Of a stretch of DNA of 64,000 bases, positions 1 to 64,000 are shown one piece after another. Position 1 is the stretch's first letter, and every line of letters starts with the position of its first letter. Source of the DNA: Vicinamibacterales bacterium (GTDB lineage: Bacteria; Acidobacteriota; Vicinamibacteria; Vicinamibacterales; UBA2999); the NCBI GenBank assembly GCA_036507475.1, contig DATCJA010000022.1, positions 23,093 through 87,092 on the forward strand, written 5' to 3'. A program made the position numbers and the translations under genes. The notes beneath the pieces were generated by a model. It made no database searches. It was not told the DNA's origin and saw nothing but the letters and a program-made list of their open reading frames with translations.

Positions 1-215
1 TCTTCGGCGCGCGCGATATCGATGAAGCCGGGCCGCCGCTGCGGGATCTCGATGTCGCGCATCGCCTGGAGAGGCACGCGCACGAGGAAGCGCACGCGCT
101 GCCCTTCGGGCTTCAGGAATGCCTGAACGATGATGTCGTTGGGGATGTCGTGCGCAACCGCGCGCACGGGTAGCGCAAGGACCAGTGGCAGTGCGATCGC
201 AGCAACAACACGCAC
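1..215 (-). CDS. hypothetical secreted protein, N-terminal part (gene runs off left edge)
   Basis: Manual minus-strand translation from GTG at 215-213: MRVVAAIALPLVLALPVRAVAHDIPNDIIVQAFLKPEGQRVRFLVRVPLQAMRDIEIPQRRPGFIDIARAE... The N-terminus looks like a signal peptide. It lies 14 nt downstream of the PQQ dehydrogenase stop. Absent from the ORF track because it is truncated. Confidence 0.35.
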   Translation of the reverse strand, partial: MRVVAAIALPLVLALPVRAVAHDIPNDIIVQAFLKPEGQRVRFLVRVPLQAMRDIEIPQRRPGFIDIARAE

Positions 216-229
216 AAAAGCTACCGACC

Positions 230-2284
230 CTAACGGAGCTGCGCGGTCGTCGTCGCTTCCCGCGGCAGGCGGAACGCCACGAGCTCGCTGCTGTAGTTGC
301 CGCCGCCGATCGCCACGATCAGATACTGTCGCCCGTTCAGCATGTACGTCATCGGCGATCCGGTCTGCGGGGCCGGCACATACACGGCGCCCACTTCCTG
401 CCCGGTCGCCTTGTCGTAGGCACGCAGCATCGCGCCGCGCTGGCCAGAAGGCGTCGTGAAGAATCCGCCCTCGCCGGCGATCAGCAGCGACTTGGTCGCG
501 AGCACGCCGATGCGGCCGATCCGGCCGGTTCGCGGGATGTTCACCCCTTTGAGCGCGGGATGGTTGCGGATGTTGTCCGGCGTCTCGCCGTGAGCGATCT
601 GCCAAACCATGTCGCCCTTGTTGAGATCGATCGCGGTAATGCGCCCGTACGGCGGCTTCACGAGGGGAAGCCCCTGAACCGTCAACGCCGGAGGTCCCGC
701 CTCTTCGCCTGCGGCGCCGGCAGCCGGCAGCGGACGTGGCGGAGCGGCCGGATCCGACGCGGTCCCACGGACGTACGCCATGTCCGAACGTTTCCCGTCC
801 GACGCCACGAGACCAAGCTGCGCAATCTGCGTAATCGAATAGACGTAGAGGACGTTCGTGTCCGGATCGAGCGATCCGCCGTACCAGTTCACGCCACCGG
901 TCGTCGACGGCATCATCAGCGTCGCCAGCGGGCCCTCCCACCGGCTGACTACGGGAGGCGTGAACAGCGGACCGATCTTGTAGCGCGACACCATCTTCAC
1001 CGCTTCCGCGCGCAGCTCGGGGGTGAAGTCGATCAGATCGTCGATCGTCACGCCCTGCCGGTCGAAGGCGGGTGGTTTCGTGACGAACGGCTGCGTCGGG
1101 CTGGTCTTCTCCATCGGGATGATCGACTGCTCCACGGCGCGCTCTTCGATAGGCCAGACCGGCTGACCGTTGGTGCGATCAAGCACGTATATCCAGCCTT
1201 GCTTGGTAGGCTGAGCGAGCGCCTTGATCATCCGCCCGTTGACCACGATGTCGGCGAGGATCGGGGCGCACGGAATGTCGAAATCCCAGATGCCGTGGTG
1301 GACAAGCTGATAATGCCAGCGCTTCTTTCCCGTTTTCAGCTCGACGGCCACGATGCTCTCGCCGTAGAGCCCGTTACCGGGCCGATGGCCACCGTAATAG
1401 TCACCGGTCGGCAGCTCGACTGGCAGATAGGCGAGCCCCAGTTCCTCGTCGACGCTCATCTGGGCCCACACACCGGCATTGCCCGAGGTGGCAGCAGACG
1501 TCCCCTCCCAGGTCTCGACACCGGCCTCACCCGGCGTCGGGATTGTATGGAAGATCCACAACCGCTTGCCGGTCCGAACGTCGAAGCCGCGGACGTAGCC
1601 GTTGTCGTTGTCCCGGCGCCGGGGAATGCTGCCGGGCAGATGCGCCGCGCCGATGATCACCACGTCGCCCGCAATCACGGGCGCTGCGTGCAGGCCGATC
1701 TCGCCGGTCACGGGATCCATGTCCTGATCGTCGTCCAGCTTGAGATCCACGATGCCGTTCCTGCCGAAGCGCGGGATGGGCCGTCCGGTCTTGGCATCGA
1801 GCGCCATCATCTGGTAGCCAGGTGTCACGTACACGATCCGCGCTTCGCGTCCGTCGGTCCAGTACGCCAGGCCGCGGCCCGAGAGCTGACGCGGCGCCGA
1901 CTCGCCGCGCTTGCCTTCGTTCAGACTGTGCATCCACAGCATCTCGCCGGTCGCGGCATCGAGAGCCACGACGGCACGGCGGGTGCCGCCGGTGCTGTAC
2001 AGCACGCCGCCCACCATGAGCGGCGTCGACTGCAGGTTGAATTCGGGCCTGGGCCCCAGCGCGTCAGTCTTGAAACGCCAGGCGACTTCGAGCTTCGAAA
2101 AGTTGTCCTTGTTGATCTGATCGAGCGGCGCGTAGCGCGTGTTCCGCAGGTCGCCGCCGTAGGTGCGCCATTCGCCGTTCGGCGCCCCAATTCGCGCAGG
2201 AGCATTCTGCTGGCCGAACGTTGAGATGGATCCAACGGAAAGTACCGCAATAGCCAGCGCCGAGCCAAAACGGCCCTTCGTCAT
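230..2284 (-). CDS. PQQ-dependent (quinoprotein) dehydrogenase, secreted
   Basis: 684-aa ORF with a signal peptide and repeated propeller W-motifs (LDAATGEMLW, ALDAKTGRP, GFDVRTGKRLW, AVELKTGKKRW, VLDRTNGQPVW, AIDLNKGDMVW, AYDKATGQEV). These are typical of quinoprotein alcohol/glucose dehydrogenases. Confidence 0.85.
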   Translation of the reverse strand: MTKGRFGSALAIAVLSVGSISTFGQQNAPARIGAPNGEWRTYGGDLRNTRYAPLDQINKDNFSKLEVAWRFKTDALGPRPEFNLQSTPLMVGGVLYSTGGTRRAVVALDAATGEMLWMHSLNEGKRGESAPRQLSGRGLAYWTDGREARIVYVTPGYQMMALDAKTGRPIPRFGRNGIVDLKLDDDQDMDPVTGEIGLHAAPVIAGDVVIIGAAHLPGSIPRRRDNDNGYVRGFDVRTGKRLWIFHTIPTPGEAGVETWEGTSAATSGNAGVWAQMSVDEELGLAYLPVELPTGDYYGGHRPGNGLYGESIVAVELKTGKKRWHYQLVHHGIWDFDIPCAPILADIVVNGRMIKALAQPTKQGWIYVLDRTNGQPVWPIEERAVEQSIIPMEKTSPTQPFVTKPPAFDRQGVTIDDLIDFTPELRAEAVKMVSRYKIGPLFTPPVVSRWEGPLATLMMPSTTGGVNWYGGSLDPDTNVLYVYSITQIAQLGLVASDGKRSDMAYVRGTASDPAAPPRPLPAAGAAGEEAGPPALTVQGLPLVKPPYGRITAIDLNKGDMVWQIAHGETPDNIRNHPALKGVNIPRTGRIGRIGVLATKSLLIAGEGGFFTTPSGQRGAMLRAYDKATGQEVGAVYVPAPQTGSPMTYMLNGRQYLIVAIGGGNYSSELVAFRLPREATTTAQLR

Positions 2285-2323
2285 GACGTCCTCCTCGCCA
2301 CTGGAATTCCTACGGCGCCGATT

Positions 2324-3343
2324 CTACGTCGTTTTTCGAATCCTGACGCGTCCAACCTTGTTGACGCCGCTGTAGGCCAGCAGGAGACTGCCGTCCGGTG
2401 CAGTGACCATGTGCCGCACCACGCCTCCGCCGTTCGGTATATTCCACTTCTGGAACGTCCTGGTGGCAGGGTCGAAACGCACCAGCGTATTCGGCGAGAT
2501 ACCGGATTCGCTGTACCAGACTGCACCGTCTGACGTGGTCGTGATGCCGTACGGCAGCGACGCCCGTCCGCCCGGCGACACGAACTCCTGCACCTGCTTG
2601 GTCTTCAGATCGAGACGCCCGAGATAGCCGCGCGAGAAGTCCGTGTACCACACGATGTCATGAGCGTCCACGGCAATCCGCCGGGGCCGCGCGCCTTCCG
2701 GCAGCGTGTACTCAGTGATTTCCATCGTCTTCGGATCGATCGTGCCGATACTGTTCCGACCAAACAAGTCGAACACCGGCGTGCCGTTCGACAGGACGAC
2801 GATGCCGTACGGAGCCGCGCGTGGCCCGGCCGGTTGCTTGAGGGTGACAACGCCCGTCTTCGGATCGAGCCTTCCGACGAAGTTGCCGCCCTGCACCGTA
2901 AACCACAGGACGCCGCTCTGGTCGAAGATCGGCGTGTGCGGATCGCGCGCCGCCGGATTAGGCATCGTGTACTCAGTGACCTGTCCAGTCTTCGGATCGA
3001 GCTTCCCAATCAAGCCAGCCGCGTTGCCCGTGTACCAGATGTTGCCTTCGCGATCGGATACCAAACCGTGGGGACCATGTTGTCCGGGCAGCGGAAATTC
3101 GCGAACCTGTCCCGTGTTCATGTCGACGCGCCCCAGAGTATTCGCCCGCTGGCCCGTGTACCAGAGACTGCGGCCATCGACACCAAACGCCGGGTCGTGT
3201 GGATGCGCATTGGGCGTTGTCGTAGCCCATTCGGTGAACTCCACGTCGACTTTTCCCGCGCCCTGCCCTTGGAGCTGTGGCGACACGACCGTACACCACG
3301 CCGCAGCAACAGCGATCCACGTGAACCGGTGTAAACGGATCAT
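2324..3343 (-). CDS. secreted beta-propeller protein, virginiamycin B lyase (Vgb)-like repeats
   Basis: 339-aa ORF with a signal peptide and repeated ~40-aa units ending in WYT/WFT/WYS (GRSLWYTG, GNIWYTG, GVLWFTV, DIVWYTD, GAVWYSE), as in Vgb-type propellers. Confidence 0.55.
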   Translation of the reverse strand: MIRLHRFTWIAVAAAWCTVVSPQLQGQGAGKVDVEFTEWATTTPNAHPHDPAFGVDGRSLWYTGQRANTLGRVDMNTGQVREFPLPGQHGPHGLVSDREGNIWYTGNAAGLIGKLDPKTGQVTEYTMPNPAARDPHTPIFDQSGVLWFTVQGGNFVGRLDPKTGVVTLKQPAGPRAAPYGIVVLSNGTPVFDLFGRNSIGTIDPKTMEITEYTLPEGARPRRIAVDAHDIVWYTDFSRGYLGRLDLKTKQVQEFVSPGGRASLPYGITTTSDGAVWYSESGISPNTLVRFDPATRTFQKWNIPNGGGVVRHMVTAPDGSLLLAYSGVNKVGRVRIRKTT

Positions 3344-3360
3344 GACTCCTCCTATTGGCG

Positions 3361-5070
3361 CTACTGCGCCGTTTCTGCCAGCAACTGTTCGGCCGTCACG
3401 AAGCGCGGCTCGATGTCGACCGGCACAGCCTTCAGCCGGTCGAGCACTGTCTGCACAGGGGGTCTGACCACGGCGAGCTTTTCGATCATCTGCGTGGCGT
3501 CGGTGTAGCCGCCGAGCGCCTGGAGCGTCAGGATGTCGCGCGTCAGGCTGTTCACGTTCTCGCGAATGCGCGTCGCGTTCACGGCAAAGGTGCCGTCCGG
3601 CGCAACCATGACGCCGCCGTTGTCCAGAAAGTAGTTGAGCTGCATGGCCACGCCGCGGCCGTGGGCCTCGTTGATGCCGAATCTAATCGATCGGAACATC
3701 GACGCCAAATAGGTCGTGTACATCGTCTGTCCGAGCGCCTTGTCCAGCTTGCCGCGATCGACGAGGAAATGGAGCGCAAAGAGGCCGGAGACATCGGCCT
3801 TCGCTTCTTCAATCGCACTGTACGTTTCTTTCAGCTCCTGCCGCACGGTCGTTGTGCGGCTGCCAACCGTGATGTTGTGCGGGCCGAGGCCGTGCATCAG
3901 CTCGTGCATCAGGATGTGCGTGAAGAACGCATCGAAGGAGACATTCGGTTGATCTGCCGCTGCAAGGGCTACCTTCGCGATTGGCTGCAGCACCGTGCGA
4001 AACTTGGCTTCCTGGTTGTTCTTCAGCATCACGCGCTTGCTGCCCTTCTCGGCAATCACGCGCTCGTCGTTCGGCAGGTTGAAGGCTGCGGTCTGCACGC
4101 CGCGGTTCGCATCGCCTGAGGAGAACACGGTATTGACGACGCGGATGGGCGCCATGGTCCCGAGCTTCGGATTGCGGTGTTTCGGGTCGATCGGCAGGTT
4201 GTTCTCGATGTCTTGCAATTCGGACCCGAAGCGTGCCAGCTTGGCGGACTCGGCCTCGTCGCGAACCGTAATGAACGCCTCGAATGCCGCCTTGTAGTTG
4301 AACCACTCGTCCTCGTACACCTCGTACGGACCAATCGTCGGCTCGATGCTGGCATCGAGCTCCATCCAGGCGACGTCGCTCGCATAGTAGTCGTTCGTGA
4401 GCAGCGCGTCTGCGCGAGCGTCGAGGTATTTCTTCAGCGTCGGCTGCGTCGTCAGTGCCGACGCCTCGCGGAGGAGCGCTGCGACCTGTCCGAGCTCAGC
4501 CTGATACTCGAGGCTGTATGGCACCGCGGTAAGACGACCGTCAGGTCCGCGCCGGATCGTGGTGAAGAAGCCAGTGGCACGCGCGCGCTCGGCTGACGGC
4601 AACGCGCTGATCCACCTCTCGATCTCTTCCTTCGTGGAGTCAGGAGGATAAAAGCTGCCTTGCGGCGGCTTTGGCGGGGCTCCGGGAACAAAGGATTCGT
4701 TGTGATCGAGACGCGACCAGGGCCCCTTGTTGACGAGGAAAGAGTGCAGTCGCGCCTGGCCGAGCTCCGACAAGTCCCGAGCCAGCGTGAGGAGCATCGA
4801 TTCGTTGCCGGCCCATGCCTGCCGCAGGAACAGCGCGTCGAATAACTTTGCCGCTTCAACCAATTTGGCAAGTGCCTGCCGCTCGTTCGTCGGCAGCGGC
4901 GAAACGTCGGCTGTGAGGTCGACCGGCGCGAAGCGCGCGGTCATGGATCGAAGCTGCTGTGCCATGGGATCCGTCTGAGGTTGTGCACTCCGTTGGGCCT
5001 GCTGCTGGCCACGACACGCGAAGCCCGCCAGAGCCGACGCGAGGGCGATGAATACGACGACTCTGCGCAT
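3361..5070 (-). CDS. DPP III-like (M49-related) zinc metallopeptidase, secreted
   Basis: The ORF track frame runs 3361..5337. I set the start at ATG 5070-5068 (MRRVVVFIALASALAGFACRG, lipoprotein-like signal), which overlaps the upstream stop as TGATG. HExxH motif in FFTHILMHELMHGLGPH and a downstream IEEAKADVSG. Confidence 0.6.
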   Translation of the reverse strand: MRRVVVFIALASALAGFACRGQQQAQRSAQPQTDPMAQQLRSMTARFAPVDLTADVSPLPTNERQALAKLVEAAKLFDALFLRQAWAGNESMLLTLARDLSELGQARLHSFLVNKGPWSRLDHNESFVPGAPPKPPQGSFYPPDSTKEEIERWISALPSAERARATGFFTTIRRGPDGRLTAVPYSLEYQAELGQVAALLREASALTTQPTLKKYLDARADALLTNDYYASDVAWMELDASIEPTIGPYEVYEDEWFNYKAAFEAFITVRDEAESAKLARFGSELQDIENNLPIDPKHRNPKLGTMAPIRVVNTVFSSGDANRGVQTAAFNLPNDERVIAEKGSKRVMLKNNQEAKFRTVLQPIAKVALAAADQPNVSFDAFFTHILMHELMHGLGPHNITVGSRTTTVRQELKETYSAIEEAKADVSGLFALHFLVDRGKLDKALGQTMYTTYLASMFRSIRFGINEAHGRGVAMQLNYFLDNGGVMVAPDGTFAVNATRIRENVNSLTRDILTLQALGGYTDATQMIEKLAVVRPPVQTVLDRLKAVPVDIEPRFVTAEQLLAETAQ

Positions 5071-5621
5071 CAATGCACGCCGGAGCTCGTCTGAAACGCG
5101 GCTGGATCGGCGCCGAGTCGCCGGATGGCCGTTTCCCACATCTCTTCCGGCGGCACGCCGAAAATGAGACCGGCGTCGACGTCGGTGGTGAGCCACGCTG
5201 ATTCGGCAAGCTCCTTGTCCAGTTGTCCCGGTCCCCATCCCGCGTATCCAACAATGACCCGTGTGCGCGGCGCCGGCGGCGCCTGAAGGAGCTGCAGCGT
5301 GAGCTCGTGGGATACCGACAGGAGCACCCCGGGACAAATTTCGCGCTGCTCGTCATCAGGTCCCTGTGCGTCGGACATGAGCACCCACGCACGCTGAAGA
5401 TCAACCGGTCCTCCCATCCAGAGCCGGAGGTCCGGGTTGACGCGAATCGGTGGCTTGGTCTTGATCAACTGCCAGGCAGGCTCCGGCAACCGTCGGTTGA
5501 CAACGAGCCCGAACGCACCCTGATCCGTGTAGTCACAGAGCAGCACAACAGTGCGCGCGAAGTTGGGATCGGCCATCTGTGGCATCGACACGAGAAGGAT
5601 GGGTGCGGTATCGCCGGCCAT
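5070..5621 (-). CDS. YqgE/AlgH family protein (UPF0301)
   Basis: 183-aa ORF. MPQMADPNFARTVVLLCDYTDQGAFGLVVNR...GGPV... matches the family pattern. Confidence 0.8.
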   Translation of the reverse strand: MAGDTAPILLVSMPQMADPNFARTVVLLCDYTDQGAFGLVVNRRLPEPAWQLIKTKPPIRVNPDLRLWMGGPVDLQRAWVLMSDAQGPDDEQREICPGVLLSVSHELTLQLLQAPPAPRTRVIVGYAGWGPGQLDKELAESAWLTTDVDAGLIFGVPPEEMWETAIRRLGADPAAFQTSSGVH

Positions 5622-5642
5622 AAGGAATGTTACCTCGACGCG

Positions 5643-6707
5643 CTACTTTGCATTTTGCATCTTACATTTTGAATTCCGTTCCGTCGCCCAGCGGACATGT
5701 TCGCGAACCATTGGATCGCGAGCTGATGGGCGTTCGTCGCTCCCCTCGACAAGTGCGGCCACGGCTGCGGTCTGGTGAGTATTTCCGATGGCCACAGCGA
5801 GATTGCGGCGCAAGCCGATCAGTTTCGCGCGCGTCATCGCGCTTCCTTTCGTGAGCGCACGCAATTCGTTGTCGGACCGCAGCCAGAGATCGACAAGCCG
5901 CGGCATGTCGAGGCCGGGTCGCGGCTGCCATGCCGTCTCATCCGACTGGGGCGACGCTTGGTTGTACGGACAGACATCCTGGCAGATATCACACCCGTAC
6001 ACGTGGTTCCCCAGCATCGCGCGAAATTGTTCGGGAATTCCGCGCTTCAGCTCGATGGTCAGGTAGGACACACACCGCGTTGCGTCGAGCACACCAGGCT
6101 CGACCAGCGCTCCAGTAGGACACGCGTCGAGGCAACGGGTGCAGGAGCCGCACTGGTCGACACCGGGAGTGTCGGGCTCGAGCGGCAGCGTGCAGATGAT
6201 CTCGGACAGGAACAGCCAGGAACCGAGGTCCTGGTTGATGAGGCAGGTGTTCTTGCCGATCCATCCCATACCCGCGTGCTGCGCATAGACGCGCTCCTGC
6301 ACGGGGCCGGTATCAACATACGCGCGGGCATCGAAGGGGTGTGGTGACTCCGCACGCATCCATGACAACAGCAGGTCCAGCCGTGCCTTCAACACCTCGT
6401 GATAATCGTCACCCCAGGCATATCGGGAAATGGACGCGTTGTCATCGGCCGGTGCATCGGAATACGGGGGAACCGTGTTGTACACGGTGCCGGTCACGAT
6501 GACGCTCCGCGCGCCTGGCACGACGGCTCGCACGTCGGCTCGGCGATCGGCCGACCGTGCCATGTACGCCATTTCGCCGGCGTACCCCCGGCTCAGCCAT
6601 TCGCGAAGAAACGCCAGCTCGGGAAAGCTTTCAGCGGATGCAACTCCACACAGATCGAATCCGAGCTCGCGCGCTTTGGTCTTGATGGCGGCGGACGTCA
6701 GCGCCAT
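5643..6707 (-). CDS. queG: tRNA epoxyqueuosine(34) reductase
   Basis: 354-aa ORF. N-terminus AIKTKARELGFDLCGVA, two ferredoxin-type clusters (CGSCTRCLDACP, CDICQDVCP) and C-terminal HEAT-like repeats. The last 10 codons (NSKCKMQNAK) are encoded by a B-family repeat arm. Confidence 0.85.
   Translation of the reverse strand: MALTSAAIKTKARELGFDLCGVASAESFPELAFLREWLSRGYAGEMAYMARSADRRADVRAVVPGARSVIVTGTVYNTVPPYSDAPADDNASISRYAWGDDYHEVLKARLDLLLSWMRAESPHPFDARAYVDTGPVQERVYAQHAGMGWIGKNTCLINQDLGSWLFLSEIICTLPLEPDTPGVDQCGSCTRCLDACPTGALVEPGVLDATRCVSYLTIELKRGIPEQFRAMLGNHVYGCDICQDVCPYNQASPQSDETAWQPRPGLDMPRLVDLWLRSDNELRALTKGSAMTRAKLIGLRRNLAVAIGNTHQTAAVAALVEGSDERPSARDPMVREHVRWATERNSKCKMQNAK
5647..5675. repeat. 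B-family (TGCAAAA heptamer) periodic arm, single copy of the arm, inside the queG 3' end
   Basis: TTTGCATTTTGCATCTTACATTTTGAATT. Compare the 20826-20853 arm TTTGAATTTTGCATTTTGCATTTTGCAT. Confidence 0.7.
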
Positions 6708-6745
6708 ACCGTCACAATATCAACTTCCAACCACTCCCCAATGGG

Positions 6746-6771
6746 CCATGGAGTCACGGAGACACAGAGAA
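6746..6771. repeat. A-family (CACGGAGA octamer) periodic arm, single
   Basis: CCATGGAGTCACGGAGACACAGAGAA differs at 1 of 26 positions from 13263-13288. Confidence 0.75.
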
Positions 6772-6841
6772 CACTTGGGCCGCTGGATCTCGAAGCGGGC
6801 CGGTCGGGCCATCGGTGTAAGATTCCCACGCTCCGCGTCGC

Positions 6842-9600
6842 ATGATCGGCACGCAGCTTCTGCACTACGAGATCGAGGCCCACCTCGGCACGGGCGGCAT
6901 GGCGAAGTGTACCGCGCGCGACACGCGACACGCGGCTCGGGCGCCAGGTAGCCATCAAGATCCTTCCCGAGCTCTTCGCAGCCGATCCCGACCGCGTGGC
7001 CCGCTTCGAGCGCGAAGCGAGGCTTCTGGCCTCGCTGAACCACCCGAACACGCCTCGCTCCACCGCCTCAAGTCGTCGGAGCAACGGCTCTTCCTCGTGA
7101 TGGAGCTGGTCGAGGGAGACACGCTCGCCGAGCGCCTGTCACAGCTAGGGCGGGTTCCGCCGAGCAGCGGCGAAGGTGTGCGAGGCGGACCCGCCGAAGT
7201 CACCGGCCTCCGGATCGACGAGGCGCTGAGCTACGCACGTCAGATCGCCGAAGCGCTCGAGGCGGCGCCACGAGAAGGGCGTGATCCACCGGGACCTCAA
7301 GCCGGCGAACGTGAAGGTCACACCGGACGGCAAAGTGAAAGTGCTCGACTTCGGGCTCGCCAAAGCACTCGAGGGCGAGGCGGCCGCCGCCAACGTCTCG
7401 AACTCCCCCACGCTCAGCGTAGCCGCCACGCGCATGGGCGTGACACTCGGCACCGCAGCTTACATGGCGCCCGAGCAGGCCAAGGGGAAGGCGGTCGACA
7501 AGCGCGCCGACATCTGGAGCTTCGGCTGTGTGCTCTTCGAGCTGCTCAGCGGCCGGTCACCGTTTGGCGGCGAGACGGTGTCGGAAACGCTGGCCGACGT
7601 CATCAAGTCCGAGCCTCCGTGGGACGCGCCGCCGCCCGGCCTCCCGTCGCGCGTCGCCACCGTCCTCAAGCGATGCCTCGAGAAGGATCCGAGCCGCCGC
7701 GTGCGCGACATCGGCGACGTGCGTCTGGCGCTGGACGGCGCCTTCGACGCGCCGATGGAGGCAGCGCAGGCGCACGCCCCCGCGGCGCGCCCGGTGCCGT
7801 TCTGGCGGCGCGCCCTCCCGTTGGCGGCCACCGCTCTCGTCGTTGCGGCGATCTCCGCCGCCGTCGCCTGGGGCGTGCGTCCAGCACCTTTGCGTCCATC
7901 ACACGCTTCTCGATTGTGCTGTCCGATAGCCAGCAGTTGACGCGAACCGGACGCCACAACATCGCCGTGTCGCCCGACGGCCAGAACATCGCGTACGTTG
8001 CGGACAGTCAGCTCTATCTCCGCGGGATGGGCGATGTCGAGGCACGGCCGATTGCGGGCACGAATCAGGACATCAACACGCCGTTCTTCTCGCCCAATGG
8101 CCAGTGGATTGGGTTCCAGGCCGTGCCTGAGGGCAAGCTGAAGAAGATCGCGATCACCGGCGGCGCGTCGGTGACCATCGCTGACGTCACCAACCCATTC
8201 GGCGCCAGTTGGGAGCTCGACGATCGGATCCTCGTCGGCCAGGGCGGGCAGGGCATCGTGCGCGTCTCCGCCAACGGCGGCACGCCGGAGACGATCGTCA
8301 AGGTCGAGGCCGGGGAGTTCGCCCATGGACCGCAGATGCTCCCCGACGGCGAGCACGTGCTGTTCACCGTGGCAAAGGGCACCGGCGCAACGCGCTGGGA
8401 TGAGGCGCAAATCGTCGTCCAGTCGCTGCGATCAGGTGGGCGCACGGTACTGATCAACGGCGGGAGCGACGCGCGCTACGTCCCGACCGGGCACATCGTC
8501 TACGCGTTGGGCACGAATCTGTTGGCGGTACCGTTCGATGAGCGGTCTGTGACCGTGACTGGTGGTCCCGTCCCCATCCTCGAGGGGATCGGACGGTCGC
8601 TGCCGAACAACACCGCAGCCATGTTCTTCAGCTTTTCACCAAGTGGGGCGCTGGCGTATTTCGTGGGCGTCGACCGGACCAATCGCAGTCTGGCGCTGGT
8701 CGATCGGAAGGGCGAATCCGTGGCGCTGCCGATGCCGCCGTTACCCTACGCGGATCCTCGTATTTCGCCGGACGGCAAGCAGCTTGCGATCGGGGTCGCG
8801 GAAGAAAACGAGTCGAACATCTGGATATACGATCTGGCCGGCGCACTGGCGCCGCGCCGGCTGACATTTGGGGGCACGAATTTCTCGCCCGCCTGGACGC
8901 CGGACGGCCGGCGAATCGCCTTCATCTCCAACCGCGACGACAATCTCAACGCCATCTTCTGGCAGCCCGCCAATGGCTCCGGATCGGCTGAGCGCCTGAC
9001 CGACCCGAAGGCGGCACAACTGACATCTCTTCGCCTTTCGGCAGATGGAAAGATCGTCTATCGCGATGCGCGCGGCGAGGGCAGCATCTGGACGTTGCCT
9101 CTCGAGGGCGACCGGAAACCACAACTTGTCATCGATGGCCCGGGAAACCAGATCCACGCCAACCTCTCACCCGATGGATGCTGGATGGTCTATTCGTCCA
9201 CTGAGTCCGGCCGTATCGAAGTGTATGTGCAACCCTTTCCGCCGACCGGCGCGAATTACCAAATCACGACGACCGAGGCCTTCGATCCGCTTTGGTCTCC
9301 GGACGGGAGACAAATCTTCTACCTGGAAGCACAAGGCAACAACCTTGCTGGGCTCACATCGGTTGATGTACGAACCGAGCCGGGGGCTTTGCCTACGCCA
9401 ATCCCACTCGCGTCTCCGAAGCGGTGTCGCTCGTTGCGGGCGGAGCGTGGCCCTACGACGTAACGCCGGACGGCCGGCAGTTTATCGTCTTGCTTCGCGG
9501 CGAGGATGCCAATCAGGGGGCTGCGGCCAACCACGAGATCCGCGTGACGCTCAACTGGTTCGAGGAGCTGCGGCAGCGGGTGCCGCGCGGGGCCCGCTGA
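6842..9600 (+). pseudogene. Ser/Thr protein kinase fused to TolB-like beta-propeller, disrupted by about 6 frameshifts
   Basis: Kinase motifs are split over all three frames.
- Frame of 6842: [20 protein letters not shown], then [15 protein letters not shown]...ARQIAEALEAA, then propeller repeats from about 7890.
- Manual reads: GEVYRAR (6901-6921) and [41 protein letters not shown] (6927-7049).
- Frame of 7281: HEKGVIHRDLKPANVKV, DFGLAK, APE.
- Last ~70 codons (GFAYANPTRV...VTLNWFEELRQRVPRGAR*) are in another frame, ending at TGA 9598-9600. Confidence 0.75.
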
Positions 9601-9993
9601 CGTTGGCGCAAGTACTTTGAATTTGCCCAATCGATGATTGATGATGTGAGCATCGGTCGATTCATCGGGCCATTGATGCAATGCGTCATTCATCGAATCA
9701 ACGTGTCGATGATCGAATCATCGAACCAATGCCTCGATGTTTGAACCAGCCAAGGGCTCGCACTTGATATCCCGATGAAAATGCCCTTGGCTGGTTGGCA
9801 GTATCTCTTTGGCGCGCTCCGCGCGCCTAGAGGACCAATACCTCGATGTTCCTATGACCACATCGATGAACAAGTCATCGATCATCGATGCACAGATTCA
9901 AGAGATGACCACGCTTTCTCCGTGTCTCTGAGTCTCCGTGGCTCGTCTGAGATCGCAGCACCGTGGTGGCCAGCCACGGCGCCCCGAGCTCGA
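9601..9993. repeat. AT-enriched composite hairpin cluster between convergent genes
   Basis: Runs of about 8-nt periodic TCGATGAT/TCGAATCA/TCGAACCA-like units (9625-9745 and 9835-9900). Perfect 14-bp inverted repeat AACCAGCCAAGGGC/GCCCTTGGCTGGTT (9744-9757 and 9783-9796). Palindrome GGCGCGC-TCC-GCGCGCC (9811-9827). One A-family arm (9916-9941). CCGTGG-N7-CCACGG (about 9961-9979). Confidence 0.7.
9916..9941. repeat. A-family periodic arm, opposite orientation
   Basis: TTCTCCGTGTCTCTGAGTCTCCGTGG differs at 1 of 26 positions from 13297-13322. Both are followed by a GTCTGAG motif. Confidence 0.75.
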
Positions 9994-10614
9994 CTACTGG
10001 TCGCGCGGAGCGGCTTTCGAGAGGTACGCCTTCGACGCCGCCTCGTTCTTGAGCGGCGTCGCCTTGTCCGGGTCGATCCGCACCATCAGGTAATCGATGT
10101 GGTCGTCGATCTTCGTGAACCAGTGGCCGGTGCCCGCGGGAATCACCACGACGTCCCCGGTCTTGATCTGGTACGCGACGCCATTGCGAATCTCCGACCC
10201 GTTGTTGCCGGGCCCGTTGAATTCGCGGACCGTGAGCTGCGTGGCCGGCCGCCGCTGCCGGTTGGTGATGTCCGGCCCCAGCATCAGCGTGGCCGAGCCG
10301 TCGATCACGTGGTACACCTCGGAGACGAGGTCGTGCTCGGCCACCGAGTTCGGCGCGGGAGCGTCCAGCTTGCCGCGATGGACCATCCCGATGCCGACGT
10401 GCGCCTTTCCGATCTCGATGTCCCTGACTTGCTGATCGGTGAGCTTTTCGGCGATGGCTTTCTTCGTATACGCCGCGAGCTCACTGGCCGGGATGTAGTA
10501 CCCGGGGCACATGCTGCAGGTGGGCTGCGGATCGGTGGGGTTGATCTTGGTCTGCGCCGCCAGCCCGGACACAATGCACGCGCCGAGCACGAATCCGATC
10601 GACGTCTTCTTCAT
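9994..10614 (-). CDS. secreted cupin domain protein
   Basis: The ORF track frame runs 9994..10698. I set the start at ATG 10614 (MKKTSIGFVLGACIVSGLAAQ, signal peptide). Cupin-like core HDLVSEVYHVIDGSATL...GDVVVIPAGTGHWF. Confidence 0.6.
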   Translation of the reverse strand: MKKTSIGFVLGACIVSGLAAQTKINPTDPQPTCSMCPGYYIPASELAAYTKKAIAEKLTDQQVRDIEIGKAHVGIGMVHRGKLDAPAPNSVAEHDLVSEVYHVIDGSATLMLGPDITNRQRRPATQLTVREFNGPGNNGSEIRNGVAYQIKTGDVVVIPAGTGHWFTKIDDHIDYLMVRIDPDKATPLKNEAASKAYLSKAAPRDQ

Positions 10615-10818
10615 ATGAGCCTCGCTCCTTCGCCCGTTCATTTTTGCGAAACGGGATAGACCGGCACATCGCACCGCAAAACCCGAGCACCGCCCCATGG
10701 CAGAGGCGTGCCCGATGGGGCCCCCGGCGTCCGCGTACGGTGTCGCGTTGCAGGACGCATCGTAGCCTGATCGGGCGGCGCGGAGAAACGGAGAAACAAT
10801 GGATGCAAGCGGCGCCGG

Positions 10819-11343
10819 CTATCTGCCGGCAAGCAGTTCTTCAAGCACCAGGCGTGTCTTCGGCAGCAGCTCCTTCTCGTCGAAGTAGCGGCCCACGATG
10901 GCGAGTGCTTCGTCGACGCTCGAGATGCCGAGGTGCCGGAGCAGGTAGCGCACGTCATCCACATCGTGAAATTCTTCGCCGAGACGCATCGCGGCGCACT
11001 TCATCGCCAACAGATACCCCGGATGGGCCACGAAGACCCGGAGGTGCGGCAGCTCGAGGAAGCGGTCGAACTCCCCGCGGGGACTCAGATAGCCCTTGAC
11101 CGCGTCGTTGAGCCATGTATCAGGGACGCCCGCCTTCCTGGCGACCCGCGCGGCGGCCTCCCGGATGACCCGACTCGGCTTGAAGAATGCGTCGACGTCC
11201 CGTGTGGCGTCGCGCGCGCCAAGAGCGATGCACATCACGGCGCCGCCCACCACGTACAGCTCGCCTTCGACGCCTTCCGCCGCGAGCTCCGCATCGAGGA
11301 GCTCGAACAGGCGCTGGATATCATCCTTCGACAGTCGGGACAT
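10819..11343 (-). CDS. minimal nucleotidyltransferase-fold protein (MNT/DUF6036-like), putative TA component
   Basis: The ORF track frame runs 10819..11661. I set the start at ATG 11343 (MSRLSKDDIQRLFELLD). NTase signature G-G-x(n)-D-x-D in VVGGAVMCIALGARDATRDVDAFF. Sits 10 nt downstream of the RHH gene. Confidence 0.55.
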   Translation of the reverse strand: MSRLSKDDIQRLFELLDAELAAEGVEGELYVVGGAVMCIALGARDATRDVDAFFKPSRVIREAAARVARKAGVPDTWLNDAVKGYLSPRGEFDRFLELPHLRVFVAHPGYLLAMKCAAMRLGEEFHDVDDVRYLLRHLGISSVDEALAIVGRYFDEKELLPKTRLVLEELLAGR

Positions 11344-11353
11344 GCCGGATCCC

Positions 11354-11845
11354 TTACACCCGATCGCCGACCGACGAATCGACGAACAGGTTCCGCCGCT
11401 TGAACGCGACCGGCGCGGCGCGCAGCAGATGTGGACGCAGCCGGGGGAACGGCACGGCGAAGTACGGTTCGTTGACCGGCTCGATATCGCGCGCCCAGGA
11501 TGGCGAGGGTTGTCCCTTGCGGCTCGCCGCCTGCTCGACCATCGCGGCCACATAGTTCTGGACCAGATGGGAGAGGCCCTGCAGCTCGACATCGGCGACG
11601 GCGTCTCGAAACTGAGCCGGCGACAGCCCGGTGAGAAACTCGTTGAGCTCGGCAAGCGCAAAACGCCGGTCCGCCTCGTACTCGAGCTCGCGGAGGATCG
11701 AGCGAAATCGGGCCCGAACGTCCGGCAGGGCGCGGGCGAGCACGTAGCTCGAGACGTCGAGGCCAGCCCTGCTGGCGAGCCGCTTGAGCGCGGCCTTCTG
11801 GGCCGGGGTGACGCGGATCTGGAGCTGGGCGGACTTTGCCAGCAT
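11354..11845 (-). CDS. ribbon-helix-helix (CopG/MobC-like) DNA-binding protein with about 115-aa C-terminal extension
   Basis: 163-aa ORF. The N-terminus QLQIRVTPAQKAALKRLASRAGLDVSSYVLARAL is a classic RHH strand-helix-helix pattern. Preceded by a perfect palindrome. Confidence 0.55.
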   Translation of the reverse strand: MLAKSAQLQIRVTPAQKAALKRLASRAGLDVSSYVLARALPDVRARFRSILRELEYEADRRFALAELNEFLTGLSPAQFRDAVADVELQGLSHLVQNYVAAMVEQAASRKGQPSPSWARDIEPVNEPYFAVPFPRLRPHLLRAAPVAFKRRNLFVDSSVGDRV

Positions 11846-11875
11846 ATGCCAGGGTAGATCGGCGCGCGCGCTTAC

Positions 11876-11895
11876 GTCAATACATATGTATTGAC
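11876..11895. promoter_or_regulatory. perfect 20-bp palindrome, candidate RHH operator
   Basis: GTCAATACATATGTATTGAC read directly. Starts 31 nt upstream of the RHH start codon and contains TTGAC(G) in the gene orientation. Confidence 0.45.
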
Positions 11896-12002
11896 ACAGA
11901 TGGTGGATGAGCCTCTCTGACGCGGGTCGGGGCGAGTCGCCTAACCGTGCTCTCTAGTGTCACAGAGTCTCGGTGGCCCGTCGGATATGCCAGCGTCGCG
12001 GG

Positions 12003-12518
12003 TCAACCGCGGTCTTTGAGCGCGCGAGCCATCTGCGACACTCGCCGGCCGTGAGAGCGCGCATTCGCGATGGCGTCTTCCGCATCGGCCGGGGCCGGCA
12101 CGACAATCAATCCCGCGCCTGCCGCCCGGGCATAGATCGACGCGAGCACCGACTCGCTCCGGCGCGATGCGAGCGGCGCGGCAATCTTGTCGGCCATCGA
12201 ACCGAGGGAACGCAGCGAATCGACGTACCGCTCCAACTCGATTGAGGAATCGGCAGGCGTGGCAAGCACAATGACGTCGGCCCAGATCGGATCGGCTGGG
12301 CGAGGAGCCACGTAATCCATGTGCATCCGGTCGAGGTTCCGCATCCACTCCGGGTCGGCCTGAATCGTCTTCGGGTCGGCGACATCCGCGATCCGTCGCA
12401 GACGGATACCAGCCTTTGCCTGAATCGCGCCGACGCCAGCCGCGAGGGCCAGTTGTTCGGTCTTTCCGTAGCGCGAATAGAACGCCACGAGGACATTGAC
12501 GTCTATCACGCGACCCAC
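12003..12518 (-). CDS. flavodoxin-like fold protein (WrbA/NAD(P)H:quinone oxidoreductase-like)
   Basis: 171-aa ORF. VNVLVAFYSRYGKTEQLALAAGVGA resembles the flavodoxin-like FMN-binding N-terminus. Starts 2 nt after the pirin stop. Confidence 0.55.
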   Translation of the reverse strand: MGRVIDVNVLVAFYSRYGKTEQLALAAGVGAIQAKAGIRLRRIADVADPKTIQADPEWMRNLDRMHMDYVAPRPADPIWADVIVLATPADSSIELERYVDSLRSLGSMADKIAAPLASRRSESVLASIYARAAGAGLIVVPAPADAEDAIANARSHGRRVSQMARALKDRG

Positions 12519-12519
12519 C

Positions 12520-13227
12520 CTACGCGAGATCGAACAGCAGAAGCTCGGCTCCTGCGCCCGTCCCTTGCAACGACAGCACCGGCTCGTCGCTCACCGCCAC
12601 ACCGTCACCCGTCTCGAGAGCCACACCGTTGACTTCGAGCTCACCTGCAGCGCACTGCACCCACGCATGGCGTCCTGCGGCGATCGGATAGTCGATCGCC
12701 TCACCGCCACCGAGCACCGCCGCATACATGCGGGCGTCCTGATGAATGAAGGCCGACGGAGGAGTCGTATTCCTGTCGGGACCCGCGATGAGGCGCAGCG
12801 CGCCGCGCTTCTCCGATGGGTCGTAGGCGAACTGCTGATACGAGGGCTCCACATCGGTCGTCGAGGGTACGAGCCAGACTTGGAGGAAGTGCGTCGCTTC
12901 GGTCGTCGACGCGTTGAACTCGCTGTGGATCACCCCTGTGCCCGCGCTCATCGCCTGGACCTCGTTCGGCCCGAGCACATGCGCTTCGCCCATGCTGTCC
13001 TTGTGCGCGAGCTTCCCTTCCATCACGTACGACAGGATCTCCATGTCGCGATGCCCGTGCGCGCCGAACCCTTTGCCTGCCGCCACGCGATCGTCATTGA
13101 GCACGCGCAACGCGCGAAAGCCCATGTGATTCGGATCGTGGTAGCTACCAAAGGAAAACGTGTGGTAGCTGCTCAGCCAGCCAAGATTGCTGCGGCCGCG
13201 GTCCGCCGCTTTTCGGAGTGTGAGCAT
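12520..13227 (-). CDS. pirin family protein
   Basis: The ORF track frame runs 12520..13266. I set the start at ATG 13227 (MLTLRKAADRGRSNLGWLSSYHTFSFGSYHDPNHMGFRALRVLNDD). Metal ligands in GFGAHGHRDMEILSYVMEG. Confidence 0.85.
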   Translation of the reverse strand: MLTLRKAADRGRSNLGWLSSYHTFSFGSYHDPNHMGFRALRVLNDDRVAAGKGFGAHGHRDMEILSYVMEGKLAHKDSMGEAHVLGPNEVQAMSAGTGVIHSEFNASTTEATHFLQVWLVPSTTDVEPSYQQFAYDPSEKRGALRLIAGPDRNTTPPSAFIHQDARMYAAVLGGGEAIDYPIAAGRHAWVQCAAGELEVNGVALETGDGVAVSDEPVLSLQGTGAGAELLLFDLA

Positions 13228-13262
13228 CGCCTTCCTTCCCTCTCGATTTGCTCCCAAACGGG

Positions 13263-13322
13263 CCACGGAGTCACGGAGACACAGAGAAGATCTGGTTTCT
13301 CCGTGTCTCTGCGTCTCCGTGG
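13263..13322. repeat. A-family complete hairpin
   Basis: CCACGGAGTCACGGAGACACAGAGAA - GATCTGGT - TTCTCCGTGTCTCTGCGTCTCCGTGG, between pirin and acnA. Confidence 0.8.
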
Positions 13323-13340
13323 CCTGTCTGAGCCGAAAGC

Positions 13341-13370
13341 GTAGCGCGCAGGCTTAAGCCTGCGCGCTAC
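13341..13370 (-). terminator. perfect 13-bp hairpin enclosing the acnA stop codon
   Basis: GTAGCGCGCAGGC TTAA GCCTGCGCGCTAC. The acnA TAA lies in the 4-nt loop and only a weak U tract follows (GCUUUCGG). Confidence 0.4.
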
Positions 13371-16113
13371 CTCTCATGAGCTGCCGGACGACGTACGGCA
13401 GGATGCCGCCGTGATGGAACGCAACGAGCTCCTCGGGAGTGTCTATTCGAGCGGCGGCAACGAACGTGGCCGTCGTCCCATCGGCACGCCGCGCGACGAT
13501 TCGTACATCACTGCGTGGCGCGAGACCGTCGGCAACGCCAAGCAGATCGAACGATTCAGTGCCCGTCACCTTCAACGACGCGGCGCTGTGGCCCGCCTTG
13601 AATTCCAGCGGCAGCACGCCCATGTTGACGAGGTTGCTGCGGTGAATGCGCTCGAACGATTCGGCGATCACCGCTTTGACGCCGAGCAGCTGGGTCCCCT
13701 TCGCGGCCCAGTCGCGTGACGAACCCGAACCGTATTCCTTGCCGGCAATGACCAGCAGCGGCACGCCCGCCTCGCGATAGCGGACAGAGGCGTCGTAAAT
13801 CGTCATCACCTCGCCGCCCGGCTGATACTGCGTCCAGCCTCCTTCGGTGCCCGGCGCCACCTGGTTGCGGAGGCGCACGTTGGCAAACGTGCCGCGGACC
13901 ATGACTTCATGATTGCCACGGCGAGCGCCATACGAGTTGAAGTCCGACGGCTTGACGCCTCGCTCGATGAGGTACCGGCCTGCGGGACTGTCGGCTTTGA
14001 TCGAGCCGGCAGGCGAGATGTGGTCGGTCGTGATGCTGTCACCGAGGAGCGCCAGCACGCGCGCGCCAGTGATGTCTTTCGGTGGGGACGGCGTCATCGT
14101 CATCCCCTCGAGGAACGTCGGCTTCCGGATGTACGTGGACACATCGTCCCAGTGGAAGCGGTTCCCTTCAGGAACAGGCAGCCCTTGCCACCGCGCGTCA
14201 CCCGCGAACACATCCGCATAGCTCTTTCGGAACATCTCGGCGTTGACGGCGCGGAGCATCGTCTCCTGCAGCTCGTGCTCGGTTGGCCAGATGTCCTTCA
14301 GGAAGACCGGGTTCCCCGCGGGATCTTCCCCGAGCGGCTCGGTTGTCAAGTCTTTCGTCACCCAACCGGCGATGGCATAGGCGACGACGAGCGGTGGAGA
14401 CGCCAGATAGTTGGCGCGGACTTCCTGCTGGATGCGGCCCTCGAAGTTGCGGTTGCCGCTCAGAACGGAACAGACCACGAGATTCCGATCGCGGATCACC
14501 GCTGATACCTCGTCAGGCAATGGACCGCTGTTGCCGATGCACGTCGTGCAGCCATATCCGACCAGATTGAAACCCAACTCGTCGAGGTAGCGCGTCAATC
14601 CGGCTGCGTTGAGGTACTCGGTCACGACTTTCGAACCAGGCGCGAGGCTGCTCTTCACCCACGGTTTCCGCCTCAATCCTCTTTCAATCGCCTTCTTGGC
14701 CAGGAGACCCGCGCCAATCATGACGCTTGGGTTCGACGTGTTCGTGCAGCTCGTAATCGCAGCGATGACGACCGCGCCATGATCGAGCCCATCGAGCACC
14801 GGGTCGGCGACGGCAACACCCGACTGCGCAACGGCGCTCGTTGCCGTGGCAACACCTTGCCTCGCGCCCCCGGCATCCGCCGGCCTGGCCGACCTCGGTG
14901 GCGATTGCATTGTCGGCAGCGCCGAGTAGAAGGCCGTCTTCGCGCGCGTGAGCGACACACGGTCCTGCGGCCGCTTCGGGCCGGCGAGGCTCGGCTCCAC
15001 GGTCGAGAGGTCGAGCCCGATCACCTCCGTATACCTCGCCTCCGGGCTGTTATCCGTGCGAAACAACCCTTGGGCGCGGGCGTAGTCCTCGACGAGCTGC
15101 ACCTGCGCGTCGTCGCGACCGGTGAGGCGCAGGTAATCGAGGGTCATTTCGTCGATCGGGAAGATGGCGACCGTCGCGCCGTATTCCGGACACATGTTGC
15201 CGAGCGTCGCCCTGTCGGCAATCGTCAGGTGCCGTAATCCTTCGCCGAAAAACTCCACGAACTTGCCAACCACGCCGTGCTTCCGCAGGGATTCGGTGAT
15301 TGTGAGCACGAGGTCCGTGGCCGTGGCACCCCTGGGCAGCACGCCCGTCAAACGGAAGCCGAGGACCTGCGGGATGAGCATCGAAACGGGCTGGCCGAGC
15401 ATGGCTGCTTCAGCTTCGATGCCTCCAACGCCCCACCCCACAACTCCGAGCCCGTTCACCATCGTCGTGTGCGAATCGGTTCCGACGAGGGTATCTGGAT
15501 ACGCCACGGTCTTGCCGTCGACGGCGTCCGAAAAAATGACCCGGGCGAGATATTCCAGATTCACCTGATGGACGATGCCGGTATCAGGGGGGACCACCTT
15601 GAAGTTGCGGAATGCCCGCTGTCCCCATCGCAGGAACGCGTACCGCTCGCGGTTGCGCAAGAACTCCAGTTCCGCGTTCAGCGAAAATGCGTCCGCCCGA
15701 CCGAAATAGTCGACCTGCACGGAATGATCGATGACGAGCTCCACCGGTTGCAGCGGGTTCACGCGGTCGGGATTGCCACCGAGCGCGACGATCGCGTCGC
15801 GCATCACCGCGAGGTCGACGACGCAGGGAACACCTGTGAAGTCCTGCAGGAGGACCCGCGCCGGCATGAAGGAGATTTCTTTGGACGGGGCGCCGGCTGC
15901 GTCCCACTCCGCAACCGCGCGAACGTCGTCTGCCTTGACGAACGCGTTGTCCTCGCGTCGCAGCAGATTCTCGAGCAGGATCTTCAGCGAGTACGGGAGC
16001 CGGGAGACACCGGCGAAACCGGCCCGCTCGAGCGCAGAAAGGCTGTAGATCTGCACCGGTTGTCCGCTGCTCCGGATCTCGGTGCGCGTTCCGAAACTGT
16101 TCGATGTGGACAT
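13354..16113 (-). CDS. acnA: aconitate hydratase A
   Basis: 919-aa ORF with full-length aconitase/IRP-type sequence ([51 protein letters not shown]). Confidence 0.95.
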
Positions 16114-16130
16114 GGGGTGTGTTGGTTGAA

Positions 16131-16239
16131 GGCTTTAGGCTTTCGACTCTGGGCTCTTGGCCTCTCGTCTGGGCCTGTTCTGCGATGAGCTGCTTCGTCA
16201 CCGCCTAGAGCCTATAGCCCAGAGCCCAGAGCCTAGAGC
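16131..16239. repeat. C-family (CTAGAGCC/GGCTTTAG) periodic-arm hairpin
   Basis: Left arm GGCTTTAGGCTTTCGACTCTGGGCTCTTGGCC..., right arm GCCTAGAGCCTATAGCCCAGAGCCCAGAGCCTAGAGC. Lies between the ABC operon end and the acnA start. Confidence 0.75.
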
Positions 16240-16245
16240 TTTTGA

Positions 16246-17784
16246 TCATACTCCCCGGTCCAGCTCGTCGAGAAACGCTGCGACGACGGCTGCGGGGTCG
16301 AGTCGGCGTGCATCGACGGCGTAGTTCATCCGTCGCATGGTGTCTGCAGTCACTCGTCCGCTCACTCGTCCGATCGCCCTGCCGATTTCAGGGTGCCGCA
16401 GCAGCGTTGCCGAGTGAACCACCGGGACCGCGTCGTAAGGTGGGAAATACTGTCGATCGTCCTCGAGCATCGACAGGCCGAGCGCCTCGATGAGTCCGGC
16501 CGTCGCGTCGCCAGCGACGACGTCAACCTGCCCCTCGGCGAGTGCGCGATACACCAGCGTCAGATCCATCACCCGCGGCTGTTCGCGAAAACGTAACCGG
16601 TAGGTGTCGGCCAGGCCGCGAAAGCCGTCTGGCCGCTCGAGAAACTCATAGCCGAATGCGGCTCGCCACTTCGGCGCGTGCTCGGCCAGCTGCGACAGCC
16701 GCGTCAAGCCCCGCGCGCGCGCGTCGGCGGCCCGAACCAGGATCGCAAATGTATTGCTGAATCCGAGCGGCATCAGCATCGACCTGCCCGAATCGGCATA
16801 GCGCTCTCGTATCTCGTCGAGAACCGCCCTCGAATCGCGTTGTATCGGTCGCTTGAAGACCGCGTTCAGTGCCGTGCCGCTGTATTCGACATAGAGATCG
16901 ATATCGCCAGTCTGAATCGCACGATCGCAGATGAACGTCCCGCCAAGATTGAGCCGCCGATCGACGGGCAGCCCGGCATAGCGCTCGATTGCCTGCGCCA
17001 TCAGCTCACCCAGGATGACCTGTTCGGTGAAGTTCTTCGATCCGACGACGATCCGCTCAGTGCGTGGAGTCGCCGCCAGCGCGACAGCGGCCACGCCGGC
17101 CATCATGGTTGCCGCCGTGAATGCCGCTCGCATCGTGCCCGGAGCACGGCGTCGCGCGGACAGCGCTCGCTCGATCATCAGCAGTCCGCCGTCAACGAGC
17201 ATCGCGAGCGCGGCGGCAGGGACGGCGCCCGCCAGGATGACGGTGGCATCGACCATCGAGAGTCCGCGATAGATGTATTCGCCGAGGCCGCCAGCCCCAA
17301 TCGCGGCGGCAATGGTCACGGTGCCGACGCCGACGACTGCCGACACACGCACGCCGGCGACGATGGCTGGCAGAGCCAGCGGAAATTCCACGCCCATGAG
17401 CCGCTGGCGCGAGGTCATTCCCATCGCGTCCGCGGCTTCGAGGATGGCGGGATCGATGGATCGGATGCCTGCCGCAGTCGTGCGGATGATGGGAAGAAGC
17501 GCGTAGAGGATCAGCGCTGCCAGGGCGGTGCGCGCACCGACACCCCCGACGAGCGGCAGCGGCAGGAGAAAGCCGAAGAGCGCGAGGCTTGGGACGGTTT
17601 GAACGACGCTCGCGGCGGCGGCGATCGGGGCGCCCACGCGGGGCCGGCGCGCGGCGATCACGCCGATCGGCACTCCTGCGGCGACCGCCGCCGCCGTCGA
17701 CACCACCACGAGCGCAACATGCTGACCGAGAAGCGCCCACAGCTCGGAGGCGTGCGACGACCAGAACTGGAATAGCGAGATCAT
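16246..17784 (-). CDS. osmoprotectant (glycine betaine/choline-type) ABC transporter, fused permease and substrate-binding protein
   Basis: The ORF track frame runs 16246..17865. I set the start at ATG 17784 (MISLFQFWSSHASELW). N-terminal half is a BPD-type permease; C-terminal half is OpuBC-like binding domain (IVVGSKNFTEQVILGELMAQ...). Confidence 0.8.
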   Translation of the reverse strand: MISLFQFWSSHASELWALLGQHVALVVVSTAAAVAAGVPIGVIAARRPRVGAPIAAAASVVQTVPSLALFGFLLPLPLVGGVGARTALAALILYALLPIIRTTAAGIRSIDPAILEAADAMGMTSRQRLMGVEFPLALPAIVAGVRVSAVVGVGTVTIAAAIGAGGLGEYIYRGLSMVDATVILAGAVPAAALAMLVDGGLLMIERALSARRRAPGTMRAAFTAATMMAGVAAVALAATPRTERIVVGSKNFTEQVILGELMAQAIERYAGLPVDRRLNLGGTFICDRAIQTGDIDLYVEYSGTALNAVFKRPIQRDSRAVLDEIRERYADSGRSMLMPLGFSNTFAILVRAADARARGLTRLSQLAEHAPKWRAAFGYEFLERPDGFRGLADTYRLRFREQPRVMDLTLVYRALAEGQVDVVAGDATAGLIEALGLSMLEDDRQYFPPYDAVPVVHSATLLRHPEIGRAIGRVSGRVTADTMRRMNYAVDARRLDPAAVVAAFLDELDRGV

Positions 17785-17789
17785 AGCCG

Positions 17790-18515
17790 TCAGTTGAACG
17801 CGGATTCGACGAGCGTTCGCACAGTCGGGTGCGTCGACGTCTCGAGTGCCGAACGGGGGCCGCACGCTACGAGCAGACCCGCGTCGAGCACACCAATGCG
17901 ATCCGCCAGGGCGAATGCCTCGCGCATGTCATGTGTCACGAGCACAATCGTCTTGCGCACTCGGCGCTGAATGCGTCCGAACTCGCGGTGCAATTCCGCG
18001 CGGGTGATCGGGTCGAGCGCGCCGAACGGCTCGTCCATCAGAACGACCGGCGGATCGGCGGCAAGCGCCCGAGCGACACCGACGCGCTGCCGCTCCCCAC
18101 CCGACAGCTCATCCGGCCACCGCGCGGCGAACTCACCTGGCGGAAGTCCGACGAGATCGAGGAGCTCGCGTATACGCTCCCCTACACGCTGCGTTGGCCA
18201 TCCCGCAAGGGTTGGTACGAGACCCACGTTTCGCGCCACCGTCATGTGCGGAAACAGCCCGACCTCTTGAAGCACATACCCAGTCTGACGCCGCAGCGCC
18301 GTAGGGTGCCAGGTGCGTGTATCACGTCCGTCCACGAGCACCCGTCCGCCACACGGCTCGAGCATTCGGTTGATGAGCTTGAGAAGCGTGCTCTTGCCGG
18401 CGCCGCTGCGGCCGACAAGCGCAACCGTTTCGCCGCGCTCCACCTGAAACGTGATGTCGCGGAGCACGGTGCAATCGCCGCGCTGGAACTGCACGCCCTC
18501 GAAGGCAATCACCAC
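17790..18515 (-). CDS. ABC transporter ATP-binding protein (OpuA/ProV-like, no CBS domains)
   Basis: 241-aa ORF. Walker A GRSGAGKST, signature LSGGERQRVGVARAL, Walker B VVLMDEP. Confidence 0.9.
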   Translation of the reverse strand: MVIAFEGVQFQRGDCTVLRDITFQVERGETVALVGRSGAGKSTLLKLINRMLEPCGGRVLVDGRDTRTWHPTALRRQTGYVLQEVGLFPHMTVARNVGLVPTLAGWPTQRVGERIRELLDLVGLPPGEFAARWPDELSGGERQRVGVARALAADPPVVLMDEPFGALDPITRAELHREFGRIQRRVRKTIVLVTHDMREAFALADRIGVLDAGLLVACGPRSALETSTHPTVRTLVESAFN

Positions 18516-18575
18516 GCGACTCTACAGCACACGGCACCGTGTTTGCCAAAAGCAGCCTGGATTTTGGATGAAGGG

Positions 18576-19268
18576 CTAGAATCCGACGAAGACGCTGCCC
18601 GAGATCGCGACGTGCGATCTCGGGTGGTCGTCGAACGATACGCCACCACGCATCAGATACGCTCGTGCATCGCCCCGCACACCGGCTGTCCGCACTCTCC
18701 CCGTTCTCCGCGTCAACAGCCAGTACTTGAAGCCCCCACCGGCGTGGTAGACCTCGCCCTGTTCGACTACTGTCTGTCCCTCGTGTAACTGGCGCACATA
18801 CCCGCCGCCCGCCGCCACGAAGGGGACAAGTCGAGCGCCCATTCGCAGCTCGTCGAGCATGATGAGCAGGCTGCCGTCGATGAAATACTGATCGACTTTC
18901 TCGGCGATCGTCACCGGCGAAGCCCCCTCCGCATCCGACGTCACGGACACACGAACGTCCGGGCTGCTCTTCGTCAGCGCTCCTTCGAGCAGCAGACGAC
19001 GAGTCAGAGCGAACCCGACGCGCGCATGCCAGAGCGGCGCCCGGGCAAAGTCGCTGCTGGTGGCGAACAGGCGGAAGGTCTGACGAGTCGAATCATTCCC
19101 GCGCAGATTCGCATCGGCAGCACCGAGGCCGGCGCCGCCAAGCAGGCCACCTCCCACGGCCGCCTCGATGCCGCCGCTTGGCCGGTCGGCTGCGGTCTGT
19201 GCGTGCAACGACCCAGGCGTCGCGGTGAGCGCCGCACACACTGCGATTGCGATTCGCACGTTCATCAC
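18576..19268 (-). CDS. putative outer-membrane beta-barrel protein
   Basis: 230-aa ORF with a signal peptide (AALTATPGSLHA/QT), alternating amphipathic strands and a C-terminal VFVGF. Start overlaps the upstream stop. Confidence 0.45.
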   Translation of the reverse strand: MMNVRIAIAVCAALTATPGSLHAQTAADRPSGGIEAAVGGGLLGGAGLGAADANLRGNDSTRQTFRLFATSSDFARAPLWHARVGFALTRRLLLEGALTKSSPDVRVSVTSDAEGASPVTIAEKVDQYFIDGSLLIMLDELRMGARLVPFVAAGGGYVRQLHEGQTVVEQGEVYHAGGGFKYWLLTRRTGRVRTAGVRGDARAYLMRGGVSFDDHPRSHVAISGSVFVGF

Positions 19269-20260
19269 TTGGGCTGCACGGACACGGTGAACCGCTCGCC
19301 CACGCCCCCGCTCGGGGCGACAAAGAGACGATCGTGGAGCGTCACGCGAAACGCAATGTCGATCGGATCTCTCGCGTCGAAGAAGCTGTCGAGGTCCGCG
19401 TCGTCAAGCGGCTCCACACGGATGACGTGCGGACCGGGCGTGAGCCCCACGATCTCGAACTCGCCGCTCTGATTGAGCGTAAAGGCCGCAATCACCTGAC
19501 CCGTTTCCGGATTGAACGCAGCGACATGCGCGCCGAGCACTCCCGCCCCGCTGCGCGTCACGCGTCCGCGCGCGACGCCGGTCTCACCCCGAAAGCCTCC
19601 ACCGGGATAGAGATCCGACACGCCGGCAATATCGTCGGGCTGCAGCTCGCGATCGCGTGTGACGCCGGGCCCGAGAGAGATCGGAAACATCACGGCGCCC
19701 GAGGCGAGGACGCGCCGGTCCCCGTCGGCATGGACCTCAGTTTCTCCGAGCGCCGAGTGGCCAAGGCCGAGAAAATGACCTATCTCGTGGACCGCAACCG
19801 ATTCGAGGTCGAATCGCGACGCCGTCCCAGCCGCCGCAGTGGACCATAGGAACGCGGTATTGAAAAAGATGTCGGATTCGATGATTTCGCCCGTGACGAC
19901 GTCGATCAGGAATGCCGTCGCGCCGAGCACACGATCCATCCCGGGCTCATCCTGAAACCCGAGCACCGATACGCCATCGTCGGTGAACGGCTCAGCGCCG
20001 GTGAAGCCAGCGAACTGAAACGAGATCGAGGCCGTGGGCACGGCCTGCCATGTGGCGAACGCTCGGGACATCGCAGCCTGAAAATCTGACGCCGCCACCC
20101 CCGGTACCCCTCGATCCCGTGCGAACCACCGAAGCGGCATGCGTTGCCATTTCAAGACGATAGATTGACCGTCGTCGTTCGCCCTGAAATGAAGGTACGC
20201 GCTCGCCGGCTGCGAGAAAAGACCAACGGCGACAATTGCCAACAGCACGGATCTCATCAA
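19265..20260 (-). CDS. matrixin-like (M10 family) zinc metalloprotease with C-terminal CarboxypepD_reg-like domain
   Basis: 331-aa ORF with a signal peptide, an extended zinc motif VAVHEIGHFLGLGHS, a downstream Met-turn candidate (AVMFP) and a beta-sandwich tail (GRVTRSGAGVLGAHVAAFN...FEIVGLTPGPHVIRVEP). Confidence 0.7.
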   Translation of the reverse strand: MMRSVLLAIVAVGLFSQPASAYLHFRANDDGQSIVLKWQRMPLRWFARDRGVPGVAASDFQAAMSRAFATWQAVPTASISFQFAGFTGAEPFTDDGVSVLGFQDEPGMDRVLGATAFLIDVVTGEIIESDIFFNTAFLWSTAAAGTASRFDLESVAVHEIGHFLGLGHSALGETEVHADGDRRVLASGAVMFPISLGPGVTRDRELQPDDIAGVSDLYPGGGFRGETGVARGRVTRSGAGVLGAHVAAFNPETGQVIAAFTLNQSGEFEIVGLTPGPHVIRVEPLDDADLDSFFDARDPIDIAFRVTLHDRLFVAPSGGVGERFTVSVQPK

Positions 20261-20772
20261 CGGGTCTCCAGAATCGTGTGTACCTGGCGAACGAACGCCT
20301 CGACCGGCATGGGCCGGCGCGCCGAGTCGCCGCGGACGACACGTTCGGCGCCGGGCCCCTGGGCTGTGACCGGCGCGGGCGTCACGATTGCGCGTGCGGC
20401 GGCATCGCGTGTAACGCGGTATACGCCCTGACTCAAGCCGAACAACGTGGGTATCGCGGGCCCCCGCACGCGCAGGAAGACGACGACCTCGTCGCCCTGA
20501 GCGAACTCGGGGGCGCCGACGACCACCCGGCGATATCTGCCGACCTGCCCGTTAGGAACACAGAAGGTCACGTTTGCGCCGGCCGACGGAGAGCCCTTCA
20601 ACGCCTCGATCACCTGCACGGTCACGAGGCTCTCGATCGCCCGCTGCGGCCCCGTGAGCGCGGAACTCGTGTGAATCACCCGGCCGTGGACGATCATCCC
20701 CGCTTCGGTGACGACGGTCGTGAAATCGGCAGGAAGGAGGACGGTGGCTGAGGCGGGCCGGGCGATCGTCAT
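20257..20772 (-). CDS. hypothetical protein (possibly secreted if translation starts at 20853)
   Basis: The ORF track frame runs 20257..20853. The conservative start is ATG 20772 (MTIARPASATVLL). The extension to 20853 is encoded entirely by the B-family hairpin and reads like a signal peptide. The stop overlaps the matrixin gene start. Confidence 0.4.
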   Translation of the reverse strand: MTIARPASATVLLPADFTTVVTEAGMIVHGRVIHTSSALTGPQRAIESLVTVQVIEALKGSPSAGANVTFCVPNGQVGRYRRVVVGAPEFAQGDEVVVFLRVRGPAIPTLFGLSQGVYRVTRDAAARAIVTPAPVTAQGPGAERVVRGDSARRPMPVEAFVRQVHTILETR

Positions 20773-20853
20773 GCAAAATGCAAAATGCAAAATGCAAACA
20801 ACGCTGAAACACCTCCGATCCACCGTTTGAATTTTGCATTTTGCATTTTGCAT
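20771..20853. repeat. B-family complete hairpin
   Basis: 28-nt arms ATGCAAAATGCAAAATGCAAAATGCAAA and TTTGAATTTTGCATTTTGCATTTTGCAT are complementary at 27 of 28 positions, with a 27-nt spacer. Confidence 0.85.
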
Positions 20854-20874
20854 TAGCTGGATCCACCTCTCTCT

Positions 20875-22017
20875 CTATGCAGAACTCACGCCGCGCGGCG
20901 CTCGCCGCGCGACATCGAGGATGGCGTCAGCCGCGCGCCCGCTGGCACCCGGAGGTCCGAGCCGCTCGCAGACCGCTCTGAGCGCGTCGCGCGTGCGGGC
21001 ATGGCGCTCGGTGTCGGTCAGCAGCAAGATCGTCTCCTGAGCGACACGTTCAGGCGTGAAGTCGGTCTGAATCAGCTCAGGAACAACACGCCGGCCCGCC
21101 ACGAGATTCACCATCGCATACATGTCGACGCGGACGAACGGCTTTCCAAGCCGATACGTGAGTGGTGACAGCCGGTAGACCACGACCATGGGCTTCTCAT
21201 GGAGCGCCGCCTGCACCGTAGCCGTTCCGGACGCCGTAACCACGACGTCCGACGCCGCGAGCACGTCATCGGTGCGGTTGTCGACGACAACAACATCAGA
21301 AGGAAACGGCGAAAACAATTCGTCACCGAGATTCGGTGCGCGGGCTACCACAAACTGCACGCCGGGCAGTCGAGCGCGAATGAGCGGTATCGCCGCGGCC
21401 ATGTCGGGTGCGATGCGCCTGAGCTCGTTGGGACGGCTGCCAGGCAGCAGCGCAACCGTCGGTGCGTCAGGTCTCAGGCCGAGGTCGGAGAGAAAGGCGG
21501 ACCGCGGCTGCACAGCCCGCGCGAGATCCACAAGAGGATGTCCGACAAATTGGACTGGAACTCCGGCGCGTTCGTACACACCAGCTTCGAATGGAAAGAT
21601 GACCAGCACCTTGTCGACAAATCGCTTCATCGTTTCGATGCGTCGCGGCCGCCAGGCCCACAGCTGAGGGCTGACGTAGTAGACGATGGCGATGCCCAGA
21701 CGCCGCAGGGCCGCTATCAGGTGGAAATTGAAGCCGGAAAAATCGATCGCCACGAACACGTCCGGCCGCCGCGTCCGAGCGTCGTTCACGAGCCGGCGAT
21801 ACATCCGCCAGGATTGCGGCAACACCCGTACGATCTCGGTGAGCCCGGTCACGGTCAGGCCCGTGAAGTCGCCCGCCAACGTCGCCCCCGCTGCCTGCAG
21901 CCGTTGTCCGCCAAAACCGACGATTTCGACGGACGGCGCACGCGCATGCAGCTCCGCGGCCAGAGCGCCGGCGTACAGATCACCGGACGCCTCGCCGCAC
22001 GAAATCATGATTCGCAT
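20875..22017 (-). CDS. lpxB: lipid-A-disaccharide synthase
   Basis: 380-aa ORF. MRIMISCGEASGDLYAGALAAEL...VYYVSPQLWAWRPRRI...GHPLVD is the characteristic LpxB pattern. Confidence 0.9.
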   Translation of the reverse strand: MRIMISCGEASGDLYAGALAAELHARAPSVEIVGFGGQRLQAAGATLAGDFTGLTVTGLTEIVRVLPQSWRMYRRLVNDARTRRPDVFVAIDFSGFNFHLIAALRRLGIAIVYYVSPQLWAWRPRRIETMKRFVDKVLVIFPFEAGVYERAGVPVQFVGHPLVDLARAVQPRSAFLSDLGLRPDAPTVALLPGSRPNELRRIAPDMAAAIPLIRARLPGVQFVVARAPNLGDELFSPFPSDVVVVDNRTDDVLAASDVVVTASGTATVQAALHEKPMVVVYRLSPLTYRLGKPFVRVDMYAMVNLVAGRRVVPELIQTDFTPERVAQETILLLTDTERHARTRDALRAVCERLGPPGASGRAADAILDVARRAPRGVSSA

Positions 22018-22023
22018 CGCGCG

Positions 22024-24366
22024 CTACTGCGGCTTGATGAACAGCTTGTCGTCGAGAGGAGTGTTGAAGGCGACCTTGGTGAGCGTTCGCGAAAGGATGA
22101 GATTTCCACTCCGGCGCACATCGGCCCTGAACGGAACCTGCACACCGTCGACGGCGCGGTAGTCGAAAAACAGTTCTTCAGCCTCTATCGGCCGGCCGTC
22201 GGGTCCCGGCGTCTGAAAAATCTGGCGGACGACGAGCGCTCCGGCGTCCACGTACAGCTTGACCGGTGGCAGCTGCGCGCCGCTGATCTCGAGGACCTTG
22301 AGCACCTGTCCACCGCCCCCTTCTTCCGGGAGCAAGCGCATCGCCAGCCGTCCTTCAGCCGCGGCGACGAGCATCGGAATCATGTCGCGACGCACGCTGG
22401 CGGCAAAGTCGTCGCGCATTCCGGGTGGGGCCTCATGGACACCACCGGGATCGCGTGCCCAGGCGTGGCCACCGTTGTACACCTGCACGACCTCTGCGCC
22501 GGCCACAGTGGCATCGACGCGAAATTTGTCCGGGTAGACGACATAGGTGCGGGTCGACGACGCCAGCGGCTGGTCGCTCATGTGAAAGGTGGTGTCAGCT
22601 TCGGCAACGACCGTGCGCACCTTCTTCAGCACATCGAGGCCGCCTTTGGCGTCGATGACACGTTTCAGAACTGCACTAGCGTTCGGATCGCTCGGAACGT
22701 TCGGAGCGTTCGAAACGTTGGGGTTCACCTGCGACCTCGTGTACGCCAACTGACGCGAACGAAACGATTCGAACGACTCGAACGGCTTGAACGATCCGAA
22801 CGGTCCGAACGGTTCGTTCGTCTGTGCCCGCCGCGTCTCGCGCCTGAGCGTCGCCGACATCAGGTCGAGATCCTGGATGGGGATAATCTCGACATCAGAG
22901 AAACCCACGCGGCGCAGCTGTGGAACGAAGGTTGACGCATCCCCAACGAGGACGATCGACAGGCGATCCGCCCGGACATACTGGCGCGCGACGCGCTGGA
23001 TGTCATCGGGCGTCACCGCCTGCACGCGCTCCCGAAAAGTGCCGATCTCCTCGACCGGCAGCTCGTAAAACACGACGTTCAACACTTGCGTGGCAATGTC
23101 GTTTGGCGTCTCGATGGTCAGGGGAAAGCTGCCAGCGAGGTACGCCTGAGCGTCGGACAGTTCCCGTTCGAACACGCGTTCGCGCTGCAGCCGCGAGACT
23201 TCTTCCAGCGTCAGACGCAGCGTCTCACCCGTCGTCTCCGTGCGCGTGTTCGTCTCAGCCACGAAGTGACCGGACTGCTTGCGCGTTTCGGCATCGGCCT
23301 GGGCCCCGTACGTCAGCCCGCGCTCGGAACGCAGCACACGGTGCAGGCGGTTGGCGCCCTCGCCGCCAAGAATCTTCATGGCAAGATCGAAGGCCATGTA
23401 ATCGGGATGCTTCCTGGGAATAGCAAGCTGGCCGACGCGGATTTCCGTCTGCACCGCATCTGGCTTGTCCACGACCACGACCCGGCGCGTCGGTTGCGGC
23501 GGATCGACGACCTTCACCGCGGGCACTTCTGCACGAGGCCAACCATCAAACACTCGCTCGGCCGCGGCGAACGCCTCGTCGCTTGTCACGTCGCCGACGA
23601 CCGCGAGAACCATGTTGTTGGGAACGAAGTGGCGGCGGTGATACTCCTGCAGATCGGCTCGGGTGATCCCCGCAAGCGTCTCGGGCGTCCCACTATTCGG
23701 CAGCCCGTAGGGGTGAAACCCGTAAACCAGCCGCTCGAAGAGCACGCTGGCGATGTAGTCGGGGTCGTTGCCGCTGACCTGCAGACTGGAAATGGCCTGC
23801 TGCTTCTGACGCTCGATCTCTTCAGCAGCGAATGCGGGGTTGCGCACGACGTCCGACAGCATGTTCATTCCGACGCCGAACGAATCCTTCATCACGATCA
23901 CATTGACAAAGGTGAGGTCGGAACCGGATCCGGTGCCGAGCGCGCCGCCGATGAAATCGATCTCGTCCGCGATCTGCTCTGCCGATTTCGTGGTGGTCCC
24001 CTGGTCGAGCAGCGCGGCAGCCAGGCTGGCGACGCCCACCTTGCCGGGCGGATCCTGCACCGACCCGGTACGCACGAGCAGACGCATGCTCACGGCCGGC
24101 TGCTCATGATGCAGCACGGCAATGACCTGCATGCCGTTCTGCAGTGTGCGTACTTCATAGGGCGGGAATTTGACGTCCCGTGCGGACAGCGGCCGTGGGG
24201 GGCGTTCGGTCGGCCACAGAACGAACCGGCCGTCCGGCATGCGATCGACCTGCGCGCCCAGCAGGGCGCCGCACAGCAGCACCGCCAACATTCCAGCTCC
24301 CGACCTCCGAAGCAGCCGGGAGTACGCGCCATTCGAGCCAGCCGTCGGGAGTTGGGCGTTCATCAT
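22024..24366 (-). CDS. M16 peptidase, non-catalytic-type subunit, fused to a C-terminal about 270-aa LolA-like domain
   Basis: 780-aa ORF with M16 N- and C-domains but no HxxEH (the region reads GVASLAAALLDQGT). After about residue 500 comes a repeat-encoded linker (NEPFGPFGSFKPFESFESF...NPNVSNAPNVPSDPNA), then an extra domain. Confidence 0.75.
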   Translation of the reverse strand: MMNAQLPTAGSNGAYSRLLRRSGAGMLAVLLCGALLGAQVDRMPDGRFVLWPTERPPRPLSARDVKFPPYEVRTLQNGMQVIAVLHHEQPAVSMRLLVRTGSVQDPPGKVGVASLAAALLDQGTTTKSAEQIADEIDFIGGALGTGSGSDLTFVNVIVMKDSFGVGMNMLSDVVRNPAFAAEEIERQKQQAISSLQVSGNDPDYIASVLFERLVYGFHPYGLPNSGTPETLAGITRADLQEYHRRHFVPNNMVLAVVGDVTSDEAFAAAERVFDGWPRAEVPAVKVVDPPQPTRRVVVVDKPDAVQTEIRVGQLAIPRKHPDYMAFDLAMKILGGEGANRLHRVLRSERGLTYGAQADAETRKQSGHFVAETNTRTETTGETLRLTLEEVSRLQRERVFERELSDAQAYLAGSFPLTIETPNDIATQVLNVVFYELPVEEIGTFRERVQAVTPDDIQRVARQYVRADRLSIVLVGDASTFVPQLRRVGFSDVEIIPIQDLDLMSATLRRETRRAQTNEPFGPFGSFKPFESFESFRSRQLAYTRSQVNPNVSNAPNVPSDPNASAVLKRVIDAKGGLDVLKKVRTVVAEADTTFHMSDQPLASSTRTYVVYPDKFRVDATVAGAEVVQVYNGGHAWARDPGGVHEAPPGMRDDFAASVRRDMIPMLVAAAEGRLAMRLLPEEGGGGQVLKVLEISGAQLPPVKLYVDAGALVVRQIFQTPGPDGRPIEAEELFFDYRAVDGVQVPFRADVRRSGNLILSRTLTKVAFNTPLDDKLFIKPQ
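22679..22820. repeat. H-family (CGAACG, 9-nt period) inverted periodic repeat embedded in frame in the M16 gene
   Basis: Left arm (A/G)CGTTCGGA-type units at 22679-22726. Right arm CGA(N)TCGAA / CGGTCCGAA units at 22755-22820. Translated as ..NPNVSNAPNVPSDPNA.. and ..EPFGPFGSFKPFESFESF.. Confidence 0.75.
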
Positions 24367-25709
24367 CGGGCCCCCTTGGGCAACACGTGGAGGACCACGC
24401 GGTTCGACTGATTGAAGTGGGAGCGGGCCACGCGCTGCACGTCGGCAACCGTCGTCTTCATGAAGATGTCGAACTCGCCGTCGGCCGTCGTGATGTCGCT
24501 ATGAATGACGGCGGCGTGCGCCAGGTGCAGGGCTTTGTCTTCGTTCGATTCCCGGCCGAGGATGTAGTCGCGAGCGAACTGGTTCTGCGCCCGCTGAAGC
24601 TCGTGCGGCGTGACGCCTTCGATCTTCAGCGTCTCGAATTCGGCAATGAGCGCTTTTTCCGCTTCCGCTGGAGTCCGGCCGGGCTGGACGATGCACACGG
24701 CGAAGAACAAGTTCGGGTGTTCGGTGATGTTGCCGCTGCCAAACGCGCTGAGACAGAGGCGCTGGGTGTAGATCAACTCGCGCGAAATCCTGGCGCTTTG
24801 ACCGTCTGAAAGAATCTTGGACGTGATGTGCAGCGGATACGCGTCTGGATGTCCGTCATACGGCACGTGGTAGGCCACGACGACCGCGGGCAACGGCCAC
24901 GCCTCTTCCACGACCACGCGCCGCTCCTGTGTCATGGGCGGTTCTTTCGGGATGTCGCGCGGCACCGCGCGCGGCGCCTTCGGGACGCGGCCGAAATACT
25001 GGCTGACAATCTGCAGCGCCTGTGCGGAATCGAAATCGCCGACGACGGTCACGGTCGCGTTCTCGGGCACGTAGAACGTGCCATGAAAATCGCGAACGTC
25101 GCCGATCGACGCTGCCTCGAGATCGGCCATGCTCCCAATCGTCGGGTGCTTGTAAGGGTGCGCGACGAATGAATGGTCGTAGATGATTTCCTGCAGACGG
25201 CCGTACGGTTGGTTCTCGATCCGCATCCGGCGTTCTTCCTTGACTACTTCCCGCTCGCGCCTGAACGGCTCGTCTTCGACTCGAAGCGTGGCCATCCGAT
25301 CGGCCTCGAGCCATAACGCCAGCGGCAGATAGTGCGCCGGAAGCGTCTGCCAGAACACGGTAACGTCTTCGGTGGTGTACGCGTTGCTGCGGCCGCCAAC
25401 GCTCGAGACGATTGACGTGTGCGCATCGGGCTCCACGTTCTTCGAGCCCTTGAACATCATGTGCTCGAAGAGATGCGCAAACCCGGTGCGGCCGGGTCGC
25501 TCGTTCTTCGATCCCACGTGGTACCAGACGGAGACGTGCACGATGGGCGTGGAATGGTCCTCCGAGAGGATCACGCGGAGCCCGTTCGGCAGCGTGGTGA
25601 TCTGGTACTGCAGCTTCGGCGGACGAACGGCCGCGCTCACCGGCGTGAGCGCAATGGCCGCAACGGCCGACGCGGCGAGAAACAGTGCGGCGCGAGAAGA
25701 AAGGCGCAT
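24363..25709 (-). CDS. M16 family zinc peptidase (catalytic-type, HxxEH)
   Basis: 448-aa ORF with a signal peptide and inverted zinc motif GFAHLFEHMMFKGS. The stop overlaps the next M16 gene start (ATGA). Confidence 0.85.
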   Translation of the reverse strand: MRLSSRAALFLAASAVAAIALTPVSAAVRPPKLQYQITTLPNGLRVILSEDHSTPIVHVSVWYHVGSKNERPGRTGFAHLFEHMMFKGSKNVEPDAHTSIVSSVGGRSNAYTTEDVTVFWQTLPAHYLPLALWLEADRMATLRVEDEPFRREREVVKEERRMRIENQPYGRLQEIIYDHSFVAHPYKHPTIGSMADLEAASIGDVRDFHGTFYVPENATVTVVGDFDSAQALQIVSQYFGRVPKAPRAVPRDIPKEPPMTQERRVVVEEAWPLPAVVVAYHVPYDGHPDAYPLHITSKILSDGQSARISRELIYTQRLCLSAFGSGNITEHPNLFFAVCIVQPGRTPAEAEKALIAEFETLKIEGVTPHELQRAQNQFARDYILGRESNEDKALHLAHAAVIHSDITTADGEFDIFMKTTVADVQRVARSHFNQSNRVVLHVLPKGAR

Positions 25710-25731
25710 GGCTCCTTCGATTATGGCATCA

Positions 25732-26508
25732 TCAGCGGCTCACGAGGCGAAAGCCTGTCGTAAGCCACGTCGCCGTAGAGAATTCGAGCTGGTAGGGATC
25801 GATTCGCCGTTCGGCCGCGGCGAACAGTTCGAGGGCGGCCGCGGGTCCGTCGAGCCGGATGGCCCCGTCGGTGCGCCAGCCGTACTGGTCGCCGCGTTCG
25901 CGCGAGCCATCGACTCCGACGACGCGAAACACCCCGAGCGCGACGAACGCCACTCGCGGTGTGAGCCGTACCTGGGCTCGGGCGTTGCCATCCATCTCCC
26001 ACTGGTAGTCCACAAACGACTTCTGGATCACGCCACGAAGGTCTAGCTGACCCCGCAGCTCGGTCCGTCCTCGAACGAACCCGGTGCGGATGCGGCCGCC
26101 GACCATGTTCCAGTCCACCGGAAAGCGCTTGGGACGGTCGCTGAGATGCCGTGAAACGTGATGAAACACGCCTGCAACCTCGACGACGCCCGCCTGCACC
26201 GACGCCGAGCCGCCAAGCGTATAGTTGCCCTGGTTGGGATCGAATTCCCGGAACTCGTCACCCAGAATCGTTTGATACGCCGCGACAAAGATCAGCGCTC
26301 CGGGGCCATAATCAATCAGATCGAGCTCCGCTCCCCAGTGCGCATCCCACTCAAACCGTGGATCGTCATCGAATAGATGCTCGATCCCGACGTGGAAGGC
26401 AAAGCGCGACAGGAAATCCGGGCCGCCCGTCTGGGGCGGTGTCGCCTGATTCGACGCTGTCTGCGCCGCCGCGGGCATCGCTGTCATGAGCGCCATCGTC
26501 AGCGCCAT
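25732..26508 (-). CDS. hypothetical outer-membrane protein in the lpxD-lpxB neighbourhood
   Basis: The ORF track frame runs 25732..26646. I set the start at ATG 26508 (MALTMALMTAMPAAAQ), downstream of the lpxD stop. Beta-strand-rich with an aromatic C-terminal region. Confidence 0.4.
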   Translation of the reverse strand: MALTMALMTAMPAAAQTASNQATPPQTGGPDFLSRFAFHVGIEHLFDDDPRFEWDAHWGAELDLIDYGPGALIFVAAYQTILGDEFREFDPNQGNYTLGGSASVQAGVVEVAGVFHHVSRHLSDRPKRFPVDWNMVGGRIRTGFVRGRTELRGQLDLRGVIQKSFVDYQWEMDGNARAQVRLTPRVAFVALGVFRVVGVDGSRERGDQYGWRTDGAIRLDGPAAALELFAAAERRIDPYQLEFSTATWLTTGFRLVSR

Positions 26509-26522
26509 GGCGACGGAGCAAT

Positions 26523-27569
26523 TCACTCCGACGACTCTCCAGACGCGCCAAGCTGCCTGGCAAGCGCCGCGAGCCGCTCCTCCAGTTCCTCGATGCGACG
26601 CTTCAACTCGGGCAGTCGCTTGAAGATCACCGACGCCCTCCGCCATTCGTGGCTCTCGATCGCGGGATACCCCGCCACCATCGCGCCCGGCCGCAGGGAC
26701 TTGGTCACGCCCGACTGCCCGACAGCGACGCTGCCCCGGCCGATCGTCAAGTGGCCACCCACGCCGACCTGCCCCCCGAAAATGACGTCATCTTCGACGT
26801 CGGTGCTGCCAGCAATGCCGACCTGAGCCGCCATCAACACGTTGCGGCCTACGAGGACGCCATGTCCGATCTGGACGAGGTTGTCGATTTTTGTACCCTG
26901 ACGGATGCGTGTTTCCCCGACTGCCGGACGGTCGACCGTCGTGTTCGCCCCGAGCTCGACATCGTCTTCGATGACCACTGTCGCGATCTGAGGAATCTTC
27001 TCGTGGCTGCCATCGCCACGCCGGACAAAGCCGTAGCCGTCGCTGCCGATGACGACGCCGTTCTGCAGAATCACTCGGTTGCCGATGACGACGCGCTCGC
27101 GGATGGCGACGTTCGAGTGGATGACGCAATCGTGACCGATTCGTGCCCCCGGACCGATGGTCACGTTCGGAAACACCACCGTGTTGTCCCCGACTGTCGC
27201 GCCTTCCGCAATCGCGACAAACGCACCCACTGAAACGTTGCGGCCGACCTGTGCATCCGCCGCTATGGCAGACAGCGGATGAATCCCCGATGCGGGCCGC
27301 CATGGCGGCGCAAACAGCCCGACAGCTCGTGCAAACGCCAGATACGGGTCGGGCGTGCGCAGCATCGCGCAGGGCGCAGGCGGGGCGTCATCGCGCAACA
27401 GGATTGCGGAGGCGCGCGTGCTCGCCATTAGTGATTCGTACTTTGGGTTGGCAAGAAAGGTGAGGTCACCTGGCTGCGCGTGCTGAATGCCCGCCACACG
27501 AACGATCTCGACGTCCCCGTCGCCTTCGAGTCGGCACCCAAGGCGATCAGCCAAGTCCCGTAGTTTCAC
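26523..27569 (-). CDS. lpxD: UDP-3-O-(3-hydroxyacyl)glucosamine N-acyltransferase
   Basis: 348-aa ORF. N-terminal LpxD domain (MKLRDLADRLGCRLEGDGDVEIVRVAGIQHAQPGDLTFLANPKY) followed by left-handed beta-helix hexapeptide repeats. Confidence 0.9.
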   Translation of the reverse strand: MKLRDLADRLGCRLEGDGDVEIVRVAGIQHAQPGDLTFLANPKYESLMASTRASAILLRDDAPPAPCAMLRTPDPYLAFARAVGLFAPPWRPASGIHPLSAIAADAQVGRNVSVGAFVAIAEGATVGDNTVVFPNVTIGPGARIGHDCVIHSNVAIRERVVIGNRVILQNGVVIGSDGYGFVRRGDGSHEKIPQIATVVIEDDVELGANTTVDRPAVGETRIRQGTKIDNLVQIGHGVLVGRNVLMAAQVGIAGSTDVEDDVIFGGQVGVGGHLTIGRGSVAVGQSGVTKSLRPGAMVAGYPAIESHEWRRASVIFKRLPELKRRIEELEERLAALARQLGASGESSE

Positions 27570-27648
27570 AGTGTAGGAACAGAATCTATCACCTGTAAGC
27601 CCGGTCGGCCCTTCGCCGCGGTCGCATCGCGCATTCGTGAAGGCGCCG

Positions 27649-28332
27649 CTACGCGTGTCGCACGGCGACCCGCTCGACGAACGTCGTCAGATGGGGCAGC
27701 CTCAGACGTGAAGCAATGTCATGTACGCGGGCATCGCGCGCCGCCGACTCCATCAGAACCACATCGCGCAGCTCCGTCAGCGGCGGGCATGGACGTCCCG
27801 ACCACGCAACGCGGTGCAGACCCTGGACGGCACCGCGCATCGAGAGCCAGTGACCGACGACGCGAAACGCAAAGTAGTACGCGACCAGGTTCGGCCCGGG
27901 GACGAGCGCGAGCGGACCCGAGATGACGAGGCCGAGCGTGTCGATGACAAGCCAGATGCGGTGGCGGTCATAGTCACGTTGCAGCGTCCGGCGAATGAGC
28001 GTCAGTACTTGATCGAACGTCAGATCCGGCGGGTGGACTGCTATCGAGGACGTCTGGCGACGAAGATTCCAGAGCAGCCGCTGTTCGGCAATGCGCTGCG
28101 CGACCCAGGAGAGGGCTCGATTCTGGAGTTGCCCAAACCAGCTCCGGGATGCCGGCGCTGCGTCACGACGATGCCGATCCTCGGCCGCGCGCAGCATGAT
28201 GCTGAAGCGCTGCCGCAGACGGCCGAGCAGACCCGTCGCAGGAATTCCCTCATCGGCCCCATCCGAGTCACCTGACGGCTCGCAATACAGCTCGTACCGA
28301 TCGCGACCGATCGGGATGACGAACACGTCCAT
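27649..28332 (-). CDS. hypothetical membrane protein
   Basis: The ORF track frame runs 27649..28452. I set the start at ATG 28332 (MDVFVIPIGRDRYELY). One hydrophobic hairpin (IWLVIDTLGLVISGPLALVPGPNLVAYYFAFRVVGHWLSMRG). Family not recognised with confidence. Confidence 0.4.
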   Translation of the reverse strand: MDVFVIPIGRDRYELYCEPSGDSDGADEGIPATGLLGRLRQRFSIMLRAAEDRHRRDAAPASRSWFGQLQNRALSWVAQRIAEQRLLWNLRRQTSSIAVHPPDLTFDQVLTLIRRTLQRDYDRHRIWLVIDTLGLVISGPLALVPGPNLVAYYFAFRVVGHWLSMRGAVQGLHRVAWSGRPCPPLTELRDVVLMESAARDARVHDIASRLRLPHLTTFVERVAVRHA

Positions 28333-28460
28333 CAGACTGACGATAGCAAATATCGAGCGCCCTCGGTACGAAACGCGCCTTCGCACGTTTACACCATTGA
28401 GCACACCATCGCACGTCGCACTGCTCGTCCCGGCGCGCCTCGAAATGCTCAAGACGATTT

Positions 28461-28519
28461 CAAAACCGTAGGGCGGGCCTTCACGGCCCGCCTGGCGCGG
28501 CGTAAAGCCGCGCCCTACG
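28461..28519 (-). terminator. tandem GC-rich hairpins followed by T-run, downstream of the small membrane-protein gene
   Basis: The minus strand reads CGTAGGGCGCGGC-TTTAC-GCCGCGCC-A-GGCGGGCC-GTGAA-GGCCCGCCCTACGG-TTTTG. Two 8-bp stems are enclosed by an outer CGTAGG/CCTACG pairing. Confidence 0.5.
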
Positions 28520-28536
28520 TGAGTTTGAAACCATCT

Positions 28537-28686
28537 CTAAACAATCGTCCGTCTGCCGCTGATCAAGTTCACGAGAAACAGCACGACGGCAATCACCAGC
28601 AGCGCGTGAATGATGCCGCCGGCCACGTCGAACGCGAAGCCGAGCAGCCAGAAAATCAACAGCAGGACGATGAGCGTCCACAACAT
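28537..28686 (-). CDS. lmo0937-family small membrane protein (49 aa)
   Basis: Not in the ORF track (below the length cut-off). Manual translation: MLWTLIVLLLIFWLLGFAFDVAGGIIHALLVIAVVLFLVNLISGRRTIV*. Strong SD (GAGGAGG) 7 nt upstream. Confidence 0.7.
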   Translation of the reverse strand: MLWTLIVLLLIFWLLGFAFDVAGGIIHALLVIAVVLFLVNLISGRRTIV

Positions 28687-28762
28687 GAAATTGCCTCCTC
28701 AGGCGGCGCCTCATGCGTTCACCCACGGACGTTGAGCCGCAATTGGAGTGCCAGATGTGGCG

Positions 28763-30484
28763 TTATGGGACGCGGCGGATACGGTCCAGTGAGCCTGCGG
28801 CTACAGGCGAGTGCCGCGAGAAGTAGTCGGCGACCACATCGACGTCGACCCCGACCGTAACCGGCTCGGTTCCCCGGCTGAGCCCGCCGAGATCGTCTCC
28901 CCCGGTCCACAGGAAACTGTTCGTGGCGACCCGATAGCGTCGGGCCGGGTCCAGCGGCGCGCCGTTGATACGCACCGACGATCGGTCGATGCGCTGGCCA
29001 CGGGGACGCCCCGTGTCGTACGCGTAGATGAAGCCCTTTGACACCTGCATGATGCGGGTTCGCTCAGAGCCGAACTGCTGCTCCAGCACCTCGACCAGCG
29101 CGTCACCGGTTAGAGATTTCACGATGACTTCGTTGCCGAATGGCAGGACGGAGAACAAGTGCGCGTACGTGACGGGCGACGGCCCCATGGAGTCGCCAGC
29201 GACGACATCGGCGCGGATGCTGCCTGGGTTTGTGAATGCCAGCTCTGCACCACCACCGGGCGTTTGCCCCGCCTCGAGGAACGCATCGGCCACAACGTTG
29301 CCCAACGGAAATTCGCCGGCATCGCTGGCCCCTCGCAGCAGGCTCGACACGATCGTTCCGACGACACGATTGCCGACCTTTTCCGCGAGCGGACGGTAGC
29401 GTGCAATGAGCGCCGACTGGCGGGAGTCCTTGTCAACGTCGCGCGTCACGACGACATTGCGCGCCCCCTTGGCAACCACTTCCCCGTCGGATCGCCGGAG
29501 ACGGAGGTCGATGTCGGTAATCAGCCGGCCGGTGGATGCTGCGCTCGTCACGAGCTTGCCGTCGATCGTGCAGTTGTAAGCCTGGTGGGAATGGCCGGAT
29601 ACCACAACGTCGATGTCGTCGGACATGCGGCTCATCAGCTCGACCTGGTCCCGCGACATACTGTCGCATCCGTTGATGTCGCTGCCACGCTGGTCGCCCC
29701 CCTGGTGCATCAACACGACGATGGCGCGGACCCCTTGCTCGCGCAGGACGCGCGCCGCATCGTTTGCAGCCTCGGCTTCGGGACCGAACGTGAGTCCGCG
29801 AATGCTCGCGGGAATGATGACGGTCGGGGCTGCCTGCAATATGAGTCCAATAAAGCCGATGCGAACGCCGTTGACCTCGCGAATTGCGTACGCGGGGAGC
29901 AGCGGCCTCGGCTCGGTGCCCCGTACGTCCGCCAATTTCAGAAACTGTGGGTCGGCCTTCTGCGGGTCGAGCGTGACATTGGCCGCCAGATAGGAAAACG
30001 ACGCTCCGGAAAAAGGCGTACCGTCCTGGCAGCCATCCACCGGATGACAGCCACCCTTCTGAATGCGGTACAGCTCCCACCATCCTTCATCGAGCTCGTG
30101 GTTGCCGAGCGCCGACACCTGCAAACCGGCCAGGTTCAACGCCTCGACTGACGCCTCGTCATGAAAGAGGCTCGACAGGAGCGGGGTGCCACCGATGTTG
30201 TCGCCTGCCGACACGATGACAGTGTTGGGATTGGCCGCTTTCAGTCGCGCAAGATGTGCCCCGAGGTACTCGATACCACCTGCATCTGCGGAGGCAATTC
30301 GCCCGACGCCGCCCGATGCGGGCTCGAGCGCGCCATGGAAATCGTTGATGGCGAGCAGCTGCACATCGACGGTCGCCTCCGGCGCCTGCGCGAGTTGTAC
30401 GGCGGTCGCGGTCACGATCGCCACAGCACAGGCCACGACACACCGTATCCAACGCGTCACGATCGAGAATGATAGCTGAAACAT
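28763..30484 (-). CDS. bifunctional metallophosphatase/5'-nucleotidase (UshA-like), secreted
   Basis: The ORF track frame runs 28763..30667. I set the start at ATG 30484 (MFQLSFSIVTRWIRCVVACAVAIVTATAVQLAQA). Motifs INDFHG, GDNIGG, GNHELD, then a C-terminal 5'-nucleotidase domain. Confidence 0.8.
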   Translation of the reverse strand: MFQLSFSIVTRWIRCVVACAVAIVTATAVQLAQAPEATVDVQLLAINDFHGALEPASGGVGRIASADAGGIEYLGAHLARLKAANPNTVIVSAGDNIGGTPLLSSLFHDEASVEALNLAGLQVSALGNHELDEGWWELYRIQKGGCHPVDGCQDGTPFSGASFSYLAANVTLDPQKADPQFLKLADVRGTEPRPLLPAYAIREVNGVRIGFIGLILQAAPTVIIPASIRGLTFGPEAEAANDAARVLREQGVRAIVVLMHQGGDQRGSDINGCDSMSRDQVELMSRMSDDIDVVVSGHSHQAYNCTIDGKLVTSAASTGRLITDIDLRLRRSDGEVVAKGARNVVVTRDVDKDSRQSALIARYRPLAEKVGNRVVGTIVSSLLRGASDAGEFPLGNVVADAFLEAGQTPGGGAELAFTNPGSIRADVVAGDSMGPSPVTYAHLFSVLPFGNEVIVKSLTGDALVEVLEQQFGSERTRIMQVSKGFIYAYDTGRPRGQRIDRSSVRINGAPLDPARRYRVATNSFLWTGGDDLGGLSRGTEPVTVGVDVDVVADYFSRHSPVAAGSLDRIRRVP

Positions 30485-31394
30485 GCTTCGCATAGGCGCG
30501 CACATGTCGATCGCGGGCGGCGTTTCCCGGGCGGTCGATCGTGCACTCGTCCATGGATGCGAAGCGCTCCAGATCTTCGCAAAGAACGCCAACCAGTGGC
30601 GCGGCAAGCCGCTCGATCCTGCCGACGTCAGGACGTTCCGCTTGCGCATCGAACAGACGGGCATCACGCCGGTCGTGTCGCACGCCAGTTACCTCATTAA
30701 CCTGGCCACGACGTTCTCCATGCTCCGCGAGCAATCCATCGTCGCGTTCGTCGACGAACTCGATCGCGCCGACGCGCTCGGGCTTCTTGGCGTGGTCATT
30801 CATCCAGGCACGTGCACGGCGGGCTCTGAGGAGGACGCGCTTCGTCTGGTTGCCGACGCGATCCGGCGAGCATTCGAGGCGCGGCCGCGGCGCAGGACCA
30901 TGGTGATTCTCGAGCACACAGCCGGTCAGGGACGAACGCTCGGCTACCGGTTCGAGCACCTCGCGTCGATAATCCGGCACCTCCGCGGATCGGCGCGTAT
31001 AGGGGTCTGCCTCGACACCTGTCACCTCGTCGCGTCTGGTTACGACATACGAAACGAGCAGGGTTACCGGGACACGTTCGAGGCGTTCGACCGTATCGTG
31101 GGCGTCAAGCGATTGAAAGTGTTCCACGCGAACGACTCCAAGAAGCCGTGCGGGAGTCGCGTCGACCGTCATGAGCACATCGGGTGCGGATGTCTCGGAG
31201 AGGAGCCATTCCGCCGCCTTCTTCACGACCGTCGCTTCGCCGGTCTGCCGATGCTGATCGAGACGGAGAAGTCGAGAAACTACGAGAAGCGCGGTACCAT
31301 CGAGGCTGACCCGCTTGACATGCAGAATCTGGACACGCTCAGACGGCTGCGCGGCGGCAACACCCCTAGTCCTCTGTCCGTCCGCCGTCCCTGA
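30483..31394 (+). CDS. nfo: deoxyribonuclease IV (endonuclease IV)
   Basis: 303-aa ORF. MLRIGAHMSIAGG...VSHASYLINLA...VIHPG...LEHTAGQG is the typical Nfo TIM-barrel pattern. Confidence 0.9.
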   Translation: MLRIGAHMSIAGGVSRAVDRALVHGCEALQIFAKNANQWRGKPLDPADVRTFRLRIEQTGITPVVSHASYLINLATTFSMLREQSIVAFVDELDRADALGLLGVVIHPGTCTAGSEEDALRLVADAIRRAFEARPRRRTMVILEHTAGQGRTLGYRFEHLASIIRHLRGSARIGVCLDTCHLVASGYDIRNEQGYRDTFEAFDRIVGVKRLKVFHANDSKKPCGSRVDRHEHIGCGCLGEEPFRRLLHDRRFAGLPMLIETEKSRNYEKRGTIEADPLDMQNLDTLRRLRGGNTPSPLSVRRP

Positions 31395-32301
31395 CAACCG
31401 TCGAGGCTTCGAAGCGCGCTGGAGTCTGCCCGGCGAAGCGCATGTCCCCGACCGTCACGCGCGTGCCGCCGGAGGTTGGCGTCAACGTCCAGAACGGAAA
31501 CCGTGACCAGATCAGAAATCCACGGATACCTGGCGCTTCACGCGCGCGTGACACGCGCGGATCGGCGTCATTTTTCGGGACCGTCGCCCGGTCGAACGTG
31601 ACGCGTGGCGGCAACCATTGGAACGTGCCTCTCTCGTAATGCGGCCCCGCGTCGACGACGACATCCCGGCTGAACGGCGTGACGGGCATGGGACCGACCA
31701 TCACGGCATCTGGATTGCGCCCGTGCTCATTCCGCCAGGCGTCCACGACGATGTCTCGTGCTGCGCGCGCCGCAACAACCATGGCGACAATGTACATCGC
31801 AGCCACGACGAGCGCCCGCCGCGCCGGCGCAACGGCCAGGCGCCTGCGCGCGATCCAGACGCCGACACCAAGCGTGAGCCACAGCCACGGGTCGATGATG
31901 AAGAGCGTATCGCCGTAGAACCAGCGCCAGTTGAACGGCGCCAGGATCCGCAAACCGTAGGGGTTGAGGAGGTCGAGCAGTACGTGCGACAACACGCCAA
32001 CATACGACAACAGCAGCAGCCGTCCCGCGCGCACCGGCAGGCCGTTACCGCGAGCCGGGTACGCCCGTGCAATCAGGAGCGCTGCGGCGGTCAACGCGAT
32101 AGGCAGCAGAGCTTGAGCGACTGGGCCATGCGTCCAGCCGCGACGGAACGCGAGCGAAGGAGTGAATGTCGCGAAAACCAGGACATCCATGTCGGGAAGA
32201 TTGGCCGCAATCATCAGCGTCGCGTTGCCGAAACGTGTCCGCTTCTTGAGGCCCGCCTCACCAAGTGCGGCACCGACGAGCGTATGACAAAGGTTATCCA
32301 T
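31366..32301 (-). CDS. membrane-bound metal-dependent hydrolase (YdjM/DUF457 family)
   Basis: 311-aa ORF. MDNLCHTLVGAALGEAGLKKRT...NLPDMD...SHVLLDLLNPYG, with multiple TM segments. Confidence 0.7.
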   Translation of the reverse strand: MDNLCHTLVGAALGEAGLKKRTRFGNATLMIAANLPDMDVLVFATFTPSLAFRRGWTHGPVAQALLPIALTAAALLIARAYPARGNGLPVRAGRLLLLSYVGVLSHVLLDLLNPYGLRILAPFNWRWFYGDTLFIIDPWLWLTLGVGVWIARRRLAVAPARRALVVAAMYIVAMVVAARAARDIVVDAWRNEHGRNPDAVMVGPMPVTPFSRDVVVDAGPHYERGTFQWLPPRVTFDRATVPKNDADPRVSRAREAPGIRGFLIWSRFPFWTLTPTSGGTRVTVGDMRFAGQTPARFEASTVVRDGGRTED

Positions 32302-32331
32302 CGCGGTGTTCCATTATCATCGGGTATCCAC

Positions 32332-33249
32332 ATGGCACGACGGGTGACACACATGGGTCTGTTCAAAACAGTCGGGCACGCGACGGTCATAGCAGCCGCT
32401 GCGGTTGTTTGCAGCGCGTGCGGTCTTTTCGACAAAGACGAATCGCCAACCGCGCCGTCGGCGCCGGGCGCTCCAGCCGCGACTGCCCCTGTCCGGTACG
32501 CCGCCATCGGCGCTAGCGACGCCGTTGGCGTTGGCGGGAGTGCGGTGTGCGTCCCATTCGCGCCGTGTGAGGCGGGCACCGGCTATGTGCCCGTGCTCGC
32601 GCGACGGATCGGTGCATCTCGCGAGGTAACCCTCACGAACCTGGGCATTCCGGGTTCCGTGCTCAGCCCGACCATCCATCAGATCGCGCAGGCGCACGGG
32701 CGCGACGTCCCGGCGAATTTCATCGATCGCGAAATGCCGTTCGTGCCGTCCAATGCAACGCTCGTGACAATCTTTGGAGGGGGCAACGACACGAATGCCC
32801 TTGGTGACGCCGTCGAACGGGGAGCCGGGGGCAACGACGTGCGCGGATACATCGCGACGCAGGTTCGCGCCTTTGGCGCCGACTATGATCGGCTGGTTCG
32901 CGGGGTCCGCTCTCGCGCCCCCGACGCATTCGTCATCGTCCTCAACGTCCCCAACATGGCGGGATTGCCCTATGCGGCGGGCTACTCACAATCACGCAGG
33001 CAGGTGCTTCAGGCGATTTCGCTCGGCTTCGCCCAGGAGGCGAACCGCCAGGCGAGCGCCGGCGTCGTCGTGCTCGACCTCCTGTGCGACTCGCAGGTGT
33101 ACGATCGCGCGCGCTTTTCGTCGGACGGGTTCCATCCGAACGACGCCGGCTACGCGCACCTGGCCGAGCGGCTGCTGGCCGTGGTGAATGGCGCAACGCC
33201 GCAGGTTGCCGCGTCCTGCGGCCAGATGACTCTGGTGCCCGGACTGTAG
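32332..33249 (+). CDS. SGNH/GDSL-type hydrolase, probable lipoprotein
   Basis: The ORF track frame runs 31618..33249. I set the start at ATG 32332 (or 32353, MGLFKTVGHATVIAAAAVVCSAC). Block I IGASDAVG, block III GGNDT, block V DGFHPND. Confidence 0.7.
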   Translation: MARRVTHMGLFKTVGHATVIAAAAVVCSACGLFDKDESPTAPSAPGAPAATAPVRYAAIGASDAVGVGGSAVCVPFAPCEAGTGYVPVLARRIGASREVTLTNLGIPGSVLSPTIHQIAQAHGRDVPANFIDREMPFVPSNATLVTIFGGGNDTNALGDAVERGAGGNDVRGYIATQVRAFGADYDRLVRGVRSRAPDAFVIVLNVPNMAGLPYAAGYSQSRRQVLQAISLGFAQEANRQASAGVVVLDLLCDSQVYDRARFSSDGFHPNDAGYAHLAERLLAVVNGATPQVAASCGQMTLVPGL

Positions 33250-33252
33250 ATC

Positions 33253-33801
33253 TCAGGCCTGACTGAATTCGCTGAAGACCTGGGCCTCGAAGACGAACAG
33301 GCGCGCGCCACGGAGCCATGCATCCGGCGCCAGCGCCGCTTTCCTGCACGTGTGCGACGCGAACGTTTCGCGATCCCAGCCCTGCTCGGCCGCGACCTGC
33401 GGGAGCAACAGGCCGCGTCGATGGCCCTGCTCCACAATCAGGCCGTGACGCCCCAGCTCGATTTCCGTGATCGACCGCACCTCGCGCTCCGGGGTGAGGA
33501 CCGAGATCTCGATGTCGATCTCGTGCAGTTCAACGGCTGCGACCGGTTCGAAACGAGGATCGGAATCCGCCACCGACCCGGCAAGATGCAGGATTGTTTC
33601 TGCGAGCGGCGCACTGGTCTCAATGCGTCCGAGACACCCGCGAAGCTCGCCGTGGTAATGAATCGTGACAAATGCCCCGCGCGGCAGCCCCAGCGCGCCG
33701 CCGCGCGCCGCCGCAGGCGGTGGGGGCTCTCGTCGAACACGCGCCTCGAGTGCCCGACGTGCAAGCATCAGTAGATGCTGCTGATCCTCCAGGCCGATCA
33801 T
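33253..33801 (-). CDS. amrA: AMMECR1 domain protein (AmmeMemoRadiSam system protein A)
   Basis: 182-aa ORF. RGAFVTIHYHGELRGCLG...GLLLPQV are AMMECR1 hallmarks. Confidence 0.85.
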   Translation of the reverse strand: MIGLEDQQHLLMLARRALEARVRREPPPPAAARGGALGLPRGAFVTIHYHGELRGCLGRIETSAPLAETILHLAGSVADSDPRFEPVAAVELHEIDIEISVLTPEREVRSITEIELGRHGLIVEQGHRRGLLLPQVAAEQGWDRETFASHTCRKAALAPDAWLRGARLFVFEAQVFSEFSQA

Positions 33802-33838
33802 GTCAACTCGCAGGTCTGACTCGGAATCCCATCATTCA

Positions 33839-34666
33839 TCACCAGATCGCGGCCGCCATGTAACCAACGACGGCGGACTTGTCGCCCGAAACGTCTCCTG
33901 AGTCCGCGTAGCAGAGCACGCGCGACTGCGTGCACCCGAGCTGCGCGGCGGCATGCAGGACCGATACCATCGGGCCGCCGCCGCATGCGTGTCGCGGCTC
34001 GCGTTCGAGCGCATCCATCAGCGCTTCAGCGTTGAGTTTCTCGACGCATCCGAGCACGACGCTGTCCAGCTTCGACGCCGTGTCGGCGTCTTCATAGTGC
34101 GATAAGTCGCTGCTGGCGACGAGCAACACCTCGCCATCGCTGTGCGCTTTGACGGCGCCAGCGAGCGCATCGCCGAATCCCATCGCGGTCGCACGGTCCT
34201 GGTACCCCATGACAAGCGGAACGATTGGCACGCGCGGCAAGACCCGAGCGATGAACGGCAACTGCATTTCCAGCGAATGCTCGCGGCCGTGTGCGGCTGG
34301 ATGCTCCGTGACATCCCTCGACCGGGCAACGATGCCGAGAGCGAGTTCTTGGGCAACCTGCACATTTCCAAACGGGCTCTCCCATGCACCGCGGGGCCAA
34401 ATCGACACGCCGCGAAAGCTTACGTAATGCGAGGGGCCGACGAGCACGGCTGCTGAGTATCGACATCCGCGTACCAGCGCGTACGCGTACGCCGCGACCG
34501 GCCCCGAGTACACGAGGCCGGCGTGGGGCGCAATGAGCGCGCGCGGACAGGGACGACCGGGTGCAGGCGCAACCGCGGCGAGGTGCGCATCGACAGCGGC
34601 CTCGAGCTGCGCCTCGCTGCCCGGATACCAGCTGCCTGATACAGCCGCGGGCCTCACGTCGCGCAT
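33839..34666 (-). CDS. amrB: MEMO1-family protein (AmmeMemoRadiSam system protein B)
   Basis: The ORF track frame runs 33839..34807. I set the start at ATG 34666 (MRDVRPAAVSGSWYPGS). Motifs APHAGLVYSG, GPSH, EHSLEMQLPF, SSDLSHY. Confidence 0.85.
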   Translation of the reverse strand: MRDVRPAAVSGSWYPGSEAQLEAAVDAHLAAVAPAPGRPCPRALIAPHAGLVYSGPVAAYAYALVRGCRYSAAVLVGPSHYVSFRGVSIWPRGAWESPFGNVQVAQELALGIVARSRDVTEHPAAHGREHSLEMQLPFIARVLPRVPIVPLVMGYQDRATAMGFGDALAGAVKAHSDGEVLLVASSDLSHYEDADTASKLDSVVLGCVEKLNAEALMDALEREPRHACGGGPMVSVLHAAAQLGCTQSRVLCYADSGDVSGDKSAVVGYMAAAIW

Positions 34667-34837
34667 GGCGTCACCTGGACCGCGATACGGCCCTTCATGA
34701 GAATTCTGTACCCGCTCATCACGAGCGGTCCAGGGGCGCGCGGAGCGCGCCAAGCGATACTGCCGACCGGTCATGAGCCCTGAGGGGACCGCACGGGCAG
34801 TGCCCACGACCGGCTAGCGATGATAGCATCGCCAATC

Positions 34838-35137
34838 ATGTCTTCGGGCCTTACTGTCGCCGACGTCGAGCGGATTGCCGCGCTTGCACACCTCGAGCTC
34901 ACCGAAGAAGAGAAAGCGCTCTTCACGCGACAGCTCGCCGACATCCTCGCGTACGCCCAGCAGGTCCAGGCCATCGACACGAGCGGTGTTCCAGCCACGG
35001 CGCACGTCCACGTCGACGAGCGCTCCGAACGCGAGGATGAACTCCGACCCTCGCTCCCGCTCGAGGACGTGCTCGCCAACGCGCCTGATGCGTCGGCGGA
35101 GGCTGGCCTGTTCCGTGTCCCGCGCGTCATTGGCTGA
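34838..35137 (+). CDS. gatC: Asp-tRNA(Asn)/Glu-tRNA(Gln) amidotransferase subunit C
   Basis: The ORF track frame starts at 34820. ATG 34838 gives [51 protein letters not shown]. Confidence 0.85.
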
Positions 35138-35138
35138 G

Positions 35139-36617
35139 ATGCTGGAATCGAGCGCCCGTGCCATCCGCGACGAAGTCGCCGCCGGCCGCGTGTCCGCCGT
35201 CGACGTGTGCCGCACGTTTCTCGGGCGGCTCGACACCGTCAATGGAGCGCTGAACGCGTTCAATCTGATCGCGGCGGATCGCGCGTTGGCGCGAGCCGCG
35301 GAGCTCGATCGGCGCCGCGCAGCAGGTGAAGCACCGGGACCGCTGGCAGGAGTGCCGATCGCGATCAAGGACAACCTGTGCGTGCGCGGCATGCCGACCA
35401 CCGCCTCGTCGCGCATCCTCGAACGATTCGTGCCTCCCTACGACGCGACGGTCGTGCGGCGCCTCGAGAAGGCGGGAGCGATCATCGTCGGCAAGACGAA
35501 CTGTGACGAGTTCGGGATGGGCTCGTCGAACGAGAACTCCGCGTTCGGCCCGGTCCGTAATCCGTGGGCGACGGATCGCACGCCCGGCGGCTCGAGCGGC
35601 GGCTCGGCGGCGGCCGTCGCGGCCAGGTGCGTGCCGCTCGCCCTTGGGTCGGACACCGGTGGGTCCATCCGGCAGCCCGCCGCCTTCTGCGGCGTAGTGG
35701 GCCTGAAGCCAACGTATGGCCGCGTGTCCCGATACGGCCTTCTCGCCTTTGCCTCGTCACTCGATCAGATTGGGCCGATCGCCCGCACAGCAGCGGACGC
35801 CGCCCTGGCGCTCACGGTGCTCGCAGGCGCCGACTCGGCGGATGCGACGTCGTCGCGTCGGGCGGTTCCTGATTTCACAGCCGCCCTGACCGGCGATGTC
35901 GGAGGCGTCCGCATTGGAGTCCCCCGCACGTTTCTCGCCGCCGGCGTCGACGAAGGCGTCCGTGGCGCATTCGAAGCGGCGCTCGACACAATGCGGAATG
36001 CCGGGGCAACGCTCGTCGATATCGGTCTGCCGCATGCGAAGTACGCAATCCCCGTGTATTACTTGGTGGCGACGGCTGAGGCCAGTTCGAACTTGGCACG
36101 GTACGACGGAGTCAGGTATGGCCATCGTTCATCCCACGACAAGGAACAGGGACTCAAAGCGATGTACTCCCGCACGCGCGACGAAGGCTTTGGTGCCGAG
36201 GTCAAACGTCGCATCATGCTGGGCACGTACGTGCTGAGCGCGGGTTATTACGACGCGTTTTACCTGAAGGCGCAGCAGGTGCGGACGCTATTGCGGAATG
36301 ATTACCAAAAGGCCTTTGAAAAGGTCGACGTCGTGGCGATGCCCACCAGTCCCATACCACCATTTCGCCTGGGCGAAAAAACGGACGACCCGCTCCAGAT
36401 GTATCTGGCCGACGTGTTCACCGTGAGCGCGCCCCTCGCGGGACTGCCGGCGATCAGCACCCCGTGCGGCTTCGTCGAACGATCCGAACGCTCCGAACGT
36501 CTTCCAGTCGGGCTTCAGCTCACCGGTCGGATGTTCGACGAATCAATGCTGCTGCGTGTGGCTGACGCGTTCGAGCGGACGACGGACTGGCACACGCAGA
36601 CTCCGCCACCTATTTGA
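35139..36617 (+). CDS. gatA: Asp-tRNA(Asn)/Glu-tRNA(Gln) amidotransferase subunit A
   Basis: The ORF track frame runs 34875..36617. I set the start at ATG 35139, 1 nt after the gatC stop. Amidase signature [13 protein letters not shown]...[12 protein letters not shown]. Contains a repeat-derived VERSERSER insert near the C-terminus. Confidence 0.95.
36475..36501. repeat. H-family-like 9-nt periodic repeat inside gatA
   Basis: TCGAACGATCCGAACGCTCCGAACGTC, translated ERSERSER. Confidence 0.6.
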
Positions 36618-37461
36618 AGATCGCTCTGAGCGCGTCGAACTGAGCGGGGTCCGTCTCGTCGACGCTCATCGGCGTGACTGACACAAAGCCGCTTTCCACG
36701 GCCCAGAAATCAGTTCCTTCGGGCTGCGGTGCACTCTTTCGCTCGTTGTACACATTCCAGTAGATCGTGCGGCCCGACGGATGCTTCATTTCGGCGAAGC
36801 TTTCCGTTCCCGTGCGCACCTCACCCTGACGCGTGATCATGTAGCCCTTATAGCCGCCTGCCGGCACACCCGGAATGTTTACGTTGAGGAACGTGTGTGG
36901 CGGCAGCCCGTACTGCTTGACTCGACGGGCCACCCACACGACCTCCTCGGCCGCAAAGACGAGGTCACGGGGAAAGGCCGCCCCCGACATCGACGCCGCG
37001 ATCGCCGGAATACCGTGCGCGGCAGCTTCGCGCGCCGCGCCCACGGTGCCCGCGACGTGGGTCGACAGACCGAGGTTGTACTCGGTGTTGACACCCGACA
37101 CGACAAGGTCGGGCCGCGGCATGACGATGTTTCTAATCGCGATATTGACCGTGCTGGCCGGCGTAGCCGTGAGGCCGATCGCCGGAAGCCCATTGGGCAA
37201 CGTCAGATCCTGGCGAAACACCGGCTCGGTCGTGATGATCGAGTGCCCCTTCCCGGTCTGATTGTCGGCGGGCGCCACGATGATCGGCGTGCCGATTACC
37301 TGAAGCGCCTGCGCGACAGCGGCGATACCGGGCGCCCGCACGCCGTCGTCGTTGGTGACGAGGATGCGGTACGGCGGCGGTTGACGGAACTGCTGTGCAT
37401 CGATAGGTGCCAGCAGGCAGACTGCGACCAGCAGAACGAGGAGCGTGCGGCACGTGTGCAT
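36610..37461 (-). CDS. surE: 5'/3'-nucleotidase SurE with N-terminal signal peptide
   Basis: 283-aa [26 protein letters not shown] precedes the SurE core [14 protein letters not shown]...[10 protein letters not shown]. Confidence 0.8.
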
Positions 37462-37478
37462 GCCGCGAGATTATCAGA

Positions 37479-37757
37479 TTAGGAGACGTCGTCGCTGCCC
37501 TGCGGCAGATCGTACAGGACGAGGCCCTGACGTACCTCCTCCATCGCAATGCGCTCGGCCTTGTACGGCTGGGGACGGTGGATATCCGCCGGGCCGTCCG
37601 CATCGAGGCGGGGCAGCGCGCCGCGCCGCAGCTGTTTCGCACGCATCGCGGCAATGTCGACGAACAGGAACCGACTCTCGATGGGGGGAGCCTTCGGACG
37701 TGGCCCAGGAGGGGCGTCGGATTCGGTGCTAGAACCAAGCACGTCGTTGGTTTCCAT
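37479..37757 (-). CDS. rpoZ: DNA-directed RNA polymerase subunit omega
   Basis: The ORF track frame runs 37479..37934. I set the start at ATG 37757. SRFLFVDIAAMRAKQLRRGA...KAERIAMEEVRQGLV parallels E. coli NRFDLVLVAARRARQMQ...TVIALREIEEGLI. Confidence 0.7.
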   Translation of the reverse strand: METNDVLGSSTESDAPPGPRPKAPPIESRFLFVDIAAMRAKQLRRGALPRLDADGPADIHRPQPYKAERIAMEEVRQGLVLYDLPQGSDDVS

Positions 37758-37783
37758 AAGAGGTGAGACTACATCAAACGAGC

Positions 37784-37824
37784 GGGATCCGGGACCCGGG
37801 ACCTGGGATCCCGGATCCCGGTCC
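37784..37824. repeat. periodic palindromic element (GGGATCC/GGGACCC heptamers)
   Basis: GGGATCCGGGACCCGGGACCTGGGATCCCGGATCCCGGTCC, between the rpoZ start and the hsp20 stop. Confidence 0.7.
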
Positions 37825-37860
37825 GTGCAGCCGATCTGGAGCCATCGGCGGCCCGCAAGG

Positions 37861-38307
37861 TTATGCGGCGACTTCGACGTTGACCGTTCGCGGCTTTGCT
37901 TCGTCGCGGAACGGCAGTCTGACCGCAAGGACACCGTTCTTGTATTCGGCGCTCACCTTCGAGGCGTCGACGGTGTTCGGCAGCGCAAACGAGCGGCTGA
38001 ATACTCCGTACTGGCGTTCGACTCGCCGAAACTGTTCGTCTTTGACCTCGGTGGGCAGTTTCCGCTCGCCACGAATGGTCAGGGTGTTGTTCTCGACCGT
38101 CACCTCGATGTCCTCTCGAGTGAGGTCGGGAAGCTCTGCCTTGACCACAAGGTCGTGGGTGTCGGTTTCGTAGATGTCGACCGCCGGCACCCAGCTAGGA
38201 CGCCCGCTCACATCCTCGTCCCGAAGATAGACGTCTCCGAACAGACGATTCATCCGATCCTGCAGTGTCGCGAATTCACGGAATGGATCAAGTCGTGTGA
38301 TGGCCAT
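37861..38307 (-). CDS. Hsp20/alpha-crystallin family small heat-shock protein
   Basis: The ORF track frame runs 37861..38568. I set the start at ATG 38307, preceded by GAGGAGGAG. PAVDIYETDTHDLVVKAELPD...RSFALPNTVDASKVSAEYKNGVLAVRLP. Confidence 0.9.
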   Translation of the reverse strand: MAITRLDPFREFATLQDRMNRLFGDVYLRDEDVSGRPSWVPAVDIYETDTHDLVVKAELPDLTREDIEVTVENNTLTIRGERKLPTEVKDEQFRRVERQYGVFSRSFALPNTVDASKVSAEYKNGVLAVRLPFRDEAKPRTVNVEVAA

Positions 38308-38353
38308 TGTCTCCTCCTCAAGGCGGATCCTGAGGCCCGCCTCTGCGCTCGAT

Positions 38354-40228
38354 TCATGCATCGACGACTTCGCCTTCCTTGACGTCGTCGCTTGTGTCTG
38401 CCGATGCCGCAGCATGCGCGGCGTTGGCCTCTGCCTGTTTGTAGAGCCGCTCCGCCATCGCGTGCGACGCTTTATGCAACGTTTCCGTGGCGCTGCGAAT
38501 CCTCTGCACATCGCCAGCCTTGACGGCTTCCCGTACTCCACCAATCGCCTCGTCGATTCGGCTGACATCTTGGGCCGATAGACGATCGCGGTTCTCGTTC
38601 AGGGTCTTTTCAACCGCATACGCCAGCGTGTCCGCTTGATTGCGCGCGTCGATGAGCTCGCGGCGGGCGTGATCCTCGCTCGCATGCGCTTCCGCGTCCT
38701 TCACCATGCGATCGACCTCATCCTTCCTGAGACCGGACGATCCGCTGATCGTGATCTTCTGCTCCGTGCCGGTGGCAACATCCTTTGCCGCTACGCTCAC
38801 GATGCCGTTTGCGTCGATGTCGAACCCAACTTCGATCTGCGGAAGACCGCGCGGTGCCGGTGGGATGCCCACCAGGTGAAAGCGACCGAGGGTGCGGTTG
38901 TCGCGCGCCATCTGCCGTTCGCCCTGGAGCACATGCACTTCGACGCTCGTCTGGTTGTCGGTTGCCGTGGAGAAGAGCTCGCTCTTGCGCGTTGGAATCG
39001 TTGTGTTCCGCGGAATCAGCGTCGTCATCACGCCGCCCAACGTCTCGATGCCGAGTGACAGCGGGGTGACATCGAGCAGTACCACGTCCTTGACTTCGCC
39101 CTTGAGGACACCGCCCTGGATGGCCGCGCCAACGGCCACCACTTCGTCGGGGTTCACCCCTTTGTGCGGCTCCTTGCCGAAGAACTCCTTCACGAGCTGT
39201 TGAATTCTTGGCGCGCGCGTCGATCCGCCAACCAGGACGACTTCGTCGATGTCAGACGGCTTCAGTCCCGCGTCCGCCAGCGCCTGCCTGACCGGCGCCA
39301 TCGACCGCTGCAGCAGATCGTCGACCAGTTGTTCGAACTTGGCGCGGGTCAACTTCATTTGCAGATGCTTGGGCCCCGTCTGGTCGGCAGTCACGAACGG
39401 GAGATTGATCTCGGTTTCCAGCACGGTCGAGAGCTCGATCTTGGCCTTCTCCGCCCCTTCCTTGAGGCGCTGGAGGGCCATTCGGTCTTTGCTCAAATCG
39501 ATGCCGTCGCTCTTCTTGAACTCCGCCACGATCCAATCGATGATGCGCTGGTCGAAATCGTCGCCACCCAGGTGCGTGTCACCGTTGGTCGACTTCACTT
39601 CGACGATGCCGTCGCCCACCTCGAGGATGGAAATGTCGAACGTGCCGCCGCCGAAATCGTAGACAGCGATCGTCTCGTCCTTCTTCTTGTCGAGGCCATA
39701 GGCGAGCGCCGCAGCCGTCGGTTCGTTGACGATTCGAAGGACGTTCAGGCCGGCAATCCTGCCGGCGTCTTTCGTCGCCTGCCGTTGCGCGTCGTTGAAA
39801 TATGCGGGGACAGTGATGACGGCGTCGATCACCTTCTGGCCCAGGTAGTCCTCCGCCGCCGCTTTGAGTTTCTGAAGAATCATCGCGGAGACTTCCGGCG
39901 GTGAATGCTTCTTGCCGCGCACTTCCACCCAGGCATCGCCGTTGTCCGCTTTCACCACGTCGTACGGCACGCGACCGCGCTCTTCGGCGACCTCGCCGTG
40001 CTTGCGTCCCATGAAACGCTTGATCGAGAAGACCGTGTTTTCGGGGTTGGTGACGGCTTGACGTTTCGCGACCTGACCGACCAGCCGCTCGCCGTCCTTG
40101 GCGAATCCCACAACCGAGGGTGTCGTGCGGCCCCCTTCCTGATTCACGATGACGGTGGGTTCGCCGCCCTCCATGACCGACACCACCGAGTTGGTCGTGC
40201 CAAGGTCTATTCCTATGACTTTGCTCAT
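38354..40228 (-). CDS. dnaK: molecular chaperone DnaK
   Basis: The ORF track frame runs 38354..40243. I set the start at ATG 40228 ([16 protein letters not shown]). Full-length Hsp70. Confidence 0.97.
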
Positions 40229-40247
40229 GCTCAGTGACTCCAACCGA

Positions 40248-40315
40248 ATGATAGCAATATATTAGTATGTGTCAAGCATTTAATATTAGTAATACACACT
40301 CAGATATAGTCTGAG
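40248..40315 (-). promoter_or_regulatory. candidate dnaK promoter and flanking repeats in an AT-rich divergent heat-shock control region
   Basis: In minus orientation: TTGACA (40275-40270), 16-nt spacer, TATCAT (40253-40248), and GGAG 9 nt before the ATG. Direct repeat ATATTAGTA at 40259-40267 and 40283-40291 flanks the -35. Inverted repeat CTCAGA-TATAG-TCTGAG at 40299-40315. Confidence 0.45.
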
Positions 40316-40431
40316 AGACACCTCTCCCAAGCCGGATGAGTTAACAGAAGAGCTACGGAAACGGCCGCCCGGAACCGGGGGTAACTCACCAGCGACCGCG
40401 ACCCATGTGAGATCATGGCGCTCAGCCTCCG

Positions 40432-40896
40432 ATGGCAGCGTTTTCACTTATTCCGTCCGACGAGGCGACCGAGCTCGCCGATGACATCCACCGGCTCTTC
40501 GACGATCTCGCACAAGCGCTTCCGCCCGAACACGGCGTCTATTCGGGCGAGTGCCATCCGACGCTCGACGTTCTCGAGACCGAAGCCGTTGTTGAGATAA
40601 CGGTGGATGTGGCGGGAGTCCGGATAGACGCGATCCGCGTGCTCTTCCGTGCCGGCATCCTGCTGATCGTCGGCGAGAAGGCGCCACTCCGAAGCGGTGG
40701 CGAACAGACATACCACCTGGTCGAGCGCGAGTTTGGGCGGTTTGCTCGCGCCGTGCGTGTGAACGGCGCGTTTGACGTCCAGGGCGCCCGCGCGACGCTT
40801 CGCGATGGCGAGCTCACGATCGTGCTGCCGAAAATGGCGGACCGGCGCGGCGCCGCCCATCGCATTCCCGTTGCGCCGTCCGAGCCGCGGCCATGA
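40432..40896 (+). CDS. Hsp20/alpha-crystallin family protein
   Basis: 154-aa ORF. PTLDVLETEAVVEITVDVAGV...FARAVRVNGAFDVQGARATLRDGELTIVLPK. The stop overlaps the ymdB start (ATGA). Confidence 0.75.
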   Translation: MAAFSLIPSDEATELADDIHRLFDDLAQALPPEHGVYSGECHPTLDVLETEAVVEITVDVAGVRIDAIRVLFRAGILLIVGEKAPLRSGGEQTYHLVEREFGRFARAVRVNGAFDVQGARATLRDGELTIVLPKMADRRGAAHRIPVAPSEPRP

Positions 40897-41732
40897 ACAT
40901 TCTGCTGATCGGAGATATCGTCGGACGCCCCGGCCGCGAGCTCGTTCAGCGCGGCCTTCGCGCACTCATCGACCACCACGGACTCGACCTGGTCATCGCC
41001 AACGTGGAGAATTCCGCCGCCGGCTTCGGCGTCACGAAGGATATCGGCGATACGCTCCTCGAAGCAGGCATTGACGTCATGACATCAGGCAATCACATCT
41101 GGGACAAAAAGGAGGTCCTCGAGTACATCGCCGCCGAGCCCCGGCTTCTCCGCCCCGCAAACTATCCGGCTGGCGTCCCCGGACGAGGAACCTGCGTAGC
41201 GCAAACGGGTGAAGGCCGCGCCGTCGGTGTCATCAACGCGATGGGCCGGGTCTTCATGCCGCAGATTGACGACCCGTTTGCGGTGGTGCTCCGCGAAATC
41301 GACGCCATCCGCCACCGCACGCGCGTCGTCATCGTCGACTTCCACGCCGAGGCAACCAGCGAGAAGATGGCGATGGGATGGCATCTCGACGGCAGGGTGA
41401 CAGCCGTCATCGGCACGCACACGCACGTGCAAACGGCCGACGAACGGATTCTGCCCAACGGCACAGCGTATCTTACGGATGTCGGAATGACAGGACCTCA
41501 CGACTCGATCATTGGAATGGAAGTGGCCCCTTCGCTCACGCGCTTTCTGACCGGCATGCCCTCGAAGTTCGAACCCGCGGCTGGCAACCCCCGACTGCAT
41601 GGCGTCATCATCGAAGCGGACGACCGAACAGGCCGGGCGGTGCGGATTGCCAGGATTGGCTATTCGGAGGGCGAACTCGGGAAGCTGGCAGACCAGGTGG
41701 GCGCAGCGAAAGGTGCGCCGTTACGCGCATGA
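40893..41732 (+). CDS. ymdB: TIGR00282/YmdB-family metallophosphoesterase
   Basis: 279-aa ORF. MNILLIGDIVGRPGR...VIANVENSAAGFG...TSGNHIWDK...DFHAEATSEK...GTHTHVQTAD. Confidence 0.85.
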   Translation: MNILLIGDIVGRPGRELVQRGLRALIDHHGLDLVIANVENSAAGFGVTKDIGDTLLEAGIDVMTSGNHIWDKKEVLEYIAAEPRLLRPANYPAGVPGRGTCVAQTGEGRAVGVINAMGRVFMPQIDDPFAVVLREIDAIRHRTRVVIVDFHAEATSEKMAMGWHLDGRVTAVIGTHTHVQTADERILPNGTAYLTDVGMTGPHDSIIGMEVAPSLTRFLTGMPSKFEPAAGNPRLHGVIIEADDRTGRAVRIARIGYSEGELGKLADQVGAAKGAPLRA

Positions 41733-43129
41733 CTTCTCTGTTCGATCTGCCCTTCGAGGAACCCGAACCGCACGCGCTCGAGTCCGAACGTGTCACACCG
41801 GCACCGCGGCGGATTCTCACCGTGTCCGAACTCACAGGACGAATCCGTGTGCACGTAGAGGAACGGTTTACGGATGTGTGGGTCGAGGGCGAGCTCTCCA
41901 ACTGTCGCCTGTGGAACACGGGGCACATGTACTTCACGCTGAAAGACGGCGGCGCGCAAATCAAAGGTGTCATGTTCCGGTCGGCCGTTCGGGCGCTGCG
42001 CTTCAAACCGCAGAACGGCGTGCGCGTCGTCGCCCGCGGCCGCGTAAGTGTGTACGACGCGAAGGGTGAGTACCAGATCGTCTGCGAGCGTCTCGAACCC
42101 GAAGGGCTCGGCGCACTGCAACTGGCGTTCGACCAGCTGAAGCAGCGGCTCTCCGCGGAGGGCCTTTTCGATGAGCGGCGCAAGCGGCGGCTGCCCGCGT
42201 TGCCGCGAAAGGTCGGCGTGGTGACGTCGCTCGAGGGCGCAGCGGTTCGCGACATCATACAGGTGTTGCGGCGACGTTACTCCAACGCACACATCGTGAT
42301 CCGCCCGGCCCGCGTGCAGGGCGAAGGCGCAGCGCTCGAGATAGCCCGTGCGCTGTCGGCCATCGGCAAGGTTCCTGGAATAGATGTCGTCATCGTCGGA
42401 CGGGGTGGCGGCTCGATCGAGGACCTCTGGGCCTTCAACGAGGAGGTGACCGCACGGGCGATTGCTGACTGTCCGGTGCCGATAATTGCGGCGGTCGGGC
42501 ATGAAACGGATGTGACGATTGCCGATTTCGTCGCCGACGTACGCGCGCCCACGCCGTCCGCGGCTGCCGAAATGGTCGTAGCCCGCAAGGACGACTTCTA
42601 CGCGCGTATCGATCGGCTGGCGCACCGCGTCACTGCCTCGATGCGGATGCGGCTGCACCGGTTCGAGTCGCGTGTGCGGACGCTCGAGGCCCGCCCGGGG
42701 TACACGGGCATGCGTGGGCATGTGGCGCTGCGCGGGCGGCATGTCGCCGACCTGACACATGATCTGGGACACGCCATTGGTGGGCGCATGGCATTGCGCG
42801 AACGTGCCTACCAATCGTTGCGTCTTTCACTGGAGACGTTCGACCTGCGGCGGCGGCTCGCACACGTTCGCTTCAGGCTCATCGAAGCCGACGGACGGCT
42901 CTCCAGTGCCACCGCACAGGCTCGGCATCGGGCCGACGGCCAGCTTCGCGGCGCGGCGGCGCGCTTGGAGGCGCTCAGCCCCTTGGCCGTGCTGGGTCGC
43001 GGCTACGCGGTGTGCTGGAACAGCGAGCGAACGGCCATCATCCGCGATGCAACCACGATAGCCGCGGGTCAGCACGTGCGCGTGACGCTTGCGCGCGGCG
43101 AACTGGCGTGTGAAGTAAAGAGTTCGTAA
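41729..43129 (+). CDS. xseA: exodeoxyribonuclease VII large subunit
   Basis: The ORF track frame runs 41378..43129. I set the start at ATG 41729, overlapping the ymdB stop. OB-fold (VWVEGELSNCRLWNTGHMYFTLKD) and catalytic core (GRGGGSIEDLWAFN). Confidence 0.9.
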   Translation: MTSLFDLPFEEPEPHALESERVTPAPRRILTVSELTGRIRVHVEERFTDVWVEGELSNCRLWNTGHMYFTLKDGGAQIKGVMFRSAVRALRFKPQNGVRVVARGRVSVYDAKGEYQIVCERLEPEGLGALQLAFDQLKQRLSAEGLFDERRKRRLPALPRKVGVVTSLEGAAVRDIIQVLRRRYSNAHIVIRPARVQGEGAALEIARALSAIGKVPGIDVVIVGRGGGSIEDLWAFNEEVTARAIADCPVPIIAAVGHETDVTIADFVADVRAPTPSAAAEMVVARKDDFYARIDRLAHRVTASMRMRLHRFESRVRTLEARPGYTGMRGHVALRGRHVADLTHDLGHAIGGRMALRERAYQSLRLSLETFDLRRRLAHVRFRLIEADGRLSSATAQARHRADGQLRGAAARLEALSPLAVLGRGYAVCWNSERTAIIRDATTIAAGQHVRVTLARGELACEVKSS

Positions 43130-43386
43130 TGGACGACACGATCAAGGACTTCGAGGCGGCAATCGCCGAGCTCGAATCAATCGTGAAAAAGCTCGAAGAA
43201 GGCGACCTGCCCCTCGAGACATCTTTGCAGCTCTACGAACGCGGCGTGCAACTCTCCCGCTTCTGTCATTCACGCCTTGAGGAGGCGGAGCGTCGCATCG
43301 AAATCCTCAGCGAGCGCGGCCAGCTGAGACCGGCCCCGGACGCATTTGGCGAGGATGATGAGACAAAGTCGAAGGTCAAGGGATGA
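43129..43386 (+). CDS. xseB: exodeoxyribonuclease VII small subunit
   Basis: 85-aa ORF. FEAAIAELESIVKKLEEGDLPLETSLQLYERGVQLSRFC. TAATG overlap with xseA. Confidence 0.85.
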   Translation: MDDTIKDFEAAIAELESIVKKLEEGDLPLETSLQLYERGVQLSRFCHSRLEEAERRIEILSERGQLRPAPDAFGEDDETKSKVKG

Positions 43387-43395
43387 AGGTCGAGC

Positions 43396-44310
43396 GTGGA
43401 TTCCTCGTTCAACGCATACATCCAATCGCGCCGCGCAGAAGTTAACGCCGCGTTGGCCGCCGCCCTCCCTGCTCCGCCCGACTGCCCCGCCGTGGTCGCC
43501 GACGCGATGCGGTACAGCATCACGGCCGGCGGAAAACGGCTGCGGCCGATCCTGTGCTTGGCCAGTGCCGAGGCAGTGGGCGGCGACCGCTCGGTTGCAA
43601 TGCCCGCGGCGTGCGCGATCGAATTGATCCACACCTATTCGCTGATTCACGACGATCTGCCCGCCATGGACAACGACACGATGCGGCGCGGGCAGCCGAC
43701 GCTGCACGTCGTTGTAGGCGAAGGGATGGCCATTCTCGCCGGCGACGGCCTGCTCACTGAGGCGTTCGCGCTGATGGCACGTGCGCCCGAGAGCAGCGAC
43801 CCCATCACGCATTCACGCAAGCTTCGCGTCATTGGCGTGGTCGCCCGCGCCGCCGGCCCAAGCGGCATGGTTGGCGGCCAGGCTCTCGACCTCGCAGGCA
43901 GCGCGGCTTCTGACGAGGCGCTGCCGACCAACGCCGAGCGGCTTCGTGCAGTGCATGCCAAGAAGACCGGGGCGCTGATTCGTGCCGCCGCCATCGCCGG
44001 CGCCATCATGGGCGGCGGCGACGATGGTGTCCTCGCCACGATCGACGCGGCGGCGACGGAGTTCGGCCTTGCGTTTCAAATCATCGACGACATCCTCGAT
44101 GTCGAAGGCGCCCCTGCGACACTGGGCAAGACCGTCGGGAAGGATGCGGCTGCGGGTAAGCCGACGTATCCCGCCCTGTACGGGCTCGACACGGCACGCC
44201 GGATGGCAGCCGAGTGCGTGGAGCGGGCAGAACGCAGTCTTCGCTCGGCGCGTCTTGCGGATTCACAACTGATGGGCATCGGCCAATGGATAGTGGATAG
44301 ATCGAATTGA
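43396..44310 (+). CDS. ispA: polyprenyl (farnesyl/geranylgeranyl) diphosphate synthase
   Basis: 304-aa ORF with a GTG start. First DDxxD (LIHDDLPAMDNDTMRRG) and second (FQIIDDILD) motifs. Confidence 0.85.
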   Translation: MDSSFNAYIQSRRAEVNAALAAALPAPPDCPAVVADAMRYSITAGGKRLRPILCLASAEAVGGDRSVAMPAACAIELIHTYSLIHDDLPAMDNDTMRRGQPTLHVVVGEGMAILAGDGLLTEAFALMARAPESSDPITHSRKLRVIGVVARAAGPSGMVGGQALDLAGSAASDEALPTNAERLRAVHAKKTGALIRAAAIAGAIMGGGDDGVLATIDAAATEFGLAFQIIDDILDVEGAPATLGKTVGKDAAAGKPTYPALYGLDTARRMAAECVERAERSLRSARLADSQLMGIGQWIVDRSN

Positions 44311-44396
44311 CGAATTGACGGATTTGATTGACGACTTGGATTTGCGAATGGCCAACCCTCAATCCGTAGATCCGTAGATCCGTAAATTCGTCAATG
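44304..44396. repeat. periodic-arm hairpin (GAATTGAC / CCGTAGAT octamers)
   Basis: Left GAATTGACGAATTGACGGATTTGATTGACGACTTGGATTTGCG, right CAATCCGTAGATCCGTAGATCCGTAAATTCGTCAATG. Overlaps the ispA stop (44308-44310) and the tlyA ATG (44394). Confidence 0.75.
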
Positions 44397-45122
44397 TCCA
44401 AGGTCCGGCTCGATGAGTTAGTCGTAGAGCGCGGCTTGGCGCCTTCCCGCGAGCGGGCGCGCGCGTTGATTCTGGCGGCGCAGGTGAGCGTTGACGGGCG
44501 CGTGCTGACCAAGGCGGGTGCGCAGATCGAGCGTCATGCAAAGCTCATGTTGATTGCACCCGATCATCCATACGTTGGACGCGGCGGCCTCAAGCTGGCG
44601 CATGCGCTCGATACGTTCGGCATCGCCGTTGCCGGCCGCGATGCGCTCGATATCGGCGCCTCGACCGGGGGATTCACCGACGTGCTCCTGCAGCGTGGCG
44701 CCGCGCGGGTGGTCGCGCTCGACGTCGGACACGGCCAGCTCGACTGGAGCCTGCGAAACGATCCGCGCGTCGTGGTGATCGAACACTTCAACGCTCGGCA
44801 CCTGACCCTGGCCGACCTGCCTGGATCAGTCGATATTGTCTGCATCGACGTGTCATTCATCTCGTTGCGCCAGATTCTTCCGGTCGTGCCGCCCCTCCTG
44901 CGGCCGGGCGCGGACGTCGTCGCGCTCGCCAAACCTCAGTTCGAGGTGGGTCGCGCCGAAGTAGGCAGCGGTGTCGTCCGCGAGGAACGCTTGCGCGCGC
45001 GCGTCATCGACGAGATTCGCGCCGCGGCCGCTGCGGTAGGATTGACGACGGCGGCGGTCACACCCTCACCGATTACCGGTCAAAAAGGGAACGTGGAATT
45101 CCTGCTGCATCTGCGCTCATGA
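44394..45122 (+). CDS. tlyA: TlyA-family rRNA (cytidine-2'-O)-methyltransferase
   Basis: 242-aa ORF. S4 domain (RLDELVVERGLAPSRERARALI) and SAM motif (LDIGASTGGFTDVLL). Confidence 0.85.
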   Translation: MSKVRLDELVVERGLAPSRERARALILAAQVSVDGRVLTKAGAQIERHAKLMLIAPDHPYVGRGGLKLAHALDTFGIAVAGRDALDIGASTGGFTDVLLQRGAARVVALDVGHGQLDWSLRNDPRVVVIEHFNARHLTLADLPGSVDIVCIDVSFISLRQILPVVPPLLRPGADVVALAKPQFEVGRAEVGSGVVREERLRARVIDEIRAAAAAVGLTTAAVTPSPITGQKGNVEFLLHLRS

Positions 45123-46003
45123 CCATTCGACGCGTTGGCATCGTCGCCAAGCACAATCTCGTCGCGGCAGCGGAACATGTGGCGCGGCTTGGCGCCTGGC
45201 TGGCGGCGCGTGGGGTCGAGGTCGTGTACGAGCGGGAGACACTCTCGCTGGCCGGGGTAGCTGGAGAGAACGTCCGGACGATGAGTCGTGACGCGCTGCC
45301 ATGCGAGGTCGACCTGATCGTGGTGCTCGGCGGTGACGGAACACTGCTCGCGATGGCGGCCCGAATCGCCAAGACGGGCCGCGACATTCCAATCCTCGGC
45401 GTCAACTTTGGCAGCCTCGGCTTCCTCACCGAGATCCGCATCGACGAACTGACGCCGTCGCTCGAGAGCGTGCTCGGCGGCACCGCGACGTTCGACGAGC
45501 GTGCGATGCTTGCGGCCGAGCTGGATCGAAATGGCGTTCGGGTCGATTCGCGGGTCGTGCTGAACGACGTCGTATTCACCAAAGCCGCAATCTCGCGGAT
45601 GATCGAGCTGTCGGTCTCGGTGAGCGGCGGATTTGTCACGCGCGTAAAGGCCGACGGTTTGATCGTTGCCAGCGCAACGGGATCGACGGCCTACAACCTG
45701 GCCGCCGGCGGTCCCATCGTGCATCCCATGGTGGACGCAATCGTGCTGACCCCGATTGCTCCGCACACGCTCACCAATCGCCCCGTGGTCATTCCCGGCG
45801 GTGCGGAGATCGAAGTGCGGCCGCACGGGGGCGCCGACGCCGACGAAGTCTTCGTGACCTACGACGGACAGTCGGGCTATGCGCTCAACGACGGCGACGT
45901 CGTGCGCGTGAGGAAGTCGGACCGGATGCTGCGGCTGGTAAAGGCGTCCACGCGCGGTTATTTCGAGGTGCTCCGCGAGAAACTAAAATGGGGCGAGCGA
46001 TGA
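45119..46003 (+). CDS. nadK: NAD(+) kinase
   Basis: 294-aa ORF. VVLGGDGTLL, NFGSLGFLT, DGLIVASATGSTAYNLAAGGPIV. Confidence 0.9.
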   Translation: MTIRRVGIVAKHNLVAAAEHVARLGAWLAARGVEVVYERETLSLAGVAGENVRTMSRDALPCEVDLIVVLGGDGTLLAMAARIAKTGRDIPILGVNFGSLGFLTEIRIDELTPSLESVLGGTATFDERAMLAAELDRNGVRVDSRVVLNDVVFTKAAISRMIELSVSVSGGFVTRVKADGLIVASATGSTAYNLAAGGPIVHPMVDAIVLTPIAPHTLTNRPVVIPGGAEIEVRPHGGADADEVFVTYDGQSGYALNDGDVVRVRKSDRMLRLVKASTRGYFEVLREKLKWGER

Positions 46004-46389
46004 CGAACTCGGGGCAGCCCTCGATGCCGCTGGCGACCCGCATCAACCATTTCTTTCAGCACCGATCCGAGCGCGAGCGCATCGTCTTCGAAAAGGTGAG
46101 GCAGACCTTGAGTCTGCCCACGATGCTTCGCAGGCGCGCGGCTGCGCGCGAGCTCATGGCCGATCCGCCGTTCACCATCGGGACCGTGTGCTTCGTGGAC
46201 ACGACGCAGTGCTTCCATTTCGGGAGCCGCGTGAAACACGGAGTAGCGCCTCGCCTCGTCACGATGATTCAGTACCTGACGCCGTCGTCCTTCATGCTGC
46301 CACGCGACCATCGGGCCGGCTCGCCGTACCGACACCTTGCGACGCCGGACAGGTCCCGAAGCCAGCGGCTGGTGTTGGGCGACCTCTGA
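46000..46389 (+). CDS. hypothetical protein, translationally coupled between nadK and the PP2C gene
   Basis: The ORF track frame starts at 45988. ATG 46000 overlaps the nadK TGA (ATGA), and the stop overlaps the PP2C ATG (TGATG). No family recognised. Confidence 0.4.
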   Translation: MTNSGQPSMPLATRINHFFQHRSERERIVFEKVRQTLSLPTMLRRRAAARELMADPPFTIGTVCFVDTTQCFHFGSRVKHGVAPRLVTMIQYLTPSSFMLPRDHRAGSPYRHLATPDRSRSQRLVLGDL

Positions 46390-47150
46390 TGAACCTCAGA
46401 TTTGCAGCCGCGACGGATCCAGGCCGCGTCCGGTCGCGAAACGAGGACTGCTTCGTCGCGGAAGGCGACCTCCGGTTCTTCGCGGTTGTGGACGGGATGG
46501 GGGGGCACACCGGCGGTGACCTCGCGTCGATCACGATCGCGGAGGCCGTCACGACGTTCATCCGCGATACTGCGCGCGATTCCGACAAGACCTGGCCCGA
46601 CGGGCTTGACGCGCGGCTCTCAGCGCTGGCGAATCGTCTTCAGGTGGCGATCCGCAGCGCCAACCGCACTCTAGCGGCGCGCGCGCAGACGAATGCAGCG
46701 CTCGACGGAAGTGGCGCCACCGTGGCGGCCGCGCTGTTCGGCACCGACGATGTTGCGATTTCACATGTGGGTGACTGCCGAGCCTATCTGCTGCGCAACG
46801 GTCATCTCTCGCAGATGACCCGTGACCATTCGGTGGTGGCCGAACAGATGGCAATGGGCCTCATCGATGCGCAGGCGGCGCGGACTCATCCGCTCCGTCA
46901 CGTCGTGACCCGGGCCGTTTCCGGTCAGGCCGGCATGGCGGTGGACACGCTCGAACTGAAGATCGAATCCGGGGACCGTCTGCTGCTGTGCTCGGATGGA
47001 ATTCACAGCGTTCTGACCGATAAGGAGATTGCGGACATCGTTGGGGACCTGGAGCGGCCGCTCGACGAGCTCTGTCGCGCCGTCATCGACCGCGTAAACA
47101 GTCGAGGCGGGCCGGACAACTCCACGGCGGTGATGATAGAAGCAGACTGA
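46389..47150 (+). CDS. PP2C-family Ser/Thr protein phosphatase
   Basis: The ORF track frame runs 46188..47150. I set the start at ATG 46389 (MNLRFAAATDPGRVRSRNEDCF...VVDGMGGH...CSDGI...GGPDNSTAV). Confidence 0.85.
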   Translation: MNLRFAAATDPGRVRSRNEDCFVAEGDLRFFAVVDGMGGHTGGDLASITIAEAVTTFIRDTARDSDKTWPDGLDARLSALANRLQVAIRSANRTLAARAQTNAALDGSGATVAAALFGTDDVAISHVGDCRAYLLRNGHLSQMTRDHSVVAEQMAMGLIDAQAARTHPLRHVVTRAVSGQAGMAVDTLELKIESGDRLLLCSDGIHSVLTDKEIADIVGDLERPLDELCRAVIDRVNSRGGPDNSTAVMIEAD

Positions 47151-47187
47151 TCCCTGACCTTATAAACCGCAGACACTGCAGGGGTTA

Positions 47188-48876
47188 GTGGCAGTTTTCC
47201 CCTCCCGAATCAGCACCTTCGAGGTCATTCGCCAAATTGGCTCTGGCGGCATGGGCGCCGTGTACCTTGGCCGGGATACGGAGCTCAACCGGCCGGTCGC
47301 CATCAAGGTGATTCGGGAGGAGGTTCACGACCAGGAGGTCCTGGACCGGTTTTTCCATGAGGCGCGCGCCGCCGCGGCGCTGCGTCATCCCAACATCATC
47401 ACGATTTACGCAAGCGGCCAGCACGAACACCAGCCGTACATGGTGATGGAGTTCGTCGATGGCGAGTCGCTCGGGGAAATCATCCGGAGCCGCCGCAACG
47501 TCTCGATTGGCAACAAGCTTTCCTACCTCGAGCAGGTCTGCTCGGGCCTTCACTTTGCGCATCGCGCGGGGATCATCCACAGGGACATCAAACCCGCCAA
47601 TGTGATGGTGGATAAAGAAGGGATGGTTCGCATCCTCGACTTCGGCATCGCGCGCATCGAAGGGTCCGTGATGACGCAGGGCGGCGCGTTGATCGGGTCT
47701 GTGAATTACATGTCGCCGGAGCAGATGCTCGGGCGCTCGATCGATCATCGAAGCGACATCTTCTCGGTGGGTTCGCTCGCCTACGAGCTCTTTTCCTATC
47801 AGCAGGCGTTCAAGGGAGGACTGAACGACGGACTCCTGCAGCGGCTGCCTTACGAGCATCCGCCGTCGATCGGCGAGATCTGCCCCGGTCTTCCTGTTGG
47901 TGTCGAAGGGGTGATCGTGCGCGCGCTGCAGAAAGCGCCCGAAGACCGCTTCGAGGACCTCGCTGAAATGCGGACAGCCATCATCGATATTCAGCGCCGC
48001 CTCGATTCCACCGGGGATCAGAACACCATCATGATTCTGCGGGAAGCGCTGCAAGCTTCGCTGGGCGCCGTCGATGCTCCGCCTCCGGCATCGACGCCCT
48101 TGCACGTGGAACCCGACCACACTCCAGACCTGATGCCGCTCGAATGGGAGCCGGAGGTCGACGTCTTTCAGCCGGTGGACGTGCTCGCGCCGCCGGTGAT
48201 CCCCGAACCACCTGTCCCCGGGCCGCAGACGTGGCAGGTCAAGAAGAGGTCTTCCGACACATCGGCAAGACGACCGCTGACGACAGCGACCCCCCCGTCG
48301 TCCGGGACGTCGCGGCCTCCGAGTTCACGGACGTCGAAGTCACCCACTGCCGGAACGTCCCGACCACCGAGTGCGGTGCTCCGGCCGGCACCCTCGACCG
48401 CTTCCTCACGTACGTGGATCGTCATGGGGTCCGCCGCGGTCGCACTGCTCATCGGCGTGGCGGTGGCGATACCGTGGCTCACGGCGGCACCGTCGGATCC
48501 ACTCGACCACGAGCGACCGGGAATTGAAGCGGCGATGGAGCGCTTCCGAATCGGCTACCGGAACCGCGACCTGCGAGCGGTGCGCGAGGCCTTCCCCGCA
48601 CTCCCGCGCGATGTTCAGCAGACGATGCAACGAACCTTCAGCGACTGTCTGGTGTACGAAGTGACTTTCGACCGGATGGCGGTCGCGCTGACGCCGGGGA
48701 TTTCAACGGCGGCTCTTGCCGATGTTCGCAGCACGCATACCTGCACCCCGCAGTCCACAGGGCGGCAAACCACGGCTGTGCGGCACGACATCTACGCGCT
48801 TGGAAAAGAGGGAGACACCTGGGTCATCGAGGGTGTCGCGGCCGCGCCCGCCTCCTCAGTCGACCGTTCGCAGTAG
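47188..48876 (+). CDS. Ser/Thr protein kinase with TM segment and C-terminal NTF2/SnoaL-like domain
   Basis: 562-aa ORF with a GTG start. GSGGMGAVY, AIK, HRDIKPANVMV, DFGIAR, SPEQ. Followed by a Pro/Ser-rich linker, a TM segment (IVMGSAAVALLIGVAVAIPWL) and an about 110-aa tail. Confidence 0.85.
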   Translation: MAVFPSRISTFEVIRQIGSGGMGAVYLGRDTELNRPVAIKVIREEVHDQEVLDRFFHEARAAAALRHPNIITIYASGQHEHQPYMVMEFVDGESLGEIIRSRRNVSIGNKLSYLEQVCSGLHFAHRAGIIHRDIKPANVMVDKEGMVRILDFGIARIEGSVMTQGGALIGSVNYMSPEQMLGRSIDHRSDIFSVGSLAYELFSYQQAFKGGLNDGLLQRLPYEHPPSIGEICPGLPVGVEGVIVRALQKAPEDRFEDLAEMRTAIIDIQRRLDSTGDQNTIMILREALQASLGAVDAPPPASTPLHVEPDHTPDLMPLEWEPEVDVFQPVDVLAPPVIPEPPVPGPQTWQVKKRSSDTSARRPLTTATPPSSGTSRPPSSRTSKSPTAGTSRPPSAVLRPAPSTASSRTWIVMGSAAVALLIGVAVAIPWLTAAPSDPLDHERPGIEAAMERFRIGYRNRDLRAVREAFPALPRDVQQTMQRTFSDCLVYEVTFDRMAVALTPGISTAALADVRSTHTCTPQSTGRQTTAVRHDIYALGKEGDTWVIEGVAAAPASSVDRSQ

Positions 48877-49934
48877 CGCTGCTCGCATCGCCGCGGCGTC
48901 GGGCTCCAGGTGAAGCGCGGCGAACTCCCGCTCGACGGCGTCAAAGAGATCGATCATGTCCGGGTCGAATTGCCCTCCGCTCTTGGCGCGGAGCTCCATG
49001 GCGGCTTCGCCGGCCGTCAACGCACCCCGGTAGGGACGTTCGCATGTCATCGCGTCGTAGCTGTCGGCCACCGCCATCAGCCGCGCATGTGGATGGATAT
49101 CGCTGCCGAACAGCTGATCCGGGTACCCGCTGCCGTCCCACCGTTCATGATGACCGCGCACGGCCGGCAGTGAGGCGCCGAGGAAGGCGAGCGATTCGAG
49201 CATCTGGTGCCCGATCATCACGTGGGTCTCGATCAAGGCGCGCTCGCGTGGATCGAGGGAGCCTGGCTTCAGAAGTACCGAGTCGGGAACACCGACTTTG
49301 CCGATGTCGTGCAACATCGCGGCGCGGCGGATCGTCTCGAACTCCGTCGAGTACTTGCCGCTGTGGCGCGCGAGCACCAGCGAGTACGCGGTCACACGTT
49401 CTGAATGGCCGGCGGTGTAATGATCGCGCGCGTCGATGGCTTTCGCAAAGGCCTCCAGCGTCGCGCGGAAGTGGCGCTGCCGATCGTCGTACAGCTGCGC
49501 CCGTCTCGAGCGCAGCAGCGGCGTGCCCGGCGAACGCGGCGGCGTAATCGGCGAGCTCCGGCGCGAACTGCTCAGCGCCGAGCTTGTCGGCATAGAGCGC
49601 GCCGATCGGGCCGGTCCGACCGAGCAGCGGCACGCAGATGACCGACCGAACACCCGCAAGGAGGACGCTTGCCGCCTGATGGAGTCGAAGATCCATCCGG
49701 ATGTCGTGCACCACGAACACGTCGCGCGCCGTAAGCGCCTGTTTCACGACGGTGGAGCTGGCGAACTGCGATACGGACGAATACGGCGCCGGCGGGGCGC
49801 ACCGCGCCTGGAAGCAGCGCGCCGGTCTCGCGGTCGATCAACAGAATCGCCGTGCGATCCGGTCTGACGATCGAGACAAGACGGTCGAGCACGCGGCACG
49901 AGGCGAAGGGGCGGCATCCCCCTGGAAATATCAC
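48856..49934 (-). pseudogene. GAF - HD-GYP domain protein disrupted by two frameshifts
   Basis: Three overlapping ORF-track frames carry consecutive parts. 49572..49934 has VLDRLVSIVRPDRTAILLIDRETGAL (GAF start). 49145..49747 has KQALTARDVFVVHDIRMD...VICVPLLGRTGPIGALYAD...FAGHAAAALE (GAF end). 48856..49659 has QLYDDRQRHFRATLEAF...HDIGKVGVP...HHERWDGSGYP (HD-GYP). Confidence 0.65.
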
Positions 49935-49961
49935 CCAAGAAAGGTAGTTGTACGGGGCGGG

Positions 49962-50987
49962 CTATCGGCGGAAAAAGAGGACCTGAAACTCGCGGACGTT
50001 GCGATTGTGCTCGGCGAGCGTGTCAGAGAACACGTGTGAACCATCATTGCGGCTTACGAAATACAAGTAGCTGACGGAAGCAGGCATCAGTGTCGCTTCG
50101 ACCGATGCCTTCCCCGGCGCCGCAATCGGGCCGGGAGGCAAACCGGCATAGCGGTAGGTGTTGTATGGCGAGTCGAATGCCAGGTCCGAGCGACGGATGT
50201 TGCCGTCGTATCGCCCGGCCTTCTGCAAGGCGTAGACAACCGTCGGATCCGCCTGCAGGCCCATGCCAATCTTCAATCGATTTCGGTACACCGCAGCGAC
50301 GAGCGGTCGCTCCTCGGGTTTCCCTGTTTCCTTTTCGACCAGCGACGCGAGCGTCATGAGCTGACGCGTGGTCAGCCCCTGCACCTGCGCGCTTCGGCGC
50401 AAATCGTCGGTATATACGGCGCGAAAGCGATCGACCATCAACCGGACGAGGCGTTGCACCGATGTTTCCCGCGTCAGACTGTACGTCTCCGGAAACAGGT
50501 ACCCCTCGAGATCGACAGCGCCGGGATCGAGATCGTGGATCAACGAGCCGTCGCGAGCGGCCATGAGAAAGCTCGAAGCGGATCCGAACCCGCGGTTTTC
50601 GTACACCTGACTCATCTCGTGGATCGTCAGTCCTTCGGGAAAAGTGAGCAGCCGCGCGTACACGTCGCCGCGCGCCAGGCGCCCGATGACATCCACCGGT
50701 GTCATCGCGCGATCGAAGCGGTACTCTCCAGCCTGCAGGTCCTGCGAGCGCCCGGTCCACCAGAGCGCGGCACGAAATGTGAGTTCATCGCGGACCAGGC
50801 CGGCCTCGATCAGGCGGCGTCCAATGGCGGCGGTGCCCATGCCCGGCGGTACTTCCAGAAACTGCTCCGCTGCATCGAAACTCTTGTAGGGTTCATGGAT
50901 CCGCTGCCAGACGAATACGGCGGCCGCGCCCGCGCCCGCGAACAGGAGAAACAGGAGGACGATTGCCGGTGTGATGACCTTTCGCAT
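49962..50987 (-). CDS. mltG: endolytic murein transglycosylase MltG (YceG-like)
   Basis: The ORF track frame ends at 50990 (GTG). ATG 50987 overlaps the ruvX stop (TGATG). N-terminal TM, then FPEGLTIHEM...LASLVEKET...VYRNRLKIGMGLQADPTV...SPYNTYRYAGLPPGPI. Confidence 0.85.
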   Translation of the reverse strand: MRKVITPAIVLLFLLFAGAGAAAVFVWQRIHEPYKSFDAAEQFLEVPPGMGTAAIGRRLIEAGLVRDELTFRAALWWTGRSQDLQAGEYRFDRAMTPVDVIGRLARGDVYARLLTFPEGLTIHEMSQVYENRGFGSASSFLMAARDGSLIHDLDPGAVDLEGYLFPETYSLTRETSVQRLVRLMVDRFRAVYTDDLRRSAQVQGLTTRQLMTLASLVEKETGKPEERPLVAAVYRNRLKIGMGLQADPTVVYALQKAGRYDGNIRRSDLAFDSPYNTYRYAGLPPGPIAAPGKASVEATLMPASVSYLYFVSRNDGSHVFSDTLAEHNRNVREFQVLFFRR

Positions 50988-51451
50988 CACAGCTCGGGCT
51001 CGGCGGCGAGCGACGCCGAAGGTCGGCGCTGCGTATCCAGGTAATCCTGAAGAATGATGGCAGCGGCCGCAGCGTCGAGGCGACGTTTGCGCAGCCTCCA
51101 GTCCTTTTCGGTGATTGCCAGGCGGCTTTCCGCCTCGCGGCTCGTCAGCCGCTCGTCCTGCAGAACGACTGGAAGACGCGTGATTCTGCCCAGCTCCGTC
51201 GCGAACGCGCTGACACGCGCGGTCATCACAGTCGCCGATCCGTCCAGACGTCGCGGAAGACCCACGACGATTGTCGTCACGCCGTCCTCTTCATTTGCCA
51301 AGCGCGTGATCTCGGCAGCGGCGAGGCGCAGCCCGTCGGTCTCGAGCGAAGTCGGCCGCAGGACGCCCACTGGACGTGCAAGCGTGAGCGTCGCGTCACT
51401 GACAGCCACACCGATGCGCCGCTCTCCGACGTCAAAAGCGACCATGCGCAC
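50987..51451 (-). CDS. ruvX: Holliday junction resolvase-like RuvX (YqgF)
   Basis: 154-aa ORF. MRMVAFDVGERRIGVAVSD...IVVGLPRRLDGS...DERLTS. Confidence 0.85.
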   Translation of the reverse strand: MRMVAFDVGERRIGVAVSDATLTLARPVGVLRPTSLETDGLRLAAAEITRLANEEDGVTTIVVGLPRRLDGSATVMTARVSAFATELGRITRLPVVLQDERLTSREAESRLAITEKDWRLRKRRLDAAAAAIILQDYLDTQRRPSASLAAEPEL

Positions 51452-51476
51452 GCTATAATTCTCTCACCCTTCCAAC

Positions 51477-52619
51477 ATGATCGAGCGCGCAGTTACGTGC
51501 GGTGTCGCCTTGTTCGCGCTGTCCGCCATGGTTGCGGCTCAGACGATTCAGCGCGCGCAGCCGCAAGCGCAGGCGCAGCGGGTCAACGAACGCATCCGCG
51601 CGCTGCAAAGCGAAGCCGATCGGCTCGCGGGCCAGTCGCGTACCCTGCTCGGTGATTTGCGTGCGCTCGAAGTCGAGCAGCAGCTGCAGACCGAGCGCGT
51701 GAAGGAGGCGCGCGACGCGGTCGCGCGCGGCCAGGCGGCAATCGAGAACCTGATGGTGCGTCTGCAGTCGCTCGAGGAGGAGCGCCTGGCGCAGTTGCCC
51801 GATTTGCGTGCGCAGCTCGTCGATATCTACAAGCGCGGTCGAAGCGGATACGCAAGGCTGCTCTTCGGCGGACGCACCGTGCGCGACTTCAGTCGGGCGA
51901 CGCGCGCCGTCGCCGCGATCGTCCGCATCAACGAGCAGCGCGCGGCCGAGCATCGCCGTACGCTGGACGAGTCGCGGCGTGAGGGCGCTCAGCTCGACGA
52001 CGAGCTTCGTGGGCTGCGGGCCCGCGAGGCTGGAGCGCTGAAGGCACAGGCTGCGGCAGACCGCGCCCTCGCAGCGCGCTCGGCACTCATCGCGCAGATC
52101 GATGCGCGCCGGGATCTGAACGCACAGTTCGCAGGAGAACTTCAGCTGGCGTACGAGCGGCTGCAGCAACAGGTCGCCAACGTCGCCGCCGGAGCCTCGG
52201 CCGAGCCGGTCGCCGTCCCGCTGGCCCCCTTCCGCGGCGCTCTCGACTGGCCGGCCCAGGGTCGTGTCGCGGTTCGTTTCGGTCAGCTATCCGGGCGTCC
52301 GGGCGATGCGACGAACAGAAACGGTATCGAGATCGTCGCGCCCGAAGGCGCCCAGGTATACGCCATCCATCCCGGCACCGTGTCATACGCAGATCCGTTC
52401 TCCGCTCTCGGCAACCTCGTCATCGTCGACCACGGACAAAATGCGCAATCGCTGTACGGCTACCTCGCGTCGATCGCCGTCTCGACTGGCACGTCCGTCG
52501 ACGGCGGGACGGAGCTGGGCCGCGTAGGGTCCGCGCCCGCGGGGCCACCGGCGCTGTACTTCGAGATGCGCGTCGACGGCCGCTCTGTCGATCCCGTACA
52601 ATGGTTGCGACCCCGGTAA
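51477..52619 (+). CDS. EnvC-like murein hydrolase activator (coiled coil plus degenerate LytM/M23 domain)
   Basis: 380-aa ORF with a signal peptide and long coiled coil. The C-terminal M23 fold lacks metal ligands: NGIEIVAPEG where HxGxD is expected, and PALYFEMRV where HLHFE is expected. Confidence 0.75.
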   Translation: MIERAVTCGVALFALSAMVAAQTIQRAQPQAQAQRVNERIRALQSEADRLAGQSRTLLGDLRALEVEQQLQTERVKEARDAVARGQAAIENLMVRLQSLEEERLAQLPDLRAQLVDIYKRGRSGYARLLFGGRTVRDFSRATRAVAAIVRINEQRAAEHRRTLDESRREGAQLDDELRGLRAREAGALKAQAAADRALAARSALIAQIDARRDLNAQFAGELQLAYERLQQQVANVAAGASAEPVAVPLAPFRGALDWPAQGRVAVRFGQLSGRPGDATNRNGIEIVAPEGAQVYAIHPGTVSYADPFSALGNLVIVDHGQNAQSLYGYLASIAVSTGTSVDGGTELGRVGSAPAGPPALYFEMRVDGRSVDPVQWLRPR

Positions 52620-52622
52620 TGG

Positions 52623-52649
52623 GGTAGGTGGTAGTCGGTAGCAACTACC
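52623..52649. repeat. mini periodic hairpin (GGTAG units)
   Basis: GGTAGGT GGTAGTC GGTAGCA ACTACC, directly after the EnvC-like stop. Confidence 0.5.
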
Positions 52650-52668
52650 AACCTGACTGGGAGCTGAC

Positions 52669-53829
52669 ATGACATCGCGCAGTCGCGTATTCGTCCTTGC
52701 CCTTTCGACGCTGATCATGGTGTTTGCCTTTGTCGGCGGGTACCTCGGGCAGGCTGTCGCAAAGGACGACACATATCAGCACCTGCGCGTCTTCGAAGAC
52801 GTTGTGTCGCTCGTCCTCAACAATTACGTCGAGCCCGTCGATGTGCGTCAGGCGATGCGGGGTGCGATGAAAGGCCTGGCCGACAGCCTCGACGCCGAAA
52901 GCGCGTACCTGACAGCCGACCTGGTGCGGAGCCTCGAATCGAACGACACGGGCGGGACGGCCGAAGTGGGCGTGGATCTGACCCGGCAGTACTACCTCCG
53001 GGTTGTGGCCGCACGCGACGGCACGCCAGCCGCAAAGGCAGGCCTTCGCGCTGGTGACTTCATCAGAGCGATCGACAACCGACCCACGCGCGACATGTCG
53101 GCGTACGAAGGGGCCCGACGGCTGCGTGGTGCGCCCGGGTCGAAAGTCGCGCTGCTCGTCATTCGAGGCAACGCCGCCGACCCGCACGAAATCGCTCTGG
53201 TTCGGGAACGGGCGTCGGCGTCCGACGTTTCCTCGAGAATGGCGAACGGAGCGACGGGGTACGTTCGCATCGCCGAGTTCGCCAAGGATTCCTCCACGGG
53301 AGTGAAGCAGGCGATCGACAGCCTCACAAAGAGCGGCGCAACTCGCTTCGTCATCGACCTCCGGAGCACCGCACGCGGCGATCTGGACGATGGCATTGCC
53401 GCCGCTCGCCTGTTCGTGAAAGGCGGCACCCTCGCCGTTCGTCTCACGCGAGGAGACACGCGCGACATGGTCTCGAGTGGTGCCGGCGACGGCGCCGTGA
53501 CTGCGCCCCTGGCGTTGCTCGTCGACCAGGGCACCTCTGGAGCGGCCGAAGTCTTTGCCGCAGCACTCGCGCAGAATGATCGCGCCGATCTCGTCGGAGC
53601 TCACACACTTGGGCGCGCCGCGCGTCAGCGTCTCGTCAAGCTGCCCGATCAGAGCGGCCTCTGGCTGACGTACGTGCGCTACCTCGCACCGGACAACGAT
53701 CCCATTCACGAGACCGGACTCGAGCCCGACGTCCAAATGGAGCAGCCGGAAATCGAGTTCGGAAGCCAGCCGCCGACGACCGACGCGGCACTGCAGCGAG
53801 CAATCGAGCACCTCACTCAGAAGAAGTAG
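52669..53829 (+). CDS. S41 (C-terminal processing peptidase) homolog with substituted catalytic dyad
   Basis: 386-aa ORF with an N-terminal TM and a PDZ domain (GLRAGDFIRAIDNRPT). The S41 core reads LLVDQGTSGAAEVFAAALAQNDRADLVGAHTLGRAARQ. The canonical family has GSASASE...TFGKG. Confidence 0.7.
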   Translation: MTSRSRVFVLALSTLIMVFAFVGGYLGQAVAKDDTYQHLRVFEDVVSLVLNNYVEPVDVRQAMRGAMKGLADSLDAESAYLTADLVRSLESNDTGGTAEVGVDLTRQYYLRVVAARDGTPAAKAGLRAGDFIRAIDNRPTRDMSAYEGARRLRGAPGSKVALLVIRGNAADPHEIALVRERASASDVSSRMANGATGYVRIAEFAKDSSTGVKQAIDSLTKSGATRFVIDLRSTARGDLDDGIAAARLFVKGGTLAVRLTRGDTRDMVSSGAGDGAVTAPLALLVDQGTSGAAEVFAAALAQNDRADLVGAHTLGRAARQRLVKLPDQSGLWLTYVRYLAPDNDPIHETGLEPDVQMEQPEIEFGSQPPTTDAALQRAIEHLTQKK

Positions 53830-53883
53830 CTGCGCTTTTTGTTATACTGGCGGTTCGGGTTAACGCCTGAATTTGCAACAGAT

Positions 53884-53960
53884 AGGCGCGTAGCTCAGTT
53901 GGTTAGAGCGCCTCCCTGACACGGAGGAGGTCAGTGGTTCGAGTCCACCCGCGCCTACCA
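53884..53960 (+). tRNA. tRNA-Val (anticodon GAC), CCA encoded
   Basis: Manual cloverleaf fold. Acceptor AGGCGCG/CGCGCCT; D arm GCTC-AGTTGGTTA-GAGC; anticodon arm CCTCC-CTGACAC-GGAGG; T arm AGTGG-TTCGAGT-CCACC; discriminator A plus CCA. Confidence 0.93.
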
Positions 53961-54147
53961 ACCCTCGCTCACACGCGCCGGCCTGAAATCAGAAACCGGC
54001 GACGCGAGCTTCGGTTGGCAAGCCCGGAACGGCTTGTCCACCGTAGCGCGGAGCGCGAAGGTGGGCTGGCAAGCCAAGCGCGAAGGTTGCGCGCCGAAGC
54101 TCGCGCAGCGAGCGAAGGCGGGCCATGCGAAGTCCCGATAGCAATTC
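53961..54147 (+). promoter_or_regulatory. structured spacer/leader upstream of thrS
   Basis: 12-bp perfect long-range inverted repeat CGCGAGCTTCGG (54003-54014) / CCGAAGCTCGCG (54094-54105). It encloses GGCAAGCC/GGCTTGTCC and GGTGGGCTGGCAAGCC segments that can pair alternatively. Four GCGAAGG-like repeats are present. Confidence 0.3.
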
Positions 54148-56121
54148 ATGAGCGACGTCACCATCACGCTTCCGGACGGCTCCAGCCGCGTCGTCCCGGT
54201 TGGCACGTCCGTCCGAGACGTGGCCGCAGGAATCTCCCCGCGGCTGGCGAAAGCCGCCCTGGCAGCCGCCGTCGACGATCGGCTCGTCGATTTGTCGTTC
54301 CGTCTCGATAACGACGCGAAGCTCCGGATCATCACGCCGGACAGCGCCGAAGCGCTGCCTATCTATCGCCACAGCACGGCGCATCTGCTGGCGGCGGCCG
54401 TGACCAATCTGTTTCCGGGCGTCCAGTGCGGCATCGGGCCGGCCATCGAAGAGGGGTTCTTCTACGACTTCGTGGTGCCGCGTCCGTTCATCCCGGAGGA
54501 CCTCGATGCCATCGAGCAGCGGATGCGGGAGATGGCGCAGCAGGATCTGGCCTACGAGCGGCAGATGTGGCCCCGCGAGGAAGCTCGAACGTTCTTCGGC
54601 GGCCGCGGCGAACCGCTCAAGGTGCAGCTGATCGACGAGAAAGCAGAAGGGCAATCCGAGGTTTCCTGCTACACGATCAAGGACCGCGACACGTTCGTCG
54701 ATTTCTGTATCGGGCCGCACGTACCCTCGACCGGACGGCTCAAGGCGTTCAAGCTGCTCAGCACATCGAACGCATACTGGAAGGGCGACGCGCGCAACCA
54801 GCCGATGCAGCGCATCTACGGTACGGCGTTCTTCTCGGAAAAGGAGTTGCAGGCGTACCTGCATCGCATCGAAGAAGCGAAGAAGCGCGATCACCGGAAG
54901 ATCGGCCGAGAGCAGAAGCTGTTCATGTTTCACCCCTGGGCACCGGGGGAGGCGTTCTGGCTCGAAAAGGGCACCATCATCTACAACACGCTCGCCGACT
55001 ACATGCGGAGGGTGCTGGCTCCCGCCGGGTATGTGGAAGTCAAGGCGCCAATCGTCTTCAACAAGGCGCTCTGGGAAACGTCCGGACACTGGCAGCATTA
55101 CCGCCAGAACATGTTTCTCGTCGAAAGCGAAAACGAGCAGATGGGGCTGAAGGCGATGAATTGCCCCGGCCACTTCCTGATGTACGCCAGCGAGGTGCGG
55201 AGCTACCGCGACCTGCCGATCCGTTTCCACGAGCAGACCCCACTGCACCGCAATGAGGCATCCGGCGTACTGTCCGGGCTGACGCGCGTCCGTCAGTTCA
55301 GTCAGGACGACGCGCACTGCTTCGTCATGGAGTCGCAAATCGGAGAAGAGGTCGAGCGGCTGCTGCGACTGGTCCAGCGCGTGTACGCCGACTTCGGCCT
55401 TATGCCCGAGATGAAGCTGTCGACGCGACCGCCCGAATTCCTTGGTACCGTCGAAACGTGGAATCACGCTGAGGCGGACCTGAAGCGCGCCCTGGAGGCG
55501 GCAGGCGCGCCTTATACCGTGAACGAAGGTGACGGCGCGTTCTATGGGCCCAAGATCGATTTCGACGTCACCGACGCCATCGGACGGAAGTGGCAATGCG
55601 CGACGATTCAGCTCGACTACATGCAGGCGGACCGGTTCAATCTGACGTATGTTGGCGCCGATAACGCGGAGCATCGGCCCGTTATCATTCACCGCGCGAT
55701 CTTCGGCAGCTTCGAGCGATTCATCGCGTTGCTGATCGAGCACTTTGCGGGTGCGTGGCCGCTATGGCTTGCGCCCGTGCAGGCGGTCGTTCTACCGATT
55801 TCCGACCGGCACCTTGCCTACGCCCGCGCAGTGATGGGCCGCTTGGCGTCCGCTGGGCTGCGGGCCGAACTCGACGAGCGGCAGGAGAAGATTGGCTATA
55901 AGATCCGGGAAGCGCAGCTGCAGAAGGTCCCGTACATGCTGGTGACGGGCGATCGCGAGGCAGCCGACGGCACGATTTCGGTGCGCAGCCGGTCTTCGGG
56001 CGATCTGGGACCCCGCAGCGTCGAGGATTTCTTGCGGACCGCGCTGGATGAAATCGCGCGCAAGGATCTCGGCGTCAAACCGACTGCACACGTACAGACC
56101 GCCGAGGCCGCGGAGGCCTGA
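54148..56121 (+). CDS. thrS: threonine--tRNA ligase
   Basis: 657-aa ORF with TGS domain, editing domain ([11 protein letters not shown]), class II core and anticodon-binding domain. Confidence 0.97.
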
Positions 56122-56143
56122 GGCTCAGGCCCCAAGGCCTGCG
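56104..56143. repeat. 8-nt periodic GGCC-rich element spanning the thrS stop
   Basis: GAGGCCGC GGAGGCCT GAGGCTCA GGCCCCAA GGCCTGCG, with GGCCTGAG/CTCAGGCC self-complementarity. Confidence 0.55.
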
Positions 56144-56153
56144 AGGAGGAGTT

Positions 56154-56753
56154 ATCGCTTTCGACCGTTCGCCCCGCCGTGACGATCGCACACGCATCAA
56201 CGAGCGCATTCGGGTGCGCGAGATCCGCGTCATTGATGAAAGCGGACAGCAGCTCGGGATCATGGCGCCTCCTCAGGCGCTTGTGATTGCCAAGCAGAAA
56301 GGGCTGGACCTGGTCGAGATCTCGCCGACTGCAGTGCCGCCTGTGTGCCGAATCATGGATTTCGGCAAGTACCAGTACCAGGAGCAGAAGCGGACCCGGG
56401 AAGCCAAGAAACACCAGCGCGTCATCGAGGTCAAGGAGATCAAGTTCCGGCCGAAGGTGGACGAGCACGACTACCAGTTCAAGAAGAAGCACATCGAGCG
56501 CTTCCTGGCCGACGGCGACAAGGTCAAGGCGACGATTTTCTTTCGCGGCCGCGAGATGGCACATCCGGATATCGGACAGCGCATCCTTGAACGGCTGATG
56601 GGCGAACTCGCGGATGTAGCGATGCCGGAGACGAACCCGCGGATGGAAGGCAACCAGATGCACGTGATTCTAAGTCAGCGCACGGGACGCAAAGCCGCGG
56701 CAAAGCCACGATCCCAGGAGGCAGCGCCAGAGCCTGCGGCGACGGAGGACTGA
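56154..56753 (+). CDS. infC: translation initiation factor IF-3, probable AUC start
   Basis: The ORF track begins at GTG 56214 ([16 protein letters not shown]). The in-frame upstream codons read [20 protein letters not shown], which is the conserved IF-3 N-terminus. The only start-like codon behind the GGAGGAG SD (56145-56151) is ATC 56154. Confidence 0.8.
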
Positions 56754-56754
56754 A

Positions 56755-56829
56755 TTAGGCTTTCGGCTGTAGGCTTTGGCCAGAACCCAGAGTCGCCTTA
56801 AGCCTAGAGCCCAAAGCCTAGAGCCCAAA
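56755..56829. repeat. C-family periodic-arm hairpin (infC|rpmI spacer)
   Basis: TTAGGCTTTCGGCTGTAGGCTTTGGCC ... GCCTTAAGCCTAGAGCCCAAAGCCTAGAGCCCAAA. Shares units with 16131-16239. Confidence 0.75.
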
Positions 56830-56833
56830 ACAA

Positions 56834-57031
56834 ATGCCCAAACTCAAAACACATCGCGGCGCCGCGAAGCGCTTCAAGAAGACCGGCACCGGAAAAATCC
56901 TGCGTGGAGCGGCATTCAAACGTCATATTCTGACCGGCAAGACCACGAAGCTGAAGCGCAAGATGCGCAAACTCCGGCAGGTCGCCGATCCGGACGCGCC
57001 GAAGCTGCAGCGGATGCTGCCCTACAAGTGA
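56834..57031 (+). CDS. rpmI: 50S ribosomal protein L35
   Basis: 65-aa [25 protein letters not shown]... Confidence 0.95.
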
Positions 57032-57037
57032 CGCGCG

Positions 57038-57107
57038 AAATGCAAAATGCAGGATGCAAAATGCAAACACTGCATCGTTTGAAATTATGCATTTTGAATT
57101 TTGAATT
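57038..57107. repeat. B-family periodic-arm hairpin (rpmI|rplT spacer)
   Basis: AAATGCAAAATGCAGGATGCAAAATGCAAA ... TTTGAAATTATGCATTTTGAATTTTGAATT. Confidence 0.7.
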
Positions 57108-57122
57108 ACAGGATCGAGGACC

Positions 57123-57494
57123 ATGCCAAGAGTAAAAAGAGGGACCGTCCGCCGCGCCAAGCGTAAGAAGCTCCTTGCGCGCGCGAAAGGCTTTTACCAG
57201 ACCAAGAGCAAGCTGTATCGCGCCGCCAAAGAAGCGGTCGACACCGCGGGCAAGTACGCCTTCGTCGGCCGCAAGAACAAGAAGCGCGACTTCCGACGCC
57301 TGTGGGTTGTCCGGATCAACGCCGCCGCACGCGAAAATGGACTCACGTACTCGCAACTGATGCGTGGAATGAAGGCGGCAGGCATTGCGGTCGATCGGAA
57401 GATGCTGGCCGACCTGGCCGCTACCCAAGGTGCAGCGTTCGCAAAGGTGGCGGCGCAGGCCAAGGCCGCACTTCCCGCCCAGCCTTCCGCCTAG
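57123..57494 (+). CDS. rplT: 50S ribosomal protein L20
   Basis: 123-aa [42 protein letters not shown]... Confidence 0.95.
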
Positions 57495-57584
57495 TCAATG
57501 CACAAGTCACAAGGCACAAAGCACACGTCACAAGGAACGGTGCGTTGTGACTTGAGCCCTGTGCCTTGTGACTTGTGACTTGAT
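57494..57584. repeat. periodic-arm hairpin (CACAAGT heptamers; rplT|pheS spacer)
   Basis: The left arm contains CACAAGTCACAAGGCACA. The right arm contains its exact complement TGTGCCTTGTGACTTGTG. Confidence 0.8.
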
Positions 57585-57587
57585 CGC

Positions 57588-58670
57588 ATGTCGGACCTCT
57601 CCGTGATCGAGGCGCTGCGCGCCGATTTTCGCGCGCGACTCGCCACCGCTGGCACCGACCGCGATCTCAAGACGCTGGACGATCAGTTCCTGAGCCGGCG
57701 CAGCGGGTCGGTGACGGCGCTCCTCAAGCAAATCGCGACGGTGCCGGCCGGGGAGCGGCGGCAATTCGGCCAGCTCGTCAACGCGCTCAAGACGGAAATC
57801 GAAGCAGCGTTGGAGGAAAGACGCGCCGCGGTCGAAGCGGCGCACGCCCCCGCCGGCGCCATGGACGTCACCCTCGCGAGCCGTGAGATCCCGATCGGCC
57901 GCATCCACCCGTTGATGCGTGTGCGGCAGCAGGTGGAAGACATCTTCAGCCACATGGGCTACGAGATTCTCGAGGGCCCTGAAGTCGAGGACGATTACCA
58001 CAACTTCGAGGCCCTCAACATGCCGCCGGATCATCCCGCGCGCGACATGCAGGACACGCTGTACCTTGGCGTCCCCATTGTCGGCGGCACGTGGGGCGCT
58101 CACGGCGGCACGCTGCCGGCAGCCCAGGTCCGGGCTGCGACGCTGCTCCGCACTCACACATCTGCGATGCAGATCCGGTACATGAAGACGTTTCCACCAC
58201 CGATCCGCATCATCGTCCCTGGACGCGTGTACCGCCGCGACAACCTGGATCTGAGTCACACACCGATGTTCCAGCAGTTCGAAGGGCTCGTAGTCGGCCA
58301 CGGCGTCACGCTGGCCGATCTCAAGGGCACGTTCGAGGCGATGCTGCGCCAATTGTTTGGCGACGTGAAGGTACGACTGCGTCCGAGTTTCTTTCCCTAC
58401 ACCGAACCGAGCGCGGAGGTGGATATCAGTTGTCAAAGCTGCGCGGGATCGGGCTGCGGCACCTGCAAACACACCGGCTGGCTCGAGATTCTGGGCAGCG
58501 GGATGGTGCATCCGGCCGTCTTCGAAGCCGTGGGCTACGACCCTGAACAGGTGACCGGATTTGCCTTCGGCATGGGGATGGAGCGCGTGGCCATGCTGAA
58601 GTACGGCGTCGATGACATCCGTCTGTTCTACGAAAACGACCTCCGATTCCTGGAGCAGTTTCCGCTGTGA
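57588..58670 (+). CDS. pheS: phenylalanine--tRNA ligase subunit alpha
   Basis: 360-aa ORF with class II motifs (HPARDMQDTLY, FRPSFFPYTEPSAEVD, GMGMERVAMLKYG). Confidence 0.95.
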   Translation: MSDLSVIEALRADFRARLATAGTDRDLKTLDDQFLSRRSGSVTALLKQIATVPAGERRQFGQLVNALKTEIEAALEERRAAVEAAHAPAGAMDVTLASREIPIGRIHPLMRVRQQVEDIFSHMGYEILEGPEVEDDYHNFEALNMPPDHPARDMQDTLYLGVPIVGGTWGAHGGTLPAAQVRAATLLRTHTSAMQIRYMKTFPPPIRIIVPGRVYRRDNLDLSHTPMFQQFEGLVVGHGVTLADLKGTFEAMLRQLFGDVKVRLRPSFFPYTEPSAEVDISCQSCAGSGCGTCKHTGWLEILGSGMVHPAVFEAVGYDPEQVTGFAFGMGMERVAMLKYGVDDIRLFYENDLRFLEQFPL

Positions 58671-60829
58671 AGGTTCCGCTGTCGTGGCTGCGGGAGCTCG
58701 TGCCGGTGCAGGAGTCGGCGGAAGCGCTCGCGCGGACGATGTCGGTGCGCGGTTTCGCCGTCGAGGGCATCGAGTACGACGTCGAGTCTTCTCCTCACTC
58801 GACGAGCAACGCCAGAGCCGGGGTGCCGGAGACGACGGGGCCCGACCCGGTGATCGATTTCGAGGTGACTGCCAACCGGCCTGACTGCATGTCGATGATC
58901 GGCATTGCACGCGAGGTTGCCGTGGCATACGGGCTGCCGCTCCTGCCGCCGGGTCGCCCTCCGGCCGTACCCGGCCTAAGTACCGATGATCGTGGGGCGG
59001 GTGCCGGTCAAGCGCTCCAATCAGTTTTTTCCGATGGGTCGCCGCAAGCCGGACCCGCCACCCCGCTCGAAATCATCATCGAGGACGCCGACCTTTGCCC
59101 CCGTTATGTCGGAGCGGTTGCGGACGTCACCATCGGCTCTTCTCCCGACTGGATGCAGGCGCGGCTCCGGGCAGCCGGCATCCGCCCGATCAGCAACATC
59201 GTCGATGTCACCAACTATGTGCTGCTCGAGATGGGGCATCCGATGCACGCGTTCGATCTGCCCAAGCTCGCCGGCGCGCAGATTCACGTGAGAACAGCCC
59301 GCCCGGACGAAATGCTCAAGACGCTCGATGGCCAGTCGCGGGCGTTGTCACCTGAAATGCTCGTGATCGCGGATGCCGAGCGCGCCGTGGCAGTGGCAGG
59401 TGTCATGGGCGGCGCCGATTCCGAGGTGACGAGCTCGACGAAAGCAATCGTGCTCGAGAGCGCGTACTTCAATCCCGTGTCCGTCCGCCGGACGAGCAAA
59501 ACACTCGGACTCAAGACGGAAGCCAGCATGCGTTTCGAACGCGGCGCCGACCCTGCTCTACCGGTGGACGCGATGAGGAGGGCGGTCGCGCTGATTGAAC
59601 TGATTGGCGCCGGGCGCGGCCGGGGTGCGGTCGTGGATCGCTACCCGAAACTGATCGAGCCTCGGATGCTTCGATTGAGACGGTCACGAATCGGCGCCTT
59701 GCTCGGCGCTTCGGTTCCAGATGCCGATGTGCTCCGCATCCTGGGCGGCCTCGGCTTCGCGTTGCAAGACGCCGATGACGGCTGGGAGATAACCGTCCCG
59801 ACCCGTCGAGTAGACACCGTGCGTGAGGTCGACCTCATCGAAGAGGTCGCGCGGCACTACGGCTTCGATCGCCTGCCAGTGACGTTCCCGGCACTGACAT
59901 CCGCGCCGCCTCCAGTGGATCCAACGATCGTTCGCGCCCGTCAACTGCGCGCGGTGCTGACGGCCGCCGGATTTTCGGAAGCGGTGACGTTCGGGTTCAT
60001 GAGCGAGCCGGCAGCTATCCCGTTCGTCAGCACGGGCGACCTCGTGCCGATTGCCAATCCGCTCTCGGAGAACTTTGCGGTGCTTCGGCCATCGGTGCTG
60101 CCAGGTCTCATCGACGCCCTGGCACATAACCGCCGACGCGAACAGCGCGACATCCGGCTGTTCGAAATTGGCGCGCGGTTCACGCGGTCGGATGGCGAAC
60201 GCCGCGCCGTCGCGTGCGCGTGGACCGGAATGGCGGCGCCCGAACATTGGAGCGGCTCTGGCCGTCTCGTCGATTTCTTCGACATCAAGTCGGTTGTCGA
60301 ACGTGTCTGCGAAGCCGTTGGCGTCCAGGTTCGCACGGAGCCCTCCAGCCAGGCATGGCTGACGCCAGGACAAAGGGCCGATGTTCTGGCGAATGAAGCA
60401 CGAGTCGGCGTCGTGGGTCAGCTCACCACCACCCTTGCTGACTCGCATGGGCTCCCGAGCAGCGATTCTGTATACGTCGCCGAAATCGACCTGGAAACGC
60501 TCGAACAGATCGCCGCCGGGCGCGTGGTGCGCGTGACGCCCCTGCCACGCTACCCGTCGGTCACGCGCGATATCTCTGTGGTGATCGAGAACAGCGTGAC
60601 GGCCGCCGAGATCCGGCGCACGATACAGGACATTGCACGCGCGCTTCTCGTGCGGATTAGCGAGTTCGATAGGTACCAGGGCAAGGGAATTCCCGAGGGG
60701 AGGGTCAGTCTGTCGCTGCATCTGACTTTCCGGTCATCTGACAGAACTCTTACTGACGAGGAAGTGCAAGCCACGATGGATCTCATCATTGCGGCGCTCA
60801 AAGACCGCCACCGCGCGGTTCAGCGCTAG
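58667..60829 (+). CDS. pheT: phenylalanine--tRNA ligase subunit beta (short form lacking the N-terminal OB-fold tRNA-binding domain)
   Basis: 720-aa ORF with B3_4, B5, catalytic-like and FDX-ACB domains. Between MKVPLSWLRELV...GFAVEGIEYD and VIDFEVTANRPDCMS there are only about 25 residues; the tRNA_bind domain normally sits there. Confidence 0.9.
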   Translation: MKVPLSWLRELVPVQESAEALARTMSVRGFAVEGIEYDVESSPHSTSNARAGVPETTGPDPVIDFEVTANRPDCMSMIGIAREVAVAYGLPLLPPGRPPAVPGLSTDDRGAGAGQALQSVFSDGSPQAGPATPLEIIIEDADLCPRYVGAVADVTIGSSPDWMQARLRAAGIRPISNIVDVTNYVLLEMGHPMHAFDLPKLAGAQIHVRTARPDEMLKTLDGQSRALSPEMLVIADAERAVAVAGVMGGADSEVTSSTKAIVLESAYFNPVSVRRTSKTLGLKTEASMRFERGADPALPVDAMRRAVALIELIGAGRGRGAVVDRYPKLIEPRMLRLRRSRIGALLGASVPDADVLRILGGLGFALQDADDGWEITVPTRRVDTVREVDLIEEVARHYGFDRLPVTFPALTSAPPPVDPTIVRARQLRAVLTAAGFSEAVTFGFMSEPAAIPFVSTGDLVPIANPLSENFAVLRPSVLPGLIDALAHNRRREQRDIRLFEIGARFTRSDGERRAVACAWTGMAAPEHWSGSGRLVDFFDIKSVVERVCEAVGVQVRTEPSSQAWLTPGQRADVLANEARVGVVGQLTTTLADSHGLPSSDSVYVAEIDLETLEQIAAGRVVRVTPLPRYPSVTRDISVVIENSVTAAEIRRTIQDIARALLVRISEFDRYQGKGIPEGRVSLSLHLTFRSSDRTLTDEEVQATMDLIIAALKDRHRAVQR

Positions 60830-60882
60830 GATTGTGCTACCATCGGCGCGGCAAGACTCTCCCTACAATGTGAGGCGGTGGG

Positions 60883-61158
60883 ATGGCAAAGCAGGCGGTC
60901 GCGCGCGCAATCGATCTCGACCCAATCGATCGACTGGAAGAAAAGATCAAGCTTCTCGTGAGCGTCGTCACGGGGCTCCGCGCCGATCAGGCGAAGGCAG
61001 CGGACGAGAACGGGCGTCTCATGCAGGAAATCGACGCGCTGCGCTCCCGGCTGGCCGACGCACAGGGTGCCAGCGTCGAGCTCGATGCACTCCGCGAGGA
61101 GCGCGAGGCAGTTCGGCAACGCGTTGCCGAAATGCTCTCGCATCTCGAGGCGATTTGA
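60883..61158 (+). CDS. ZapB-like coiled-coil protein
   Basis: 91-aa ORF that is all heptad-like coiled coil (LEEKIKLLVSVVTGLRADQAKAADENGRLMQEIDALRSRLADAQ), immediately upstream of zapA. Confidence 0.45.
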   Translation: MAKQAVARAIDLDPIDRLEEKIKLLVSVVTGLRADQAKAADENGRLMQEIDALRSRLADAQGASVELDALREEREAVRQRVAEMLSHLEAI

Positions 61159-61230
61159 TGTCTTTGGTCCCTGGTCTTTGGTCTTCGGTGAGCACGAGAG
61201 AGAAAAGACTAGAGACCAAAGACCAGACAT
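61158..61230. repeat. periodic-arm hairpin (GTCTTTG heptamers; zapB-like|zapA spacer)
   Basis: ATGTCTTTGGTCCCTGGTCTTTGGTCTTCGG ... AGACTAGAGACCAAAGACCAGACAT. Confidence 0.75.
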
Positions 61231-61237
61231 ATTTCCA

Positions 61238-61558
61238 ATGAGCGGTGTTGTCACCGTTGAAATCGGCGGACAGCGGTACCCAATCCGAAGCGGTCTCGAT
61301 CCGGCGTACGTCGGCGAGCTGGCCGCGTATGTCGATCAGAAGATGCGCGCCGCATCCGACGCCGCACCAACGACGGACATGCTTGGATTGGCAATTCTCG
61401 TGGCCCTCAACCTCGCTGACGAATACTTCCGGGCGCGACAAAATCAGTCCGCATCCAACGGAGAGCTCAACGAACGGGCCCTGCGGCTGGAACAGCTCGT
61501 CGATCAGATCCTGGGCGACTCCGGCGCAGGCCTCAAGGTCGGCAGCGTACGGCTGTAA
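61238..61558 (+). CDS. zapA: cell division protein ZapA
   Basis: The ORF track frame runs 61067..61558. I set the start at ATG 61238 (MSGVVTVEIGGQRYPIRSGLDPAYVGELAAYVDQKMR...LAILVALNLADEY). Confidence 0.8.
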   Translation: MSGVVTVEIGGQRYPIRSGLDPAYVGELAAYVDQKMRAASDAAPTTDMLGLAILVALNLADEYFRARQNQSASNGELNERALRLEQLVDQILGDSGAGLKVGSVRL

Positions 61559-61608
61559 CGACCGCCTCATCTACTCATAACTGTTCTATTATCAACAATT
61601 TAGATGGC

Positions 61609-61637
61609 TTGACCCGCCCTCGGCCGCGGGCTAAGAT
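61609..61637 (+). promoter_or_regulatory. sigma70-like promoter for the 6S RNA candidate
   Basis: TTGACC (61609-61614), 17-nt spacer, TAAGAT (61632-61637). Preceded by an AT-rich stretch (TTCTATTATCAACAATTTAGA). Confidence 0.5.
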
Positions 61638-61643
61638 TCGTAA

Positions 61644-61830
61644 AGCTCCTGCTTTGCTCGTGATGGTTCGGAGGCTCGTCTGAGCCAACGTCGTCACCCA
61701 AGTGAGCCGCGGGGTCGCGTGTTGTGCATGCCTCTGTGGTGAGGAAGCCTGAAACGCGGCCGATAACAGCGGTTCCACCTGCTTTAGCAGGTTCATTCGA
61801 CCTCCCCACACGGCAAAGCGGGACTGATTC
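61644..61830 (+). ncRNA. ssrS: 6S RNA candidate
   Basis: Closing stem TCCTGCTTTGC (61647-61657) / GCAAAGCGGGA (61813-61823). Second stem CGTG..GGAGG / CCTCC..CACG. Apical stem GCCGCG/CGCGGC. The bubble strands resemble E. coli 6S as I remember it: CUGAGCC at the 5' bubble, CACCUG-CUUUAG-CAGGUUCA versus CACCUUGAACCAAGGGUUCA at the 3' bubble hairpin, and a ..AUUCCC 3' end. The position after zapA matches the known zapA-ssrS synteny. Ends are approximate. Confidence 0.65.
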
Positions 61831-61841
61831 CCCCTTCTGAG

Positions 61842-62837
61842 TTGCCCACTCGCACCGTTGCCGACCTCGGCGAGCGCGCGCTCGTGCACCGCATTACGAC
61901 GCGGCTCGCGACGCCGAACTGGGTCGTTGTCGGACCAGGCGACGATGCCGCTGTCGTGGAGCCGGAGCGCGGATCGCTCGAGGTGCTCACGACCGATATA
62001 CAGGTCGAAGACGTGCACTTCGACCGTCGGTTCGTGGCGCCGGACGCCATCGGGCACCGCTCGCTCGCTGTCAATTTGAGCGATCTGGCGGCAATGGGCG
62101 CGCGGCCTCGCGCCGCACTGTTGTCCCTTGTGCTGCCCGACGCGCTCGACGTGGCCGTTGTCGACGGCCTGCTCGACGGGATGCTCGCGCTGGCAGAGGT
62201 TCACCGCGTCGCCGTCATCGGTGGCAACGTGTCGCGTTCGCCCGGGCCGCTCATGGTGGACGTCACCGCAACCGGCAGCGTGCGTCGGAGGCGCATTCTG
62301 ACCCGCGCCGGCGCGCGTCCCGGCGACGGGGTGTACGTGACCGGCACGCTTGGCGATGCGCTCGTCGGATTGAGATCGTTGCAACGGGGAGGATCACAGC
62401 GATTGGCCGAACAGGAACGGCGATATCTGCGTCCCGATCCGCGCGTCCGCACGGGTTTCCAGCTCGCGGCGAATCGCGCCGCGTCGGCGTGCATGGACCT
62501 GAGCGATGGTCTTGCGGACGCCGTCCGTCAGATTGCGGAGGCGTCGCACGTCGGCATGAAGCTCGAGGCGAGCGCGCTGCCGATCGCGGATGCAGTGCGG
62601 CGATGGCACGAAGACGAAGGACATGACGCGGTCGCGTGCGCCCTTCGAGGCGGCGAGGACTACGAGCTGCTTTTCACTGTTCGGCAGGCCCATCAGGGAC
62701 GACTTCGTGCCGTGCGGAGGGCAGCCGGCACCGTGCCGATGACGCGAATCGGCGTCGTGACCAGGGGGCCGCAGATCTCGATCGAGGTTGCGGGCGAGGA
62801 ACGACCTCTGCCCGAAGGGTTCCAACATTTTCGATGA
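61842..62837 (+). CDS. thiL: thiamine-monophosphate kinase
   Basis: 331-aa ORF with a TTG start. LTTDIQVEDVHF...AVNLSDLAAMGA...GGNVS...DLSDGLA is the AIR-synthase-related pattern. Confidence 0.85.
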   Translation: MPTRTVADLGERALVHRITTRLATPNWVVVGPGDDAAVVEPERGSLEVLTTDIQVEDVHFDRRFVAPDAIGHRSLAVNLSDLAAMGARPRAALLSLVLPDALDVAVVDGLLDGMLALAEVHRVAVIGGNVSRSPGPLMVDVTATGSVRRRRILTRAGARPGDGVYVTGTLGDALVGLRSLQRGGSQRLAEQERRYLRPDPRVRTGFQLAANRAASACMDLSDGLADAVRQIAEASHVGMKLEASALPIADAVRRWHEDEGHDAVACALRGGEDYELLFTVRQAHQGRLRAVRRAAGTVPMTRIGVVTRGPQISIEVAGEERPLPEGFQHFR

Positions 62838-63574
62838 TGGGACGCACACTCATCTCGCGGTCTCTTGGCCGGAAGCTGGCGGTCACCTTCATCGCCGTTG
62901 TCGGCTTCCTGCTGATGTACGAGGCCAGCATGTTCGACCTGCGCCAGGTGGGCCCTGCCGGCGTCGTCGATCCAACGTTGCCTGCTGCGGGTGCGCGGCT
63001 CGTGTTCACCGCGACCGCCTACTGCAAGGGCACGACGACCGCGGCAGGCGTCAAGGTGCGAACCGGGATTGCGGCCTCCGATCCCTCGATCCTACCCGTC
63101 GGAAGCGTAGTGAACGTCAGCACGCACAACACGAAGTACAACGGCGTGTACACGATCATGGATACCGGACCCAAAGTGCAGGGGCGCGAGCTCGACCTTT
63201 ACATGTGGAGCTGCCATGAGGCGCTCGCGTTCGGACGAAGGCTGGTGGAGCTCAACGTGCTGCGCCTCGGGTGGAACCCGAGCGCCAGCACGCCAAGCTT
63301 CATCGACCGATTATTCCGGAGGCGCGACGCGGCACGAATCACGCCCCCGGTTGAGCAACCCGCTCAGGCCCCGAATGCAGCGGGGAACGACGACGGTGTG
63401 AAAGGCACGACGGCAGACTTCGAGGATGTCCCGGAAACGGGCACCGAATCGCCGGCCACGGCATCATCTTCCGATATCGCTGTCGGCGCGTCCGGCCCGA
63501 CATCCACACCGGTCCTGCCAGCGACACCCGCCGCGTCGGTCGCATCCACGCCACAGACTTCCAACACACCGTAG
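62834..63574 (+). CDS. 3D domain protein (MltA-like fold) with Pro/Ser/Thr-rich tail
   Basis: The ORF track frame runs 62636..63574. I set the start at ATG 62834, overlapping the thiL stop. TM anchor, then FTATAYCKGTTTAAGVKVRTGIAASDPSILPVGSVV...YTIMDTGPKVQGRELDLYM. Confidence 0.65.
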   Translation: MMGRTLISRSLGRKLAVTFIAVVGFLLMYEASMFDLRQVGPAGVVDPTLPAAGARLVFTATAYCKGTTTAAGVKVRTGIAASDPSILPVGSVVNVSTHNTKYNGVYTIMDTGPKVQGRELDLYMWSCHEALAFGRRLVELNVLRLGWNPSASTPSFIDRLFRRRDAARITPPVEQPAQAPNAAGNDDGVKGTTADFEDVPETGTESPATASSSDIAVGASGPTSTPVLPATPAASVASTPQTSNTP

Positions 63575-63625
63575 ACGCGCCTGCTCTGGCTTTCTCCCCG
63601 CAGCGGTTGGCCATGGAGGCTCGCT

Positions 63626-64000
63626 TCAGCGAAGGGTGACGGGCGAATCGAGCCGGATACGAACGATCGACCCTGCTGGAAGGTGGATATCCTTCCCTTC
63701 GGTAGCCACCACCGCGCCGCCGGCGCCGATCACCGCCCCGACAATGGCACCCTGCAGACCACCCAGAAGGCCGCCGACGACCGCACCGACGCCCGCGCCG
63801 GCACCCGCCGTGCCTGCCTCCTCACGAATGCCGCCGCTTTCGAACACCTGAGTCGCCAGAGCGCGCATCGGATATTGCCGACCCCGAACTTCGAGCTGAT
63901 CGAACGAGAGCGTGAGACTGCCTCGCCTGTCGATTCGTCCGGGCCGCTTCACGTCAGCAACGACACCCCGAACGATGGAGCCCGCTGGGACGAGCTCGCG
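63626..64000 (-). CDS. glycine-zipper protein, C-terminal part (gene continues past right edge)
   Basis: The ORF track runs 63626..63952, but the frame stays open to 64000 (RELVPAGSIVRGVVADVKRPGR...). Gly-zipper GAGAGVGAVVGGLLGGLQGAIVGAVIGAGGAVV. Confidence 0.45.
   Translation of the reverse strand, partial: RELVPAGSIVRGVVADVKRPGRIDRRGSLTLSFDQLEVRGRQYPMRALATQVFESGGIREEAGTAGAGAGVGAVVGGLLGGLQGAIVGAVIGAGGAVVATEGKDIHLPAGSIVRIRLDSPVTLR

Follow-up and report, generated by a model that had tools for sequence, protein, structure and literature searches.

In a Vicinamibacterales protein, the linker that joins an inactive subunit of an M16 peptidase to a LolA-like domain contains two in-frame arrays of one 9-nt DNA unit, placed in inverted orientation. 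Our preferred reading, to which we give a probability of roughly 0.6, is that they are an inverted pair of hypermutable 9-bp microsatellites, grown in situ in a disordered and insertion-tolerant M16B-subunit::LolA-like linker. The propagated entity would be the DNA unit YCGTTCGRR (coding strand, arm 1), with its reverse complement in arm 2. The arrays would grow and shrink by replication slippage and leave the gene intact; the unit is free of stop codons in all six frames and three codons long, so that arrays can change length without breaking the gene. At the protein level, the effect would be a tether of variable length joining the peptidase subunit to the LolA-like domain, with [S/P]F[G/E] repeats, then AYTxxQVNPR, then PN[V/A/G/D] repeats. 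The second arm most likely arose when the first was copied in inverted orientation, through template switching (intrastrand or fold-back) at a repeat prone to form hairpins, and the arms may since have slipped largely independently. When both arms are present, the mRNA or single-stranded DNA could form a long hairpin, which might promote further slippage. Slippage and template switching are both read here from patterns in the sequences. The coordinates (Table 1) are those of the window, i.e., the whole stretch of 64,000 nucleotides that was analyzed.

Table 1. Features of the fused gene, its repeat linker and related repeats in the window
Feature	Coordinates	Strand	Description or basis
Fused gene, 780 aa	22024..24366	minus	ORF and translation
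Inactive M16 domains of the fused protein	PF00675 aa 85-202, PF05193 aa 234-408		Pfam
Arm 1, aa 519-537, PFGPFGSFKPFESFESFRS	22756..22812	minus	6-7 units YCG TTC GRR, read [S/P]-F-[G/E/K/R]
Loop, aa 538-547, RQLAYTRSQV	22726..22755	minus	host motif AY[TS]xxQ[VA]NPR
Arm 2, aa 548-564, NPNVSNAPNVPSDPNAS	22675..22725	minus	4-5 units CCG AAC GNY, read [P/S]-N-[V/A/D]
LolA-superfamily domain by predicted fold, aa 565-780	22027..22674	minus	AlphaFold2 and Foldseek
Partner M16 subunit, 448 aa, HLFEH	24363..25709	minus	ORF sequence/coordinates and Pfam
Second in-frame array of the 9-nt unit (TCCGAACGN, 3 copies)	36476..36499	plus	SER-SER-SER in a GatA surface loop
Periodic-arm hairpins in spacers of the same genome	13244-13341, 16139-16239, 20771-20854, 57038-57107, 57496-57582, 61160-61225		

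The product of the fused gene is identical to HEY5616797.1, "pitrilysin family protein [Vicinamibacterales bacterium]" (exact database match), and consists of a signal-peptide-like N-terminus, an inactive M16 subunit, the repeat linker and the LolA-like domain, in this order. It lacks the zinc motif HxxEH, which its partner carries as HLFEH; the stop of the partner gene and the start of the fused gene overlap by 4 nt. Since M16 and M16_C domains are found in both products and HxxEH in one of them, the two genes are predicted from their sequences to encode a heterodimeric peptidase of the M16B (pitrilysin) family. The C-terminal domain has no sequence match in Pfam or NCBIfam. Its AlphaFold2 model (mean pLDDT of 94.5) matched, in a Foldseek search of the PDB, 4z48 (DUF1329, E 1.6e-10), 9tp6 (LolA3, 4.9e-10) and 3buu (LolA superfamily, 3.3e-9), the further matches being LolA/LolB structures. 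The model has the LolA/LolB type of fold, in which a helical plug fills a beta-barrel that is not closed, and this places the domain in the LolA superfamily. A first-pass annotation of this DNA had proposed a LolA-like domain of about 270 aa at the end of the protein; the fold agrees, but this length is made up of a 216-aa domain and a linker of some 55 aa. The same annotation had put the repeat element exactly at the junction of the two parts. This is where it lies, because short orthologs stop at query residues 505-526 (mostly 505-511) and the LolA-superfamily fold begins around aa 565. It had also considered that the fusion might be an assembly artefact. The fused gene is carried by about 90 independent Vicinamibacterales contigs (loci L001-9, L014 and L027-L106) and is therefore real.

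The repeat element spans window positions 22675-22812 and consists of two arrays with a period of 9 nt, inverted with respect to each other and both in frame. Tandem Repeats Finder reports them at 22680-22719 (consensus CGTTCGGAA) and 22763-22813 (AACGACTCG / GAACGGTCC), and a repeat search pairs them as inverted repeats over 40 nt at 78% complementarity, or over 52 nt at 71%. This confirms the inverted period-9 arrays initially noticed in the M16 gene, the translations of which had been given exactly for both arms. The coding units are of the CCG TTC GGA type in arm 1 and of the CCG AAC GTT type in arm 2. The arms also match weakly as direct repeats (72%), as expected from a unit that is itself nearly palindromic (TTCGRA, AACGNT), but the inverted relation fits better because the core hexamers, CGTTCG in arm 1 and CGAACG in arm 2, are exact reverse complements. 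The pattern CGTTCGNNNCGTTCG, with at most one mismatch, occurs 16 times in the window (2.3 +/- 1.6 expected), and 8 of these occurrences are in the linker element. Short units arranged head to tail, with a length that is a multiple of three, are what defines an in-frame intragenic microsatellite or variable-number tandem repeat (VNTR). The loop between the arms belongs to the host protein: its motif is kept in linkers with and without arms, forms the N-terminus of the LolA-like part, and in standalone proteins lies next to the signal peptide (LAYTSAQAAPRA in P0035, AQVAPRAG in P0054).

The arrays change rapidly in copy number. Across 75 distinct orthologous linkers, which range from 57 to 112 aa, arm 1 has 0-12 units and arm 2 has 0-11; 23 linkers have both arms, 11 have arm 1 only, 18 have arm 2 only (hence 29 single-arm linkers) and 23 have neither. 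The suggestion that the FxS/NxP region would prove absent or variable in length among orthologs thus held, and a conserved, non-repetitive linker, which would have spoken against it, is not what the orthologs have. Whole-unit differences separate very close relatives, as in other VNTRs. Comparison of window positions 12024-34366 with the strain-level relative L110 (22,352 nt) shows 15 SNPs and a single indel, which is one CGTTCGGAT unit (+9 nt) in arm 1, mapping to about 22802. L066 and L069, with 100% identical LolA domains, have linkers that are one 9-nt unit apart, and L067 and L073, with domains 97% identical, have arms of 0/5 and 11/9 units. When the window is aligned with L001, L002 and L027, the length differences are restricted to the arms. 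Differences in the length of whole linkers are often not multiples of 9, so other indels or replacements must act on the linker too. The arrays also recur in lineages that share only about 50% identity in the LolA-like domain, and such persistence requires either their continual regeneration or some selection.

Selection could act on the peptides. The [S/P]FG/E and PNx repeats might have a function in the protein, for example as a cohesive FG-type segment followed by a stiff Pro/Asn spacer, and the complementarity of the arms would then be incidental. Repeats do recur over deep divergence in the same position, order and frame, and CCG, TCG, TTC and AAC are preferred codons anyway, so the complementary cores would largely follow from the peptides. 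Yet the linkers with neither arm, and the many units that can separate close relatives, fit poorly with selected peptides, and so do the unit profiles pooled over the 75 linkers (162 arm 1 units and 222 arm 2 units). The synonymous sites of the unit (positions 3 and 6) are 95-99% fixed in arm 1 units and 91-95% fixed in those of arm 2; for both arms together this is 91-99%, where background codon usage predicts 40-83%, which is the homogenization expected of a VNTR. Core codons illustrate this (TCG 97% versus 40% in the background, TTC 99% versus 79%). Positions 1 and 8, where changes alter the amino acid, are free to vary (S/P/T/A and G/E/D/K/R, respectively) and are thus more variable than the synonymous core. 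At position 9 rare codons prevail: the glycine codons of arm 1 are GGA in 62% and GGC in 2% of cases (background 13% and 56%), so that GGC is nearly excluded, and the last codons of the arm 2 units are enriched in GTT (47% versus 8%), GCT (46% versus 5%) and GGT (56% versus 11%). Finally, the same DNA unit encodes unrelated peptides in GatA and LpxB (SER, RSD, PNV; see below). The conserved entity of the linker repeats is the DNA and not the peptide, and we consider selection for the peptides quite unlikely as an explanation.

Through these codon biases, position 9 holds a purine in the units of arm 1 and a pyrimidine in those of arm 2, a rule that allows G:U pairs; the two positions lie opposite each other in the stem. 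This raises the question of whether a hairpin in the mRNA is what is selected, e.g., for ribosome pausing, protection of the upstream mRNA or as a processing site. As single-stranded DNA, the element region has a folding z of -4.0 (0 of 200 dinucleotide shuffles fold as well); as RNA, z is -1.9 relative to dinucleotide shuffles, -2.8 relative to synonymous recodings and -2.5 relative to uniform-arm recodings. The predicted minimum-energy fold has 27 base pairs between the arms and none within them. Wherever each arm has at least 3 units (18 loci), the linker is more stable than its synonymous recodings (mean z of -2.4), and pairs between the arms dominate the predicted structures. Several unrelated types of hairpin also occupy the same slot in relatives. 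However, this excess stability is restricted to two-arm linkers: mean z values are -2.16 for these, -0.59 with arm 1 only, +0.47 with arm 2 only, +0.17 without arms and -0.10 for a coding control. About two-thirds of the linkers have no excess structure, and the gene therefore has no general requirement for a hairpin. The position-9 bias remains in single-arm loci, without need for a partner arm, and the locus-by-locus frequencies of A at position 9 of arm 1 and T at position 9 of arm 2 do not covary (rho of 0.01). Complementarity could thus be a property of each unit and not the result of maintained pairing. Arm lengths can also be badly matched (12/6, 4/11, 8/1). Terminator and Rfam scans of the window revealed no U-tract, terminator-like site or Rfam family at the repeat (Rfam matched only 6S RNA and one tRNA across the window), so the element was discarded as a candidate intrinsic (rho-independent) terminator or known structured RNA. 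Selection for an mRNA hairpin is in our view very improbable, and the hairpin is most likely a by-product, since the gene does not require it.

Another reading concerns the origin of the fusion. The first-pass annotation had suggested that adjacent M16 and LolA-like genes were once separated by an intergenic hairpin, which became a linker when the stop codon was lost. In L019, L023 and L107, the same locus, flanked by gene X and lpxB, does have a standalone LolA-like gene that encodes its own signal peptide; arm 1 is exactly where a signal peptide is expected, and the spacers of this genome often contain periodic hairpins. The two domains are thus found apart, as that annotation had wondered, but only in loci devoid of any M16 gene. 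In none of about 100 loci was an M16 stop found to be followed by a spacer or hairpin and then a LolA start. Four candidates for unfused intermediates were rejected, P0027 and P0072 being frameshift-fragmented genes in long-read metagenome-assembled genomes (MAGs), and P0013 and P0021 genes truncated where their contigs end. Both the loop and arm 2 moreover lie within sequence homologous to the mature N-terminus of LolA-like proteins, and the turnover of the arms is far faster than the age of the fusion. In a neighbor-joining tree of the LolA-like domains, arm-less linkers are scattered widely and standalone forms make up one clade, but the tree is effectively unrooted and gives no order of the standalone and fused architectures. 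We regard a fossil intergenic hairpin as the least probable of the explanations weighed here.

The 9-nt unit is not restricted to the linker. The relatives of the GatA gene in the window have 0, 1, 2 or 5 [S/P]ER units at the corresponding loop. In L055, a loop of LpxB contains an in-frame insert with the same pair of arm 1 and arm 2, read as RS[D/G] and then PNV, and L048 has a 12-unit array. P0123 also has both peptide arms, in a different setting (upstream of Flp pilin genes). A search for other host proteins with an idealized FG+PN repeat peptide gave only 3 weak matches, and P0122 was rejected as a further host because its repeat is an unrelated, AT-rich marine one. Other hairpins occur in frame at the orthologous linker slot: REP-like ones in L042, a nested one in L053 and L066, and a hairpin with a 7-nt period, of the spacer type, in L078. 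L046 and L053 even have alternative hairpins between identical flanking domains. Given the range of linker lengths and these unrelated elements, the site is permissive. A period of 9 had been proposed, in contrast to the 7-8 nt of spacers, as what keeps the arms in frame; this is right for changes in copy number, but the L078 hairpin shows that such a period is not required for existence inside a gene.

These occurrences, in unrelated genes and in different reading frames, are what one expects of elements akin to Rickettsia palindromic elements (RPEs) or MITEs. The periodic-arm palindrome could be a mobile, selfish DNA that inserted in frame and whose translation was then tolerated or co-opted, as the first-pass annotation had offered by analogy with RPEs. 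The other hairpins at the same slot support part of this idea, and so do the arrays in LpxB and GatA. Yet the arms surround a host motif, also present in arm-less linkers and standalone proteins, and have no loop of their own, which is unlike a discrete insertion. Single arms and changes by one 9-nt unit are not expected of one discrete mobile element either. The arrays of the M16 linker, LpxB and GatA have only the 9-nt unit in common, with no common loop, flank or full-length consensus of a dispersed family, and within the approximately 530 kb examined the unit was found in these three genes only. Native sequences already offer seeds, as LpxB ELFEPF is encoded by TTCGAGCCGTTCG and the GatA F-x-ER contains GAACG. 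For these reasons we think that an RPE-like insertion is unlikely. On the other hand, the window has no excess of CGTTCG (118 observed, 117.6 expected), and the recurrence of the unit in three genes despite this weighs against growth in situ; copying between loci may have taken place.

Among known systems, in-frame tandem repeats such as those of Borg elements (PMC9879509) resemble the linker arrays in their head-to-tail units with a length multiple of 3, in the fast change of copy number between close relatives, in the conservation of the unit at the nucleotide level, and in a product that is a low-complexity, presumably disordered segment. The linker element differs from them in having two reverse-complementary arrays, inverted around a conserved host motif and capable of forming a hairpin, by which one DNA unit is read as two tripeptide repeats in one protein. 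RPEs, as summarized in PMC10969869, are likewise translated, in-frame palindromic DNA at permissive sites of ordinary genes, present or absent among orthologs, with the same DNA in different frames in different genes. They are discrete, of about 150 bp, and fall into defined families with a conserved encoded peptide, whereas the linker elements share the 9-nt unit only and their arms vary by single units, are sometimes single, and surround host sequence. PARCELs are also variable-number tandem repeats inside ORFs, made of coding DNA with dyad symmetry. They encode a 25-residue amphipathic domain, have the symmetry within each repeat and spread by horizontal transfer, while a unit of the linker encodes 3 residues, with the symmetry relating one separate array to the other.

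The spacer hairpins of the same genomes also consist of two inverted arrays of a short unit, with unit types common to different loci and genomes, and one of their 7-nt kind is the in-frame hairpin of L078. They differ from the linker element in being intergenic, with units of 7-8 nt, arms 82-100% complementary and short loops; the linker element is intragenic, its unit is 9 nt long, its arms are 71-78% complementary and its 30-nt loop is coding. Three of them are unchanged between two near-identical strains, while the 9-nt array slipped. No name or Rfam family was found for the spacer hairpins, and our literature search found no description of such periodic hairpins in Acidobacteriota. We tentatively raise the possibility that Vicinamibacterales have a lineage-specific process that builds hairpins with tandem-array arms, by hairpin-templated expansion or by a dedicated enzyme. 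If this is true, the process would yield 7-8 nt hairpins in spacers, and in genes only stop-free units of three codons would survive and slip. It would then give proteins new, disordered and fast-evolving linkers (as in M16-LolA) and loops (as in LpxB and GatA).

The linker provides a natural case in which a short DNA unit, and not a peptide, is propagated within genes. The same nine bases can be read as FG-, PN-, SER- or RS-type repeats, depending on strand and frame. The slippage of units would tune the length of a tether between domains on the time scale of strains. In practical terms, the repeat region is a strain marker, and errors of assembly and gene calling are likely there in MAGs. 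It ties intragenic repeats to the apparently undescribed hairpins with periodic arms that occur in spacers of the same genomes. Finally, it points to linker and loop sites of envelope-biogenesis proteins (M16-LolA, LpxB) as places where hairpin-forming repeats may land and grow in an abundant and poorly studied lineage of soil bacteria.

The repeat in the linker of the 780-aa fused gene is best explained as an inverted pair of 9-bp microsatellites that would have arisen in situ, by slippage, in a disordered and insertion-tolerant tether. A repeat search, Tandem Repeats Finder and translation all agree with what the first-pass annotation had read from the sequence, an in-frame inverted 9-nt repeat at the M16/LolA-like junction. 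Both arms have period 9 in Tandem Repeats Finder, and they pair over 40 nt at 78% complementarity, or over 52 nt at 71%, around a non-repeated loop. Pfam places two M16 domains at aa 85-408 of the protein, an exact match to HEY5616797.1 ("pitrilysin family protein [Vicinamibacterales bacterium]"), and no domain beyond aa 408. The AlphaFold2 model of aa 565-780 (mean pLDDT 94.5) matches LolA-superfamily structures (DUF1329 4z48, E 1.6e-10; LolA3 9tp6; 3buu; LolA; LolB), so the earlier label "LolA-like" for the C-terminal domain is correct. On inspection of the sequence, the HxxEH zinc motif is absent from this protein; it is present in a second M16 protein encoded upstream, whose gene overlaps the fused one by 4 nt. 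The two look like an active and an inactive M16B subunit, of which the inactive one bears the additional C-terminal part.

Coordinates of the repeat, its gene neighborhood and other periodic elements (L-numbers are related genome or metagenome loci)
Feature	Location	Coordinates	Strand	Details
Arm 1	fused protein	aa 519-537	coding	PFG PFG SFK PFE SFE SFR S; CCG TTC GGA-type units
Loop	fused protein	aa 538-547	coding	RQLAYTRSQV; non-repeated
Arm 2	fused protein	aa 548-564	coding	NP NVS NAP NVP SDP NAS; CCG AAC GTT-type units
Fused gene, 780 aa	window	22024..24366	-	ORF translation
Second M16 protein, upstream of fused gene	window	24363..25709	-	HLFEH = HxxEH zinc motif
lpxB, downstream of fused gene	window	20875..22017
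LpxB loop	window	21259-21357		bounds QFVVA..APNLxDxLFxPF / RTDDVL
Gene X, 304 aa	window	25732-26646	-	ends ..TGFRLVSR
GatA array	window	36476-36499, in ORF 34875..36617	+	3 x TCCGAACGN, read SERSERSER; surface loop PCGF...LPVGLQ
Standalone LolA-like gene, between gene X and lpxB	L019	4001-4789
Standalone LolA-like gene, between gene X and lpxB	L023	4001-4768
Standalone LolA-like gene, between gene X and lpxB	L107	124-897
Spacer hairpins	window	5647-5675, 13244-13341, 16139-16239, 20771-20854, 37783-37821		arms of tandem 7-8 nt units
Further spacer periodic hairpins	window	44303-44384, 56800-56829, 57038-57107, 57496-57582, 61160-61225		arms of tandem 7-8 nt units
6S RNA (Rfam)	window	61643-61827	+	72 bits
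tRNA (Rfam)	window	53884-53957	+

Of 17 related genome loci, 10 have the fused reading frame unbroken, as do 80 metagenome loci whose matches span the junction; this rules out an assembly artefact as the source of the fusion. In two long-read MAG contigs (L025 3300-3620 and L024 832-5092) the fused gene is broken by frameshifts around arm 1, and in L025 the M16 frame stops at a TGA overlapping the GTG of QVNP. These splits are probably assembly indel errors, with a smaller chance that they are real. Candidate "standalone" proteins on long contigs proved to come from genes that frameshifts had fragmented in long-read MAGs, or from genes truncated where a contig ends.

Three locus architectures were found. 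The window has lpxD - X - M16a - M16b::LolA-like - lpxB; the second lacks the LolA-like part (L012, L013, L015-17); in the third, lpxD - X - lpxB encloses a standalone LolA-like gene with its own signal peptide and the M16 genes are absent (L019, L023, L107). Gene X, lying between lpxD and the M16 or LolA-like genes, is kept in all three, and its relatives have no recorded Pfam hit. In an unrooted neighbor-joining tree of the LolA-like domain, the three standalone forms make one clade. The short M16b of L010 (5670-5936) and L011 (5553-5774) keeps an FG-repeat remnant and ends in ..KLFxRP as in the long form, as if the LolA-like domain had been lost by internal deletion.

Could the linker be a fossil intergenic hairpin, as the first-pass annotation had proposed? 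No intermediate was found: none of the loci compared has an M16b stop followed by a spacer and a separate LolA-like gene. Nor does this origin fit a loop that is coding sequence. We compared 75 distinct linkers, cut from LDLxxxxL to AKGGL. Many share the order [S/P]F[G/E] repeats, AY[TS]xxQ[VA]NPR, PN[V/A/G/D] repeats, with 0-12 copies in arm 1 and 0-11 in arm 2. Counting an arm as present in the two-arm class when each has at least 2 units, 23 linkers have both arms, 11 arm 1 only, 18 arm 2 only and 23 neither. The central motif occurs in linkers with and without arms, and in standalone proteins it adjoins the signal peptide (LAYTSAQAAPRA in the protein match P0035, AQVAPRAG in P0054); the loop is thus host sequence, the N terminus of the LolA-like protein. 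Arm 1 lies at the fusion joint and arm 2 within the LolA-like N-terminal tail.

The same slot holds other hairpins. The linkers of L042 and L045 have in-frame REP-like hairpins (CTTCCGCCTGAAGGCGGAAG), those of L053, L060, L066 and L069 a nested GCGGACC...GGTCCGC hairpin, and that of L078 (1726-1816) an in-frame hairpin of period 7 (AACTCCC x4 and TTGGGAG x4), wholly upstream of the AYT motif. Spacer-type periodic hairpins can therefore sit in frame too, and since these diverse hairpins share the M16-LolA slot, the linker is a permissive site that gathers hairpin-forming DNA. An insertion like the Rickettsia palindromic elements (RPEs), the other origin proposed at first pass, is partly supported as a description of this slot. 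It is a weak account of the 9-nt element itself, which lacks a discrete unit, encloses a host loop and can have either arm alone.

The spacer hairpins of the window have units of several types (ATGCAAA, CACGGAGA, GCCTAGA, CACAAGG, GTCTTTG, CGAATTGA and others), and the same types recur at more than one place in the window and in other genomes; in L005 and L049, for example, the arms behind lpxB are of the CACGGAGA type. In the orthologous spacer after lpxB the unit differs from relative to relative. These hairpins match no Rfam family, the only matches in the window at gathering threshold being the 6S RNA and one tRNA, and we found no description of them in the literature.

The 9-nt unit also occurs in other genes. 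At the GatA loop, relatives have 0, 1, 2 or 5 [S/P]ER units. In relatives the LpxB loop is 31 to 67 aa long, and in L055 (3124-3315) it carries, between APNLxxxLFxPF and RTDDVL, an in-frame insert of CGTTCGGNT units read RS[D/G] followed by PNV repeats, which folds as a hairpin. This is the xFG/PNV 9-nt hairpin also found in the M16 linker. Other LpxB-loop inserts include low-complexity, palindrome-like sequences of the VGAGFSR / PAKAGP type. At the same position, the loop region of L048 (2178-2344) has a near-perfect 12-unit CCGAACGTC array (2239-2344, 97% matches), past which LpxB homology ends and an unrelated minus-strand ORF starts; this junction reflects a rearrangement, or else a wrong contig join made through the repeat. 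A native seed sequence is already present in LpxB, where ELFEPF is encoded by TTCGAGCCGTTCG. The hexamer CGTTCG is common in the window but not over-represented (118 observed, 117.6 expected).

Copy number changes quickly. Between L110 (22,352 nt) and window 12024-34366 there are 15 SNPs and a single indel, which is one 9-nt CGTTCGGAT unit in arm 1; three spacer hairpins in the aligned stretch are identical in both strains. Compared with the window's protein, a member of its 90% cluster shows two substitutions and an additional tripeptide in arm 1. L066 and L069, with identical LolA domains, are one unit apart, and L067 and L073, with domains 97% identical, have 0/5 and 11/9 units. L046 and L053 again have identical domains, and the arm 1 slot is filled by an xFG array in one and by a nested hairpin of unrelated sequence in the other.

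Is the unit conserved as peptide or as DNA? Pooling 162 arm 1 and 222 arm 2 units gave the consensus YCG TTC GRR and CCG AAC GNY, with cores CGTTCG and CGAACG that are exact reverse complements. Synonymous third positions within the cores are 91-99% fixed (e.g., TCG 97% against 40% background), and the amino-acid-changing positions 1 and 8 are variable. Position 9 uses rare codons in both arms: GGA in arm 1 (62% in the repeat, 13% in the background, with GGC at 2% and 56%), and GTT (47%, 8%), GCT (46%, 5%) and GGT (56%, 11%) in arm 2. Arm 1 therefore has a purine at position 9 and arm 2 a pyrimidine, and these two positions are opposed in the stem. Because this bias persists in single-arm loci and no A/T covariation between the arms was found across loci, it may reflect each unit's own near-palindrome (TTCGRA, AACGNT), not maintained inter-arm pairing. 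These codon data, and the use of the unit in multiple frames, are difficult to reconcile with a function at the peptide level alone.

A required RNA structure is contradicted by folding. The repeat region gives z = -4.0 against dinucleotide shuffles as single-stranded DNA; the same comparison for RNA gives -1.9, and setting the RNA against synonymous recodings gives -2.8. Each of the 18 loci whose two arms both reach 3 or more units has a linker RNA stabler than synonymous recodings (mean z -2.4) and than uniform-arm recodings (mean z -1.96), and the predicted minimum-energy fold consists almost wholly of inter-arm pairs. Over all 75 linkers, the excess stability is limited to those with both arms (mean z -2.16; arm 1 only, -0.59; arm 2 only, +0.47; neither, +0.17; LolA-domain coding control, -0.10). 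Hence the hairpin is a consequence of having two arms, not a conserved requirement of the gene. The repeat has no terminator-like site and no Rfam match.

We thus return to slippage in situ. The unit is stop-free in all six frames and three codons long, so that its copy number can change again and again without harm, which explains why the 9-nt type, not the 7-8 nt spacer type, is long-lived and variable inside genes. Arm 2 would be an inverted copy made by template switching, as suggested by the cores being reverse complements, by the LpxB insert with its two arms and by this genome's habit of periodic-arm hairpins. The nearest known kinds are the Borg tandem repeats, in-frame repeats that make disordered regions (PMC9879509), RPEs (reviewed in PMC10969869) and PARCELs (PMC2996958). 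Unlike these, the linker has a host motif flanked by two arrays that are reverse complements of each other, and one DNA unit thereby yields two different tripeptide repeats in the same protein. Greater novelty may lie in the broader class of periodic-arm hairpins that these genomes carry.

Follow-up and report, generated by a model that had tools for sequence, protein, structure and literature searches.

Heptanucleotide-repeat stem-loops behind stop codons in Vicinamibacterales and their probable remodelling by slippage

We found that Vicinamibacterales (Acidobacteriota) carry stem-loops just past stop codons in which a periodic arm, a loop and a complementary periodic arm follow one another, with 7 nt as the dominant period. 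They are heptanucleotide simple-sequence-repeat (SSR) hairpins, of the STRR or inverted heptamer array type, a kind of element already described, and they form a genome-wide and order-wide class that is not special to the operon where they were noticed. The explanation we lean towards is that these post-stop stem-loops are built and remodelled by heptanucleotide slippage together with template switching between their arms; on this reading, the periodic arms would be a mutational signature and not a designed feature. Coordinates refer to the 64,000-nt stretch of DNA that was analysed (hereafter the window), and contigs used for comparison carry L-numbers.

Within the thrS-infC-rpmI-rplT-pheST-zapBA string, four of the five hairpins of the original prediction stood, all on the forward strand, and the quoted element sequences were present where they had been placed. 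The infC|rpmI hairpin (56755..56829; left arm TAGGCTTTCGGCTGTAGGCTTTGG, right arm AAGCCTAGAGCCCAAAGCCTAGAGCCC; unit approximately GCCTAGA / GGCTTTR) contains inverted repeats at 56756-56776 and 56800-56820 (21 nt, 90% complementary), and the rpmI|rplT hairpin (57038..57107), a member of an ATGCAAA family arranged as (AAATGCA)x4, loop, (TTTGAAT/TTTGCAT)x4, contains them at 57046-57065 and 57088-57107 (20 nt, 80%). The rplT|pheS hairpin (57496..57583; unit CACAAGK / MCTTGTG, 5-6 units per arm) is built on repeats at 57495-57538 and 57540-57583 (44 nt, 82%), and that between the zapB-like gene and zapA (61160..61228; unit GTCTTTG / CAAAGAC) on repeats at 61160-61184 and 61199-61223 (25 nt, 84%). 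Tandem Repeats Finder (TRF) reported period 7 on both arms of the last three and period 7/14 on the right arm only of infC|rpmI, both arms of which gave a lag-7 autocorrelation of 0.71. The operon elements begin 1-6 nt past stop codons, in keeping with the predicted architecture, and their arms do pair in several registers, with 64-97% pairing in registers separated by exactly 7 nt and at most 50% in others.

RNA folding energies, scored against 200 dinucleotide shuffles, bore out three of these hairpins: infC|rpmI (-34.8 kcal/mol, z = -4.7), rplT|pheS (-51.1 kcal/mol, z = -7.0) and zapB|zapA (-34.3 kcal/mol, z = -5.5). The rpmI|rplT stem, rich in AT and interrupted by a recurring G·A mismatch, reached only -21.4 kcal/mol (z = -1.6). 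The fifth predicted hairpin, a GGCC-rich, short-period element on the forward strand (56104..56143) that overlaps the thrS stop codon (TGA, 56119-56121) and has the infC Shine-Dalgarno just downstream, proved weak: its fold (-28.6 kcal/mol, z = -1.9) was equalled by 10 of the 200 shuffles and is marginal. It is kept in L001, L004 and every strain variant, and in L001 TRF reads the orthologous site as a (GAGGCCT)x4 array. An element in every spacer, as originally claimed, was not found, since the pheT|zapB spacer (60830-60882) has none (fold z = +1.4) and pheS and pheT overlap.

The window as a whole holds about 11 periodic hairpins (at least 9) plus one one-armed array. Their excess over shuffled sequence was confirmed, with 25 short-period arrays in the window against 4.2 per dinucleotide shuffle; none of the 50 shuffles produced an inverted array pair, whereas the window has no fewer than 9 periodic hairpins. 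On the reverse strand lie an 8-nt-period hairpin, CACGGAGA, between the aconitase and pirin genes (13261..13324; unchanged across 7 strain contigs), a GCCTAGA / GGCTYTN hairpin between an ABC-transporter (OpuAC) gene and the aconitase gene (16132..16239), an ATGCAAA-family hairpin between lpxB and a 171-aa ORF (20771..20854; 4+4 units, 28/29 paired), whose last unit contains the downstream ATG of that ORF, and a self-complementary CGGGAYC heptamer array between hsp20 and rpoZ (37783..37821). A 9-nt-period hairpin (22680..22813, reverse strand) sits in frame in a 780-aa M16-peptidase-like ORF, after the M16_C domain, and the one-armed array, of the ATGCAAA-family unit TTTGCAT (5647..5675, reverse strand), overlaps the last codons of the upstream ORF. 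The forward-strand 8-nt-period hairpin at 44303..44395 separates a polyprenyl synthetase gene from one for a TlyA-like methyltransferase; the tlyA start codon is inside the last arm. Functionally unrelated co-directional genes thus host elements too (ABC transporter|aconitase|pirin, Hsp20|RpoZ, LpxB|ORF), which undercuts the earlier argument from a position between co-transcribed genes. About 8 unit families occur among some 12 elements in these 64 kb. Most units do differ between loci, as had been stated, but not all: ATGCAAA is found at 5647, 20771 and 57038, and both 16203 and 56801 have GCCTAGA.

GTAG-tagged REP-like hairpins coexist with these elements as a separate class (28467-28519 in the window, many in relatives), and in relatives one-armed arrays often adjoin them.

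Across Vicinamibacterales (32 loci, 577 kb), we counted 254 arrays, of which 110 had period 7 and others periods 8 and 9, and 31 inverted pairs; the outgroup (48 loci, 874 kb) gave 97 arrays, 3 inverted pairs and no period-7 peak. By the approximate gene calls of a codon log-odds caller, on which all placement statistics rest, 35 hairpins lay in the 265 co-directional spacers, 3 in the 32 convergent spacers and 0 in the 35 divergent spacers (P ~0.003, spacer length taken into account); the hairpins began a median of 6 nt after the stop codon, and 9 unpaired heptamer arrays lay in divergent spacers. Stems were ~28 bp, with a median loop of 22 nt and a median span of 84 nt. Four units per arm formed a sharp mode (58 of 117 arms), to which the detection limits of TRF contribute at the low end.

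Strain-level change was read from contigs encoding an identical L35 or RpoZ protein. One TTTGAAT unit (7 nt) is gone from rpmI|rplT in L081 and L087, 7 nt from the right arm of infC|rpmI in L086, and one GGATCCC unit (7 nt) from hsp20|rpoZ in L173 and L175. In the left arm of rplT|pheS, a 21-nt (3-unit) indel separates strain alleles (short allele in 6 of 10 covering contigs), and some strains have strongly unbalanced arms there (2 vs 5 units). A 4-nt CTAG duplication in infC|rpmI of L082 is the sole indel of any other size. Every 7- or 21-nt indel is confined to one arm, and indels of exactly these lengths in single arms identify slipped-strand gain and loss of units.

Two apparent cases of larger change were set aside. 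In L172 the lpxB element seemed to have been inverted naturally, but the contig ends there and its two flanks are reverse complements of each other, the mark of an assembly fold-back. L088 looked like a concerted change of both arms at strain level; it matches the window to mid-rplT and is ~78% identical beyond, with the left breakpoint inside the infC|rpmI element, and is therefore a recombinant or chimeric contig whose comparison holds at the species level only.

Among relatives, the same architecture stands in the same spacers with mostly other 7-nt units. In rpmI|rplT, where roughly half or more of the examined lineages have a heptamer element, these include AAATGCA, AAAAGGC, GGTAGCT, GGGACTA, GATCGCT, GAGAAGT, GAAGTTG, CAGTTGT and GGGCTAC. 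The rplT|pheS element opens with a common TCAATGCACAA in the window, L101, L117 and L088, and continues in both arms with CACAAGK in the window and L101 (grown to 8 copies in the latter) and with CAATGCN in L117 and L088. Units at a given spacer thus differ between relatives as the arms stay complementary. The zapB|zapA element of L001 has the GTCTTTG unit of the window and a loop larger by ~170 nt that holds more hairpins, and rplT|pheS elements of L001 and L004 are nested in loops of older elements. Sites are filled or empty among relatives at ~90% L20 identity: the spacers of some close relatives are nearly empty, at 2-8 nt, rpmI|rplT measures just 8-30 nt in others, and hairpin-free junctions of 2-30 nt occur in many.

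Some unit families are dispersed, contrary to the earlier view that no consensus is shared. ATGCAAA-family copies occur in infC|rpmI (L003, L095, L102), in rpmI|rplT (window, L102, L117) and at lpxB (window, 20771). Their alignment (eight rows for seven copies, one being entered in both orientations) showed common termini, GTAATGCAAA...TTTGMATTAC, 4+4 units and loops that begin alike and are otherwise unrelated. Both L102 copies have the variant third unit AGTCAAA and the same variant unit order. No target-site duplication or flanking direct repeat was found at the ATGCAAA copies, whose termini extend the palindrome (GTAAT...ATTAC). Overall, 6.4% of within-genome site pairs shared a unit against 1.9% of between-genome pairs (3.3x).

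Slippage combined with quasi-palindrome template switching predicts whole-unit indels and the correction of one arm against the other, and both forms of mutagenesis are reportedly established (Ripley 1982; Dutra and Lovett 2006). Applied here, slipped-strand mispairing adds or removes whole units, one arm at a time, and would homogenise the units that make up an arm. Complementarity would be preserved at the DNA level by template switching from one arm to the other within the same molecule, and occasional copying may seed a unit family into other spacers. Persistence of the arrays solely downstream of genes would be explained if a transcribed stem-loop is tolerated there or brings a slight benefit, by blocking 3' exonucleases, by offering a processing site or by causing weak pausing or termination, and is not tolerated in promoter-bearing divergent spacers. 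Maintenance at the DNA rather than the RNA level is indicated by an even split of minimum free energies between sense and antisense strands (15:17, Wilcoxon p = 0.72), by stem mismatches with no sense-strand G·U bias (27 G·T vs 34 A·C, p = 0.44) and by the lack of a privileged register. The original suggestion of a slippage and template-switch footprint gained ground: slippage is seen directly in the single-arm indels, and the proposed switching between arms is consistent with the missing wobble bias and the even split of energies. Three observations sit less easily with this explanation. The sharp 4-unit mode is not predicted by unconstrained slippage; the shared ATGCAAA termini and the variant order in L102 point to a copy-and-paste spread that slippage alone would leave unexplained; and rpmI|rplT elements have long persisted although the genome is biased towards deletion, a hint that a function is under selection.

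Such selection is the core of an account in which the hairpins are selected RNA elements with secondary periodicity, serving in mRNA processing (by RNase III or otherwise), as blocks to 3' exonucleases that give cistrons different stabilities, or in translational coupling. We consider it unlikely. In its coupling version, a ribosome stopping 1-6 nt before the stem would melt it and expose a start codon at or in the 3' foot. Compatible with this are the tight anchoring to stop codons, the lack of a Shine-Dalgarno at rpmI, pheS and zapA in the window, whose start codons lie at most 15 nt from the last arm, the starts of the 171-aa ORF and tlyA within last arms, and the occurrence of rpmI|rplT elements across deep lineages; stems of this length also fit RNase III. 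Translation of E. coli L20 is reported to be coupled to that of L35 through mRNA structure (Lesage et al. 1992), which we count on the same side, and stability and coupling roles have both been proposed for cyanobacterial STRR hairpins (PMC2670836). Selection on the sense strand was nevertheless rejected by the symmetric energies and mismatches above. Many close relatives moreover do with hairpin-free spacers at the same junctions, elements also lie between unrelated genes and in convergent spacers, strains tolerate 2 vs 5 units in rplT|pheS, and arms can lie in frame inside ORFs. Any RNA role of the hairpins is conjecture. We also rejected the idea that units are chosen to close every reading frame: stops in all three frames occurred in 13 of 32 elements, with 10.5 expected and 11 such elements on the antisense strand. 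Non-autonomous mobile hairpins of the REPIN/MITE kind, spread by a trans-acting enzyme that recognises single-stranded DNA hairpins and merely decorated by slippage, strike us as distinctly unlikely. They would account for the ATGCAAA copies with their common termini, unit number and loop starts in several spacers, for the variant third unit in both L102 copies, for the within-genome excess of unit sharing, for filled and empty sites and for nesting in older loops. Weighing against them are the missing target-site duplication, a unit diversity in the window unlike one quasi-species, otherwise unrelated loops, units not enriched for a GTAG/CGTC tag, and the absence of a transposase or RAYT (Y1 transposase) beside the elements examined in the 64-kb window; copies flanking rpmI could also come from local conversion and differential loss. 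A bolder combination, to our minds a long shot, is an active lineage-specific system (a RAYT-like single-stranded DNA transposase that recognises hairpins, or a template-switching polymerase) that would write and spread 4+4-unit heptamer stem-loops directly after stops, which cells would have co-opted as intercistronic modules for processing or translational coupling; if true, it would explain the 4-unit arms, the dispersed families, the nesting and the rpmI|rplT persistence.

A position immediately behind stop codons, with hairpins in co-directional or convergent spacers but none in divergent ones, would also suit U-tract-less factor-independent transcription terminators of this high-GC lineage, and rplT|pheS does hold canonical hairpin-plus-T-tract terminators in L005, L015 and L029 and plain GC-rich hairpins occupy the same spacers in other relatives such as L003 and L006. 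We nevertheless hold this reading to be very improbable: known intrinsic terminators do not look like ~28-bp stems that enclose 22-nt loops and lack a U tract, the elements precede the essential rpmI, rplT and zapA, which have no obvious promoter of their own, and the rpmI|rplT stem is weak. The earlier statement that U tracts are absent held, as no T run follows any arm and none of the 12 terminator-like sites (12.3 expected) falls at an element. Chance or a metagenome-assembly artefact is effectively refuted. Hairpins do disturb assemblies, as the L172 fold-back contig end and the L088 mosaic illustrate, but identical elements occur in at least 10 independent ENA, JGI and Logan samples, long-read complete chromosomes among the compared loci have the same architecture, and the shuffles yielded no inverted array pair.

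Heptamer hairpins have been noticed for decades in cyanobacteria and Xanthomonas without, to our knowledge, an accepted origin or function, and heptanucleotide repeats are the most over-represented long SSRs in many bacteria. For this excess, PMC4679880 cites Mrazek et al. 2007. Acidobacteriota, abundant soil bacteria, add a third, unrelated phylum, in which dozens of mostly non-G-rich units share one architecture, with four-unit arms directly past stop codons, which favours a general mechanism over a G-quadruplex explanation. Natural allelic series are already present in public metagenomes (7- and 21-nt indels, filled and empty sites, two-arm unit drift), so the question is directly testable. 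In practical terms, heptamer hairpins break or fold back metagenome assemblies and inflate ORF calls, and heptamer arrays can invade coding sequence in frame as peptide repeats.

Compared with known systems, the elements resemble REP, BIME and REPIN sequences as dispersed families of extragenic palindromes downstream of genes, of REPIN-doublet size (~70-110 nt) and with proposed mRNA-stabilising roles. They differ in that their arms are tandem arrays in place of palindromic REP units, and neither a single consensus across the genome nor a GTAG/CGTC tag unites them. In 160 units AGCC, AGCT and CTGA were enriched among the 4-mers but GTAG was not, and the idea that the arrays arose by amplification of the GTAG heads of REPs was rejected on this ground. 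The ATGCAAA alignment, with no target-site duplication, is also unlike a MITE. No canonical promoters or terminators were found at the elements; Rfam covariance models for the L20 leader, T-box and Phe leader had no match, only 6S RNA and tRNA reaching the gathering score, and an E-value scan placed only sub-threshold miRNA-precursor look-alikes on the stems. Slipped-strand mispairing at SSRs and quasi-palindrome template switching are processes rather than an element family, and slippage alone is directly seen here.

The original prediction knew of no described class, yet cyanobacterial STRR hairpins and Xanthomonas inverted GGGAATC arrays are one. With them the elements share 7-nt tandem arms, a close inverted pair able to form a stem-loop, intergenic placement past stop codons, rarity between divergent genes and whole-unit polymorphism. 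Cyanobacterial STRR elements are hairpins of 7-bp tandem repeats between cistrons, for example hupS and hupL, and roles in transcript stability or in translational coupling have been proposed for them (PMC2670836). Like the elements here, they consist of 7-bp units in tandem, come in several families within one genome, lie between genes or cistrons and can form hairpins (PMC2670836; PMC4692102). The elements here are from Acidobacteriota instead of cyanobacteria, are dominated by the inverted two-arm form ~6 nt past stop codons, and have units matching STRR1-3 (unit sequences after Mazel et al. 1990) no more than by chance. In Xanthomonas (Rehm et al. 2015, PMC4692102), each genome carries 70-75 inverted pairs of GGGAATC arrays that can form stem-loops; the arrays most often have 4 units, are transcribed, lie mostly between aligned and rarely between divergent ORFs, at most 50 bp from a stop codon or overlapping it, and differ in length among related species with the repeat type kept. 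Heptamer units, the 4-unit mode, inverted pairs, near-stop placement and length variation are common to both. Xanthomonas has essentially one G-rich unit, interpreted as G-quadruplex-forming (PMC4692102), a reading also given for Nostoc repeats, whereas ATGCAAA, CACAAGT, GTCTTTG, GCCTAGA and CACGGAGA lack the four or more G3 tracts on one strand that a quadruplex requires; with units that are many and mostly without G tracts, the G-quadruplex cannot be the common denominator. The published units CCCCAGT, TTGGTCA, CAACAGT, GGGAATC, GGGGAYT and TAACTGA matched at or near shuffle expectation, and the Vicinamibacterales elements therefore belong to this class by architecture and dynamics rather than by sequence homology.

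We found that a long inverted repeat with tandem 7-nt arms fills nearly all of four spacers in the operon running from thrS (54148-56121) through infC (non-AUG start near 56150, end at 56753), rpmI (56834-57031), rplT (57123-57494), pheS (57588-58670), pheT (58667-60829) and a ZapB-like gene (60883-61158) to zapA (61239-61558). When RNA folding energy was compared with that of dinucleotide shuffles (z), the elements in infC-rpmI (56755-56829; z = -4.7), rplT-pheS (57496-57583; z = -7.0) and zapB-zapA (61160-61228; z = -5.5) folded far beyond the shuffles; the AT-rich element in rpmI-rplT (57038-57107) was of weak energy (z = -1.6). The arms showed 64-97% pairing in registers offset by exactly 7 nt, with poor pairing in others, and the core of the original prediction, periodic-arm hairpins in the operon's spacers, stands. 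Its extension to every spacer was overstated: a GGCC-rich element across the thrS stop codon has a marginal fold (z = -1.9), and the pheT-zapB spacer holds no element (z = +1.4).

The infC start (56140-56160) and its orthologous sites show an apparent non-AUG codon in the context ...AGGAGG..(N4-6)..ATCGCTTTCGA, conserved across Vicinamibacterales and consistent with the unusual start codon that IF3 is known to use in other bacteria. Upstream of thrS, the 190 nt from a tRNA gene onwards (53958-54147) give a multi-branched fold (-95.3 kcal/mol, z = -3.6) that is closed at long range by pairing of GCGAGCTTCGG...CCGAAGCTCGC and includes the repeated motifs GGCAAGCC and AGCGCGAAGG; this stretch has no match in Rfam and is possibly a thrS leader. 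Directly 3' of zapA lies 6S RNA (61643-61827; Rfam, 72 bits), preceded by a promoter-like TTGACC-17-TAAGAT (both within 61609-61827), and the zapA-ssrS linkage is kept in two relatives' loci (L018 and L022).

Periodic hairpins are not peculiar to the thrS-zapA operon. Scanning the entire window for gapless inverted repeats returned 14 long hairpins, nine with both arms periodic (period 7-9); those at 57038 and 37783 bring the count to about 11. With a one-armed array at 5647, without an inverted partner, the 64 kb contain about 12 periodic elements. Short-period arrays numbered 25 in the window against 4.2 in dinucleotide shuffles (n = 50), none of which contained an inverted array pair. The remaining elements separate co-directional genes of unrelated function (ABC transporter/aconitase, aconitase/pirin, LpxB/ORF, Hsp20/RpoZ and polyprenyl synthetase/TlyA), which weakens the earlier argument that co-transcription of the flanking genes excludes 3'-end structures. 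A PheS-based scan placed the window in Vicinamibacterales (Acidobacteriota), with the closest loci at 93%, 90%, 83% and 81% PheS identity and 27 further loci at 52-74%; the relatives compared are all metagenome-assembled, with complete chromosomes (OY969603, OZ242003, OY760136, OY761475) among the loci found. Across 32 Vicinamibacterales loci (577 kb) we counted 254 short-period arrays, 110 of period 7, and 31 inverted pairs, versus 97 arrays, 18 of period 7 with no peak there, and three inverted pairs in 48 outgroup loci (874 kb). Among the loci scanned for arrays, several with a GC of 0.69 or more had no elements.

The position of the hairpins relative to genes was assessed over 641 kb using our own codon log-odds gene caller, counting spacers of 40 nt or longer. 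Hairpins occupied 35 of 265 co-directional spacers, 3 of 32 convergent spacers and none of 35 divergent spacers (probability about 0.003 given the divergent share of spacer length). They start a median of 6 nt past the upstream stop codon; the gap to the following start codon is long-tailed, with a median of 16 nt and a maximum of 512 nt. Nine unpaired heptamer arrays were nevertheless present in divergent spacers; therefore, the repeat-making process acts on all non-coding DNA, and it is the hairpin form that is restricted to gene 3' flanks.

Two hairpins were seen in frame within coding sequence. A 9-nt-period hairpin (22680-22813, minus strand) lies past the M16_C domain of a 780-aa M16-peptidase-like ORF and encodes ...FGPFGSFKPFESFESF...NPNVSNAPNVPSDPNAS...; it is either a linker made by the repeat hairpin or the junction of two former genes fused across one. 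The pheT gene of L008 carries, at 11141-11277, a (GATCGGC)n/(GCCGATC)n hairpin with about 20 units; it is translated into heptapeptide repeats (DRPSAIG..., DPRSTIA...) at the PheT loop where the window's protein has a low-complexity insert. At 28467-28519 lies a REP-like double hairpin with a GTAG tag, CGTAGGGCGGGCC...GGCCCGCC / GGCGCGGC...GCCGCGCC...CTACG. Its family recurs in the rplT-pheS spacer of L004 (9917-10000), where it occupies the loop of a degenerate periodic hairpin of CACAA type. Relatives commonly have such GTAG-REP hairpins, often next to one-armed heptamer arrays (L091, L103, L108, L121, L155).

Many relatives keep the architecture in orthologous spacers with differing units, which in rpmI-rplT include AAATGCA, AAAAGGC, GGTAGCT, GGGACTA, GATCGCT, GAGAAGT, GAAGTTG, CAGTTGT and GGGCTAC. 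In other relatives, some at about 90% L20 identity, this spacer is only 2-30 nt; by our reading, about half of the lineages examined, or more, carry a heptamer hairpin or one-armed array there. Over long distances the unit drifts jointly in both arms. The rplT-pheS element starts with TCAATGCACAA in every copy compared, and its arms are CACAAGK/MCTTGTG in the window and L101 (8 copies) and CAATGCN/NGCATTG in L117 and L088, a comparison that holds at species level because L088 is a mosaic contig. The breakpoints of L088 (700-810 and 1230-1467) fall inside the infC-rpmI right arm and in mid-rplT, and L172 (1-110) begins with a fold-back, its left and right flanks being reverse complements of each other; we class both anomalies as assembly pathologies at hairpins. 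Several relatives (L018 9450-9581, L022 9375-9489, L027, L029, L144; likewise L141, L147, L148, L149, L152, L159 and L165) have a conserved leader, about 110-130 nt long, between the post-rpmI hairpin and rplT, one group sharing ...CAAGTCCGG...CCGGCCCCCAA... and another GTGAAGAGG...CCTGCCTCCAGCCGC. These leaders gave no Rfam L20-leader hit and may be undescribed L20 autoregulatory leaders.

Contigs from independent samples encoding an identical L35 protein allowed strains to be compared. The rpmI-rplT right arm lacks one TTTGAAT unit in L081 and L087, the infC-rpmI right arm is shorter by 7 nt in L086, and the rplT-pheS left arm has a 21-nt (three-unit) indel, the short allele (2 vs 5 units) being present in six of the ten contigs spanning that spacer. 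L082, also in this set, has a single 4-nt CTAG duplication. Among three contigs with an identical RpoZ, two are missing one GGATCCC unit from the hsp20-rpoZ element. Single-arm, whole-unit slippage is therefore directly observed, bearing out that half of the proposed slippage plus template-switch footprint; the template switching we infer.

Units recurred 3.3 times as often within genomes as between them; the original view of units as unrelated between loci was too strong (ATGCAAA occurs at 57038 and 20771). The ATGCAAA family, with consensus CGTAATGCAAA(x4)C-loop-GTTTGAAT(x4)TAC, is invariably built of 4+4 units, lacks a target-site duplication, and is found in infC-rpmI (L003, L095, L102), rpmI-rplT (window, L102, L117) and the lpxB junction (window 20771). 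Given these three kinds of site and a variant third unit common to both L102 copies, some copy-and-paste spread is likely. The number of units per paired arm peaks sharply at 4 (58 of 117), although the TRF threshold skews copy numbers at the low end, with a median loop of 22 nt and a median span of 84 nt. A few far longer arrays of 10-20 copies, such as (CGAACAC)x18.7 and (AGCCGAG)x10, exist (L002 11550-11693, L011 3298-3405, L021 1244-1367, L029 15255-15326, L142 rpmI-rplT), thus expansion is not strictly capped.

Upkeep of the arms could act on RNA or on DNA. For 32 elements with a known transcribed strand, the sense strand folded better in 15 and the antisense in 17 (p = 0.72); across the 897 paired columns of 35 operon hairpins, stem mismatches comprised 27 G·T vs 34 A·C (p = 0.44), and no privileged pairing register was found in the arms. 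Nothing in these folding energy, mismatch and register tests therefore indicates purifying selection on a sense RNA helix, and it looks as if arm complementarity is maintained in DNA, as quasi-palindrome template switching would do. A choice of units for stop codons in all three frames was rejected (13 observed vs 10.5 expected).

On the best-supported account, post-stop-codon stem-loops form a population found across the lineage. Heptanucleotide slippage, shown among strains, creates and keeps remodelling the arms; inter-arm template switching would hold them complementary, occasional duplication would bring a family to other spacers, and hairpins would persist only at sites where their transcription is tolerated or of slight benefit. 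In the transcript they may serve in processing, stabilisation, termination or translational coupling. The element class is already known. In cyanobacteria, STRR sequences, which are usually repeats of 7 bp, give rise to hairpins between hupS and hupL for which a role in transcript stabilisation or translational coupling was suggested (Devine et al., 2009; PMC2670836), and the heptanucleotide SSR excess and a polymerase-slippage proposal have been summarised (MacGregor, 2015; PMC4679880). Our literature search on Acidobacteria found no report of such elements, and the novelty appears to lie in their occurrence in this phylum and in their unit diversity. Each Xanthomonas genome has about 185 GGGAATC heptamer arrays, including 70-75 inverted pairs, with 4 units preferred; they are transcribed, vary in length between species, and are placed between aligned ORFs, no more than 50 bp from a stop codon, and rarely between divergent ORFs (Rehm et al., 2015; PMC4692102). 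In their pairing, 4-unit preference, placement and length variation, these arrays closely match the Vicinamibacterales elements.
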